Source: Massalongia carnosa | Lineage: Eukaryota | Length of the DNA: 64,000 nt | NCBI GenBank assembly: GCA_965645245.1 | Contig: OZ287085.1 | Coordinates: 372,001 to 436,000 of the forward strand | Direction of reading: 5' to 3' | Part shown: positions 1 through 64,000 of the stretch, one piece after another | Layout: every line of letters starts with the position of its first letter | How positions within the stretch are numbered: position 1 is the first letter of the stretch | The notes under the pieces: generated by a model | The model's database searches: none | Told to the model about the DNA's origin: nothing | What the model saw: only the letters and a program-made list of their open reading frames with translations | Position numbers and translations under genes: made by a program

Positions 1-140
1 GCTTTTTGTATGCGACGAACCGCCCGTCCCGTCATAGGTGTCTTGGGTGCTTGTGTGAAGTTAGGTTTCTTGTCAGGCGATTAGGGGTCACATGACCCGC
101 CATGGGTCACATGACACACGAACCCCTATGAGATATCCCT

Positions 141-690
141 TTTTTTTTTTTTTTTTATTAATTCATTAAGCGTATGCATCCTAAGGATATGACGCTGTGA
201 CTGCTATTTATGTACATAAACAACAGTCAGGAAGTGGAAACCTGGCCCCCAGGGTAAAACCACTCCCTTGTTCCATGTTGAACGCAACGAGACCGTCCTT
301 CTACCACGCGGTGCGTACACCCAGATCTTCAAGCGCTAGGAATCCTATAAACTCGATGAACTAGACAGTGTATTTTCACACGTTCGACGAACGTTTTCTC
401 TCTTTAAACGTTTTGATTCAATGGAGGAAAGACTGGCCGTAATCGAGGGCAGATCGCGGTGTCGTATAAATGAAGGTGTGTAAGTGTGGCCATTCTAAAT
501 GAATGGGCTTTTTCGATGTGGTGAAAGGCTTCCGCCTGAGGGGTGTGGCCATTCCGAATGAATGGGCTTTTTCGATGAGGTGAAAGGCTTCCGCCTGAGG
601 GGTGTGGCCATTCCGAATGAATGGGCTTTGTATGTGTGCCTTCGAGGTGACGAATGATCAGTAGAGACGTTGATCGTTCAAATGGCCACC
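141..690 (-). mobile_element. 5'-truncated non-LTR retroposon (LINE 3' end) with poly(A) tail and ~12-bp TSD
   Basis: Poly-T run at ~140-156; TGAGATATCCCT occurs at 129-140 and again at 691-702; the body is repeated at ~48040-48324. Confidence 0.75.
484..629. repeat. Tandem repeat, 59-bp unit, ~2.5 copies, inside the retroposon
   Basis: GTGTGGCCATTC..AATGAATGGGCTTT starts at 484, 543 and 602. Confidence 0.85.
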
Positions 691-750
691 TGAGATATCC
701 CTTAGTTAGCTAGCCTAGACCTCCCATATATCAATACACACCACTCCTTT

Positions 751-2142
751 TCACCCATATTCCACATTAGCCCATACAGCTTGATATTTCTCCTCTGGTG
801 AAGGCGATTTGGTGATTTTATCTAGTAAGATGTTTGGATTGTACAGCCATATGCCTATCTTCTCAAACCCAGAGATTATGTTCTTTTCATTGAAGGCATT
901 CTGCCAGGCAGGCCAAAAAACACCCCAGAAGACACTTTTTGATATGTTCACTGTGCCCAATGAGTTAAACATCATATCATTGAGGCCATTCGTATAATAC
1001 CGGGCCAGGGGGGCAAACAATGAAACATCTAGGGGTTGCAACTGGTGCGTAGTATGCGATGGTAGAATCATCAATAGAATTCGTAGTTCATCGCATTTAT
1101 TGATGAATTTCATATTGACGTGGTGGCTAGAATGACCATCCACCACCAGCAATCGCCTTCTATGCCCCATATGCTTCGTATATCGTTCAAAAGCACGCTC
1201 AAGCCAGTTCAGACCAAGCAGGTCACAACTCCATCCACTGGAGGAGACCGCGAAGAAAGCTTGCTGATCTACACTCCAATCTTCTAACCATGTATCCTGC
1301 AGTGTCTTTGAATCGCCTCTATAGATCAGCGCGGGTGGTAAAGCGGTACCGTTTGCGCATATGCAAGCCAGTAGACTGATGAGTTCACGACTTCTATCTT
1401 GACTCGCATGGGTTATGCGCCCCGATTCTAGAGCTTCAAGAGTCATTATTCGCTTTACGGCAGAGGCCATGCCAATTAAAAAGCCCTTTTCGTCCCAATT
1501 ATAGACGTTATCTGCTGTGATGTTATATTTTTCGATGCCCGCGTTAACTAGAAGAAATGTTGACTATTAGGCACAAATGCGACGCAATTAGGGGCAGTTA
1601 TATTGTCAAAACTACGGACCTGATCATAGAATTGCTTGAATATAGGTGCATACTCAGACTTTATGCGTCCATGTTGCGTAAATATAGACTTTTAAGTCTA
1701 TCTTGATTTCGCTTAGTGAATTCTCCCGCCCAGTTCCTACCCACTGACGACTTGATCATTTCTTCTGCCAAATTGCACACAATTGTAGGGTAGGAGGTAT
1801 TCCTCTGTCGGTTAATCGATTGATTTGTGAGATTAGAGCCTCTTCTTGGACCGTTGTGAGGCGTTGCTTATGTGTGGATGAAGCCTCCCGTCGGGAGACC
1901 GATTGGCCTTTCCATCGCCGCCGAAGAGTACTTTCGACTAGGCCAAATTTCTTAGCAGTTACAAGTATATTGGGTCGCTCTTGCGATTCTAAATTAGCAA
2001 TTGCTTGGTCAATTGGGGTAGTGGTGGTAGTGTTATTCATGGTTGAAGAGGGTAAGGTAGTGCGGAGTAATTTTCTAAAATTCGGCGTTGTCACCGGGTT
2101 CGGCGTTTCACCGGGAAATTCCGTAACTTTAACCGGGTAATG
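751..2142 (-). pseudogene. pogo/Fot1-type DDE transposase, frameshifted and 3'-truncated
   Basis: HTH part 1756-2094 (AKKFGLVESTLRRRWKG); DDE_1 part 751-1470 (LLVVDGHSSH, HTTHQLQPLDV); NWDEKGF motif upstream of 1470. Confidence 0.85.
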
Positions 2143-2440
2143 TTTAATCCGAAAACCCGCATTAATAATCAGAATACTTCAACTCAGGTTGATTTGAACC
2201 GATTCGAAAACCCAACTCGAATCCGTAGACAAGCTTCATGTTTAAGGATCCTAGTGACGTCTTGACTGTTATCTAAATTATTTTTTTATTCGTCCCGAGC
2301 AGTTTCAAAGTTTATGTGTCATTATATGTCCGCTTTTGTCTCAGAAGTTAATTCCTCACATTTTTATCGTCTCACTTCGCTTCTTGCTGATAGGCGTCCC
2401 GTTTAAGACAGTCAGTATCTACAGATAGAAGTCTGCAATC

Positions 2441-3193
2441 ATGACGACGGCAGCGGTGTTCGGCTGTACAGGAGCAGCGGGCTCTCAGATCCTCGTTACG
2501 CTTCTCGCCACAGACGTATTCTCATTCGTTAAAACTATCTCAAGGAGACTCCCAAATGCTCAATCTCCCAAGCTCCAAGCCCTCGAGGAAGGCGACATCT
2601 CAAAATGGGGCGGCATGATCTCCTCCCTGTCTCCCAAGCCATCAGTCGTCTTCAACGCAGTCGGCATCACAAGAGCGGCAGCTGGCGGACTTCAGAATCA
2701 GTGGAAGATCGACCATGACCTGTGCATAGAGAACGCCAAAGCAGCCAAGGAGGCCGGAGTGAAGACATACGTGTTCATCTCCAGTGGAGGGACCAGAGGT
2801 TTTCTCTTTGGCTATGTGCCCTACTCGAAGATGAAGATTGGCGTGGAGGATGCCATCAAGGAGCTCGATTTCGAGCATGCTATTATCCTGAGGCCGGGTA
2901 TGATCCTCGGAAGAGAGAAGCCCATAGCTCCGTTCTTGGAAAACCTCTTCGAACACCTAAAAAAGCTGGGACAAGGCGTCCAAGACAAGCTAGGTATGAT
3001 CAACCTGATAATACATGAATGTTTGAAGTTCCTGGGTACTAACTCGTAACGTGCAGGTCAGGATCAAATTATCCTTGGTCGAGCAGCTGTAGAAGCTGCT
3101 CGTATGGGCTTAGAAGGAAAAGCGCCGTCGAAATATTGGGTAGTGGAACAGGCTGATATCATCAAGTTTGGAAGAGACGAGTGGAAGGAGTGA
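2441..3193 (+). CDS. FMP52: FMP52-like NAD(P)-binding Rossmann-fold protein, 2 exons (2441-2993, 3057-3193)
   Basis: GCTGAAG dinucleotide-binding motif, WKIDHDLCIENAKAAK, YSKMK, ILRPGMILG; intron GTATGA...TACTAAC...CAG at 2994-3056 restores the C-terminus GQDQIILGRAAV...EWKE*. Confidence 0.8.
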
Positions 3194-3789
3194 TGCGCAA
3201 TATTTGGCAGGTTGGGAAAGTATGCCAGAATCGCATTTATTTCTCTATTCTTGTCCATGTCTATCTTTCGATTACCTATAAGTTTAGCCCGGGCCCCATT
3301 GGTTGTTAACAAAACGTATAGCGCAAGCTACGATATGAGAGTCCATTGAACATCAAGTCCGGCACGTTGCACACGTTCTATACTACATATGTCTTAACAG
3401 TAGAATTCCAGTACAACGACGAGTTACGTGAAATAATACCGAATGAGCACTATTTGTTGTTTCCTTATGATTCAGAAGTGAAAAATTCACAACTAGTGAA
3501 ACGCAGCCACCTTGTGTTTATTGCTATTCTAGTGTTTTGGCAAAGTCCTGACCCTAGGGTGTGGCATGACACCGTTCGTGCGCCGTCCGCGCCGGGTACG
3601 GAGCCGCAACGGGTAGGCTACGGGGTCCATGGACGCTGTAGATGCGAACCCTGGGGTCAAGACATACTCCCAAAACCCCAAAACCGTGTTTCTCGCAGAG
3701 GAATGGTTTAGAGCGTGCGAAGTCTCGCGATGGTGCGGGTGCGGTGTGCATGTGGTGAGAGTTCGGGTGAGGTGCGGGACATGTGGTAT

Positions 3790-4760
3790 TCAGCCTCTTT
3801 GATGTCGTCTCGAGGCATTCCATATGAATGAGGGGTTTGTGTGTATGTATAATCGGTAGGCGTCTGATTTCCAGCGTCCTAGCAGCTTGATTTCATCCTC
3901 GTTTAGGCCGGCGTTTTTCGCGGAGGTGGCGGCCCCTCTCCGAAAGGAGTGACCTGAATAATTACCCGGATATCCCTTGTCTTTTAAAAGGTCTCGTAAT
4001 GCTTTTATGACAAAGTTTCGTGTGAAAGCCTTTTTTGGATAGAACAGAGGTTGGGTGAGATCTGTTGGAAAACGTTCGATCAGATTTCTCAATGATCGGA
4101 CTGGGCAGGCTTCGTCGTTGACGGCCGCTACTGTAACTGTGACCCCTTGTCGGAAGGGATCCGTCTTGGAGGCGGGAAGGGTCAGCTGTAATCTGTCCTC
4201 GCTCAGTAATAGTGAATCTCTGGGTATGTGCCATTGGGCAAAGTCGTCTCCCCACATGTTTTCTTCCCATGTGAATTCTCCGATACGTAAGAAGGCCGCG
4301 AAGGCTAAACAGAAGGCCGCGTGCAGTGTGGCTCCCCTTAAGGAATTTTGATCAAAAGTACTAACGATCTCTTTTAGGATGGATCGAGTTATAGGACGAC
4401 GTTCTCGCGGCTGGGCGGCGGGACGGAGCCGGCGTATGCCTGCCACGATTCTCTCTAGTTGGGGATGATGGAAAATGTCTAATTCGGCCTTCGACGCGCC
4501 TCGGTCGACTTGATAAGATCTGATGCCGCTTAAGTATTGTTTTATGGTTTTTGGGTTAATTCCCTTGTGGCCTAAATGAGCTACTCATTCGCATAATGAG
4601 CGAATGGACGGAGGAAAGGGGACGTGATTCCATATCACGCAGTATTCGGTGTAGTTTCGTCGTGCCTGCTCGTACGATGTTCTAGTCCCTACAGCTAGGC
4701 CCCACCATAGATATCTCGCTGCTGAGTTTGACAGTTCTTGGTTTTGGAACCAGTGTTCCG
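3790..4760 (-). pseudogene. Tyrosine recombinase of the DIRS/Ngaro element, premature TGA at 4585-4587
   Basis: LRIGE, SKTD, HSFRRGAAT, GRW..Y catalytic motifs; the N-terminal part (WGLAVGTRTSYE...) is in frame upstream of the stop. Confidence 0.85.
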
Positions 4761-6846
4761 GTGGTTCACCGATTGTGCCCCGTGGGCTAATGTCAAGTCC
4801 TGTAGTAAAGGATAGTTGTCAGCAATTTTGTTCCATTGACCGCGGGAAAGCATATCTGCCAGAGTATTCTCTCTTGATGAGATCCAATGTGATTCAATGA
4901 CGATGTCATGTAATGCTAGTAGCATGGCAATATCCCGTAGGGGTTTCATGGCCGGGCCGCGTATGGAGCCGTTGCGTAATCCATTTACGACCGCTTGATT
5001 GTCGCCATATATGATGAGTTTGGATCCTTTAAAAATAGGTAACCATTTGCGCAGTGCGTGTAATACAGCCATCATTTCTTTGACATTGATATGTTTCTTC
5101 ATGTCTCTGGACGAGGTCCTTATCGAGAATACTTCGGCGGACGAGACTAGAGATTCCTTTGAATGTCCTTCGTCGATCGTTCCGACTATTTTGCTATGCG
5201 CCATGCGTGACGCAGCATGTTCCCGGACGAGGTCCGATGAACCCTTGATACCTCGAGCAGATGCAGCGAGAAGTTCTTTAGAATTTTCTTCGTCTGTCAT
5301 CCCGGCCATCCGCATCGAAGACACCTCGGTAGACACCTTCAGAAATTCGCTGTAATTTCCTTCTTCGGTTATCTCGGTTGTCCCGGACTCAAAGGTGCGC
5401 ATTGCGATGTCCCCGGACGAGGTCCGTATGGCTGACGTCTCGGCAGGTGTGACTAGGAATTCGTTGAAATTCTCGTCGTCTATCGCCCCGACTATCCCCT
5501 GAGACTGCGAGACCCGGACATCTTGTATCCTCAACTCGTTGTCTGAAGACGTCTCGAAAGAGATTGAGTTCTTCTTCTTTGAAGGCATCCAATGCGAGGG
5601 TCTCGTGAGAACACCTCGTCTTGGGAGAGATACCTCGGCAAACGCACGCTGTGTTTCGGTTGTCTCTAGTGTTTGTGTATTTGAATGACGAGAAAGCGTG
5701 CCCGCTTCGGTGGAGTGTGGGGTTCGGTGCACCGAATAGTACCCGCCCATTCCCCATGTTCCCGAAGCGTCTGTCCATAGACGAATTTACTCTCTAGTGT
5801 TCAGCGATCGTAAGATTTGAACGCCGTTCCATCGGGGCAAGAAGTACTGCCACCATAATAGATCTAGTCGCATGTCGCCGGCTATGCGGATCCGACCCGT
5901 GTCTTCGCCGAGGGCGGTAAATAGGCGGCGTAAGAAGGCTCTGCCTAGTTTGACCACTTTGGCCGCAAATGATAGAAACCCCAGAAGGGAACGTAGTTCG
6001 TCTTTGGACATATAGTCTTGCGTCAATGCGCTGTTGACCCAATCGATGGCCTTTTTTAAATTTGTCGGGAGGTAGGCGGGCTTCCATGCGTTGGGTGTCT
6101 AGTGTTAACCCAAGAAAATCGCAGATTTGCCCCGTCTCTCCCTTTGATGCGTTTATACGCATGCCCAACTCGTCGCAAAACGTGTCGAACGCAGACTCGT
6201 AACGGGATGCCTCCTCGCTCGTCTTGACAATCGCGAGGAAGTCATCTAAATAATGTAGGACTAGCCAGTTCTGAAGGACTAATATCCAGTTTATTCCCTT
6301 CGCGAAGAGATCGAAGATAAATGGGGAGGTACGAAGACCAAATGGGAGGAAGATGTCCATCCAATAAGAATTGTTCCACTGAAAACCCAGTAGCCACCAG
6401 TCCGCTCTTGCGACGGGTATGTGCCGGAAGGCGTCCGCGAGGTCGCGTTTTACGAGGTATGCTCCTCGTCCGACGTCAAGAAGAGCTTCTATTGCTTCGT
6501 CAAATGACGTGTACTCTAGGGCGCCCCATTCAGCGGGAATGTGATAATTGACCGAGCCCTTGCGTGGATGAGACAGATGATGGATTCTTCGCCATTTGCC
6601 ATTGGGCTTGGGGACGAGGCCCAGTGGGGAGGACATAAAGTGAGGCGGTGGTTCCCGTACGGGTACTACACGGTGATGTTGAATCTGTTCGTCCAGATCT
6701 TTGGACAACACCTCGGGTGCATCTTTGGCAGAAGATAGGTTCGGGCTTATGATACGCTGTTTTGGCCCTGTGTAGCCAATCCTTGCCCCACATCGAATGA
6801 TGTTAAGAATTGTCCTTCTATAGACACTGTCTGGATGTTTCTCCAA
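4695..6846 (-). pseudogene. DIRS/Ngaro pol (RT + RNase H), frameshifted near 6055
   Basis: RT ORF 5794-6846; continuation LRSLLGFLSFAAKVV in another frame; RNase H 4695-5790. Confidence 0.85.
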
Positions 6847-7471
6847 TCGTCGTTTCCATCCCGCTGACTTAAGTGGGCATCGTACCTCGTCCGCATCCGC
6901 GTCGGTGTCTATCCGATATGGAAAACCCCCGGAAATGAACGAGAGAGCGCTTGAGACGGATAGTCAACTGGGCTTGCTTTGCTGTGGAGGATATGGATTG
7001 ACGCGCATGCGACAATCGCGTTGCGTATGCTGGCATCCGCATGACGCGCAAACGTGACGAAATGTGCAGTTGCTTGGACAATCGCCGCCGTTGTTGTATC
7101 GTCTGCACGCTGCTATGCCGCGTTGATCGTCTTTGACTTGACGTGCGTTGAACGAGCGAATTCATGCTCTGTGTTCGACGAAGATTGGGGCCAGCGTTGT
7201 AATCGATTTTTCGACGGAGATTTCGTTCTTCTAAACCTCTGTTCGGGGTCCGCCAACCGCGCGGGTCTTCCACGCCCTCCACGAGGCGGGCTTTATGAAA
7301 GCAGAAGTGGAATTAACGAATTGATTCGAACGTGTATAGAAGAGACCATCCTAGCAATTGATCGATGTGGACGTGCATTGCCGCTTGTAGTTCCATTTGT
7401 GTGCCCGCGTGAGCGATGTGAATGACGATTTGACAGTATATGAGAAACGCGCGAAGAAGATGTGTGATTCC

Positions 7472-7580
7472 TGTTGAATTGCACTGCCCTCGTTCTGGAA
7501 GTTTCTATGCTTAGTCAGCTGAATGTATATTAGCCGCTCTTCTCCCTCTATAGAACAATAAACCGTCTCAAGTTTCAACA
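7472..7580. mobile_element. Solo LTR (109 bp), TSD ATTCC, inserted in DIRS gag
   Basis: TGTTGAA...TTCAACA ends; ATTCC at 7467-7471 and 7581-7585; the empty site is present in DIRS copy 2 at ~36600. Confidence 0.9.
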
Positions 7581-8365
7581 ATTCCTCGTGCGTCCGAGGC
7601 CAGGGCGTCCTCTTCCGGATATTCCACCTCGGTCGACCCGATTCTTAGATATTTGTTTTTGGGCTGAACCGACTCGTATTCGGTCGACAGCTTCATAATA
7701 TTCTCCACTTTGAACTTGTTGTCACGGATGTTTTTGAAGTGCCTCAGCATGAAATGTCGCGAACGCGCTCGGTCTCGCTAGTAGTATTAAGGAATTTGTG
7801 GGTGGTGCGGATTCTGTGCGTGACGGCACCGCGTCGTCTCTGAGACGTTGTATCTCGCGTTCGAGCTCTGCCTCCTCTTGCTCGATTTCTCTGGCTTTTG
7901 CTTCGGCTCGTAGCCTTTCGGCTTCCGCCCTGAGGGCCGCGCGACGGTCTGGAGGCGGGATTGCCTCGGGGGAGGAGTGGCGTGACTCGTTTTCTATTGT
8001 GGCCTCTCTAGAGTCTGATTGAGGTGTGACTCGGCCTCCCCGGCCGCGTGTGCCTCTGCCTCGACCCCGACTGCCGGTCGCACCACGAGGAGGAATCGTC
8101 TGGCGATTCTCTCGCCCGCTTTGACTGCATGTGTTCATGATGTGAATAGAACATGAATAATATGTTTGCGTGTGTGTGAGTGTGTGTGTATAGAAACAGC
8201 GAAACACGATTTTTGATGAGTGTTGATGAGGAAAGAGAGAAGAGATGGGGGGATGGAGGAGGTGAAGAGTTTTTCACCTCCCTGCTAGCGTCCGGCCCTA
8301 TCCCACTTACACGCCTGGTGCTGTCCGTCACGGTGACAACTTCACTAGCCCCCAGCAAGCTGGTG

Positions 8366-10630
8366 CGTTTTCGGCACACGTGCTATGGGACGAGACCGCA
8401 TCCCTTTCGGTTGAAGAATCGGGGGATGGAGGCGACGACGACTATGGCTTCTTACAATTCTTCTACCGAAATGGTGACGACGAGGTGGACACATCAGGGG
8501 TGATAATTTATGCAAATGAAGAGGAAGAACTCGTTGATGAGGAACCCCCTAAACGGCCTTTAGAACCGGAATTTACAGATGAAGGAACCGGGAGAGAGGA
8601 CGATGATAAATCAGAAAGTTCAGAAAATTCCGAGGACTCACAAGTAGCCGACCTGACCTCTGGGTCATCAACTGCTCCTTTTACAGGCCAATTTACTAGT
8701 AATTCTGAGCAGTCGATCAAATCCGCACCAGGACAGGTACCTCAGGAACCTAGACTACCACCTCCACCAACATCATGATCCCGACCATCCCGAAACACCT
8801 CTCGACCCGATTATGCTAATTTAGCTGATCCATGTTCTAAGAAAGGAGGAAACAAGGGATTCGCATTGAGAGCTCTTAATGCCTCCTTAAATGACCTCAC
8901 CGTCCCCAGCACCTACAAGGAGGCCATTCAGTCTTCAGAGGCTACCGAATGGATCCGAGCATCAGAGGAGGAGGTTGAATCTCATTCCATCAACGGGACC
9001 TGGGACCTGGAAATTCCACCACCTGGTAGGAAGATCCTCCCTGGTAGATGAGTTTATACCACCAAACTCGGTCCGGATGGGGAAATATCTCGATATAAGG
9101 GCCGATGGGTAGGTAAAGAATTTTGCCAGATAGAAGGCATTGACTATAATCAAACCTATGCCAGCGTGGTCAAATCAACGACATGGAAGGCCCTGCTGGC
9201 TATAGCGGCTAGATATGACCTGGAGGTCGAACAGATCGACGTGGTCACTGCTTTCCTTGAGGCCCCTCTAAAAGAGGAGGTCTAGATGGAACAACCCCAT
9301 GGATTTGTCAAACCAGGGGGATATGCCTGTCACTTGAAGAATGCCTTGTATAGTCTCAAGCAGGCCCCCCGTGAGTGATATTCCACCCTCAATGACTATC
9401 TTATCACCACGGGCTATAGGAGAGTGGACGAGGACCATTCGGTCTATATTCATCAGCAAAATGGCATCATAATAGCGATTTATGTGGATGATCTACTTCT
9501 CATCGGACCCTCTCTTTCGGACATCAGTCTCTTGAAGACTGCATTGTCTCACCGATTCCGGATCAAGGATCTCGGACCAATTAATTTCTATTTAGGGATG
9601 CACGTCATTCGGGACCGGCCAAATAGAAGAATATATGTTCATCAATCGGCGTACATTAGGCGGGTCATCGATGCAGTCGAAATGTCCGATTGCATATCCG
9701 TCAAAACACCCATGGAGACCAATCTTCTTCTGGTCAAGAATTACTATAAAGGCAAGATATACTAGGCCGCAAATAGAGAGATCAAGGCATATCAAATGCT
9801 TATTGGATCTCTATTGTGGTTAGCATGTATGACTCGGCCAGATATTGCTTACTCGGTGAATCGCTGCAGTAAATATTCAATCAATCCTACCCCTATCAAG
9901 GCGCAATTTTAAAAAAGAATCATTCGATATTTGGCTGGAACAAGTGACCTAAGCCTATGTTTTGGATCCTCCTATGAGGGTATTCACACCGATTTAATCG
10001 GTTATACTGATGTCTCTTATGGAGACTGTCTGCACACTAGGAGATCCAGTTCCGCCTATGTCTTCCTCCTGAACAGCGGACCAATCAGCTGGTCAGCGAA
10101 ACGCCAGGCCTCGGTGGCCACCTCCACAGCTGAGGCTGAGTATATGGGGGAGTGCCATGCTGGCAAGGAGGCTGTCTTCTTGGTGAATGCCTTGAAATCC
10201 TTGGGATATGGTGTCAATGGCCCCGTCCCCCTGAAAGCTGACAATAAGGCGGCTATAAAGCTAGCCGACAACCCCATCAATCATCCTCGGGCCAAACACA
10301 TCGATATCCAGTATCATAAGACGAGGGAGCTGATCGCTGAGGGAGCTATTCAAATTAGCTATGTGCCCACTAAGGATATGATAGCTGATGGACTAACCAA
10401 GCCTCTACCGTGGATCTCCTTTCGAAGGTTCATCGATCAGATGAATATGACCACTGCCCCTGAGGCATCAAATCAATGAGGTTGATTCAAACTTCTGGAG
10501 GTTGGAACCTTCCTATTGTGAGGGAGCTTTGGATTGACAATAGCGACGGTCAACCTAGCCTTGTCGGAGGCCGGCCTTACAATAGGCCGCCCCCCTGAAT
10601 CCTAATGCGGTAAGGTGGTTAAGGAGGTGT
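8366..10630 (+). mobile_element. Ty1/copia remnant: integrase tail, RT, RNase H, with multiple stops
   Basis: PSTYKEA, YKGRWV, DVVTAFL, YVDDLL, GYTDVSYG, STAEAEY, KHIDIQYH, ADGLTKPL. Confidence 0.9.
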
Positions 10631-10757
10631 TTGCTATAGCAAACAATCTGGTCATAAGGTACTCGGGAGGGCCCCTCGAACTTGCTTCCTTCTAGATAGC
10701 ATTAATATAATCACCTTTCAAAGCCTTCAGTCTGCCACTAAGCCTCCTGTACTCAAA

Positions 10758-11399
10758 GTGTTCATCAACATGAACAGCTCGATTGCTGCCCACTATCAAG
10801 CGCTCATCAAGGGCAAGAAGACCGTGTGGGAACGCCTCGGCACCCTGAGCGCTCACATTGCTCCTTCTGACCCAACCCGAAAACGCAAGATTCGAGAGGC
10901 GTACGACGCAATTCGTAACCCTCGCCGAGCTCGCAACCAATCAATCGACAATTGGCTCCAGGAATGGCTACGTGTCACAGACCAAGGCTCTTGAATCGGC
11001 TGAATGCGAACGGCAACGCTCATCCGATATCTCTTCAGTGAAGCCTTTCACCTCAACCAACGCTATGGCCTTTGACGATGCTAATGCGCCTAGGTCCACC
11101 TCATGCACCAACGCTACTTTAGCGTCCTCGATTCAGTACAGCAATCAGTTTGATGATGAGTCGGCTCCACCTTCAACGGCTACAGCCGCTGCCCACTGGC
11201 AGCCGAAGGGAACCTTCTCCACTCATCAGTCTGATGAACCCCCGGCTTTCTTCAACCGATGGATTATGGACCCTGGCTCCAACATCCACATCACCAACTC
11301 GAAGGCTTGGTCATGGATTCACTCGCACTACGCTGGTGCCACGGAGGTGATCTATGCTGGCTCTCAACTCATGCCCGTCACTGAGTACGGTTCGGTTGA
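10758..11399 (+). pseudogene. Ty1/copia gag-protease fragment of a different family
   Basis: Copia protease motif WIMDPGSNIHITN; gag-like ORF 10758-10994. Confidence 0.6.
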
Positions 11400-12255
11400 T
11401 ACCCATTGACGCTGTTTTCCCGACCCCTTTTCCACCGAGCACTCGTCTGACCATATTATTTTTGACCACTGCTCAAAAGTCCACTCACGCCGAAGCAAGC
11501 ACCAGTCCAGTCTCTTCTTTGCCACCTCGGGCGTCAATAAAGGTCGCTTTTTAGCCAGCCAGTTTGTTAGACCATAGTCTTTGATTGTCCGATAGAGAGT
11601 GGATCGACTACATTGCACTTCAACCTCCGTACGCAGTGTCAGATGGTAAGGACTACCATCATGGGCATTCATCTAGTGCTTATCTTCGGCGACTCTACTA
11701 CGGGGACCAAGATGACCTCCGGGGACCGAGATTCAGTGGACCGGCTGACTCCCTATGAAAAGGGTCGCCGAAAGGTCTCCAATGTGGCTGCTATATAATG
11801 AAGTTGATAGCCCACATATAATCTATACCTTCAATGACAATCATGCTATTATACCTACAAAGTGAATCAATATTTCATACGCAGCTACGCGTAGGTGATG
11901 CGTGGATTGATTCGTGCAAGTTTGATGATACGTCTTCGATCGCGGTTCGAAAGTATTCCAGGCCGACCCGATCGCGATTTGGAGTTTTCGTTGTTGCGTT
12001 CTGGGTGCTTTTGAAGAGTGTAAATGACGGTGGTTCGAGGCACATTTAATGTCTTTGCAATTTCGGTGCATGCCCCAACGCCTGGGCTTCAATAATCATA
12101 CCTCTTTGACATTGATTCAATTCGGTATTACGAGGCTTATTACCCGAAATTGAAGTCAATAGAGTGCGTGGCATGGTGAAATGATAAGGTCAAAGTTGAT
12201 GGGTTGGTAGGTTCGAAAATCGCGGGTAGAGTCGGAAACTTTTGACACGGGACTG
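11400..12255 (-). mobile_element. Tc1-type element, 5' part (same family as 63023-64000), interrupted by a solo LTR
   Basis: Near-identical to 63738-64000; IIWSDECS; terminus TA|CAGTCCCGTGTCAAAAGTTTCCGAC at 12255. Confidence 0.85.
11637..11879. mobile_element. Solo LTR (243 bp), TSD CGCAG
   Basis: TGTCAG...TTCATA; CGCAG at 11632-11636 and 11880-11884; the empty site is seen at ~63968-63972. Confidence 0.8.
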
Positions 12256-12652
12256 TAGAACTATCTTCATTTTTTCAACCTCAGCTTCTATGAAACACGT
12301 ATAGATATTCGATGAAGTCTTCTGATCGGCGCATTATCGAATAGCTTTCGATTCATGAATTTTGTCTGTGATTATCTTGAGAACGAAATCGTCTGTCATT
12401 GATCTGCGGCAGTGTGACTGCATCGATCGCAATTCGAAAGTTGAAACGGGGAGACCTTCTCCCAGCAGGCATTCACTACTGGAAGACGGGATCCGCAGGG
12501 GCTACACAACGTGATGGTCACAATAGAGGTACCAATAGGTAGGGTCAGGTCAAAGGGCAGACTAAATGCTACCCTTTTGAAGTGCTTGATCATTGATCTA
12601 TATAGGATAGGACAATCCACAACCTAAGCTCTTCTTCCATACCTTGCCCATA

Positions 12653-14745
12653 ATCGTGCCAAAACACTAAACCCCAACCGAGTCAGGGTCTAGTGCCCAT
12701 CACCCTACTGCCTACTGACGCACTTTTCCCATTTTTACTACCATTTCCACCACGTCGTTCATCCACCACCACCATGACTAATTCATATTCTAATAAGGAG
12801 GATCGAATTGTTGACGCTATAAACGCCTGGGACACGGGTGAATTTCGAAGTATACGCGCAGCAGCCATTGATTTTGACGTGGACGTTCGTACTCTTCAAA
12901 GACGACTTGCTGGAGGAGGTTCGCGCATTGACCGAACTCCCCCCAACAAGGCGTTATCTGATGAACAGGAATTGGCTATTTGTGATTACATCCGAATGCT
13001 CGATCAAGCTGAACAATCTGCCAGATTTCCAATGGTTCGTGGAGCTGCCAATTATCTACTTCGAGAGCCCATTCAGACGCCTTTACTCCCTCATCGTCAG
13101 CAATTCTTGGACCAAACGTTTCCTCAATCGCAATCCTCAGTTCTTCAAACGAAAACAAAAACCTTTGGCGGCCGAGCGAAAACACGCGCACAATGCAAAG
13201 GACATACGTGAATATTTCGAGGCATATCGGGCTGCGCGCGAGGCGCGGGGAATAGTGGACGAGGATGTTTGGAACATGGATGAAACGGGCTTTCGAATTG
13301 GCTGTGGCAGGGCTCATTGGGTGGTGTCAGGTCACTCCAGAAAGCCTCTATTGTTGACAGACCCAGACAACAGAGAATACGTCACCTCCTGTGAGTGTAT
13401 TAGTGCTGGTGGTCGAGACATTCCCCCAATGGTGATTATCGCGGGGGTTTTGATTCTCGAAAAATGGGCGCAGCAGAACGACCTGGATGACGATGTTTTG
13501 TTGACTACTAGTCCTACCGGCTATTCCAATGATGACTTGGCCATTGATTGGCTGAAACATTTTGATAAACACAGTCGAAAGGGTCAGGTAGGTGCCTGGC
13601 GTATGTTGATTATGGACGGATATGGATCTCATATGACATATGAGTTCTTTACATATGCCAAACGAAATCAGATTGAATTATTTCATTTGCCGCCTCATTC
13701 AACACATCTCACTCAGCCATTGGATGTAGGATGTTTTCAGCCATTTAAACATTATCATTCCGAAGGCATCGACGAACTGGTACGACTCGGAGGGGCAGAT
13801 TTCGACAAACTCGACTTTTTGTCGATTTTTCAGCGCATGCGAAATCAAACATTCACCTCGGCCACCATATTATCGTCATTCAGAAACACGGGTTTGGTGC
13901 CTTACAATCCCGATGTGGTAATTCGAAAGTTGGAGGCCATTCAGACCCGAAGCCCTGCTACCCCGCTGTTGGTGTTTGGGCTAGGAAGCCAAAGCAGAAT
14001 GTGTCAGGCAGTTGGTGACTGCCCGTTTGGGCCTAGCGTGTATTTTGGAGTTTTGGTAAAATCTCTGCAGATAGTTAACAAATGAACTATCCCTTCCAAA
14101 TATTCGTATCATGCACCAAGGTGATCAAGTCTCGATCCCAATACCCGCCCCCACCTTCGTCGGCCCCATTGCTCGCCAGAACGCCCCGTACGACGACTAA
14201 AGAGGTGGTTGAATACGGTATGCGTCTCCGTATGAGTCTGGCCAAATACAAGGTGCTGGACAACGAATGGGAGCGTCATGTGGGGCAATTTGTGAAGGGT
14301 TCCATTTCCAGCGCTCATGCACGTCAGATTGTTGAACGGGACCTTCTGGCCAGTCATCAACAATCCGTCACAAAGGCGGCGCGTAAAAAACTGGATGGAA
14401 AGGTCGCCCAGAATGGAGGGGTCATAACCGTGGTGGACGTACGAGCCAAAACCTCAAAACGCTGACAGAATGAGGTGGAAATGACCAGGCTGGCCTATGA
14501 ACAGGCTCAACTAGCTGCTGAAAAGAAGCAGATAGCCCTGGACAAAAGGTATAAACGCATCGCTCGATCGATGCCCAGGCAAGCAAAGCTGTTTTACCAA
14601 TGAAATCTTGATTAACCGTTGTTGTCCCCAATTTGTAGCGGAAATGGTAGTAAAACTGGGAAAAGTGCTTCAGTCAGCTGAATGCGTCAGTAGGGTGATG
14701 GGCACTAGACCCTGACTCGGTTGGGGTTTAGTGTTTTGGCACGAG
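12653..14745 (+). mobile_element. Complete pogo/Fot1 element with ~58-bp TIRs and TA TSD; transposase frameshifted and interrupted
   Basis: TCGTGCCAAAACACTAAACCCCAACCGAGTCAGGGTCTAGTGCCCATCACCCTACTG is inverted at both ends; WNMDETGF, MDGYGSH, HSTHLTQPLDVG. Confidence 0.92.
13967..14143. mobile_element. Solo LTR (177 bp), TSD CCCGC
   Basis: TGTTGG...CCAATA; CCCGC at 13962-13966 and 14144-14148. Confidence 0.8.
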
Positions 14746-15396
14746 TACCGCTTATTCGCCCGGTAGGTCACCATAACTCCTTAGACGCTCATGTATTGCG
14801 CCACTGAGTACCGCTGTAACAGAGGCGAGGCGAGGGGATACTTCGTGAACTACGAAAACACCTCCATAATAAGTTCGGTCCCTACACTATGCCTAACTGG
14901 GTTAGGCGGGACCCCTTATTGTCTTGGTGGTTGTTTTGGCTGTACGTATCCCACATAGCCATGTAGGCCAGTCTTACGTTCAACGAACGCATACTAGGCC
15001 TACCATATTGCAAAAGTAACGCTCGAGATCGAGTGTGATCGATCGATTATAATGCACAGCCTGATGCTATGCAATCTACGTGCAGATTTTTGAAGTGAAT
15101 TGCTCACTATAGTGCATGTACGAATATTCTGAAGGAATAGTTTTGATTTTAATCTATCGTGGGTGCTTTTGAGCACCCACAGCGGCTAAACTAACTAGAA
15201 CTACCTTGTATAACACCAACAAAGGTTGCATCAGAACCAGACGCACAAGGCTGCGCATCTACAGCCTTTTTACAGCACGATTATAAGCTTCAGCTGAGAA
15301 ACTCGTTTCTTCATTGACAGTTTTCTGATGGCACTTCTAATATCTGACTCTGTGGAATTGTACTTCAATGACGGATTCTGATTCAACGTCTCACAT

Positions 15397-17005
15397 TTGA
15401 TCGAAGTTATGTCTGGAAGCTCGTTGATGCCTTCCCGCATCACTCGACCGATCATCAAAGTTGGTAAACAAACGTTTTCGCTCTATTTGACTCAGTGGAT
15501 AGCCCGAGCTCAAGCCGCAGATCTCACGCACAATAATTGTTCCTCACTGAACGATAAATACGTTGGCAACTCGCACCGATTCTCGATCACCTCGTGGGTG
15601 CATCGTGGTATCTGCGTAAGGTCAGACAATGTCGATCAAGACTGTTATGATGCTTTGACCCACGCCCTGCAGAATCTCGATCTAATTCGCGCTGGCGAAT
15701 ACACCGGAGCCGCTAGCCTGCTCGCGCTTTTACCCACCATCGGTGCGATTTTGGGCGCTCCGCCTTCCGAGATTTGGCGCCTGCTGCCCGTGGTTCCATT
15801 TGGAGGTGGTCTCGCGATGACGCTCTTGTTTGGGGCTGCTATTCTCCCAGTACGTGTGGAGGATTACCAGGACGACTCAAACAGGCGAAGCGTCGCCTTT
15901 CGCGGCAATGGGTCCAGACAATCGGAAGACGCACAACAAGAGGGCTCTACGGTTTCGGACCGGTTGGTAGAGAGAATTTTGGCGCGTATGCGTCAAGCCA
16001 AAAGTCGGGAGTTGCCGAAAGGCCATATATGGGTGGGATTGCTGCTGATGATTTTGCTCTTCGTTGGCGCACAGGCTGCGATGATTGTTATTGAACAGGG
16101 TGGTGTTATCCCGTGGTGGTGTGTCTCAAGAGGGTGGATGCACTTGTGGTATTTTTTGGGTGAGATATCCTTATCACGAAAGCCCGTCAGGTCACTAATT
16201 CAACGCGTTAGTGACCTTTACTGCAATCGCAGAAAACTGGGCTCAATTCCCCTTTCAAGAAACTTGGAAATTGTTCGTGTCGGATATCCCTTACAATTTC
16301 AACATCCGGAATGGTGATAGCATCCCCCCGAAATTGGAGAACTCCAATGCCAAAACCAAGCAGGTGCTGCATCGGCTCGCCAGCTTGAAGGCGGGGGAAG
16401 TAACGCTCCTTGGCTCGAAGCAGAACACTCGACCCCGTAACAGGGTCCTCGTCATGCTCTCCCTCCCTATTCAAGGCCATCAAGGCCAAGACTGTTATCG
16501 AGCGCTCTTGCGCCTAATCAGCAAATGCGCCAGCATTACTCTTTTTATCACCGGCACCGCACTCTTCGCGTCCGTACAGTTGCTCGCGCTCCCCGTTGCT
16601 GTGCTGGCACTGACACTGATCCTTGCTGCCGGAATCTTCAGCCGAGCCATCGCCGGATGGATCGTTTCGGAGGTCAGCAAGACAGAGCCGCTGATTCACG
16701 AAATTGTTGAAACATCGAAGGAAGCACAAGAGCTCATTTTTCGAGTCCTTTCCCTCGACGAGTATCCCAGTCGAGAAACCGGTTGCAACGAAACTCGGAA
16801 GATCCAGGTGGAGTTCGAAGGTCTTGTGTTCGTCGGCCAACGTCGCGTTGACGGTCGCTCGCCGTGGTATCTGAGAACTTTGGGCGTCCTGGCTGAGCCG
16901 TTCGATTTGAAAAAAGTCGATCGTTCCGAAACCAGCTCCCATGGGGTTCAGGCGAGTACAGATGTGGGTGAGATTGAGCTCGGCTTGATGCAGACTAATG
17001 GTTGA
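15397..17005 (+). CDS. Uncharacterised multi-pass membrane protein; intron 16160-16211; true start uncertain
   Basis: Two long ORFs joined in frame by a GTGAGA...CACTAAT...TAG intron; several hydrophobic segments. Confidence 0.65.
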
Positions 17006-18245
17006 ATCGCCGCCGAAAAGTGCTCGAGATACTTTTTTTTTGGAAGTACTATCTGTAAAGTCCCATTAATAGTCATAGAAATAGAAGTGAAAAGACATAG
17101 CATGTCTGATGTCTCTTCTCATGGTTTCAGATTTTGTCTACTATCAAGCTGCCAATCTAGACTTCTGTTATGCCTCTTTGCTCCCTCAATGCTTTCTTCA
17201 AATGTGACTTGCTCGCTTTTCAGAACGAAAATATCTATCTCGAATTCTAAGTTCGAAGTGCGTAAGAGTCATTCAAGACATATGAGAGCTTCTATTTCTG
17301 ACCAGCTTTCGATCGATTTTGTTATACGAAGTAGAAAGTAGTTTTTCTTTTCGTCTAAGAAAGCGCCAAGACAAATGAAGATAACTTCTTCATATCAATC
17401 GCGAGAAAGGTTGAAAACATGACCTTCGCTCGCACGTCTGTCCTCACTCCTATAGCGTATGATCTCGTTTTTAGTGAAGACGGGAGTAAGTTCAGGATGT
17501 ATACGAGCAGGCAATGGCGTAGCGGAGTCAGCGGCTGGAAGATGACGAAGTAGAAGTCGGCAGAGATGAGAGTTACTAATTCTTTTCTTCGCTGAGGGGA
17601 AACAAATACGCCCTACTAAGACGATTGCAATACTTTAATACTGTCCATCCCTACGTCCTCATCCATTTTTGTCGCGCCACACTTCTCCTTTCCCTTCTTT
17701 CCCTCCTTTACCTCCTTCAATCACTCTGCTGTCGACTCCTGCTATTCGTCTTCAGTTCTCGCTCGAGATTCGCTCGAGAGGCATTCACAAACCGAGATAC
17801 GTCAATAGCTGCGACGATCGCTTCGCCGACGCAGTCTCAGCGTTATGTAGCTATGCATGAATAACGTCATCCGCGAACTCTCAAATGCCTACTTCCGTCA
17901 GTCTAGCGAACCGATTGACAAGAGAGAATAGCCGGTATCTGTAGAAGTATGAGGTTATTCATTTTTGTTATATTAATGATTCTATAACTCTGTCCTTCTA
18001 AAGTCTAAAATCATCCAAGTCCAGGATGCGTACCGCATACCGGAATAGGTCTACTGTTACTCGTGACCATAATAATGTCTAGCGCCATAGGTTGGTATCC
18101 AAGCTATGCGCTAGCTACGTAAGAATCGCCCACGCTAACGAATCGATTTTTATCTCGTTATTTTTTGGAAGAATCAGCAGCTGTTGGTTGCATCGGTTCA
18201 TTGGTAGGTTGTGGCTCCAGGTAGTGTGGCTGTGTTGATTTGGCT

Positions 18246-21200
18246 TTAGGTCATCTGCATCTGTTCGACAAAGGTGTGGAACTTTGCGTGCGTTAGAGCC
18301 TTCGTCAGGCCGTCGGCGATCATCTCCCCAGTTGGCACGTAGGTCAACTCGATTCTCTTTGCCTCCACCTCGTCTCGGATGTAATGGTGCTGGATATTGA
18401 TGTGTTTGCTCCTGGCATGGAATACTAGGTTGTGTGCCAGAGCAAGAGATCCTTGGTTGTCACCTTTGAGTGAAACAGTGGGGTCTCCGTCGCTGGGCTT
18501 GAGGCTGTTGAGGTCTCTGTCGATCGCTTGTACGCACGAGTTCTTGTTGGAGACCTTGATCTCAGCATGCTGTTGGTCCGCTTCCAACACCCCAAGCTCT
18601 GTGAGGAGTAGACGAAGCCAGGTGGCTTCTTTGGCGGCCAGCGTGAGTGCGATGTATTCCGCTTCTGTGGAAGAGAGAGCAACTGTTAATTGCCTTTTAG
18701 AGCACCAGCTTATCGGTCCCCCGTTCAGCATAAAGATGAAACCGGATGTTGACTTCCGGCTGTCCTTGTCACCTGCCCAATCCGAGTCCGAATAGCCTTC
18801 GATTTTCAGTTCTTCATCCCCCCCATAGGTTATGCCTCGATGTTTCGAGCCCTTGAGGTATTTGAGGATGGTTTTGACTGCTTCGGTGTGCTGATGGCTC
18901 GGGTTCTTGGCAAAGCGACTTACGAGGGACGTGGCGAAGGCAATATCTGGTCTGGTCTCTACCATGGAGAACATTATGGACCCCGTCATTCCTTGGTATC
19001 TCTCCTTCTCTGGTGGTGAGGCTTCTCCTTCCTCGCGTTGGGAGAGTGGCACAGATTCTTTCATCGGGGTGTTGACGGGGTTGGCTTTGTCGAGATGGAA
19101 TCTCTCCAACACTTTTTCGATGTAGGCCGGTTGAGACAGTTTGATGGTTCGTTGCTTTCGATCCCGATCTATTCTCAGTCCTAGGTAAAAGCTGATGGGA
19201 CCCATATCTGACATAGAGAATGCAGCTGTGAGTTCTGCTTTGACTCGCTTGATTATCCCACTGTCCTTTGGCGCCATAATCTTGATGTCATCTACGAAGA
19301 CGCTGAGTACGGGACCTTTCAGCCCTGCACCCGATACGAATATACTGTGGTCTGCGTGGATGCGTTTCAAGCCTAGTTTCTCGAGGAGGAAGGCTGAAAA
19401 GCGTTCGTACCAGAGGCGGGGAGATTGTTTGAGGCCGTAGATAGCTTTCAACAGTTTGCAAACCATATTCTTTGTGGCTTCTATGTCAGTTCCCTTTGGA
19501 ATCTCCATATATATCAGTTGATCAATGAGGCCATAGAGAAAAGCCGTTTTTACGTCCATCTGGTCGATGTCCAGGTCGAAGAAGGCGGCAAGGGCGAACA
19601 GGGTTCTGAAGGCCATTAGCTTCACCACGGATGCGTAGGTTTGATCGAAATCAACACCAAACTGTTGTAGGTACCCTTTGATAACCCATCTGGCTTTGAA
19701 TCTAGATACCTTGCCTTCGACATCACGCTTGACCTTGTACACCCACTTCCCCCCCAGAGGTCGATGACCTGACTCCATCTCGTTCTTTGGTATGAGAACC
19801 CAGGTCTTGTTTTCGTGTAGAGAGTCTATTTCTTCTTTCATTGCCTGTGCCCACTGCGAGGCGTGGGGGCATTGCATTGCCCTGTTGTATGACTCAGGTT
19901 CTTCGACATCTAATTGAGTGGCAAGGACGTAGTCTCCTTTACTTTGGGCGTTGGCCTGAATGAGCCTCGAAGTCAAGATTGTGTATGGATCGTCGTCTGC
20001 GTCATGGCCGTCCTCCTCGCATTCGATGTTTGTCAGGAACGCGTTTGCTTTTTCCTCCGAGTTGTGTTCCCAGTCAAGGTCTAGCAGCTTGCTGAGATGT
20101 ACTATCAGATCTTGATCTTGAGCCTTTTGTGTAGGTCTTATCGTTCGGCCAGACCGAGACTTCCTTGTCTCCGTAGTTTCATTTGACGCTCCAGTAGTTT
20201 CATCTCTAGTAGTGACCTTTCGGCCCTTCCTAGGGGTTACTTTGCTGGGAGTTGACTCGCTGGCACCTGTTGCATTGTTGACCTTTCGGCCTACATCCAA
20301 CATCTGTGTGTCGCTCGTCGCCTCGTCATCGTCATCGGAGAGTAAGAAACCTGAGAAGGTGGGAGTGTTTTTGTATTCAGGAAGCTCGGTGGACGTCTTG
20401 GCCTCGTAGTCTTCAAAGATTCTGAGATCTTTGATGCGAATGACTTTGTTCTGTTCTCGGATGTGGACTCTGTAGATTGTGTGACCATCGTATCCAACAA
20501 GAGTACCGCGTAAGGCTCGTGGGTTCCACTTCTTAGACTTTAAGGCTCGTTCCTCTTCGTGTAGGAGAACGTACACTGTCGAGCCTAACACTCGGAGGTG
20601 TTGGATATCTGGGTGGATTTTCTGCTGTGCATGGTAGGGGTTGTCTCCACCTAAAGCCTTCGTGGGGCGAACGTTTTTGACGTACGTCATCGCAAGAACA
20701 ATTTCAGGCCACAGCTCGTCATCAAGGCTTCCCTCGAGGATTGTCGCTCTTGTCATATCCATGATGGTTCTTCCCATTCGTTCTGACACGCCGTTTTGTT
20801 CCTGAGAGTACGGTGCTGAGGGTTCAAAAGTGATGCCCTTCTTCGCAAACCATTCCTCTACCCTTTTGCTCTGCAGTTCTGATCCATAATCTGAACGTAG
20901 GCGTTCGACCGGTCTCTCCTTGTGTGACCTGGTTTTGCAGAGGTTGTAGAAGGTCTTGAGACATTTGAACCAATCGCTTTTCCGGGCACCAGTGTACACT
21001 TCGGTATATCGCGTGAAGTCATCCGTAAATGTGAAGAAGTATCTCTCCCCTCCAAAACCAACAGGGTTGATGGGACCTACTAGGTCTGTGTGTATAAACT
21101 GGTACGCCTCGCTTGCTCGTTTCTGAGGCTCGTGGCGGTTGTAGGATTTTGTGGCTTTCGCACGTTGGCAGCTGTCACACACGTACTTTTCTGAGTCGTC

Positions 21201-21776
21201 CACGTAGTCGATCTCCAGTTTGTGGAGATGTTGCTTCAGTGAGGGGAAGTTGAGGTGGCCGAGTCGTTTGTGCCAGGTGGTGAGAGGGGGTTTTGATGAG
21301 GTGGTGGTCCTGTAGGCGTGTGGTGGCCACTCGAACGTGTTGTCGTCGATCTGCTTTAGATGAGTTGCAGAGACAGAGAGGTTGAGAGGGTGAAGAAGGA
21401 AGCTGGTCCTCCACCTTTCGGCGTAAGCCAGGGTTTCCTTTGTTCTTCTATCATAGAGTGTCTCGTTCTCATTATCATAGAAAATTCCATGAACGTTAAG
21501 AAGGCCGAGGCTGACAAGATTAGAAGGACTGTGGGGAAGGAAAAACACGTTGTTTAGGTTCAGGATCACTCCTTCGCGACCGTCTTTCAGGCTGAGGCGA
21601 AGGCGCACCTTTCCACGGCCTGGTGAAACCCCATCTGCAGTTGAGCCTCCGATCCGGGTAGGCTTTTCGTGGTATACAGTCAGCAAGCTTCGATCATTGC
21701 ACACGTGCACGTCCGCCGCGCTGTCAACCAGCCAGGAAGCGTCTCTCGGCCCTTTGACCGCTAGCACCTTTGGTTG
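18246..21776 (-). CDS. Copia Pol polyprotein (protease, GAG-pre-integrase, integrase, RT, RNase H), open frame
   Basis: WLVDSAA, WHKRLGH, HTDLVGP, LRSDYGSE, QNGVSER, MDVKTAFL, FVDDI, YSDSDWAG, ADGLTK. Confidence 0.95.
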   Translation of the reverse strand, partial: QPKVLAVKGPRDASWLVDSAADVHVCNDRSLLTVYHEKPTRIGGSTADGVSPGRGKVRLRLSLKDGREGVILNLNNVFFLPHSPSNLVSLGLLNVHGIFYDNENETLYDRRTKETLAYAERWRTSFLLHPLNLSVSATHLKQIDDNTFEWPPHAYRTTTSSKPPLTTWHKRLGHLNFPSLKQHLHKLEIDYVDDSEKYVCDSCQRAKATKSYNRHEPQKRASEAYQFIHTDLVGPINPVGFGGERYFFTFTDDFTRYTEVYTGARKSDWFKCLKTFYNLCKTRSHKERPVERLRSDYGSELQSKRVEEWFAKKGITFEPSAPYSQEQNGVSERMGRTIMDMTRATILEGSLDDELWPEIVLAMTYVKNVRPTKALGGDNPYHAQQKIHPDIQHLRVLGSTVYVLLHEEERALKSKKWNPRALRGTLVGYDGHTIYRVHIREQNKVIRIKDLRIFEDYEAKTSTELPEYKNTPTFSGFLLSDDDDEATSDTQMLDVGRKVNNATGASESTPSKVTPRKGRKVTTRDETTGASNETTETRKSRSGRTIRPTQKAQDQDLIVHLSKLLDLDWEHNSEEKANAFLTNIECEEDGHDADDDPYTILTSRLIQANAQSKGDYVLATQLDVEEPESYNRAMQCPHASQWAQAMKEEIDSLHENKTWVLIPKNEMESGHRPLGGKWVYKVKRDVEGKVSRFKARWVIKGYLQQFGVDFDQTYASVVKLMAFRTLFALAAFFDLDIDQMDVKTAFLYGLIDQLIYMEIPKGTDIEATKNMVCKLLKAIYGLKQSPRLWYERFSAFLLEKLGLKRIHADHSIFVSGAGLKGPVLSVFVDDIKIMAPKDSGIIKRVKAELTAAFSMSDMGPISFYLGLRIDRDRKQRTIKLSQPAYIEKVLERFHLDKANPVNTPMKESVPLSQREEGEASPPEKERYQGMTGSIMFSMVETRPDIAFATSLVSRFAKNPSHQHTEAVKTILKYLKGSKHRGITYGGDEELKIEGYSDSDWAGDKDSRKSTSGFIFMLNGGPISWCSKRQLTVALSSTEAEYIALTLAAKEATWLRLLLTELGVLEADQQHAEIKVSNKNSCVQAIDRDLNSLKPSDGDPTVSLKGDNQGSLALAHNLVFHARSKHINIQHHYIRDEVEAKRIELTYVPTGEMIADGLTKALTHAKFHTFVEQMQMT

Positions 21777-22738
21777 TCAACTTTCGCGGGACGGGATCTC
21801 GGAAGGGCTCTCTGTCTGGCTTTGGAGGTTTTGCCTAGAGCCTTTTGTTCTCATCTGGTGCAGCGGGTGTTTTGGCCGAAGTTCGGGGTATCTCAGGAAA
21901 CAACGGTCTGTGTAGTGCTGTGTATTTCCCTTCTTGATGCAATCTGGGTTTGTGCAGGTCCCCGGGGGTGCTCGATTACTAGGCTTTGGTGGTTTGGAGG
22001 TGAAGAGTGCCGATTGTTTGGGTGTGCCGGATTGTCCTGGAGTTTGGTCGTTCTCTTTCCTGATTTCTGCAAACCGGATAAGCTTTTTAGTGCTCTCGGC
22101 GATGTTTGTGTTCCCCATCTTCCACTCTGTCTCCATCATGGAGACGATCCCCGAGTATTCGTTTCCCATTCCAGTGAGCAGTCCTGCCTGCAGGAGTACC
22201 TCGGCTCCTTTTGCGGGGATCTCGGAATCTGTGGGAATGAGGCCGCACACAGTGTCGTAGGCCTCTTGGTATTTGCTGCAATATTCGTGAATGTCTGTGC
22301 AGTCCGATAGTCGTAATTTGGTGGTCTCCAGGATGAGTCGCGAGATGCTCATTGAAGAGATGTGCTGAAATTTCGTTTGTAGGGTTTCCCACATTTCCTT
22401 GGCTTCTTTGCCCTCGATAGCTGCTTGGTGTTTGGAGGCTACCAAGTTTATGATGATGCCCTCCGCTTTGCTCAGGGAGGCTCGGTGCTCTTTAATTTCG
22501 GTGGAGAGGGCAGTCCAGAGTGCTTGGGCCGTCATTTCGGTGGGTTTGAAGCCCATGGCTATGATGTCCGATCTGACTGACTCCTTCGTTGGCTCTGGCT
22601 TTCCGGTGACTGCCCAGGCGCAGTTCTTCTGCTTGAGCTCTCCCAGAATGTAGGATCGCCATAATGTATAGTTCTCGGAGCCTTGGAGAATGATGCGGGG
22701 AGGGGAGCCTTCTCCTGCTCTTCTCGTCGGTCTGACAT
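21777..22738 (-). pseudogene. Copia Gag with a 1-nt frameshift near 22700
   Basis: MSDRREEQEKAPLP shifts into RIILQGSENYTLW...; C-terminal CTNPDC..H...C knuckle. Confidence 0.8.
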
Positions 22739-22814
22739 TTTGTGGGTTTTTGGGCGAAGAGTTCTCAACGCCTTTGGGTTGTAGGAAGATGGGTTGCCTT
22801 GTAGCTGTTGTGGT

Positions 22815-23000
22815 ATGCGAGCGTCTTCGCTTCGTAACCTTTGGTATATGAGCAAGTTCTCCGCCTCGTAGCCTTCGGTATGTGAGCGTTCTGCTTCGTA
22901 TGAGCGTATTCGCCTCGTAGCCGTCTGGTATGTGAGCGTTTGCCTCGTAGCCTTTGGTATATGAGCGTTCTGCTTCGTATCCTTTCAGTATGTGGGCGTA
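22815..23000. repeat. Degenerate short tandem repeats in the copia 5' leader
   Basis: Repeated GGTAT(A/G)TGAGCG-TT..GC(C/T)TCGTAGCC units. Confidence 0.7.
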
Positions 23001-23400
23001 GCACTCTTCCTATCTATTGTGGTAGGTGGTCAGGCGCATTGGCTTGATTCCACACCGCCATTTCAGAATTGGCTCCTTTTGGTAGCCAAGTGGTCTTAAC
23101 CCTCCCGCCTCACACCATTCCTCCTTTTCGGGTAGGAAGTTCTTCGTTCTAGGTGCATTGCTCTGGGGGGTGTGGGGTATTTGTGGCCTGTCGCTAGCGA
23201 AGATTAATGAGCTTATGCGCTGGCCGGGCTCATAACCTGTAGAAGTATGAGGTTATATATTTTTGTTATATTGATGATTCTATAACTTTACTTCTAAGGT
23301 CTAAAATCATCCAAGTCCAGGATGCGTGCCGCATACCGGAATAGGTCTACTGTTACACGTGACCATAATAATGTCTAGCGCCATAGGTTGGTATCCAACA

Positions 23401-25280
23401 CACCTCCTGGCCGATAGAGTAGATGAAAGCCGCTTTGATGCGGGCTGAGCGTGGTCGCAGCGTGGGGGTTGCGCCACGGCTCCTGGATTGCTATGATGTC
23501 GTAGTCCTGTATATTTGAATCCGCTAGCAATGGTATCATAGTACTTACGCGATCATTTCTGACATTGTACTGTAGGATGCTAATTGATTTTTTGTCCTTC
23601 ATAAAGCTTCATCCATGTCTCTCGAGGGAGTCGTTTTCGATTGGGTAGGGATTTGTACTTCCAAGTGGGCCCCTTGCGGAGCGGTCGCGGTTGGATGTTG
23701 GGTGGGGGGCGGAGTGGTTAGGGTGACTGCTGGTTTGGATGGGAGAGGGATGGGAGGAGATAGGGTAGTAGGGGGGCAGGGGGCACTATTGACAGCATTG
23801 GGGGGTCTACCCAGAGTGGGCTTCGCCATCGCCCTTATTCCGTTTGCCGGGTTCATGATCTCGATGTCCTTCCATGTGATTCCGGTCTCGGCACCTGGTA
23901 GGCTCGGCTGATTCGCCTGTGTGGCGGATTGGGTTATTGTGCGCGATATTTTCCTTTTTTTCCCATTAATAAGACTCCATGTGGTAGGTAAGTCTTCCGT
24001 CCGTAAGTCTAGGTCTACCGTTGTAGTCCCTGCCTCTGCTGGGGGGTTGCTGGCTCCGAAATTGAATGCTGGCGCCACCGCCAGCCCTTCAGCTTCGTAT
24101 AGATGCGCTTTTCTTTTCCTTGCGTCGTTTACTTTCTTCTTCTCCTTCGTTCGAACCACACACACAGGGGACCACGCTGGGTGACCAGGCTTCTCGCACG
24201 TGGCACACATGGGGTGGGCTCCGGTCGTCTCGGGATTGCACTCGTGCGTAGGATGTCCGCCGGCACAACGCCCACAGGCCGTGGGGTGTTTACACCATTT
24301 GCTGATATGCCCATACTTATAGCAGTTGAAGCATTGCACTAGTATGTTATTTTTGTGAAATCTTTCACAGTGCTTGATCTCGTAGTCTACGAGTAGACCT
24401 TCGTTGATGAGCCGGTTGGCCATCGGTGCAGTTTCAACTTCCATGTGCAGCGTAGAGTGCACTTTTCCTTCTCTGATGGCCTTGTTGGACCAAGCGACCT
24501 TTACGATCTTCAGTCCCGCATGCAGTCGTGCATTAACGGCATGTAGGTACTCAATGGCTCTCGTCTGATTGGTGACGTCGATGTGTTGCATCCTGACGCC
24601 ACGTACCTGTATGGCAAAGGTACGCCTTTGCATCGCTGCCGATGCGGCTACTTCACGCACCCAGCCCGTATTGTCATATAGTGACTTCTTAATCGCTGCC
24701 GTTTCGGTGTGTATCCTAATGTCTCCACTGTTGAGACGCGATACGCCTATTATTCCTGCATTTCTCTTCTGTAGCGCCTCCACCAAGTCCTTTGTGGACG
24801 TTTGCTTTATTCTTTCTCGATCCTCGCTCTTCGTCACTCGTATGGTGAGTTCCCTTGCCCTTTTGATCATACTTGGTGTTTGTTCCTTCGCTTTCTGCGT
24901 CTTTACGTTGTTTAGAGTGCTTCGAACCGGCACAGATCCGCCCTCATTGAGGTGTCCCGCCGCGGCGACGGCGACATAGTTTCTTGCTGTTGGGATCTCC
25001 TTTCTGCTTTCAATTCTCTGTAGAGTGCTTTTGATATCATTTAGAGCAGATACCACGTGTGTGGTGTCGTGCGATTTTTTGTCTAATTGATTTTGTGCCT
25101 CCAGCACAATTCTCGATTCCTGCAAAATTTGCAACGCTACCGGGTCTCCTACGTTACCCACACGGTCAAGATAATCTTTGATTTTAATTACCAGAGACTC
25201 TTTCGCCTTTCTATGCTCACTTTCGCACTGTGCATTTCTTGGTACGAGATTTTCGTTCATGGTCGCCCCTTCCTTTCCTT
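23401..25280 (-). mobile_element. Tad1-like LINE 5' part: ORF1 (three CCHC-type knuckles) and the start of the ORF2 endonuclease
   Basis: CFNCYKYGHISKWC, CGRCAGGHPTHEC, CATCEKPGHPAWSPVC; ORF2 begins ILQYNV...DIIAIQEPW (APE motif) and is cut by the copia LTR. Confidence 0.9.
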
Positions 25281-25479
25281 TCAACCGAGGCTTAGCTGAT
25301 ATTTTGTCAAAGACAGCGGAAGGATTGTATGGAATGGAAGACGGCCTTTTATGCAGAGACAATAAATGGTACGTACCATCAGGCGTATTGAGAGAAGCGC
25401 TACTGCGACAGAATTATGACGACCCCAATGCGGGCCACTTTGGAGTTAGGAGGACAGTGGAATTAATTCAAAGAAAATA

Positions 25480-25813
25480 TGTCCGACCGTTCTTATTGAT
25501 CTGGAAAATGATGTTCTCCTTGTCTATCTAAACTGGAAATTCTAGCTAGCTATATAGACCATTTCGCCACATTCTTTCATAATCTAGATATCTTCCAGCC
25601 ACTTCTATTTACTAATAGATCATTAGTGATCCGGAACCCATGCGAGGTACAATGCTTTGAAATCATTGAGTATTAGAAATCAGATATATGGCATAGAAAG
25701 AAATAGCATCTGAAAGATCGAGGCCTCGGTTATTAGTCCGAAATCACGTGCTTTTCCTTCAACAGGATCTTACTTCGGGAATTGGCTTGAACCACGGTCT
25801 ATTAATATCGACA
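25480..25813. mobile_element. Solo LTR (334 bp), TSD AAATA
   Basis: TGTCCGA...TCGACA; removing it rejoins integrase ...QRKY|YWPKMR. Confidence 0.85.
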
Positions 25814-26543
25814 AAATACTACTGGCCTAAAATGCGAAGAGACATCAAAAGTTATGTCGAAACCTGTACTTGTTGTCATCAGGTCAAGGCTCCAAGACAT
25901 AAGCCTTAATCGTCGGCCTCGCTTAGCTGCCTCTACACGAGGTGTACCACCTCTAGTCGGGGAAAGCGGTCTGCGTAGGCAAGTGATCTGCGTAGTTTCA
26001 ATTTCAGGATTTGTCTGGATTCACCCAGTTTATCACCTATTTTGCAGCTTTTTCTTCTCGACCGCAACCTACGACCGTTAGCTGTTATTATTCATATCAT
26101 AGATAGATATCAACTGCACATCCTAACTGCTCATTTATCAAACGGGAATGCATTATATTTTTTCCAATTTCACCAGTTTTATCCCCTATTTACAACTCAT
26201 TTGCGACGCCGTCTCATCATGACTTGCAACCTCCATTTGCTTTATTTTCAACCTCATTTGCAAATATTATTAATAAGTAGATATATATCAATTGCGCGTT
26301 CTAATAGTAACTTCTAGTCTGACGATAGCCCCCTTGATAAAAGTTAAACTGCTCATTCTCATCACCCTCATCACTCTTATCATTCTCATTATTCTTGTCA
26401 TGGAGAGACTGGGCACCTGCCAGTTAGTTCATTGAATCAACCTTAGCTGCTTGAACGAAGCACTAGCCGGTTAGCCGATCCGAAAGGAACTAAGCTTAAT
26501 CCGGTTCAGTCAGGGCAAAGGTAAGTGTTCCGACTATCAATAG

Positions 26544-26749
26544 TGTCATGGCGATAGTTTCATGCTAGGGACTTGGGGAAAATGGATCAACGGCTGGATT
26601 GGGACTAGTTCCGTTCGCCAGAGTCTTATACTCGCCCACGTTGGATTTTCTGTTTCTTTTCTCCTTTTCGAACGTCTTATCCACCTAGCTAGACAATCAA
26701 GTAACACGTTTGCACCACCTGAAGTCCTACCTGACCTCGCACCGTGACA
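26544..26749. mobile_element. LTR-like segment (TGTCATGG...CCGTGACA) truncating the Fot1 transposase; no TSD
   Basis: Inverted TG...CA termini; transposase homology stops at 26750. Confidence 0.5.
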
Positions 26750-27251
26750 ATTCTCAGTGTTGAACTCTGCAAGGACATCTTGGATAGCTTTATCATGCCA
26801 ATGCTTATAGGGTTGGAATACGCCCACATCAAGGGGTTGCATACAATGAGTCAGATGTGGTATCAGGGGGAGAGGGCGAATGTGAATTTCATTGGCAAGC
26901 TTTATAAACTCAGGGGTGCAATGAGTCCCATGATTATCCATGAGCATCAATTTCTACTGTTTTGTAGGTCCCGAGTTTGTATTCGCAATGAAATGCTTCA
27001 AAAATTCAATGGCTATTTCATCGGTGATGAACCCACTTTCTGATACTTCAATCAGAGTCCCCGTGGGCAGCCCTTCTTGGAACCAGTTCTGCATTATTCT
27101 ACGACCTTGCATGATTAAAACGGGAGAAGGTGGTTGATGAACGGCGGCGTTGATGCTTTCGATTATGATGAGAGATTTGCGATTTTCTGGACTGATTGAA
27201 TAGAACTCCTTAATATCTGATAGAACTAGAATTTCATGACCCTTCATACAC

Positions 27252-29239
27252 CGAGAAGACTCGGGACAGTCCCCCCCCCACCGTCCCCCCAGCGAAAATC
27301 ATTGCAAATTAGGACTAGCTAAAAGCCACCTCCCCATACTAAATATGTGCACGTCAACCGTCTCTCCGCAAGCTTCCTCTAACTAGCTGATTTAGCTTAG
27401 CCCCGCATTCTGAAAAATCCTCATCTATTCATACTACTACTATTACTACTATTACTACTACTCCTACCACTCATTGCGATGATCTCAATTCCGAAAATGC
27501 ATCTCTCAATTGCGAAACATCATCCTTTCTAGGCATCATAGTCTTAGCAACCTTTCTTGCAGCTGCGTTTTTCCTCTCCTCAGCCCTTGCTTGTTTGGCC
27601 GCTTGGTCGGCCCTCTGCTGAGACTCCAACTCCAACTGAGCCTTCGATTTTTTGGCTACCAGACTCCGTGACCCTCGTGTTGTTGTTGCAGACAATGTGA
27701 ATGATAGCTGACTAGTGTGGATGTTTTTTTGACTGAGGCTATAAAGGGAAGGAGCTTTTGAAGAACGAACCGTTTGGGAAAGAGCCTTTTGGCTATTTTT
27801 CGCCAGCACTTCATTAATATCCTCAAATGAATCGGAAGAAGATGCCGGGGATGGATGGATAAAATCATCATCTCATTCAGAGGGAGTGGAGGATCGGGGG
27901 TAGGCTGAGTTGCTATATATTGCAGGTCATCGTCGTCAGATACGATGATAGCATCTCCGGAATCTATACCGAATATTAGCCGCGCTACATCGATCGATTT
28001 GCTGATATCGTGGGTTTTTAATCATCAATCATACCCTTGTCTTCGCCGCCTGCCTGCAATTCATCCTCGTGCCTTCCTCTCCTCCCTTCTTCAATCGAGT
28101 CCTTACGTTTAGCACGTCGCTACTTAGCTTCATCTGCCTCAGCTGCCTCACGGCCAGTGTAAGCCCGCCGGCGACTACTACTCCTTTTATACATGAGATT
28201 GTCCTTCGGTCGGATTTTGTCGGGGAAAGTTGTAGGGATAAGGGGCCTCGCCAGCTTCTTATCCTGCCATTTTTTATTGAAAATAGCAGTGAATTTGGCG
28301 AATTCACGAGCGTATCCCTCCCTTCTATGCACATTTTATTGATTTATGGAAATCAATAGATTGATGTGCGGCCGCATGTAGCAAATCAACACCCCCGCGA
28401 CGAAATCTATCCACAGTATTATTGGCAACTGCCTTCTCGATCTCCTCTTCCGGCTCAGATTCTTGTCTTTGTTGAGCATTCCCCCCCTCATCCGCCTCCT
28501 CATCCTACTCTTCTATGGTCTTCCTGTGAGCTGCTCTCCGAAACATCTCAGCGAAACTTATGGTAGGATCGAAAACCACTCCCCACGAGACCATAAAAGA
28601 CGGGCCATCGAAAAACCAGCAGGGATGAATGAGGAAGATAGGTATGGGGATAACATCAATGACGCAATGATACAACCAGCATTTGCATGGAAGACCGTAT
28701 CGTGAAGGCAAATCACAATCATACATACAATCCTCACCGGTTGGTTCGATTAATGCAGTCCCTTCAACTCCAAAAGAAACCTGTTGATTGAAATCTTCGG
28801 CTAAAAGTAGAGCTGCATCCAACTCTCTAGGTATGAGGTCAATAGCATGATGAGTTATAAAACCTATTAAGGTCTTTGAACGCATTTCTATCCATTAGTC
28901 GGGGGTTGTTGATTTGTTGATGGTTGGTTGATATTTCGTAGTCAACCTGAACCCTTTGCTCTGTTTCGCATATTTTCCGCACCGAGTCCTTAATAGATGT
29001 ATGCCTATCTGTCACATTCTTTACCAACGGATGCAAACCTTCCACCCTTTGTGTGCTATGTGCACCTAAATTAGGGATAATTTGCCTAGGTATACAACGT
29101 TCTCAGCTAGAGGAAGAGACGGTGAACGAGGTATATGCACCTAATTATTTAGTATGGGGAGGTGGCTTGTAGCTAGTCCTAATTTGGAATAATTTTCGCT
29201 GGGGGGACGGTGGGGGGGGGACTGTCCCAAGTCTTCTCG
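27252..29239 (-). mobile_element. Mutator-like (MULE) element, internally deleted, ~70-bp TIRs, 9-bp TSD TTCATACAC
   Basis: TSD at 27243-27251 and 29240-29248; TIR CGAGAAGACT(C/T)GGGACAGTCCCCCCCC; SWIM-like CDLPSRYGLPCKCW and RVEGLH remnants. Confidence 0.85.
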
Positions 29240-32200
29240 TTCATACACTCAACTCAAAATCCTGCTTCATCAAAGCTCCAGATATCTTGTGAATGAGTTA
29301 GCCTCAACTGTGCAAGAACCCGCTGATATCGATCAAACCATAATCTTACATCTGACTCCTGAGCCGCAGTATATCGAACAACTGCCAGCAGCTTAGTCTT
29401 TATCTTGTGCAGGCAATTGTCTTTCCACCATTGCCTAAACCACCGCGGACTTAGATCATTGAATTCGGCATCTTGAGCACGTTTCAGAGTATTAATGGCA
29501 GCGAAAACCACTTTATGAGTAGGTTGAATGCCATACGTAATCAGAGATCGAATGAATTCGTGAATGGCTCTGACCTTATGCTCCTCCAGTATTTTGTTCT
29601 GCCCTTCAATTTTCTTCGGCGGCGTCTTTTCACGTTCAATTAAACTGTATAGAGTGATGTCGACGAGGTTGAAGATTCGAGCAGCGCAAACGATGCTCTC
29701 CTTGGGGTTTTCTAATAAAAACTGCTTAGCATTTTGCACGCGCTTTGCAATAGAATCACTGGTTTTAATAAGGTTCTTATTCATGATGCTGCTGCTATTC
29801 ATGATTGAGGTGCGGAGCGGTTGATGAAATAGGGAGAGAGTGATTGACGAAATAGGAGGCATGCAACTGATGCGGTCGCGATTGAATAAAGGTAAATATC
29901 CCGGTTAATCAATGAGTAGTTAGGATGTGCAGTTGATATCTATCTATGGTATGAATAATAATAGCTAAAGGTCGTAGGTTGCGGTCGAGAAGTGTTGCAA
30001 AAAGCTGCAAAATAGGTGATAAAATGGGTGAATCCAGACAAATTCTGAAATTGAAACTACGCAGATCACTTGCCTACGCAGACCGCTTTCCCCGACTAGA
30101 GGTGGTACACCTCGTATGGAGGCAGCTAAGCGAGGCCGACGATTACGGAGAATTGGTGTCGTTGCCAATCCCCAAAGGACCTAGACAGAATTGGACAATA
30201 GACTTTATAACCGACCTTCCACCAAGCATTCGGCAGGGGCAATTTTATGACTCCATCCTAGTAACGATAGACAGGTATACGAAATTCTCTCGTTATATAC
30301 CCGCATGAAAGGACTGGGAAACTGAGAACATGAGCGATGTCCTTGTCGGAGAAATATTTACCAAATTCGGTATGCTAGTGTCGATTGTAACAGATCAGGG
30401 AAGTCTTTTTACCTCCAAATTCTGGTCGCACTTCTGTTATTACCTCCGAGTACGGCTCAATTATAGCACAGCCTTCCATCCTCAAACCGATAGGCAGACG
30501 GAGAGACAAAACCAAACCTTAGAACAGTACCTGAGGTTTTATGTGAAGTATCAGCAAGATGACTGGTTATATTAGTTACCAATAGCTGAGTTTGCTTACA
30601 AAAATAGCTTGCACAGCGTTATCAACATGACACCGTTCGAAGCAATGTCCTGGGAAGCCGCAAAGTTGGAAGATAATATTCTCGAAGCAAGGGACAGCGA
30701 GACCCCAGCGGCTCGCTTTGAGCGTTGAACATGCTGAAACAAAGAGAAAAGATACAGAAACTTCTCAATAAGGCTGTAAAATCTCAAGCTAAGTTCTACA
30801 ATGAAAACCATATGCCCAAGACATACAAAGTAGGTGAGAAAGTCCTGCTGAGCGCTAAAAATATCGAGTCTACTAGGCCATCCAAGAAATTAGATTATAA
30901 ATATTATTGACCATACGAGATAATAACTCTCGTGGGGAAGAACGCTTACCGCCTGCGACTGCCCAGCTTACTGTAGGGAGTACATAATTTATTTCATGTC
31001 TCCTTGTTAGAACCCCACACTATAGATCTAAAAAGAGGATCAGAAGAGCCTCCCGCAATAGAGGTCGCGGGGGAAGAGCAGTGGGAAGTAGAGAAAATCC
31101 TAGACAGTAGGATTCATTATGGTATATTCCATTACTTAGTGTAATGGTTAGGCCACTCAGATACAGATAATCAATGGTTACCAGTCGAAGACATGGAAGG
31201 ATCTCAGTACCTGATTAGAATATATCATCAGCAATATCCAGCAATTCCTGATGATTCTCACGTCAAGAAAAGACGGAAGAGGAACAAGAAATGAGAGGGG
31301 ATAAAGATTGAAAATCCAAAACTTCACTCTATCTAATGGCTGTCGTATCCCTTGCTAACGCCCTGAAAAAGCAAATCACTCCTCATTGACCTTGTAGTCA
31401 TCAAGGTCAATCCCCTCCCATTCTTCCCACGTATCCTTGTGAGGAGGGAAGGCAACACCGTACGACCCGCGAGAGGCCGGAGAGTTCCCGGTGGGAGGAG
31501 GAGCCACACGGGAAGTAGGCGCACGCACACCATCTCCTGAAGGCCCGCGATAGGCCGGAACGGGAAGGAAGCGACCGCAGGGGCGGAGGAGCCGGGGACG
31601 GAGGAGCCGAGGACGGAGACACAGAGGACGGCGCAGAGCGAGAAGAAATTGATATGGCCTCACTAACCGCAAGAGAACGAGCTGAAGACCGAGCAACAGA
31701 AGGGAAATCGCCAGGAATACGTACTTCGCTCAGACCAGAAGGCGGAAGACGTCTTCCACTACCGCGAGGTAATGGGAATCCCCGAGCTCGTCAGGGGACA
31801 AGGAAGAGGCAGAAATAACACGGTGTTCTGGAGTTTTGGGCATTATGATTGTGCTTGTAGAAGGGAGAATGGAAAGAGAAAGATGGGGAGTTTTATGAGA
31901 AGTGGGGGATTATTCACACTTTCTTCACGAAACCTCACTGGAATTCACTACACTGGCCGATAACTCACCAGTTCTACTGGAGGTATGACTCAAACGACAT
32001 GAACGGAGATTCTGGATGCAGCGCTTGAGTCGCATGTGCGAGACTCTGAAGGCAAAAGCATGAATCATGTTCGGAATGTCAAAGAACTCATAACAGGGAA
32101 CTCTGACGGGGGTTAGGCTGAGGATGGATTGAGACTATACACAACGCGACAGCAAGCTCATGAGGACATGAGCCCTAGGAGGAGGGTACTGTCAGGACAG

Positions 32201-32786
32201 CTGCCTACAAGACATGAAGCGGTCGCACACTTTGCAGAGGGGGTGCGAGGGAAGACACCCATGCGATAGTCTCAACCGGTCCAATCATGTAATAGTAATT
32301 AGTTTGACGAACGCGGCCTGATCGAGGTGGGGCTATAGGATAAAGAGCCCTTCGCCCACCTCTTTCGGAGGGCCACTGATCAATCTATTGATTACACTCC
32401 ACCTACTGCTATTTCATAGCGACTCCCATTCTATTGTCCTACCACTACTGTAGAGCTATTTAGTCACACTGTTCGTACTTCGCTTCACAGACTGCTGCAT
32501 CAACGAAAAAACGATTAAATTTACGACAAATATATGATAAATATGATTTTACGATTGACTATATTAAATGTTATTATTTCAAACACGTTGAATCTATGAT
32601 ATAAGTGTTCACATATTTACTAATATGACGAATTAAAACTTCAATGTTATTAGTAGTCGATTGATCAATACAATCTGACGAAATCTTTCTCGCGTCTGAC
32701 ATATCGTCAGCTTCTATTATCCTCATATTATCAACAATTAATCATAATACATATTTTTCATCAGTAACTTCTGAACCTCATGCACA

Positions 32787-35162
32787 TCAATACAGGGAGA
32801 TACAACTTCCCCATTCGTTTAACATCTGTCCAACTATGACAAAGCCCCAAACAGGAGCCACAAAGACACTCCATGGCAAAAATGCCAGTGCAACAATAAC
32901 CGAAGGTGGTGGACTATTCATATCTATGGAGCTGGGTATCAGAAAATACTCATAAATTTGTATCTTCTCCAAGAGATAAGCTGGTAGCCAGACGATGTAT
33001 ACCAAAATTTCTGTCACATCAAGGAGAGGCATCAGCAGCCCGAGTATGCTCCCACTGCTCCACCAGAGTGGTATTATGATGCGCTGGGTTAAAGAACTTG
33101 ATCCAGGCTGAAACTGAGATAACTTGTCAACTATGATAATGGGAACACAGCTGATGAAAAGCCCGAAGAAGATAGGCAAGAGGGCTGAACTCCACGTGAT
33201 GTCAGTGATTGATCTGGGTGAAGAAGCAGACGGATAGTTTATTTCGCTGGTCGCGGTTGCGCAGACGACATGCGTGCTGTTCATAATCGCGGCCGCTAGG
33301 TTTTTCTGTGGGATAGGATCGTCATAGCGCTGGAAGCGGGAGCAAGATCGGTGGTATACAGTTGTTTGCGTTATCTGGTCAGGCTGCTTAATGCGCAGCG
33401 CCCTTATTCCAAAATTCTTGCGGTACCATCCCGTAAACGAGTTGGACTTCGAGCCCGGGGGGGTTCGAAGCTTGCCGAACCATTGTTGTACCTTACGTCT
33501 AGCATGCTGTGGATGGAAGACTGACCAGATCAACAGGAAAATTCCATAACTGAATGAGACCAATGGGCTGAGTGTTCTTATAGGCAACCTGGGATTTCTG
33601 TTCCATTTTTTAAGGGAGCGTCCAGCGCGGTGTGGATGGCGAATGCAATAATTTAACCCGAAGTAGACCCATAACAAAGTATTCGATCTCAACTGTGCAA
33701 AAGGCTCACCCTTAAGACTTTTGAAGATGCTGTCAAAAATCCCTTCATCACTCGCGGATATTGAGGAGACTTTGTAGATACTGCATACTTCATTCTCCCC
33801 AGACCGCATCTGCAGGAGGTAGCTGTTGTCGACTCCCTTCGAAACAGCGGTACAGGTTGCGGGTCTCATAGTCATTGGAGAGGTTTGCTGTTTCAAAACT
33901 CTAACGAATGCGGTCCAAACGGCTCGCTTGATGGACGTCGGTGAAATTCCTTTCCAGGTTGTGGCAAATCCGGATCCGTAGCCATTGTCATTCACGGGTC
34001 CGACAAGAGGTATGATCCGACCGACTACTCCCTCAAAAGCCCCACCTGCTTCTATGGCTTCGTCCATGGTCTCAGAATGAACCATATAAAGTGTTGCATA
34101 GTCGGGCGTAAGTAAATTACTGATACCATTGCAGAACGACATGATAGCATAGGGGAGCGGTGTGAAGAAGAATGACACGTAGCCCCAACGCTGAACCTGA
34201 CCGCCATGATGCCGATACACAGTATAATATGCGAAGAGTAACTGGAATATTGACGCTAGAATCTTTAGCACACTTCCACTCGACGCTATGTCGCTGTTCC
34301 GCTTGATCCGTAGTGGTGGCGAAGCCGCTGTTGTCAGACTTGGGATTACTGCAGCAATCTCTCCATGATCAATAGAATTCGAGATCCTCGGCACCACGAT
34401 AGTATTCCGTGGAAGAATGGCGAATGAGTAGCCACGTGGAAGCCTGTATGTCCCATGGATATCAAAGAGAAGAGTATTGACTGTAGTCCGTCCCCAGACA
34501 GTATCAAAGAATATCCACCAGCGTTGGTTTTCCTTCAGCCACGTTGGGTGATAGATCTTGAACGCCGCAACTGTCTGTCTATCAGCTGCTTGGGAATATA
34601 GCCGGAATTGGTGGGAAAACTCACGCTTTGCGTTATTTGTGTCATTTTCTACGGCATCGTCATTGGACAGCGTTTCAGCGTTTGTAGCGATTTGAATTTG
34701 AGCATTCCCGGACGATTCCCGTGTAGCAAGGACGACCTGGAGACTGTCATTCGTCCTCGGTCGCCAGGTGGAATTTCGTACGACAACACATAGAGCTCCA
34801 GCCCGACAGGCTTTATCAAGCTCGGTTACGCCGAATCTCACCCCTCTGGCCATGGCGTTGAGTCCACGCATTAAGCCCGAGGTTGGAAACAGCAACGCGA
34901 GAGTCACGTTGCAGACCGTCACAGGCAGTTTCTCTCCAGGTACCGACTTGATGGTAGCAATATGGGCCACAAAGTTCCCCAAGAAGAAAGTCGCCATGGT
35001 GCGCAGGTTTGTCGGCGGGCACAGGATTCGAGAACTTCCATGTTGAGTAGTGCCGTTGGGCATCTCGACCGTCAAAGGAACTAGAGGCGAGCAGGTGGCT
35101 GCCGCCAGATTCGAGAGAACACCATATACAATTGATGCCCAACGGAAATAGACGAACATCAT
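32787..35162 (-). CDS. Uncharacterised multi-pass membrane protein (~790 aa); a short intron near 34575-34625 is possible
   Basis: Long ORF with an N-terminal hydrophobic segment and several TM-like stretches; FFLGNFVAHIAT, ALLFPTSGL, RAGALCVVVR motifs typical of fungal hypothetical proteins. Confidence 0.7.
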   Translation of the reverse strand: MMFVYFRWASIVYGVLSNLAAATCSPLVPLTVEMPNGTTQHGSSRILCPPTNLRTMATFFLGNFVAHIATIKSVPGEKLPVTVCNVTLALLFPTSGLMRGLNAMARGVRFGVTELDKACRAGALCVVVRNSTWRPRTNDSLQVVLATRESSGNAQIQIATNAETLSNDDAVENDTNNAKREFSHQFRLYSQAADRQTVAAFKIYHPTWLKENQRWWIFFDTVWGRTTVNTLLFDIHGTYRLPRGYSFAILPRNTIVVPRISNSIDHGEIAAVIPSLTTAASPPLRIKRNSDIASSGSVLKILASIFQLLFAYYTVYRHHGGQVQRWGYVSFFFTPLPYAIMSFCNGISNLLTPDYATLYMVHSETMDEAIEAGGAFEGVVGRIIPLVGPVNDNGYGSGFATTWKGISPTSIKRAVWTAFVRVLKQQTSPMTMRPATCTAVSKGVDNSYLLQMRSGENEVCSIYKVSSISASDEGIFDSIFKSLKGEPFAQLRSNTLLWVYFGLNYCIRHPHRAGRSLKKWNRNPRLPIRTLSPLVSFSYGIFLLIWSVFHPQHARRKVQQWFGKLRTPPGSKSNSFTGWYRKNFGIRALRIKQPDQITQTTVYHRSCSRFQRYDDPIPQKNLAAAIMNSTHVVCATATSEINYPSASSPRSITDITWSSALLPIFFGLFISCVPIIIVDKLSQFQPGSSSLTQRIIIPLWWSSGSILGLLMPLLDVTEILVYIVWLPAYLLEKIQIYEYFLIPSSIDMNSPPPSVIVALAFLPWSVFVAPVWGFVIVGQMLNEWGSCISLY

Positions 35163-35790
35163 TCACCTCAGATAGATGGTATCGAAAGAACCGCGAAAGT
35201 GGAAATGAAGTATGATGGGAGAACACCAGGCGAATGTTGGTCGGAGAGTAGAGAAGGTTCCTGTGTTATGAGAAGCATAGTGGCTGTGCTTACCGCCAAA
35301 GAAAGATTAATGTATATGCGCCTGCAGGGCTATGCAAGGCAAGGATTTGGGCACTCAAAACCCGTCGACTGTCGAATTCTGACCAGCTAAGCTCGAAAAT
35401 CATGGGACACGGGATACGACGCTCATAATCTAACACTGTCACTATCGATGCTGTGGATATTGATATTGTTTATGGAATATCTGTTAAAACACACCAGTGT
35501 GGAGTGGAGTGGAACTCCACCGGGTCGGTGGCAAGTCAGGTGATGAGTCAGGTGGTCGGGTGCTGGCGTCTTGGCGTTCCGGTTATATGAGTCATCTTTC
35601 GGGATATTCATCTTCGGATCATACTGCTATCAACACATACAGCTATCATAGACACTTTCATTCGTACAGCTAGTCGGCCATTGATGGGCTTGACGATTCA
35701 TTCATCGATGCAGTGAGGCTCTGTTGATCCGGTCATTTGTTTGTTTGTTTCATCCTTCTATCGTTCGCCACCACCCAGTTTATCCCTTCA

Positions 35791-38390
35791 CACCAGCTTG
35801 CTGGGGGCTAGTGAAGTTGTCACCGTGACGGACGGCACCAGGCGTGTAAGCGGGATAGGACCGGACGCTAGCAGGGAGGTGAAAAACTCTTCACCTCCTC
35901 CATCCCCCATCTCTTCTCTCTTTCCTCATCAACACTCATCAAAAATCGGGTTTCGCTGTTTTTACACACACACACTCACACACACGCAAACATATTATTC
36001 ATATTCTTACACCAAAGCGGGCGAGAGAATCGCCAGACGATTCCTCCCCGTGGTGCGACCGGCAGTCGGGGTCGAGGCAGACCACACGCGGCCGGGGAGG
36101 CCGAGTCACACCTCAATCAGACTCTAGAGAGGCCACAATAGTAAATGAGTCACGCCACTCCTTCCCCGAGGCAATCCCGCCTCCAGACCGTCGCGCGGCC
36201 CTCAGGGCGGAAGCCGAAAGGCTACGAGCCGAAGCAAAAGCCAGAGAAATCGAGCAAGAGGAGAGCTCGAACGCGAGATACAACGTCTCAGAGACGAAGC
36301 GGTGCTGTCTCGCACAGAATCCGCACCACCCACAAATTCTTTAATACTACCAGCGAGACCGAGCGCGTTCGCGACATTTCATGCTGAGGGTGCGTCTCCT
36401 ATGTTCCATTCTCTGATAGCTCGATTTCCAATGGTAGACACGGAGCACTTCAAAAACATCCGTGACAACAAGTTCAAAGTGGAGAATATTATAAAGCTGT
36501 CGACCGAATACGAGTCGGTTCAGCCCAAAAACAAATATCTAAGAATCGGGTCGACCGAGGTGGAATATCGGGAAGAGGACGCCCTGGCCTCGGACGCACG
36601 AGGAATCACACATCTTCTTCGCGCGTTTCTCATATACTGTCAAATCGTCATTCACATCGCTCACGCGGGCACACAAATGGAACTACAAGCGGCAATGCAC
36701 GTCTACATCGATCAATTGCTAGGATGGTCTCTTCTATACACGTTCGAATCAATTCGTCAATTCCACTTCGGGTTTCATAAATCCCGCCTGGTGGAGGGCG
36801 TGGACGACCCGCGCGGTTGGCGGACCCCGAACAGAGGTTCAGAAGAACGAAATCTCCGTCGAAAAATCGATTACAACGCTGGCCCCGATCTTCGTCGAAC
36901 ACAGAGCACGAATTCGCTCGTTCAACGCATGTCAAGTCAAGACGATCAACGCGGCATAGCAGCGTGCAGACGATACAACAACGGCGGCGATTGGCCAAGC
37001 AACTGCACATTTCGTCAGGTTTGCGCGTCATGCGGACGCCAGCATACGCAACGCGATTGTCGCATGCGCCTCAATCCATATCCTCCACAGCAAAGCAAGC
37101 CCAGTTGACTATCCGTCTCAAGCGCTCTCTCGTTCATTTCCGAGAGAGACACCGACGCGGATGCGGACGAGGTACGATGCCCACTGAAGTCAGCGGGATG
37201 GAAACGACGATTGGAGAAACATCCAGACAGTGTCTATAGAAGGACAATTCTTAACATCATTCGATGTGGGGCAAGGATTGGCTACACAGGGCCAAAACAG
37301 CGTATCATAAGCCCGAACCTATCTTCTGCCAAAGATGCACCCGAGGTGTTGTCCAAAGATCTGGACGAAAAAATTCAACATCACCGTGTACTACCCGTAC
37401 GGGAACCACCGCCTCACTTTATGTCCTCCCCACTGGGCCTCGTCCCCAAGCCCAATGGCAAATGGCGAAGAATTCATCATCTGTCTCATCCACGCAAGGG
37501 CTCGGTCAATTATCACATTCCCGCTGAATGGGGCGCCCTAGAGTACACATCATTTGACGAAGCACTAGAAGCTCTTCTTGACGTCGGACGAGGAGCATAC
37601 CTCGTAAAACGCGACTTCGCGGACGCCTTCCGGCACATACCCGTCGCAAGAGCGGACTGGTGGCTACTGGGTTTTCAGTGGAACAATTCTTATTGGATGG
37701 ACATCTTCCTCCCATTTGGTCTTCGTACCTCCCCATTTATCTTCGATCTCTTTGCGAAGGGAATAAACTGGATATTAGTCGTTCAGAACTGGCTAGTCCT
37801 ACATTATTTAGATGACTTCCTCGCGATTGTCAAGACGAGCAAGGAGGCATCCCGTTACGAGTCCGCGTTCGACACGTTGTGCGACGAGTTGGGCATGCGT
37901 ATAAACGCATCAAAGGGAGAGAGGGGGCAAATCTGCGATTTTCTCGGGTTAACACTAGACACCCAACGCATAGAAGCCCGCCTACCTCCCGATAAATTAA
38001 AAAAGGCCATCGAATGGGTCAACAGCGCATTGACGCAAGACTATATGTCCAAAGACGAATTACGTTCCCTGCTGGGGTTTTCTATCATTTGCGGCCAAAG
38101 TGGTCAAACCATGCAGAGCCTTTTTACGCCGCCTATTTACCGCCTTCGGCGAAGACACGGGTCGGATCCGCATAGTCGGCGACATGCGACTAGATCTATT
38201 ATGGTGGCAATACTTCTTGCCCCGATGGAACGGGGTTCAAATCTTACGATCGCTGAATACTAGAGAGGAAATTCGTCTATGGACAGACGCTTCGGGAACA
38301 TGGGGAATGGGCGGGTACTATTCGGTGCACCGAACCCCACACTCCACCGAAGCGGGCACGCTTTCTCGTCATTCAGATACACAAACACTA
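35791..38390 (+). mobile_element. DIRS/Ngaro element copy 2 (gag, RT, start of RNase H), cut off by a Tc1 element
   Basis: Near-identical inverted copy of ~5667-8365; homology ends at TA 38389-38390. Confidence 0.92.
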
Positions 38391-39822
38391 CGAAGGATGA
38401 CGCTGAAAGTCCTTGCTAACGCTAAATATGCAGCTAAAAAAGCCACTTTACATGGGTATATTTGCATGGATAGATATTTATTAAATATCAATCCATCGAA
38501 TAATCGCATGAAGCTATTTAGAATTACCACCTCCATCATCTTTATCACTCACATTCATCGCTGTCAGTGCTTTCTCGTTTGAGATGAGCGCGATGATATC
38601 AAACACGGCGATCTTCTGTATTATACGGTCGTACGACTCCGATCTCTCTACCTTCTCTATACTCGTTACCTCCGTCCAACAATATCACCTTGTCAACATG
38701 TCGCTTTATACGTTCAATCCAGGACTGAATTCTTTTCTGCGTCAACTCCTCCGTCCAGCACTTTGTCCAGGCCATTTCAGCCTCAATACGAGTCCGCGGA
38801 GCACCTAATCGAGTGGTTCTTCGCTTCATCCAGAACCAACAAGGCTTGATCATGTTCAGATCAGGAGAGTTTCCAGGCCATAACAGACGCATGACGTTGA
38901 AATCCATAAAGATCAGATTTTGATGTTTGGATGCGTGGCTGGGCCTTGTCTTCCTGTTCGATAGTGTTTGGTCGATCTATCATACATTCTTTTGCAAACG
39001 GAAGAAGCTTAGGAATAAAGACGAGTTTTTGATAACGATACCAGTCCACTCCTCCCTTGCCATCTCGAACGACTTTACCGTGTGTTTTATCCCATTTCCA
39101 GATAGGTTTTCGACCTCCTGGATTACGTAGCTTCATTCGTCTCATGCTGGTTTCTAGCTCCCAATTCTCTTTAGCTTCTGATTCTAAAGTCTCATTGAGT
39201 TTATCTAACTCAATTTGAGCCTCTCTTTTCTCTTTTGCGGTCTCTGTTTTCCAGATATGAAAAGGTCCTTTCTTATCGTACGAAAAACAGCCCCAAAACA
39301 AAAACTCGGAGCATCCTTTCCATCTACGTCGAATACACGTTTTAGCATACATTTCTTTCGAGGTACGCCACTGAAGTCTTCTTCCACGTCTAGAACCCAA
39401 TATAATGCTTGTTTCGCCAGTCCATATAACGTTCTTCCAATCATCAATAGTCCAGTGCTGATATCGCAAACAAAATTGCAGACGAGCCTCTTTCATGATC
39501 GAATCTAGACCTGGCTTTTTCGTGCTTTTACAGGGGCGAAACCCATTCTGTTTAAAGCGTACGAAGCATAGTAGTGGAGGAGAGTTTATGATCAAAGCCA
39601 ATCATAGCTGATGATTTTTCTCTGCTATTTCGATCTTGGACTACATTATTCAATATAGCTTGCTCCACCTCCGGTGTAACCTTTTTAGGTCGTCCTGAAC
39701 GAGGTGCATCTTCTATATATTCTACTTTTAAAACACGAGATACAGCTGGATCATATCCACGCTGTCGTGCTTTGATTTTGAGAGCTGAAATCGATCTTGT
39801 GGAGACTCCAGTCACTGCTTGC
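38391..39822 (-). mobile_element. Tc1/mariner-type element, degenerate transposase, 5' end missing
   Basis: DAPRSGRPKK, WKNVIWTGETS, FWGCFSY, QEDKA, WPGNSPDLNMIK. Confidence 0.85.
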
Positions 39823-40321
39823 TTGCCTCAGTACCTCAGACGTGCGTGGCTCAATGAGCCGGCTAAGCCCCTCCGGGTTAGCCTATTTTCGCTAAGCCCC
39901 TTCGGGTTAGCGTCGCTGCTGACTAACATCAGTGCGATAGCACGTCTGAGCGCAAAACTCAAAATTACGGCCAGATCCGCGTAATAAAAATTTTAGCAGT
40001 GCAACCATTCCTTTTATGGATTTAATACAATGATTAGGGTCGTATTAGTTTACCAGAGACTGTATTTTATACCAAAAACGCACCTCTCAAGATGGATGAC
40101 TCGATAATCATGTGTTATAACTACTGTCAGGCTAAGAAAAGCGATGTGAAAGTCGATTAAGTGATAAATTGTTCGCTTTCGCTCAATTTTGAGGTTGATG
40201 AACTGATTATTTTCATGTGGCGCGATTACATTGAGTTACAAAGATCATGATGATATGAATAACGACGGCCAATCAATGGTATTGTATGATTTATCTAGAT
40301 TGAAGCTATCTGACGAAAGCC

Positions 40322-43000
40322 ATGGCTCTTGTCGGGGGCCCCTCCTCGCCACTTACCGACCTACGAACAAGTCCCTTGACTCCCGCCGGTGCGCTCAAGC
40401 GGCCCCACCCATCGCCGTCAGGCAGTAATGATAGCTCACCCTCTTCCTCCTCCCCTCCTGCCTTACCTGAAAAAAATGGAGGCGCGAAACGCCACCGCCG
40501 GCGCATATCAGATTACGACAAGCTGGTTGAGGTGCTTAAATTTCTGAGCTCTCTAAATTGGTCGGTAAAAGATTTTTTATCAACACTTTGTAAGAATCGA
40601 GCCCGTCATAGTATGCGAAAGGCGCAAGGCCAGCTCTTCGATTTTGTCTATGTCGATATTGTGCGGCAAGAAGACTTTTCAAGCCTCATTGGGCCTGGTA
40701 GAATATCCACTATCCTTCGCGAGAGAGGATGGGTTTGGGCCGCGGATGTGCTTCGTGAAGAAATCAAAGCTTTGGCAGATCACGCAGCCTTTGGCCCTTT
40801 CCAGCCGCCCTCTGCGACAGTCGAGTTTGGGACCTTGGAGGCTATTAAACTTGCTGCATCTGCCGCCAAGCAGTTGGCGCCACGATGGCTTGAGCTAATT
40901 GATAGTGTTTGTCGCGAGGCTCGCCCGCAGGAACCTCTCGATGTGACGTTGGATTCTCCCAGCGGCCGGCACACCGTTATATTGGCAATGCTTTGTCACA
41001 AATTGCGACCAAATAAGGCGACCAATATTCAGTCCGTCTTAGGCCTTTATATTTATCAAGGTGGGGCGAGGCGGCGAGTTCTAGATACACTCTGTCATTT
41101 TGACCTGACGATGTCATATACTACCCTGCAGCGGCGCATGTTGTCCTTGATTAAGGAGGCCGAACGAAAGGTTCAGATGCTAGGACAAGGCTCAAACATG
41201 ATCTTGACATACGATAACTTTGACTTCGCAGAAGGTAAACGAGGAGAGCGCACGGGGGATAATAGAGACGTCAGATCAATCACTACCGCTCTAATTTTCC
41301 AGGGGCAAGGATTCGATGCCGGCGCTTTGAGGCAGGATATGTGGCGCCCCGCCACGCATCTTTTATCAGCTGAAAGAATTGCGCGAAAGCTGGAGACTGG
41401 TGATCTCGAGATGCAGGTGAGTTCAATACAGGACGAGGTGTATATACCGCGCTCAATCGCTAATGCACCGCGTACCTAGATTCGTCTTCATCATCTAGAG
41501 TCAGCGATTCGAGCGCTTTATGGCCCAGAGATCGGCGACGTTCAACTTCCTTGGTCGACTGCAATGCCCGTGCTGAATAAGATGAAAAAATACAAGACCA
41601 ATTACATTCCTATCAAACCAGTCATGAAGGATGAGAGCACAACATCTAATAATATTCAAATATTGGAGGATATATTTGTGCGACAGTTCAAGTTCAAGGA
41701 GGATGACTCGACGTTTGCGAGCGTCATTCGGCTTATCTATGGTGACCTCAAGACATGGTCGAGAATGCAATCTGTCAAGGAATTACGTCGTGGGATATCG
41801 GAGCAATCTTTCGATCGGTTCGACTGGATTTTACCGGGATTAGGGTTATGGCATCTTCGCTTTAACATGCTGCAGCTTATTCATAAAATACATTGGGGAG
41901 AGGCCCAGCCGGTTGATCCTTCGACTCTTCAATATGCCGCCGATCGGTGGGGCCGCGCTCGTGTCGTGCAGCCGAACGATTTCCAGGCCTTAGAGGATCT
42001 GATCATTCAGAGCTATCAAGCTAGAATCGTTGGGACGTGGATTAGGTTTTTACGAAAGGATGGATATGCTCCGCAGCGAATCGAAGCAACTATTTCGTGG
42101 CTCACAGCGCAGACTTGCGGGCAGGATGGCACCTGGATGAATATGTTGGGCAGGATATCTCGCAAACTTCACGCGGAATTACCCTCAACGTCAATAGATA
42201 TGCTTCCTCCAACGCTTGATCAACAATTTCAGAATCATCAGAACTTCTGTGATCACGTTGAATCGTATCTAACACTTCGATACGCAATCAAATATGCGGA
42301 TATTGGACTACTTCGTCACGCATTGCGCCACGCAACGGTGATCTTTCAGGCAAGCGTAGCTGGCACCCCGAAATATGCGCAAGCTCTTCTATACACCCTT
42401 CATGCGATTGATTCTTCCGCAGCGACCATAAGGCTACAGGAAAGTATTTTAATGAATAGTCTTGTCAATTTACGCGGTGACGAAGAGCCGAGTTTTGAGA
42501 CTGATCGGCTTTTAGAGATACTAAACAATAACCTCAAGACGTTCCAGCACGAGCGATCTTATTTTTCAAAGTATAGTGACACCTTGCTCGAGAACTGGGC
42601 ACTCAACGGTCCATATCTTATGAAGCTCAAAGAAATCGTTGAGTTTCACTTTGGAAGAGTCAACTCTTCAAGGCATCCAGCAAAATCGGCCGCAGAGGAT
42701 GTGTGGGGCATGGCTACGGCACTAGCGCATAAATCACTCTGTAAAAGAAGCTATGATCGATTTTCAACTAATCCAACAGCTAATCTTTATGTTGAGGGAT
42801 TGAAGAAACTTGGAGAAAATGTATTAAAATACAATCAGCAGTATCTTTCCGAAGAAATTTCAAAAGAAATTTCAACAGACGACCTTGAGGGTAAGTATGA
42901 AGCCGAGCCCGATTTTGTCAATGAAACAAAGCAGGTCCCCGACAGCCCTGTCATTTCAATGGCCCGTCTCGAGATATCCGGCGGTATGTTTTTTGATTAA
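40322..43000 (+). CDS. Academ/DUF6589-like DDE transposase, ~870 aa, intron 41417-41479
   Basis: YDNFDF, YGDLKT, GLWHLRFN, DRLLEILN motifs; a GTGAGT...GCTAAT...TAG intron joins the two ORFs in frame. Confidence 0.75.
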
Positions 43001-43059
43001 ATCATCGATACCACGAGATAGCCTAGTCATGTAAATCCGCGCCGCGCGGCTTTACAGAG

Positions 43060-45304
43060 TCAGAGGTAGCGGACGGGGCACTTTCTTTCTTGTCTAGATC
43101 GTGTCGGAGGAAGGGCCATGGGTACATTCAGCGACAACGCTTCCATAGGATCTCGAGGCGCTTTTTTGGTCTTTGATGCCTTCATCGATGATTTAAGAGC
43201 ATCAACATTGTCAACAACGAGCGCCGCATCGGAGATATTGTGATTAGGCGCAGGATTCTCGCCCGATGGCTCCGTGCTCTCGCTTTCCTTCGAGACTTTC
43301 TTCTTGACCGCATTTCGCTTTTTAAAAACCTTTCTCGACATATATCCTTGTTTGATCATCCAGTTTTTCCTCCGTTCCTCAAATTCAATACTGGCGGAGT
43401 TGCATGTTAGGCTGGGTAATCGTTTTCTCTTTATGTCGTTGTGTCGTTTCCATTCCTCGAACATGTCTCCCTCGTCTAATCTCATTGCTTGACCCCGCTT
43501 TAAAATTTCTAAAAGCTCGGCGCCGTAGGGCCTAATACCAGTCCATGTGTTACCAATTCATCGCCGCATGGTGGGCTCGTCCACAATCTGATCCGCCCAA
43601 GTGGTCAAAGAATTCAGTACCTCATCGGGCATTATCAATGATGGGAAGTATCGCATATGTGAATTTGGGAACTTTTCCTGCGCCTTGGCCTCCCTCCATT
43701 CTCGAAGTTTAAGGGTGAACCAAGGCCGCCTAGACGAGTCACGCTCGGCCGTTCTATTTAACATCTCATTGGCGGCTGTTGATGTCTGAAAACTTGGATC
43801 GCAAATTGAACAGCAAGGTTGCGGCTTAACATAGGCCGACGTTGGATACACTTTATCATTGAAGAAATTCAAGCCAATACCTCGAACGCAACCATCTGAA
43901 GGCACATTGAATATCTCCCAAAGACCCGGTGGCATATCTCGTCGCCGATCAGCATCCTTTTGATTGATGCGGCGTTTACTGGCCTTGGATTCAATCTCGA
44001 TTCCCGCGTCATATCCGTCCTGTTCGTCCATTTTTGATCCGCTTCTTGGACCCATGCACCAAGAAGGATGCAAAAGAGTAAAATGCGCCTGTCCTCGACC
44101 GCAACGCGAAGCACGACCTAAACGTTGGTATAGCTTCGCCATTGACGAGGGTAGCAGCCATTGCGTAACTCTCATAACGTCTGGATTATCAATACCAAGC
44201 CCGTATGCATCCGTTGCGATCAGGATTCGAGGAAATTTACATTGATTCGAGGGCATTTCGAAGCGAGCCGCAATCCTTTCTTTGTCTTGGGTGGCCATGT
44301 CGGAAAAGAAAGGCGCGACCCAACTAGCAGCCTCAATTGGATAGGACAATTGATTCATCCATACTTTCATTAGCGCACACGCCTTTTTGATAGATGAAAT
44401 TGAATCCATGAAGATAATCGTTTTCGGAATATCAAAAGGACTCTCAGCCCGTGTTGGTAAAAGATGTTGAAGATCGATCATGCTGTTCATAGGCCGCTGT
44501 AGACTGCTTGTCTGTATGTATATCTCTGGACGATCAAGCGCTGTTTGAATAACAGTACTTTCGTTATCAAAGCCACAGCGATCTTTAACGCTCTCTAGGG
44601 TTCTTGGATCCAGCGTTGCAGACGCACCCAGAAAAGGAATACCATCTGGTAATCGTGTACGAAGCACACCGAGATTGAAGTATTCGGGCCGGAAATCTCG
44701 CCATTCGGATACAAGATGCATCTCATCAAGAGCTAAAAGACATAAATTCAAGAAGAAACTTGGATGCCTCAGAACCTCCTGATTAAACAGCTTTGACGTC
44801 GCTATCTCTGGGCTAGTAAAAACTATTCATATTAACGAGTAAGTTTTTATATTTATCTCAATCATAATTTGAATACACACCATGCGTATAATTGTTTTCA
44901 CGAATTAACTTTAAATTAGAAGAATTATTACTATCACCGTCCAACACGAAAGGCTTGCATCCCTCGATAACGTTCAATTTCTTGCACTGTTGAGCTTCTA
45001 AGGTCTTGAGAGGCATGATAATTAAAGCGATCTTAAGACAAGAGAACATTAATGGCATAGCTTGAAAGATAATACTCTTTCCAAATCCAGTCTTGGCGAT
45101 AAATATCAGATCCTTTTGATCTTGTGCTAAAGTCATGATAGCGTCAACTTGCTCATTCTTTGGATAAAAGCCGAATTTACTTAAAATCACGGTCGTCACC
45201 TGCTCGCGAGTTATCGACGCTATAGGATCGTCCATTTCGATGTGTTCGCGAGCGATATTCGACGATTCGCGAGTTGGATTCTTAGCCCGCAAAACGCACA
45301 TCAA
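43060..45304 (-). CDS. RecQ-like SF2 helicase, intron 44823-44880, one in-frame TGA at 43558-43560
   Basis: AKTGFGKS, FTSPE, DEMH..SEW..FRPEY, SAT, ATDAYGLGID, QRLGRASR, C..R..CCSIC Zn motif and an HRDC-like segment. Confidence 0.85.
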
Positions 45305-45825
45305 GCAAGTTCATCACATTCAACGATTTTAGGCTTTCGAAAACAACGCTCGGAGGATCAGATTAATGATCAGAAGCGCCGACAATGAAAAACTGGAGCT
45401 AGTGACCCGTTGAGTCTGCTGTGGTGGTGTCGAAATTTCGAGTCAAAGTCTCGTCCTCGTCGCGAGATCGATATTGCGACTCAATTTTGCATCGATATGT
45501 AATTAAAATATTGATTAATCGATAGAATGTATATCAAAGCATCATTTCTATTATTACATAATTTATGAAATGTCGTTGCGCGTTGTTGATTCCGCCGTCA
45601 ACTTGATTCTTGATGATTTTTGAGGTTAAGCCAAAAATTTGTATGAGCGCGCACCAAAACAAGCCGGATCTGACAAAAATACAGAGTTTTGCGCTCAGAC
45701 GTGCCGCCCGTAGCATGCGTAGTCAGCTAAAGGGCCGCTAACCCGAAGGGACTTAGCGAAAATAGGCTAACCCGGAGGGGCTTAGCCGGCTCATAGAGCC
45801 ACGCACGTCTGAGGTACTGAGGCAA

Positions 45826-46071
45826 ACATTTAAACTGATAAAAATTCTGCTTACTAATCATCATTTCTTGATGACTAATTTTCAGAATTTTTCAGAATTT
45901 TTCAGAATTTTAAGAATTTTCAAATGTGTTTAAAACGTCTAAAAAACATGTTTAAAAATGACATAAAAAATTGACCGGGTCGAACGGGTCAAACGGGTTA
46001 ACCCGGGAACGGTTCCCCAACCCAGCGAGTTGAGCCATACAGGTTCCCCAACCCGACCCGTTGCGCGGCGT
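45826..46071. mobile_element. Probable hAT-like terminal fragment with ACCCG/CGGGT subterminal repeats
   Basis: Clustered CGGGT/ACCCG motifs ending ...CCCGTTGCGCGGCGTA; no coding part. Confidence 0.35.
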
Positions 46072-46235
46072 ATATATTGTCATTATAGCTCCAAAAAGAA
46101 CGCCCAAAGTATCTCTATTTATCTTCATCACAAAATTTAGAACCCAGCAATACATTGACCGAGAGAGAGCCAGAAAGCGAATAAAAAGTCTATTCAAAAA
46201 GATGAACAGTTGGCACAGCTTGTGAACGCAAAGGT

Positions 46236-47968
46236 CTACTTCGTCATGAACCGTATGAAAGATAACAAATCTATAATCATCCGCATAGTTACCGCAGCAA
46301 AAAATGGTAAAATGTTGTTTGAATTACGAGGTTGCTTTTTGCAAGTCCAGCTATCTTTTGCATAGTACAGTGACAAATTTAGTGGAAAGGAACGTCCGTT
46401 GATGAAGGGGCAGCCATGAAAGAAAGTCAGAAAGAATATTCCTTGCTTCTGGAATTGACCCGGACTGTCACTCGCCCGGCAGTCGCCACCCGCGCATAGC
46501 CCCCAAAATCCGATCAATTGAAACTCTGCCGTTTTCTGGATATGTGCCTTCGAAACAGGGTTGTACTCATGGTAGTCTTGCTGTTTCAGAGTTACTGGCT
46601 GTAGACTGAGGTCATTAGTTGGCACGCCCCTGAAAAAAAACTGGCGATGTGTAGGCGACTTTACCCCATTAAAATCCCCCCCTGTTCATCAACCATCCAC
46701 ACCAACATGCCTCGTAAGCAACGTGCAACTCACTACGATACTCCCATTCGAGCTAAACTTCAAGGAATTTATGAATATATTCTTGATGAAGGCATCGTAC
46801 ATGATCCACAAAATCTTTTCAAGAAGTATGGCGGTTCGGAACGAGCTGGCTACAGAATTATTCGCAAAGGAGCTTCGACACGGACTCGTCATCATATAGA
46901 GCTTATAGAAACGCGAGGAAGACGATCAAAAATCATAGGCGAGTAAGTACGAGAGGCTGATCGGCTGTTTCAGGAGGATGAGCTACAACTCGAAGGAAAA
47001 CGCTTGACATGGGAACAAGTTGCGATGGAAGTTGGAGCAGATGTTGTGGGTCGTACAATGCATAACGTGCTACGTGCTGCATTGAATTACGAGAAATGTC
47101 TAGCCTGCGTCAAAGGATGGCTGGCCGACCCTCCTATGCAAAACGGGTGGAATACGCTCATATAATGCTGGCCAAATATCCTAAACCTGAAGATTGGTAT
47201 TGAGTACGATTTAGTGACGAAGTTCATTTCTCCTACGGGCCCGAGGGCAAATTACGCATTATACGTCAGTCAGGCACACGCTATAGATGGGATTGTATAC
47301 AACATCGTGATGCGCCAGCGGAGAAAGATCGAAAGAGACTGCATTGTTGGGCGGCTGTAGGCCACAACTTCAAGTCGGATATTATATTCTACGAAGTGCC
47401 AGGCAACAGCAATGGCAAGATGACGCATCAAGTATACATTAACTCACTACTTGAGCCCGTTGTCAAGCCGTGGCTAGATCGAGGGGATGATTTTGTGCTC
47501 GAAGAAGATGGTGATTCCGGGCATGGCACAGGCAGGACGAGAAACGCAGTCAAGAAATGGAAGGAGGATCATCGTTTAGAGCATTATTTCAACTGCTCTT
47601 CTTCACCTGATTTGGCTCCTATTGAAAACAGCTGGCAGCCCACAAAGGAGCATATTAAAAAGTATCCTCATTGGGACGAAGCGAGCTTAAAAGCATTGAT
47701 TTGTGAGGGCTGGGCGACAGTCAGTCAGGAGTTTATTAATGAGAGAGTACGATCAATGCCTCAACGGCTAAAGGACGTCATCTCAGCCGAGGGGGCCATG
47801 ACTGGTCATTAATTTGATGTAAATAGCTTTCAATTGACTGGTTATCGCAATGTAAAGGTGAAATGTTGATAAAAAGGGGTAAAATTTAATGGGGTAAGCT
47901 CGCTTACACGTTGCCAGTTTTTTTTTCAGGGCCGTGGTTGGATAGAAATCCTGGTTCTGTTGATTCAT
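46236..47968 (-). pseudogene. Small ORF (MNQQNQDFYPT|NDLSLQ...) interrupted by the 46623-47936 element
   Basis: The frame is restored when the element and one GTTGG copy are removed. Confidence 0.45.
46623..47936 (+). mobile_element. Complete Tc1/mariner-like (DD38E) element with ~55-bp TIRs and a 5-bp flanking repeat GTTGG; transposase has stops and a frameshift
   Basis: TIR CACG(C/G)CCCTGAAAAAAAACTGGC; VRFSDEVHF, EEDGDSGH, SPDLAPIE. Confidence 0.85.
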
Positions 47969-48027
47969 ACTGTCTTGGCGTTATTTGCTTTTGCCACTAT
48001 ACCGAGGTTAATTCTCTTACCCGATAT

Positions 48028-48324
48028 GATTTTTATTTAATTTATTTATTCATTAAGCGTATGCATCCTTAGGATATGACGCTGTGACTGCTATTCATGT
48101 ACATAAACAACAGTCAGGAAGTGGAAACCTGGCCCCCAGGGTAAAACCACTCCCTTTTATTTCATATTGAACGCAACGAGATCGCTCTTCTACCACGCGG
48201 TGCATACACCCAGATCTTCAAGCGCTAGGAATCCTATAGACCCGATGAACTAGACAGTATATCTCCACACGTTCGACGAACATTCTCTCTCTTTAACCGT
48301 TTTGACTCAATAGATGATAAACTG
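48028..48324 (-). mobile_element. Second copy of the LINE 3' fragment seen at 141-690
   Basis: Close similarity to 155-434, with an A-rich tail on the minus strand. Confidence 0.8.
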
Positions 48325-50833
48325 CGGCACGATTTCTGAACATCCGAAAGAGCTTTTCTAGCTCGCTCCTGGCCCCGAGGTAAACATCCGAGTAGCCGGT
48401 GGCTTCGTCGGTAAAGGACACAAAATACTTGGTCCCTTGGTTATTGGGCACCCGATATGGACCCCAAAAGTCTGAATAGACTCGTTCCAGACGGCGGGTA
48501 GCCCGTTCTGGTGGGTTTCGGTTGATTATTCGAGTCATTTTCGTCTGAGTACATGTGATGCATTTGCATTCCTTCTCATGGTCATGTAACTTGGCTCCCA
48601 CTCCATTAGTGGCTTCATGGAGGGCAGTGAGTCTGTATGCTCCCACGTGCCCCATGCGGCCATGCCATAGTAGGTATGGGTCTCCTTCTAATTGGGACCG
48701 AGTGCTAATTGCTTTTTTGTTGTCTTTTGCAGTTTCTGGCATTCTTGGCAAATTCTGATTTCCGGAAGATCTTTCGCTGATATTTGGATCAGAAGTAATA
48801 GGGATTTCTTCCTCGGGATCCTCAGTGGCTATCAGGGCCACTCCGCTTCCTACGGATCGGAGCAGGTACGTGTTTCCCACCAAAAACCCGGTGGCGAGGC
48901 AGGTACCTCTCCACAAAATTTCGACGCAACTCAATCCAAACCTCACAATCATTCCTCTAGCTTGTAATGCCGAAATTGACAAAAAATTCGCATCCAGCTC
49001 AGGTACGTATAACACTTCTGTGAGTTTGAACTTCTTATCCTCCAGCTCCACAGCCACATCACCTTTACCAGGTGATTTAATCTTTACCCCATTAGCTATC
49101 GTCACCCAACTTACCTGCAGTGTAAAGTTTGTGGATAGTTTTCGATTGGCCGTCATATGGCGACTGGCCCCTGAGTCAATAATCCACTCATTCGGGGGTA
49201 TTACTTTGGAAGTGAGTTTTGCCACTCTAGCAAAACTCTTAGGGGAGGAGCACTTCTAGGAAGTGCGATAGCGCGCCTCATTGTTGACGTAGTCGGTGTA
49301 ATCCTCATCGTCGCTCTGGTCCACGTGGTCAATGGCCATGCGACCGTACACTGACTCGTCGTCGCTATCCTCACTGTCGCTGTCCCTTGTGCCGGATGCT
49401 TTGCGTGCAAGGTGACCTCCTCGGCCCTTGCCACGTTTGCCATCCCTTAACTTTTCCTCTCCCTTACCTCCGTCCTTGGCTTTCTTGCCCTTTGATTGGG
49501 CCGTGCTGGCGGTATATTCATTGTAGGCCTTGCCTTCGTCACTGGCAAGCCATTCAAAACACTTGGTTTTCACGTGACCAGGTTTCTTGCAGTGGTAACA
49601 TTTCCCCTTAAACTTATAGTGCTTGGCGGAGACCTTATTAGCGATTTCATAGGGGTCCCCGCGTTATCTCTGGCCATCTGCTCGATTTCCTTATATTTTT
49701 CAATCACCTTCCGAAACGTGAGGTTTTCCAAGTCGTTTAATTGCAATTTCACCGCATTATACCGCTCGTGATCCACCGAATCCATTAGGACTAGGGCCAT
49801 CATGATATCGGATGGCTTCACCTCTGGGTTGATGTTTGCGATGGTATCTCTCATATCTTCTAGCTCTGCTGCAGTCTCATCCACTCCTTCCTCTGCCTTG
49901 GCCTTATGCGTATGAAATCGGCGGAGCATGGGGACCAAGCGTGTTCTGGAGTCTTTGCCGTGAATTTCCTTCTGGGCATCCCATACCCCTTTGGCAGACT
50001 GCCGCAGTTGCACATGCTTCTGCTGCCTTTCATCCATGGCTCCCATGAGGATGGTGATTGCTGTGGCATCATCAAAGATCCACGAGTCTCTATCCAAAGG
50101 CATGCTTCCTGGTGGTTCGAGTATCTCTCCACTGACTACTTTCCAGAACCCTTTGGCAATTAAGTGCACCTTCAAAAGGTGGGGCCACAGCCTGTAGTTG
50201 TCGCTAGTAAGTTTTGGCAGTTTTACTTCACCTTTCACACCGGCACCCCTTTTATATCCCCCATCAATGGCTGTCATAGCTGCTAGGCCCTTGTCCTTTG
50301 ATGAGGAGGCCTTGCTAGCCTCGGGGGTGGTGGATGCCCTCATGGCACCTCCGGTATCTTGGCTGTCTTCTGAGGCAGACATTTTGGTGGTGAAGGAGTT
50401 GTCCTATTCGAGTGCCGAAATGGATAGCTAGGAGTTCAAACAAGCACACGGGCTATATCCCCTAAGGTAAAAGATCTAGTGAAAAATACTCCTGGATTTG
50501 AATAGAGTGCTATACGGGCTCATAACCTGTTGAACAAAAATATCTCGGCAAATTCCAATAGACTTCACTTTACAATTGCATGGAACATTCTATGGGAATC
50601 TATAATTCCGCTATTATCACACGACAAGGTCCCTGCGACGAACGCGATGGAAGTTTCTCGAAGACTCCATGACAGCCATATTCGGTGTTTATATTTGGGC
50701 AAATAATTCCACCTCTTTCTTTCTTAGATATTTCAGTTGGTTAAGTTCAATTTAGTTATAGAGAGCTTCAAGCGCAGCATATCAGCCTTTTCGTTGATTC
50801 AGTGCAGCTCCCTCAGCCCCTTTTATTTCAACA
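48325..50833 (-). mobile_element. Ty1/copia 5' half: LTR 50528-50833, PBS, gag (frameshifted), protease, partial integrase
   Basis: TGTTGAA...TTCAACA LTR; GGTTATGAGCCC; CYHCKKPGHVKTKC; WIIDSGASRHMT; WHGRMGH; YSDFWGP. Confidence 0.9.
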
Positions 50834-51939
50834 GGTTCAACTCTGGTGCATTTACTACGCAGTGATAAGAAACTTGACGATGTAGAGATGGAGTCACGAT
50901 TGACTTAACCTGTACAGCGCTAAGCCTCGTTGGGCGCCATCCTTTCTAAGGACCTTCGTGGTGCTCCCTATTCCTCAATTCATAAATTTACTTAACTAAT
51001 TGTTGCCACCATTGAGCAGGAAGCAGAGTCTCCTATGACTGCAAAGCCCTTGCGCAATTCCTCTTAGACCAATGGCCCTGCCTGGAACCAACGACCGAGG
51101 GGTTTCCCAGACCTGTGATGATTGATGTCGCCCAAGCTCTGGGAGTTGTTCGTCCCGAGTGGCAGCGTTTCTTCCAGAGCCTAGACTATAATCTCGAAGC
51201 CCAGGAGATGCTTCCAACACGATGCCGCGGTGGCGAGTTCCCAGCACTCTCGCAAAATCTCTTATGCAAGACCGGCCTAATCTTATCGAGGAAGCGCATT
51301 TAATTATATCCAATGGAGACACAAGGCGGGTCACTGACAAACTCTACGACGAAGCTCTTGCCACGCAGCAAAACGAGGAGTTGCCATAATATCTGCAAAA
51401 GTCTATCCAGGCAAAGCTGACAGTGTCATCTGTATCTCGTGAAATTCGGGAGCTTGAGAAAAATATCGACGGTATTAGAGAATCAGTCCACAATGCCACA
51501 ACAGTATGGGCGAGACTTGATGCAGAGCCTTGACGAGCTAAAGATGTTTAAGAGCGCGCCGAAGCAGGATGAAGACTCACTTCTGCCCAACAACATCATG
51601 CAAAAGCGTCACAACTAATTCTCAAGCAAAGCATTAGGTCGATCAAGCCATTGACGGAGATCTAGGTCGTGACCAACATCCCCGTTAGCCTCCATAACCT
51701 CACCAAACCCTCCACCCCCTCCCCTACATACTGTTCGCCTTCTCTCTCTCTAATCCCCCCTTTCCTATTCGTCTGATCCGTTCGCCTCATGATCTATATT
51801 CTCCTCTCACATCTGAATCTGATCATCTGTTTGATTTTAACAACGGGTTTTCTTCGCTCGGCCTTTGAAAACATTTCTAACTAGGACGAGGACGAAGCTT
51901 GTCAAGGTAGACTTTGTTAGGAGTAGCTCTGACCCATGT

Positions 51940-52726
51940 TCAGATCCCGAAATACTTAATCATCAAATCGAAGAGTTCCAATTCCCATTGTAATTCCAGC
52001 TCGATGTCCTTGTCATCTCTAAGTAGATTTGAGAGCATGATGTGTGGAACTGTCCAAGAAACACTGAAGTCAATCAATTTATCTTCTCGATAATTTTGTT
52101 CTTTAATATCCCGAACGAAAAGCCCCAATTTCCGCATTGACATCAGATCCCTGAGCATGGATTTGATCGCACATTGATCAAAGGATATCTCACTTGACAC
52201 CAAAGCCTTGAAAATGGCACGAAATGGCTCTCTCTTAAAAGCAGGCTGCTTGTATTCCTTGAATGGTCTGTTCCATTCCGAAACATCGAAATTGTGAGAT
52301 AGATAATCTTCTTGAAGCGCCGAGACGGAAGTAAAACCATGACAACGCACGGCTATCTTGCCATTGAGTTCGTTATTCTCAATGCAACCATATGCACGAC
52401 ATTCTACATAGAACGGATCCATATGTGCAATAATCATATCCTATGGCACATTTATGCCTTCGAGCCCGTGCATATGCTCCTCCACGTCGTAGAACTTGAA
52501 CTATGTTAAGAAATTAGTTGATGATTTAACTTCAATATTATCAGCAGCTGAGACTTACAAGCTTCAAAGCATATCGATTTGATTTAATGACTATCTCGAA
52601 AACATAACTGTGCTTAGCACTTTCTTCGTCACTTAACAATCTGATAAATTCAATGTTACTTGAACGATGTTTGAAAGAATGTAGCTGTGGGTCATGGATT
52701 AACGGCAAAGATTCGTTCAAGTCCAC
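51940..52726 (-). pseudogene. Protein-kinase-like (FTA2-family-like) gene with an intron at ~52502-52558 and a premature TAG at ~52442
   Basis: YALKL|FKFYD, DPFYVECRAYG, AVRCHGF, RDIKEQNY, LIDFSVSWT. Confidence 0.6.
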
Positions 52727-52915
52727 GACTACTTTTGCAAACGATAGATTCTACGCATGCGTAGTAAGCTAAACAGAGTCTTAACCTAAAACAGTTATAC
52801 TATTCACTAAAATAGCTTAGCTTTAGACTAATAATATACTAATCTGAATAGGTTTAGCTGTGGCGAGGGCAAGGCTACCAAGACTTCGGCGGTTGTGCCC
52901 ATCTTTCTACTCGAC

Positions 52916-54858
52916 ATGGCTCGTGGTCAAGCGAAATCGAGTACCAAAAACAGTCGGCAGCAAGCCCAAGGTGAGACATGCTTCACATACCAAGCCTGCT
53001 TGCCTGACTGTTAATAGAAAGCGGCCTCAAGGCATCGAAAAACGGCCACAACCTCTTTGCAGGAGCGCACGTTTGGACCAAATACAACAGCAAACCGGAT
53101 CCAAAAGCCAAACCACAAAACCAAAGCCCACACTCCCATCTCCATCAGCAAGCAATACTCCCAGCAAAGAGGCAGGTCCGTCATCTTTAATGCTTTGTGA
53201 AGCTAACTCAAGTGAAGGTCCCACAAAGCTCGCCTGTCCCTCCCAAAGTTGTCAATTCTCCAGAGTGGACACAAAAGTCCAGTCCAAATCCCCGACCTGA
53301 AAAGATCAAACAGCCCCGCTCTCAAAACAGGCACGAGTCGACCCGAAAACCTGATCGAAAACGAAAGCGATCGCACAACACCGAAGACGTTCAAAACGAG
53401 CCTATTGAAAAACGGGCACGAATCTCGTCACCAAACTGTGCTGCTGAAAGTAAAGAGGAAATCAACGACAATGACAGTGAAAAAGATCTTCCAATCGAGC
53501 ATTGGACAAAGACAGGACGCTGGCCTGAGAAACTTTTTCAACCGGATCCCAATATGAGCCAACAACTGACCAAAAAAAGGTCATCTTCTGCAATGAGCTA
53601 CAGCCAAGGCGTCAGAGAAAGCATCTACCCAACCGCCCATACTTCAACATACGAAAAAGAGATTCTCGAGCCGGCGGGAATCATTTTAGACCAACAAATA
53701 GGTGAGGCAGCAATTGGACATGACGCCCGAGAACTATGCCAGACCCTACTGAAAGCCACTTACGAAATTCCTAAAAACTCGCTTTTCGAGGGCAATCTTT
53801 TCTGGAAGGTCATCAACGGTGTACGCAATGAGGGTGAAGGAAGAGTCGTACGAGACTTTCAACCAGATGTCGTTCCATCAGCTGGAATTCTCTCTTTCCG
53901 TGGTTTATCAAAAGTCAACTATCTAAAAGAGACGGTTAAAATACCCTGGAATAACGTCGTCTCTCTTGCGGGTCCCATACCATGTCCAGATTTTACAGTG
54001 GGTCTCCTCCCATCTGCATTCACTAAATCGGAGATCGACAAGCTTCACAGTCGCCATAATACATCCGATACACCGTCGAGGTTTACCGGAAACTTGTTTT
54101 TCCCACTTTTCACTTGCGAGGCGAAATGCGGCGCCAACGGACTCAATGAATCCGATCGCCGGAATGCTCGAAGTGCTGCTACGGTAATTAATGCGATTCT
54201 TTAGCTCTACCAACAGGGAGAGAAGACCCGCCGGGAATCTGGAGCCGCATCTGGAATAGATCAACTGCATCAGGAAATCCTTTTCTTCTCCGTTTCCCAT
54301 GATCACACTATTGTCAAGATCTTTGGCCATTACCCTTTGATCAAGGAGGACAGGACATATTTCCATCGCCATCTCATCGAAAGTTTCGATCTCACCGCAC
54401 GCGACGGTGAAAATAGATGGACGGCTTATAACTTCGTCCGCAAGCTGTACGACCATTTCGCCCCAATTCATTTGAAAAGAATCCGAGATGCTATCCCCTA
54501 TTTGCCTGAGCAAAATTCCGAATCATTCATATCCACCAACACTGCTGAAGGGGAATCAGAATTTGCCGATTCGCAGGAAATGGCGACAAGTGCTCCTGCG
54601 TCACAGAATAACGAGAGCTTCATAAGGCCTACACTGCCGCCAAAGAAGAAGCGACAGAACAAGGATACTGAGCTTGCCATGCTACAACAGGAGCTCACCC
54701 AGGAGAAGAGAGAGAGAGAGTGTGTGTGTGTGGAGAGCAAGCAGGAGCTAGAGAGAGAGAGTGTGGAGAGCAAGGAACGACAAGCGGAGCTCATGGATTT
54801 GCTGAAGGAGCAGAAGGAGCAAAAAATGAAGCTCATAGACATGTTGAGTAAAGGTTGA
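52916..54858 (+). pseudogene. Putative PD-(D/E)XK nuclease-like protein (DUF7924-like) with C-terminal coiled coil; in-frame TAG at 54202-54204
   Basis: PCPDFTVGL, FPLFTCEAKC, FFSVSHD, HRHLI, RWTAYNFVRKLYD; ORFs 53197-54204 and 54337-54858 are in the same frame; 5' exons approximate. Confidence 0.6.
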
Positions 54859-57800
54859 CCTAGGCTTTCTCTCGTTGGAATCCTTGCGATACATTTGGCA
54901 ACTTGCTCATTTTAACTTGCGTGAGAGCTATTACCGCCGACAGTTTTCTCCTTAAATATCCTACTGAAGTATGGATTGCTCATAGCCTTGCTGCTCTATC
55001 AGGGATGACATATCTTGTTTCATTCAAACGCTGAGCACTCCCCATCCCCCTGAAGGACGTTGCCCCCAATCTAATCCTAGTTCATCTAAATTGTTCTCCT
55101 ATCTGAGCTAAGCGCCAAGTATCCCTAGATTATTAGGATAGGGGACATGATCACTTACCCTAGCCAAGTGCTGAGCGCTCTCCCATCCAGATCACTCCCC
55201 TGAGGGATCTCATCCCCTATTTGGACCAAGCACAGAGCATTCCCCATCCAGATTATTAGAATAGGGTAATTAACCACTCACCCTATTTTTGACGGGTTTG
55301 ATCACCTATTCGCCACACCTATTTCGTGGGGATGAGACTCTTTATCTCTTTCGACAAGCCCGTCAACGAGACTTGTATAAACGGTGACGTCAATTCCAAT
55401 CCGTGGCGCTCCGCAATTGCAGGATGGTCTATCGCCCAAGTCTAAGCCCGAAGGAAGGCCGTAGTGTAAATAAAAATGTCGGTAGCTCTTTCAATCCTCA
55501 GTCTAGTCTCATGCAGTTATCATAAAAGCTTATTCAGGCTTAGAGCCTCATGATATCAACAGGATCAGTTGATCTCCGAAGTTTGACGAAGTGAAACGGT
55601 CCGGTACGGTCGAGGCAAGAGGGGAGTTTTTGGTCCTGTCCGCACGACGTCCTCTCCGCATTAAACGGTAATTCAGTACTATATACTGTAGAAGGCTGAA
55701 GATGCGTGCGCCTTGTTCGCCTTGATCTGATGCAACCTCTACATAAATGAATTGAACCAGACTGTAAAGTATAGTCGACCGGCCACACTCAAGATCGAGT
55801 GTTGTTCGAATTGCGATCGATCCTGTCAGGTTGTCTTGCAGGCCAGTCGCAGACGATTTCGTTATCGTGGTAGTCACAGGCAAAGCTCATTCGTTGGAAG
55901 CTGTCAAGGAATGCACGTCAGAAGTCTCCACGGATACCTGTGCGTTTTCAAAAAATGCTGAACTTGGGAGGGTGTAGATGCCTGTTTACTGATCGCCAAT
56001 GGACAAGGTGCTCGCCCTGTTGGCCCGTTAAAAGCGGCGGCCCCTGGTGAAGTGCAAACGGAGCGGGGGTTTCATTATTTTTATCCTATTTAGTACCAAG
56101 AATTCCTCCCACGAAACTGCCTCAAGATAAGCTATTAACAACAATACGAAAGTCGTCAAGCTTTTGAATCAAGCAATCGATCAAGCGGAAGACCCCAAGA
56201 TTATGATTTGACTGAGATATTGAAGATGCTCATCTCGTTATTTAATGAGTCTTTCGATCTCTTTGATAAATTAAAGGCAGATGTAAAAGCCATTGGAGCA
56301 GGCGCTGAAAATAAATTATTCTTTTTTTAAATATAAACGAGTGGGAATATTAGCTTTCTCCTTTTCTGAACGTCATGTCGACGACCCGCAGAAGAGCCGA
56401 TATTCAGGAATGTTCGAAGAATTTCGGAAATCAGAATCCTGAGCACTGCGAATCTCAGAATGCTGAGCCAAAGGCTAGCAGCAGTACATGTATCCATGCG
56501 AGCGACGACTCGCCTTCTATGAAGCAGGATACGGAGCAATGCCGAGAGCGGTGTTCGCTGAGTACTCCACCTACTTCCGCGGCTGGTTTAAAAGCTGGAT
56601 AAGATCCGCACTCCAATTCGACGAATCAATACTGATAGGTCATCTTTGTTTTCAAAAGTTCCATCCTATATCGAAAGAATGAATTCCTGACACCGTATAC
56701 CACCCCTCCACATCACGGTTCCTACCGCTCGTTCGTAGCCTGCGAATCAGTTTACCAGTCAAACAACGAAGCTTGCTATGATAGCGAGAGTAATCCCTCA
56801 ATATCCTGAGACAGAAGCGCTCAGTGGAATGACAAATTGTCGGAAGCAGACGGCAAAGAGGAAATGCTTCAAAGGAATAACAACGAAAAGAAGCTAAGCT
56901 GCGTCTCACAGAGAAAAGGCGTCGATCTGACGTTACGAAGAAGCTTTTTTTGAAACGCCATGTTAAAGATCGTCACTTTTTCTTACCACCTTCTTCAGAT
57001 TAAACGGGGGCTGAGCCAGACATCAGCAGATACGCGTCTGCTAAAGCATCTTGCACTTCGAATCGTCTATCCGACTCTTCGTCTATCCTTTCGACCGGCC
57101 GTAAGAGAGAGAAAAATCCTGATAATGCGCTTGAGAGCGTCAACGGGAGGTCGAAGTGATACCCGCCTTTTCAGACGGCAGGTGTCTACGAGCAGCAGTG
57201 TTGGCAATGAGAGATTGTGCGAGAAAGAGATATAATGCAGTTGCTCGAAAAGGTCTTGAAAGCAATACTTGATTCAACGGAAGAAGTCCTGAGTGACGAT
57301 GCCCGTTTCGCGGCTTCAGAATTGCTACAAAACTGAAGAGACACTAAGACACTGAAACGTCGTGATTAGGGCCGACGAAATCCTTGTCATATCTTATCTG
57401 TTCTGCAGGTTACACTCGATGACAATATTTAACTTTATGATCCGTCATTACTCTTGTCGTTCAGAACAGACTTGAGCGCGCTGTCTTGCCGAAAACTAGT
57501 GTTTCACATAATATTGCTTTGCTGAAGATGATGATCAGCATCTTACTATTATTGTTACATGAGATGAGGATAGATGAAAATTGAACATATGATTATGATT
57601 AGAATGAAGGGTTTCAGTCTAGATTGCAGAAAGCAAATGATATTGAAGTTATTGCTTAGAAGATGATAACACTTCGCCCTCTCCATGTTTTATTTCACCT
57701 CTTTCTTCCTATCAATACGACCCGTGTACTCTAATTAATATTCAAATCTTCGCCGTCGCCCGTAAAAACCATCTTCACGGCATTCAGCAGCTCGACTCTC

Positions 57801-58159
57801 CCTCCTGCCTTCCTCCAAGATCAAAATGACTAGCATCACTAGTAAAGCAACTAAAGCAGCGACCTCAAGTCATTTAGATAGGAGGATCCGACAAGAAGAT
57901 GAATCAGACGGCAAGAGCTTAAAGTATAACAACCTATAATAAATAAAGAGAAAAAGGTTAACAAGAGACTAGCTTAATGATGCTCAGAAGGTGATGTTGT
58001 TATTCGCCTCCCAGAGAAGGGGGAAGATTGACATGTACGATAGATACTACGGATCATAATCAATGAATGAAATACTCTGATCGATCAAGAATCGAGACAG
58101 CCAGACCACGGACTTATCGAGAGGGAGCTCTTGAAAAGTGATGCCTTTGGTTAAAGCAA

Positions 58160-61100
58160 CTATTTCGCACCTGCAGCACGCAGTCTCTCTACTACATCTA
58201 GATGGCCACCTTCAGCTGCTGCTTGAAGTGCAGTTCTGCCACGGAATCCAGTAGCAGCATTAACGTCAGCCTTCTCTTGAAGCAATCTCTTCACTACATC
58301 TAGATGGCCACCTCCAGCTGCTGCTTGAAGTGCAGTTCTGCCATTGTATTTAGAAGCAGCAGCATTGATGTCAGCCTTCTCTTGAAGCAATCTCTTCACT
58401 ACATCTAGATGACCACCTCCAGCTGCTGCTTGAAGTGCAGTCCTACCATAGAATGCAGCAGCAGCAGCATTAACGTCAGCCTTCTCTTGAAGCAATCTCT
58501 TCACTAAATCTAGATGGCCACATCCAGCTGCTGCTTGAAGTGCAGTCCTGCCATAGAATGCAGCAGCAGCAACATTGACGTCAGCCTTCTCTTGAAGCAA
58601 TCTCTCCACCATATCTAAATGACCACCTTCAGCTGCTGCTTGAAGTGCAGTTCTACCATCAGATCCAGCAGCAGCATTAACGTCAGCCTTCTCTTGAAGC
58701 AATCTCTTCACTAAATCTAGATGGCCACCTCCAGCTGCTGCTTGAAGTGCAGTCCTGCCATAGAATGTAGCAGCAGCAGCATTGACGTCAGCCTTCTCTT
58801 GAAGCAATCTCTCCACAATATCTAAATGACCACCTTCAGCTGCTGCTTGAAGTGCAGTTCTACCATCAGATCCAGCAGCAGCATTAACGTCAGCCTTCTC
58901 TTGAAGTAATCTCTTCACAACATCTAGATAGCCACCTCTAGCTGCTGCTTGAAGTGCAGTCTTGCCCTCGAATGTAGCAGCAGCATTAACGTCAGCCTTC
59001 TCTTGAAGCAATCTCTTCACTACATTTAGATGGCCACCTCCAGCTGCTGCTTGAAGTGCAGTCTTGCCCTCGAATGCAGCAGCAGCATTAACGTCAGCCT
59101 TCTCTTGAAGTAATCTCTTCACCACATTTTGATGGCCGCCTTCAGCTGCTGCTTGAAGTGCAGTTCTGCCATTGTATTTAGCAGCAGCAGCATTAACGTC
59201 AGCCTTCTCTTGAAGCAATCTCTTCACTACATCTAGATGACCACCTCCAGCTGCTGCTTGAAGTGCAGTCCTGCCACGGGATGCAGCAGCAGCAGCATTA
59301 ACGTCAGCCTTCTCTTGAAGCAATCTCTTCACCACATTAAGATGGCCACCTTCAGCTGCTGCTTGAAGTGCAGTCCTGCCACGGGATGCAGCAGCAGCAT
59401 TAACGTCAGTCTTCTCGTGTAGCAGTCTCTCCACTACATTTAAATGGCCTCCCCCAGCTGCTGATTGTAATCCTGAATCTAGAATGAATTGGGGAATATC
59501 TTCTGAGCCCAGAATAATCTCTATCAAATGTGCATGTCCTCTCTCTGCAGCGCCTTTGACGAGATTTAGAAGATTCTGCTGTGTAAGCCTTACGTCAGGG
59601 TCTATGATCAGCCAAGCTAACGAGCAGTGGTTCTGTTCTACTACCCATTGTATGACTTTAGTAGTGCGCTTCTTCCAGTCCTCCAATGTCCATGGTATGC
59701 CAGACAGAGTGTCACGCCAACTGGCGTCCCTTATCAAATTGCACCACAGTCCCCACAGCTTCCCAGAATCAGGACTCATTCCCTGCTTAGTGTGTTCAAG
59801 CCAGAATTGGTTTGCGTAAGGTCGAAAGGAGTAATGTCTGAAAATTTTATCCTGGCGGCAAACTTCGATATCACCCCCTACTTCCTCCAATAGCCGATGG
59901 ACTGACTTGCTAGACTTATCATCTCGTCTCAGTAACTTAAGAGCAATTTTATTGGAGAAGTTCCCAAGCGATAGGCTATTCTTTATGATCATTGACGTGA
60001 TACCGGTAGTGGTGATGATGCTTTTGCCGGTTTTATGCGCAATTTGCCTATAAAACACGGGGAAATTGAGATATGTGACACAGATAGCACCTGCATCTTC
60101 ATCGGCCTTTTTCAGATCCACGTAATGTTTGCTCAGCGAATCCTGGGCGGCTCTTGAAAGCAAATATTGTTTGACGCTACAATGCGTAAAGTGTACCGTT
60201 TGCTGTTCTTCTTCTATGAAGACGAGATTACCGCAACATGCCACCGCTTTCTCCATGTCGTTGATATATATTTTATCATTCCATGCCTCTTGTAGTGATA
60301 TGGTCCCTATGGCTTCCCGAAGTTCTTCGACCGTAAGCGGACGTTTCGCTACAGTGACCCAGCGAAATATTCGCCTTCCAATATCAATGTCGTCAGCTTC
60401 GGTATATTTGGAGAGAATTCTTTTAAACGTCTCCGGAAGATCGCGTGGAAGATTTCTCAACGCAGCAAGTATCAGACTATCCGACTTTTTCTCACGCAAC
60501 TCTTGGAGTTGAAATTTGACCCATAAGAACCTTTTGAGGTAAGCCCTACACAGTTATTTAGGACATAAGGAGATCATACATTCCTTGAGCTTCCTTTTCA
60601 AGACGGTCTTGAATCGTTATTATTAGGGTTGGATCACCGATTTGCAGTTCCGGTGTCTCGCCTTCGAGCCACTCTTCGAGTGTGACGAGGATGAATTTAC
60701 GAATATCGTGAGCGACTCTGCTTTGATTCTCAACGGTTTCTAAATCGATATGCTGCTGGGTCAGGAATCTTCTTGGTAGCCAACTCAGTACGTTTGGACG
60801 ACTGGACCAAAATAATTTTATATGCAAATGGGGGGAAAGCAAAAGTCCGTGGAAGATCCCAGCAACCTCCTTGACTTGCGCTTCTTCGCATTCGTCCAAG
60901 CCATCCAGCACTATAAAGTATTCGCGAGTATGGCTCAACATTACTTCAAGAGCGCTAATGATGCTTGTTTCATCGATACTTTTCTGATTGAATGCGCAGA
61001 ACTCTTTTGCAGGCAAATCACTCAGCAATTGCCTGGCAACACTTCCAACGATTGTCTTTGCTTTCAAAGACTCCGTTTCATCGAAGCGGCAGAAAAAAAA

Positions 61101-62377
61101 GGCAGTAACATCTTTCGGCGATACTTTCTCTATTAAATGTGCAGCCACACAAGCGCTTGGACTGCATTAGTAAAACTTCGTCGTGAAAGCTAATAAGGGA
61201 CTGAACCTTGTGACCGATTTCCCTGATCCTACTGATTTTCACCTAAGCATTGCTGGGCACTAGGAGTCATTATACACTTACACCTGCCAGTAAACCTAAT
61301 TGTTTTCAGAGTTCCAGATATCCATGCATGAAATTCTGGGCTCTCACATATCCACATTGATGTACCAGGTACGCACTCTTTACGAATCTGCCTGTACGTC
61401 TTCTGATAATCATAAGTCGAAAGACCGTTCAAGGCTTCCAATCTCTTTTTTTCTAATGTACGGCGGTCGATCTCCAAACGCCAATTTCTTTCCTCTTCCT
61501 TAATTTTGTGATAATCGTACCTAAATTTGACCACGATTTCCCGATACTTCCTAGCATCCGAACGTTCTTTAGCTTGAAGCTCATTTTCCTGCTTTTGAGC
61601 TTGCTTCGATGCCAGAGATGCTTCATCTCGAACTTCTTGAGATAATCGTGCAATTTCCCCTTCATACGGTCCAAACTCCGCCTTAAAGGAGACCATCAAT
61701 GCCTTAGACAACTGTGTATATACTGAAAACACGTCAATTCTTGGACTGCGTCAAAGGTGGACAAGTGAGTTGGGAAGAAGAGCAGCAAGCGTATATACCT
61801 GGCTTTCGAAGATACTGCGTTACGTGCTTACAAAGCCGTATAATGGCAGCGTAATAGTCATAGAGCGCTTTCTGCAGTCCTATTGAAGGATACAAGGATC
61901 TAAATTCATGCATTCGAGGGCATTGCCTTCCTAGATTCATGAGGAGGATTGACAACTGATCGAAGTAAGACGAAAAATTGTTCGCAGCCTACAAGAGTCA
62001 AACCTAATACTTGAGCTGGGGAGAGGAATTACGAGTAAAGCCAGTTTCACCCCACCCCACACTAATGCCGCGACATGAGGATTCGAGCTGATGAATACAT
62101 CAACTACCTGAGAAAATTGCTGAATTGATTCAAGGAATGTAATCAGCCTTGGACCCATACATTGACTACGGCGGCTGCTGCATTTTCGATCAATGAGAGA
62201 CGTGAGATTGATAGCAGCTGTAGCATCTGGCAATCCTTGCGAGTGGAGTTGGATCCTGTCTTCATCCGAAAGGATCGACTCGTAATCATATAATGCTTGT
62301 GCAAGTTTGATTTCAGGCTTCAGCGGCGTTGCGTCAGCGAGCACCAACGCCATCCTAATAGCACACTTGCTAATCAC
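58160..62377 (-). CDS. Fungal NLR: N-terminal helical domain, NACHT NTPase, 13 highly conserved ankyrin repeats; multi-exon
   Basis: P-loop GRLGSGKS (spliced), FFFC, IVLDGLDEC, SSRP, AQGM|FLW; ankyrin array at 58170-59470. Confidence 0.9.
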
Positions 62378-62784
62378 GGAGATAGTTAGTCATATTCATC
62401 CTAGGTTTCGTAAATCTTTATCGATAGTGTTCGATTAAAAGCGGTTGCGCTCGTAGCCTATGTTGTTGTACTACGGGACTGATATTTCGTCTTATTTCGT
62501 CGGTTGGAATCAATGGCGGAAATGGAGATGTAAGCTAGTAGGTATTGCTGTGAGTCGATCTCAATATCCAAGGTCGTAGAGAAAGATAATAATCAGAAGC
62601 AATTAGATATAAAGAAAAGCATTGAAGTGGTGGCTGTTCCCTCCGTCAGCCTTGTTGCTGGCCTTGTCACTGGGTCTGCCAACCCCAACTTACGACTCGC
62701 ACGTTAGCGGCCAGAGCACCGAGCTCTAGACGTGAACTGGAGTCGTGCCGAGTCAATCCAAGGCCAGTAGGAAGTGGAGAAGGG

Positions 62785-62860
62785 TAGTAACTACCTGTGT
62801 AGTAACCATCTGTGTAGTAACTACCTGTGTAATAACTACTTGTGTAGTAGCTATCTGTGT
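62785..62860. repeat. 15-bp minisatellite (TAGTAACTACCTGTG), ~5 copies
   Basis: Direct inspection. Confidence 0.8.
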
Positions 62861-62882
62861 GTCAGGCGATTAGGGGTCACAT

Positions 62883-63001
62883 TGTTAAATAAACAGTTGA
62901 CGGCATAATGTTGAAATTACTATGGAGGTGACTGCTTATAGCAGTCATGGCAGCCTGCAGGGCTGAGCTAGAACTAATGGGGCTAAGCGAGTATTCCAAC
63001 A
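62883..63001. mobile_element. Solo LTR (119 bp), TSD CACAT
   Basis: TGTTA...CCAACA; CACAT at 62878-62882 and 63002-63006; an uninterrupted GGGGTCACATGACC occurs at ~84-97. Confidence 0.8.
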
Positions 63002-63022
63002 CACATGACCTACGAACACCTA

Positions 63023-64000
63023 CAGTACTAGGTCAAAAGTTTCCGACAGCCCCACCATCAACTTTTTACCCCCCCACTACTTTGAATTATCAACTATCAA
63101 GTTGTTATTTTGATGTCTTGAAACTTCGTACGATGATTACATACATTATAGCAAGCACATTGGGCTGAGAAATATATTTTTAATATTTCGTATACCCTCC
63201 TTTTGACTGGATGCAAGCTTCAATCCTCCTTTCCATGCTGTCTACTAAACTCTTCAGCATTTCCTCATCTATCAAGGCCCATGCTTCTTCCAATGCTTTC
63301 CAAAGTACCTCGCTGACCCTATCATCACCACCAGTTACCGAGTCGATGTCCGGATTGACCTGGTAGACGAGCTTTTTGAGCACGTACCAAACGTGCTCGA
63401 TGGGATTCAAATCAGGAGAATAAGGGGGCCAATCGATGACTGTTATACCGTTTTCATCGAACCATTTCTTCACCTTTTTGGCAGTGTGAATGGGGGCATT
63501 ATCCTGCATGAAAATGAGACCTTGTTCCCAAATTCCAAGCAGATTATCGTTCAATAATTCCAAATATGAATTCGCGGAGTACCCCATCTTCTTTGCCTCG
63601 AAATCGCGGGCCAATTTGTAAAGATCCGACCTCCCCCCCCCCCCAAAAAGCCCCCCATACCATGACCTTGACCTTTTTTCCTTTGCCGTACGGTTGTATC
63701 ATAGGTTTTTTCCATTTTTCGTCCGGAAACCTGAACACCCATTGACGCTGTTTTCCCGACCCCTTTTCCACCGAGCACTCGTCTGACCATATTATTTTTG
63801 ACCACTGCTCAAAATTCCACTCACGCCGAAGCAAGCACCAGTCCAGTCTCTTCTTTGCCACCTCGGGCGTCAATAAAGGTCGCTTTTTAGCCAGCCAGTT
63901 TGTTAGACCATAGTCTTTGAGCGTCCGATAGAGAGTGGATCGATTACATTGCACCTCAACCTCCGTACGCAGCTGCGCGTAGGTGATGCGTGGATTGATT
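63023..64000 (-). mobile_element. Tc1-type DD34E element running off the window; frameshift in the C-run at ~63633-63644
   Basis: TA|CAGTACTAGGTCAAAAGTTTCCGAC terminus; WSDEC, MQDNAPIH, SPDLNPIE. Confidence 0.9.

Follow-up and report, generated by a model that had tools for sequence, protein, structure and literature searches.

Extent, Termini and Copies of the Element

Within the 64-kb stretch of Massalongia carnosa DNA analysed here (the window), two genes, one apparently for a RecQ-like helicase and the other for a protein of the Pfam DUF6589 family, face each other between inverted repeats. The locus raises the question of whether they are host genes or parts of a mobile unit, and if the latter, of what kind. 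We consider it likely that positions 39823-45825 hold one member of a young, multicopy family of DNA transposons, placed in the Academ superfamily (AcademH type), in a lichen-type ascomycete.

The element measures 6,003 bp (unstranded), starting with TTGCCTCAG... and closing with ...CTGAGGCAA. Its two limits had been placed correctly by the preliminary description. Other copies of the left-flank repeat diverge from the window at 39822 (three contigs in run X1 and one in run X2), and an element copy in run X6 carries a different flank ahead of 39823. All 13 ends that we compared, from the window and eight related loci, start with TTG(C/T)CTC (consensus TTGYCTCRG) next to unrelated flanks, and the outermost 20 nt (TTGYCTCRG..CYCAGAC) are conserved between sub-families. 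The 30 nt that begin at 39823 are present at exactly two places in the window, where shuffling predicts no occurrence. The terminal inverted repeats (TIRs) are themselves longer than the ~140 bp initially reported, because the outer arms (39820-39917 and 45731-45828; 98 nt, 95% identity) resume beyond a gap as a 40-nt inner block (39940-39979 and 45665-45704; 83%). The left TIR (39823-39979, forward strand) thus has ~157 nt in two aligned blocks and the right TIR (45665-45825, reverse strand) ~161 nt.

Both TIRs carry the same two 21-nt imperfect palindromes (GCTAAGCCCCTYCGGGTTAGC), at 39862-39882 and 39891-39911 on the left (span 39862-39911, forward strand) and at 45737-45757 and 45766-45786 on the right (span 45737-45786, reverse strand). 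These are four matches in the window against none expected, and similar palindromes lie at both ends of locus L006 (9093-9112 near its left end, 281-299 near its right-type end); they are candidate protein-binding sites. They are enclosed by a stem-forming box at 39835-39950 (forward strand), in which an inverted copy ~100 nt inward is the pairing partner of the second CCTCAGACGTGC box. The left-end stem is strong (-35.8 kcal/mol, z -6.5; 0 of 200 shuffles equally good), the right end is built in the same way (z -4.5), and ends able to form such stem-loops were found in 7 of 11 cases, spread over three sub-families.

The element belongs to a young family with many copies. At 90%, P0014, a helicase 99% identical to that of the window, falls in a cluster of 43 members, of which those listed are on Mb-size contigs, and an identical 553-aa protein is present on 10 contigs. 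By a rough measure, depth in run X1 is ~5,540-5,925 for element-internal contigs against 171 for a flank contig; depth is high and even from TIR to TIR and falls in the unique flank. Over its 6 kb, this copy departs from the family form by ~10 listed differences.

Outside the element, the left flank (38861-39822, reverse strand) is a Tc1/mariner-like transposase remnant cut at 39822, and no continuation of it was found elsewhere in the window. The sequences at the two junctions (...CTTGC before the element, ACATT... after it) belong to different sequences and not to one interrupted site; the flanks are rearranged. Two two-ended elements could be searched for a target-site duplication (TSD) of 4-12 nt, with termini shifted by up to 3 nt: the window copy, with its rearranged flanks, and L003, a short-read metagenome contig that is possibly chimeric. 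Neither had one.

The Probable Transposase Gene

The first gene, on the forward strand, is predicted to run from an ATG at 40322 to a TAA stop with one intron and 871 codons, as anticipated by the preliminary description of an open ~870-aa protein with YDN, GDxxT, GLWH and E motifs. Exon 1 (40322-41416; 365 codons) contains YDNFD with the putative first catalytic D. The intron (41417-41479; 63 nt, GTGAGT...CTAAT...TAG) includes an in-frame TAG, and exon 2 (41480-43000, coding to 42997; 506 codons plus TAA) carries the Pfam DUF6589 match (PF20231; E 6.8e-62) together with GDLKT, WILPGLGLWH and DRLLE. The GLWH motif has the family consensus GLxH. The introns of both genes are predicted from the sequence and from breaks at equal places in the open reading frames of relatives. 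For the transposase, matches of exon-1-type frames stop at query 361-370 (e.g., P0065, P0068, P0075, P0081, P0092) and those of exon-2-type frames start at 388-415 (e.g., P0064, P0062, P0008, P0089). For the helicase, exon 1 is matched up to query 143, its last residue, in 10 related loci (L001-L010), and the exon-2 match begins at residue 1 or 2 in eight of them.

A sequence-level search of the PDB with the transposase gave no match. We compared the protein with the RNase_H_Academ profile (465 positions, 44 sequences, from the Yuan and Wessler alignment and RepBase) in the supplement to PMC5751038. Four blocks shared by the profile and the DUF6589 protein, DN[WF]D, GD, W[LI][VL]PxxGx[FW]H and DxxxE, are in register. 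In read-through numbering, f-D-N-w-D (profile 2-6) corresponds to YDNFD at 297-301, g-d-q-p-l-y (190-195) to GDLKTW, w-l-v-p-f-l-g-f-f-H (214-223) to WILPGLGLWH at 502-511, ungapped, and D-e-a-l-E (450-454) to DRLLE at 728-732. Spacings in the profile and in the window protein are 188 vs 156 (D1-D2), 32 vs 36 (D2-H) and 231 vs 221 (H-E). The profile positions of the second D (187-194) and of the H (223) had been forecast beforehand and were then found at 191 and 223.

The collinear score of the four blocks, which covers 46 of the 465 profile positions and uses blocks picked after parts of the profile were seen, was 55.1 bits for the window protein. None of 3000 shuffles reached this value (mean 21.0, sd 4.2, maximum 38.1). 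Scores above 38.1 were obtained for 14 of 17 full-length DUF6589 relatives, while values did not exceed 26.0 for 27 helicase/RecQ proteins or 24.0 for five other open reading frames of the window. The four matched blocks and their compatible spacing, over the profile positions compared, support the DUF6589 protein as a putative Academ-type DDE transposase, with D298, D475 and E732 (read-through translation numbering) as candidate catalytic residues.

The Helicase Gene and Its Pairing with the Transposase

The second gene, on the reverse strand, is convergent to the first, so that the TIRs do enclose two convergent genes with one predicted intron each, as had been proposed. It starts at an ATG at 45235 and has 705 codons. 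Exon 1 (44881-45235) holds motifs 0 and I (TGFGKS). After a 58-nt intron (44823-44880, GTGTGT...AG), exon 2 (43060-44822, coding to 43063) contains the DEMH box, Helicase_C, a four-Cys Zn cluster and a conserved basic C-terminal region, ending at a TGA at 43062-43060.

A profile of the helicase family matched WRN (5e-33) and E. coli RecQ (1e-25), followed by RECQL5, BLM, RECQ1 and RECQ4, whereas DEAD-box proteins reached only 1e-8. The alignment extends across the Zn cluster, whose four Cys are conserved, so the RecQ-type and Zn-binding assignments of the preliminary description hold. Its HRDC-like region is not supported (Pfam E = 3.2 over 13 residues), and a search of the helicase for RQC (winged helix) and HRDC domains found none. 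NCBIfam recQ_fam matched at 1e-28 with 100.4 bits, below the curated RecQ-family cut-off of 219.8. Judged by these domain matches, the protein is an SF2 helicase of RecQ-like type that has a Zn cluster but neither RQC nor HRDC domains. It shares with cellular RecQ proteins (E. coli RecQ, WRN, BLM, RECQL5) the core motifs, including DEMH-LVSEW-x-FRPEY, and the Cys cluster; it differs from them in being only ~30% identical to a bacterial RecQ, in scoring under the NCBIfam cut-off, in lacking RQC and HRDC, in its family-specific basic C-terminal domain and in its multicopy occurrence inside a transposon.

In the window copy this reading frame is broken by a premature TGA at 43558-43560 (reverse strand). 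A single stop near the end of the gene had been noted earlier; the stop is there, but it lies 77% of the way along because it is codon 540 of 705. The family form has TGG (Trp) at this codon, P0014 has W, and position 43558 reads T>C in all four runs relative to the window copy. The nonsense change W540* is private to this copy and is predicted to remove the conserved C-terminal 165 residues. With three further missense changes in the helicase and two in the transposase relative to the family form, the copy is less near to intact than first described.

The two genes travel together and co-diverge. Of the related metagenome loci, four (L007, L008, L009, L011) extend into element DNA for at least 1.5 kb past the helicase, and in all of them the next gene is a convergent DUF6589 gene; transposase and helicase identities among seven elements are correlated (Mantel r = 0.894, equalled by 1 of 5040 permutations). 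Ratios of dN/dS (0.13-0.22 for the helicase, 0.12-0.15 for the transposase) indicate that purifying selection acts on both.

The helicase is a component of the element and not a host gene, because it lies inside the TIRs, is multicopy, has a convergent DUF6589 gene beside it also in distant relatives and co-diverges with that gene. A host RecQ paralogue beside an unrelated hypothetical gene, with inverted repeats around them but no mobile unit, would agree with the lack of a TSD at this copy and with public sources, which, as had been foreseen, name related proteins "superfamily II DNA helicase RecQ" and "hypothetical protein". This reading is contradicted by copy number and defined termini: depth is even between the TIRs and drops in the unique flank, 13 precise ends abut unrelated flanks, and the helicase cluster is large. 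The retention of the gene pair in distant relatives and the sub-threshold, RQC- and HRDC-free helicase also weigh against it, and we regard it as extremely improbable.

Relation to Known Transposons

The AcademH lineage of Academ DNA transposons was reportedly described by Kojima in 2020, in Mobile DNA 11:15. The element resembles it in being a TIR element of ~6 kb from a fungal host, in having an Academ-type DDE transposase beside a separate SF2 (RecQ-like) helicase gene within the element, and in its bounding TIRs, which are an Academ trait. It differs in that its family has a high copy number and is very young, while PMC10799480 calls AcademH low-copy in fungi. Nor was the 9- or 10-bp TSD reported for AcademH (PMC10045372) seen at the window copy, with its rearranged flanks, or at the possibly chimeric L003. 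The named relatives of the element are Lecanoromycetes, and the literature searched yielded no report of AcademH in lichen-forming members of this class. The AcademH assignment of the preliminary description is nonetheless supported by the Academ blocks, over the profile positions compared, and by the RecQ-like helicase within a multicopy element. The AcademH-type group is rare and already described, and this family would be an additional member.

It is also conceivable, though unlikely, that an Academ-superfamily element gained its RecQ-like helicase independently of the AcademH clade, or that its lineage is sister to Academ proper; it would then work like AcademH without belonging to it. Against this stands the two-gene architecture, which fits the description of AcademH. 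In its favour are the missing 9-10-bp TSD, the basis of our comparison, which is AcademH as described, and a D1-D2 spacing 32 residues shorter in the window protein than in the Academ profile. DNA transposons have, moreover, captured RecQ-like helicases more than once, with KolobokH and Kolobok-1_CCri given as cases in PMC9587614. The breadth of AcademH, which PMC10799480 records in Ascomycota, Basidiomycota and Mucoromycota, argues the other way, as do DUF6589 look-alike clusters, commonest in Basidiomycota, Mucoromycota and Arthropoda, which we treat as a lead only.

AcademX, in which the Academ transposase is fused to an XPG nuclease and TSDs are 3-4 bp (PMC10045372), has the transposase signature in common with the element; the profile derives from Academ alignments (PMC5751038). 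The accessory enzyme here is instead a helicase on a separate gene. No XPG domain was found in the window protein or in any of the 66 aligned relatives. Longer fused forms were not found either, which is weak evidence.

KolobokH is a fungal DDE transposon of another superfamily, Kolobok, that also encodes a RecQ helicase (PMC9587614), and on these grounds the element could be of that type. That paper, however, characterizes Kolobok elements by a TTAA TSD, by termini of the form 5'-RR...YY-3', by the signature C/DxxH and by a helicase that is joined to the transposase on its downstream side. None of this agrees with the element: there is no TTAA duplication and none of the 13 ends adjoins TTAA, the termini are 5'-TT...AA-3' with all ends 5'-TTG, the signature is GLWH (g-f-f-H in the Academ profile), and the helicase has a convergent gene of its own. 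With the Academ profile blocks matching at 55 bits as well, a KolobokH-type element is very unlikely, and KolobokH represents a parallel solution.

Possible Mechanism and Implications

In an AcademH-type element, the transposase may bind near the ends, at the terminal boxes and at the subterminal 21-nt palindromes, and then cut and paste the element, with the helicase as a dedicated transposition cofactor. The role that we tentatively favour is that the helicase would melt or remodel the stem-loop-prone ends and open about one turn of target DNA, which would fit the 9-10-bp duplications reported for AcademH. Somewhat less probable is a RecQ/BLM-like processing of the excision gap, by which the donor copy would be restored. 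The window copy itself would need intact sister copies to provide full-length helicase in trans.

A bolder proposal, which we think quite improbable, is that the lineage uses helicase-dependent DDE transposition on stem-loop ends with no fixed TSD and that the family may spread between lichen fungi. Its first part draws on the missing TSD at both two-ended elements examined (window copy and L003), and its second on copies that match to 99% or more, from runs carrying the names of four different organisms, two of them without the flanking repeat families.

To our knowledge, AcademH is among the least studied of eukaryotic transposon groups, and we know of no established function for its helicase. 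We found no functional test in the AcademH papers examined. The present family suits a study of that function: it is very young, with tens of copies and exactly defined termini, and offers both intact and naturally helicase-truncated copies, with both genes clearly under selection. These properties recommend it for transposition assays in which the helicase is either present or left out.

Beyond this family, Pfam DUF6589, with 1,178 representative proteins at E <= 1e-3, appears from the block matches to correspond to the core of Academ transposases; the sole relevant literature mention that we found speculates on virulence or epigenetic roles. Labelling such gene pairs "hypothetical protein" and "RecQ helicase" would inflate counts of host genes and of helicases.

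Gene Content and Boundaries of the Element

The preliminary description of this region, inverted repeats around two convergent genes, was borne out by our analysis of the 6,003-bp element. The DUF6589 transposase gene lies on the forward strand, starting at ATG 40322, and comprises 871 codons once a 63-nt intron at 41417-41479 is removed. This intron, predicted from the sequence, starts with GTGAGT, contains CTAAT, ends in TAG and holds the single in-frame stop of the ORF. The helicase gene lies on the reverse strand from ATG 45235 to 43063 (705 codons, one TGA at codon 540), with a predicted 58-nt GT..AG intron at 44880-44823. A gap of 59 bp separates the genes' 3' ends. Rfam and tRNA scans of 39000-46800 returned no match.

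An inverted-repeat search delimited an outer block of terminal inverted repeat (TIR) at 39820-39917 and 45731-45828 (98 nt, 95% identity) and, past a short unaligned gap, an inner block at 39940-39979 and 45665-45704 (40 nt, 83%). The 64-kb window contains exactly two copies of the 30 nt that start at 39823, and shuffled sequences yielded 0. Alignment of contigs from four public sequencing runs on 38800-46800 showed the termini proposed earlier, 39823 and 45825, to be exact. Contigs bearing other copies of the left-flank repeat match the window through 39822 and then diverge (three in run X1, one in X2), and an element copy in run X6 has another flank directly before 39823. The same terminus type stands beside unrelated flanks at 13 ends, the window's included. 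Among the metagenome loci that the helicase profile recovered, L001-L004 show it as TTGCCTCAGTGCCTCAGACC and L008, L009, and L011 as TTGTCTCG..CCCAGACC; ten aligned ends share the invariant positions T1, T2, G3, C5, T6, and C7 together with CAGAC.

Right ends were looked for in L009 and L011 and none was found; position 9653 of L009 was rejected as a right end, having three mismatches and no target-site duplication (TSD). The TIR pattern gave three single matches in prokaryote genome contigs, with neither gene present, which we take as chance. MITE-like TIR-to-TIR joints in run X1 are possible only, as their sides are short and they may be artefacts of inverted repeats in the assembly graph, and they were set aside.

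A Candidate Academ Transposase

Exon 2 of the transposase gene matches Pfam DUF6589 (E 6.8e-62), a large family with 1,178 representatives at E <= 1e-3, and in the ESM Atlas the exon-2 ORF matched only DUF6589 clusters. A profile of the transposase family, searched against the PDB, found no sequence-level relative. The proposed link between this protein and Academ was assessed indirectly, through the HMM of the Academ RNase H-like domain in the supplement of Muszewska et al. (2017; PMC5751038), which its authors derived from the alignment of Yuan and Wessler and from RepBase sequences. In the part of that supplement covered here, the HMM peaks at D3, N4, and D6 (f-D-N-w-D), at g190-d191 (v-v-l-t-g-d-q-p-l-y), at H223 (w-l-v-p-f-l-g-f-f-H), and at D450 and E454 (D-e-a-l-E). 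The window transposase presents, in the same order, YDNFD, RLIYGDLKTW, WILPGLGLWH, and DRLLE, and the spacings in HMM and protein are 188 vs 156 (D1-D2), 32 vs 36 (D2-H), and 231 vs 221 (H-E). Before the corresponding parts of the profile were seen, the second D had been predicted at HMM positions 187-194 and the His at 223; they were found at 191 and 223. The E, predicted at position 444 or lower, lies at 454, 10 positions off.

Scored as four ungapped blocks covering 46 HMM rows in their best collinear placement, the window transposase reached 55.1 bits (14.1, 7.4, 22.8, and 10.8), vs a maximum of 38.1 among 3000 shuffles of the same protein (mean 21.0, sd 4.2). Among full-length DUF6589 relatives, 14 of 17 scored above 38.1 bits, and several carry GDQxT and PxxGLFH, nearer to the Academ profile than the window protein. 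Control scores did not exceed 26.0 bits for 27 helicase or RecQ proteins and 24.0 bits for five other long ORFs of the window. Because the blocks were picked after a partial view of the profile and cover a tenth of it, we regard this match as good evidence of homology, distinct from a full profile search. The ordered block match thus argues for the suggested Academ affiliation of the DUF6589 protein.

Our literature search found no paper linking DUF6589 to Academ, and DUF6589, PF20231, and Academ are all unmentioned in the supplements of PMC10799480. The single relevant paper found to name DUF6589 proposes virulence or epigenetic roles. Longer fused forms of the transposase were also searched for and none scored, which is weak evidence.

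A RecQ-Type Helicase

Pfam assigns DEAD and Helicase_C domains to the helicase. A profile of 25 family members matched WRN (5e-33) and E. coli RecQ (1e-25) in the PDB, followed by RECQL5, BLM, RECQ1, and RECQ4, while DEAD-box proteins appeared from 1e-8, far below the RecQ family. The alignment extends across the RecQ Zn-binding cluster, and each of the four Cys residues there is strictly or almost strictly conserved among family members. The window helicase shares ~30% identity with a bacterial RecQ, and the best match to helicase exon 2 is the NCBIfam RecQ-family model, at 100.4 bits and under its curated cut-off of 219.8. The protein had been described as HRDC-like; this is not supported, since a domain search for RQC and HRDC found neither. 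ESM Atlas matches to the helicase C-terminal region were all below 0.9.

KolobokH is the other group of fungal transposons with a RecQ helicase, and PMC9587614 defines it by four features: duplications of TTAA, RR/YY termini, a C/DxxH motif, and fusion of the helicase to the transposase. The window element has none of the four, and this reading is disfavoured. Less likely than membership of the described AcademH clade, the element could be an Academ lineage with an independently acquired helicase.

The Gene Pair as One Mobile Unit

No relative emerged when metagenomes were scanned with the helicase as a single protein; the helicase profile recovered 14 loci. A convergent DUF6589 gene follows the helicase in all four loci where element DNA continues for 1.5 kb or more beyond it (L007, L008, L009, and L011). 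L003 and L004, derivatives with internal deletions, retain a DUF6589 remnant of 91 residues, L002 stops soon after the helicase, and the remaining seven loci either break off at a contig end or are duplicates of L011. Four more pairs of transposase and helicase matches fall on contigs of equal size within each pair (5685, 10167, 5535, and 12760 nt), and we infer that each pair represents one contig. Across these four pairs, the window, L007, and L009, pairwise identities of transposase and helicase were correlated (Mantel r = 0.894), a value reached by 1 of 5040 label permutations. Comparison of diverged copies gave dN/dS values of 0.13-0.22 (helicase) and 0.12-0.15 (transposase), so constraint on the helicase matches that on the transposase.

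The database protein 99% identical to the window helicase is the representative of 43 sequences clustered at 90%. Among the cluster members listed, contigs measure 1.3-3.8 Mb, and one identical 553-residue sequence occurs on 10 contigs. Depth in run X1 was ~5,540-5,925 on element-internal contigs vs 171 on one contig of unique right flank, and in run X2 it was 90-138 vs 5.6 on the flank. As depth is not a copy number, we read these values only as tens of copies. A host RecQ gene, the other reading of the helicase, is excluded by this copy number, the defined termini, and the conserved pairing with the transposase.

Named relatives (Teloschistes, Icmadophila, and Xanthocarpia) are lichen-forming Lecanoromycetes, and one public run holding the element is labelled "lichen metagenome." No paper linking AcademH to lichen fungi was found in our literature search.

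State and Flanks of the Window Copy

Relative to the family form, the sequence seen in contigs of the runs, the window copy has no fewer than 10 differences inside the element among those listed, and 12 more across the 8 kb compared. The transposase changes are one synonymous and two missense (S702P and Y755H), and those of the helicase are S88N, L357S, I423F, and W540*. At position 43558 the window has T and all four runs have C, so the helicase stop is private to the window copy. It cuts off a C-terminal region that is conserved among the helicases of this family.

In two of the organisms represented by these runs (C and D, runs X6 and X7), the element is at least 99% identical (8/8 and 9/9 contigs) and, where the window has private variants, shows the family form. 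The Tc1-like repeat beside the element, present many times over in the runs of organisms A and B, has zero depth in both. This pattern could mean that the element has spread between hosts recently, or merely that these are close relatives differing in repeat content.

AcademH is reported to give 9-10-bp duplications (PMC10045372), and a TSD of this length had been put forward for checking. In the window copy and L003, a search for direct repeats of 4-12 nt linking the flanks found none, even with termini shifted by up to 3 nt; the best flank-to-flank identity of the window copy is 50%. Its left flank is a Tc1/mariner-like remnant, and the continuation found in intact paralogues is absent from the whole window; its right flank is another repeat, starting 3 nt past the element. 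These mismatched flanks indicate that the window copy was rearranged after insertion, by ectopic recombination between copies, adjacent deletion, or nested insertion, which explains why no TSD was found there. The L003 sequence comes from a metagenome, is a contig of a repeated element, and may be chimeric. In L008 (2007-2063), a right end (to 2031) and the left end of another copy (from 2040) lie tail to head with 8 bp between them (CTGTGCTG), and the DNA upstream of that right end is degraded-looking, with 8-37% G+C.

Structure of the Element Ends

Each TIR carries two 21-nt imperfect palindromes, GCTAAGCCCCTYCGGGTTAGC, and in each the second terminal box recurs in inverted form ~100 nt further inward; L006 has similar palindromes close to both ends. 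Under single-strand folding, seven of 11 ends, from three sub-families, share an architecture of a free 8-19-nt tail followed by a long stem around small hairpins (z -3.6 to -8.6; 0/200 shuffles fold equally well). The other four (the right ends of L003 and L002, the left ends of L011 and L006) fold no better than shuffles; two of these four come from deletion derivatives. The palindromes and stem-forming ends may be no more than repeated transposase-binding sites; they could also be a substrate of the helicase.

Genomic Neighborhood

The window is a transposon nest. To the right of the Academ element lies a Tc1/mariner DDE_3 gene (46605-47809), and pogo/Fot1-like DDE_1 genes occur at 754-1563 and 12651-14747, one of them inside 60-nt TIRs (12651-12710 and 14688-14747). 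A large inverted duplication (5667-8365 and 35791-38390; 96-99% identity in several blocks), with one RVT_1 ORF per arm (5797-6963, reverse; 37109-38260, forward), consists of two inverted LINE-like element copies ~27 kb apart. A Copia-type LTR retrotransposon spans 17990-23398, with 113-nt direct repeats at 17990-18102 and 23286-23398 and two reverse-strand ORFs (18249-21776 and 21780-23009) covering gag, integrase, and RVT_2; a second Copia fragment lies at 48296-50403. Inverted repeats of ~240 nt (25904-26147 and 29899-30148) enclose ~4 kb in which another inverted pair is nested (27252-27345 and 29146-29239), and nearby ORFs of 604 and 791 residues (23602-25413 and 32790-35162) have no Pfam match at E <= 1e-5; these repeats and ORFs may be further unclassified mobile elements. 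Two adjacent ORFs at 53191-54855 jointly span Pfam DUF7924 (E 1.3e-30 each) and resemble a single gene interrupted by a stop or an intron. An NLR-like gene on the reverse strand (58163-61166) combines an NPHP3_N/NACHT-type N-terminal part with many ankyrin repeats, and a 102-105-bp tandem repeat family at 58180-59514 corresponds to its ankyrin array.
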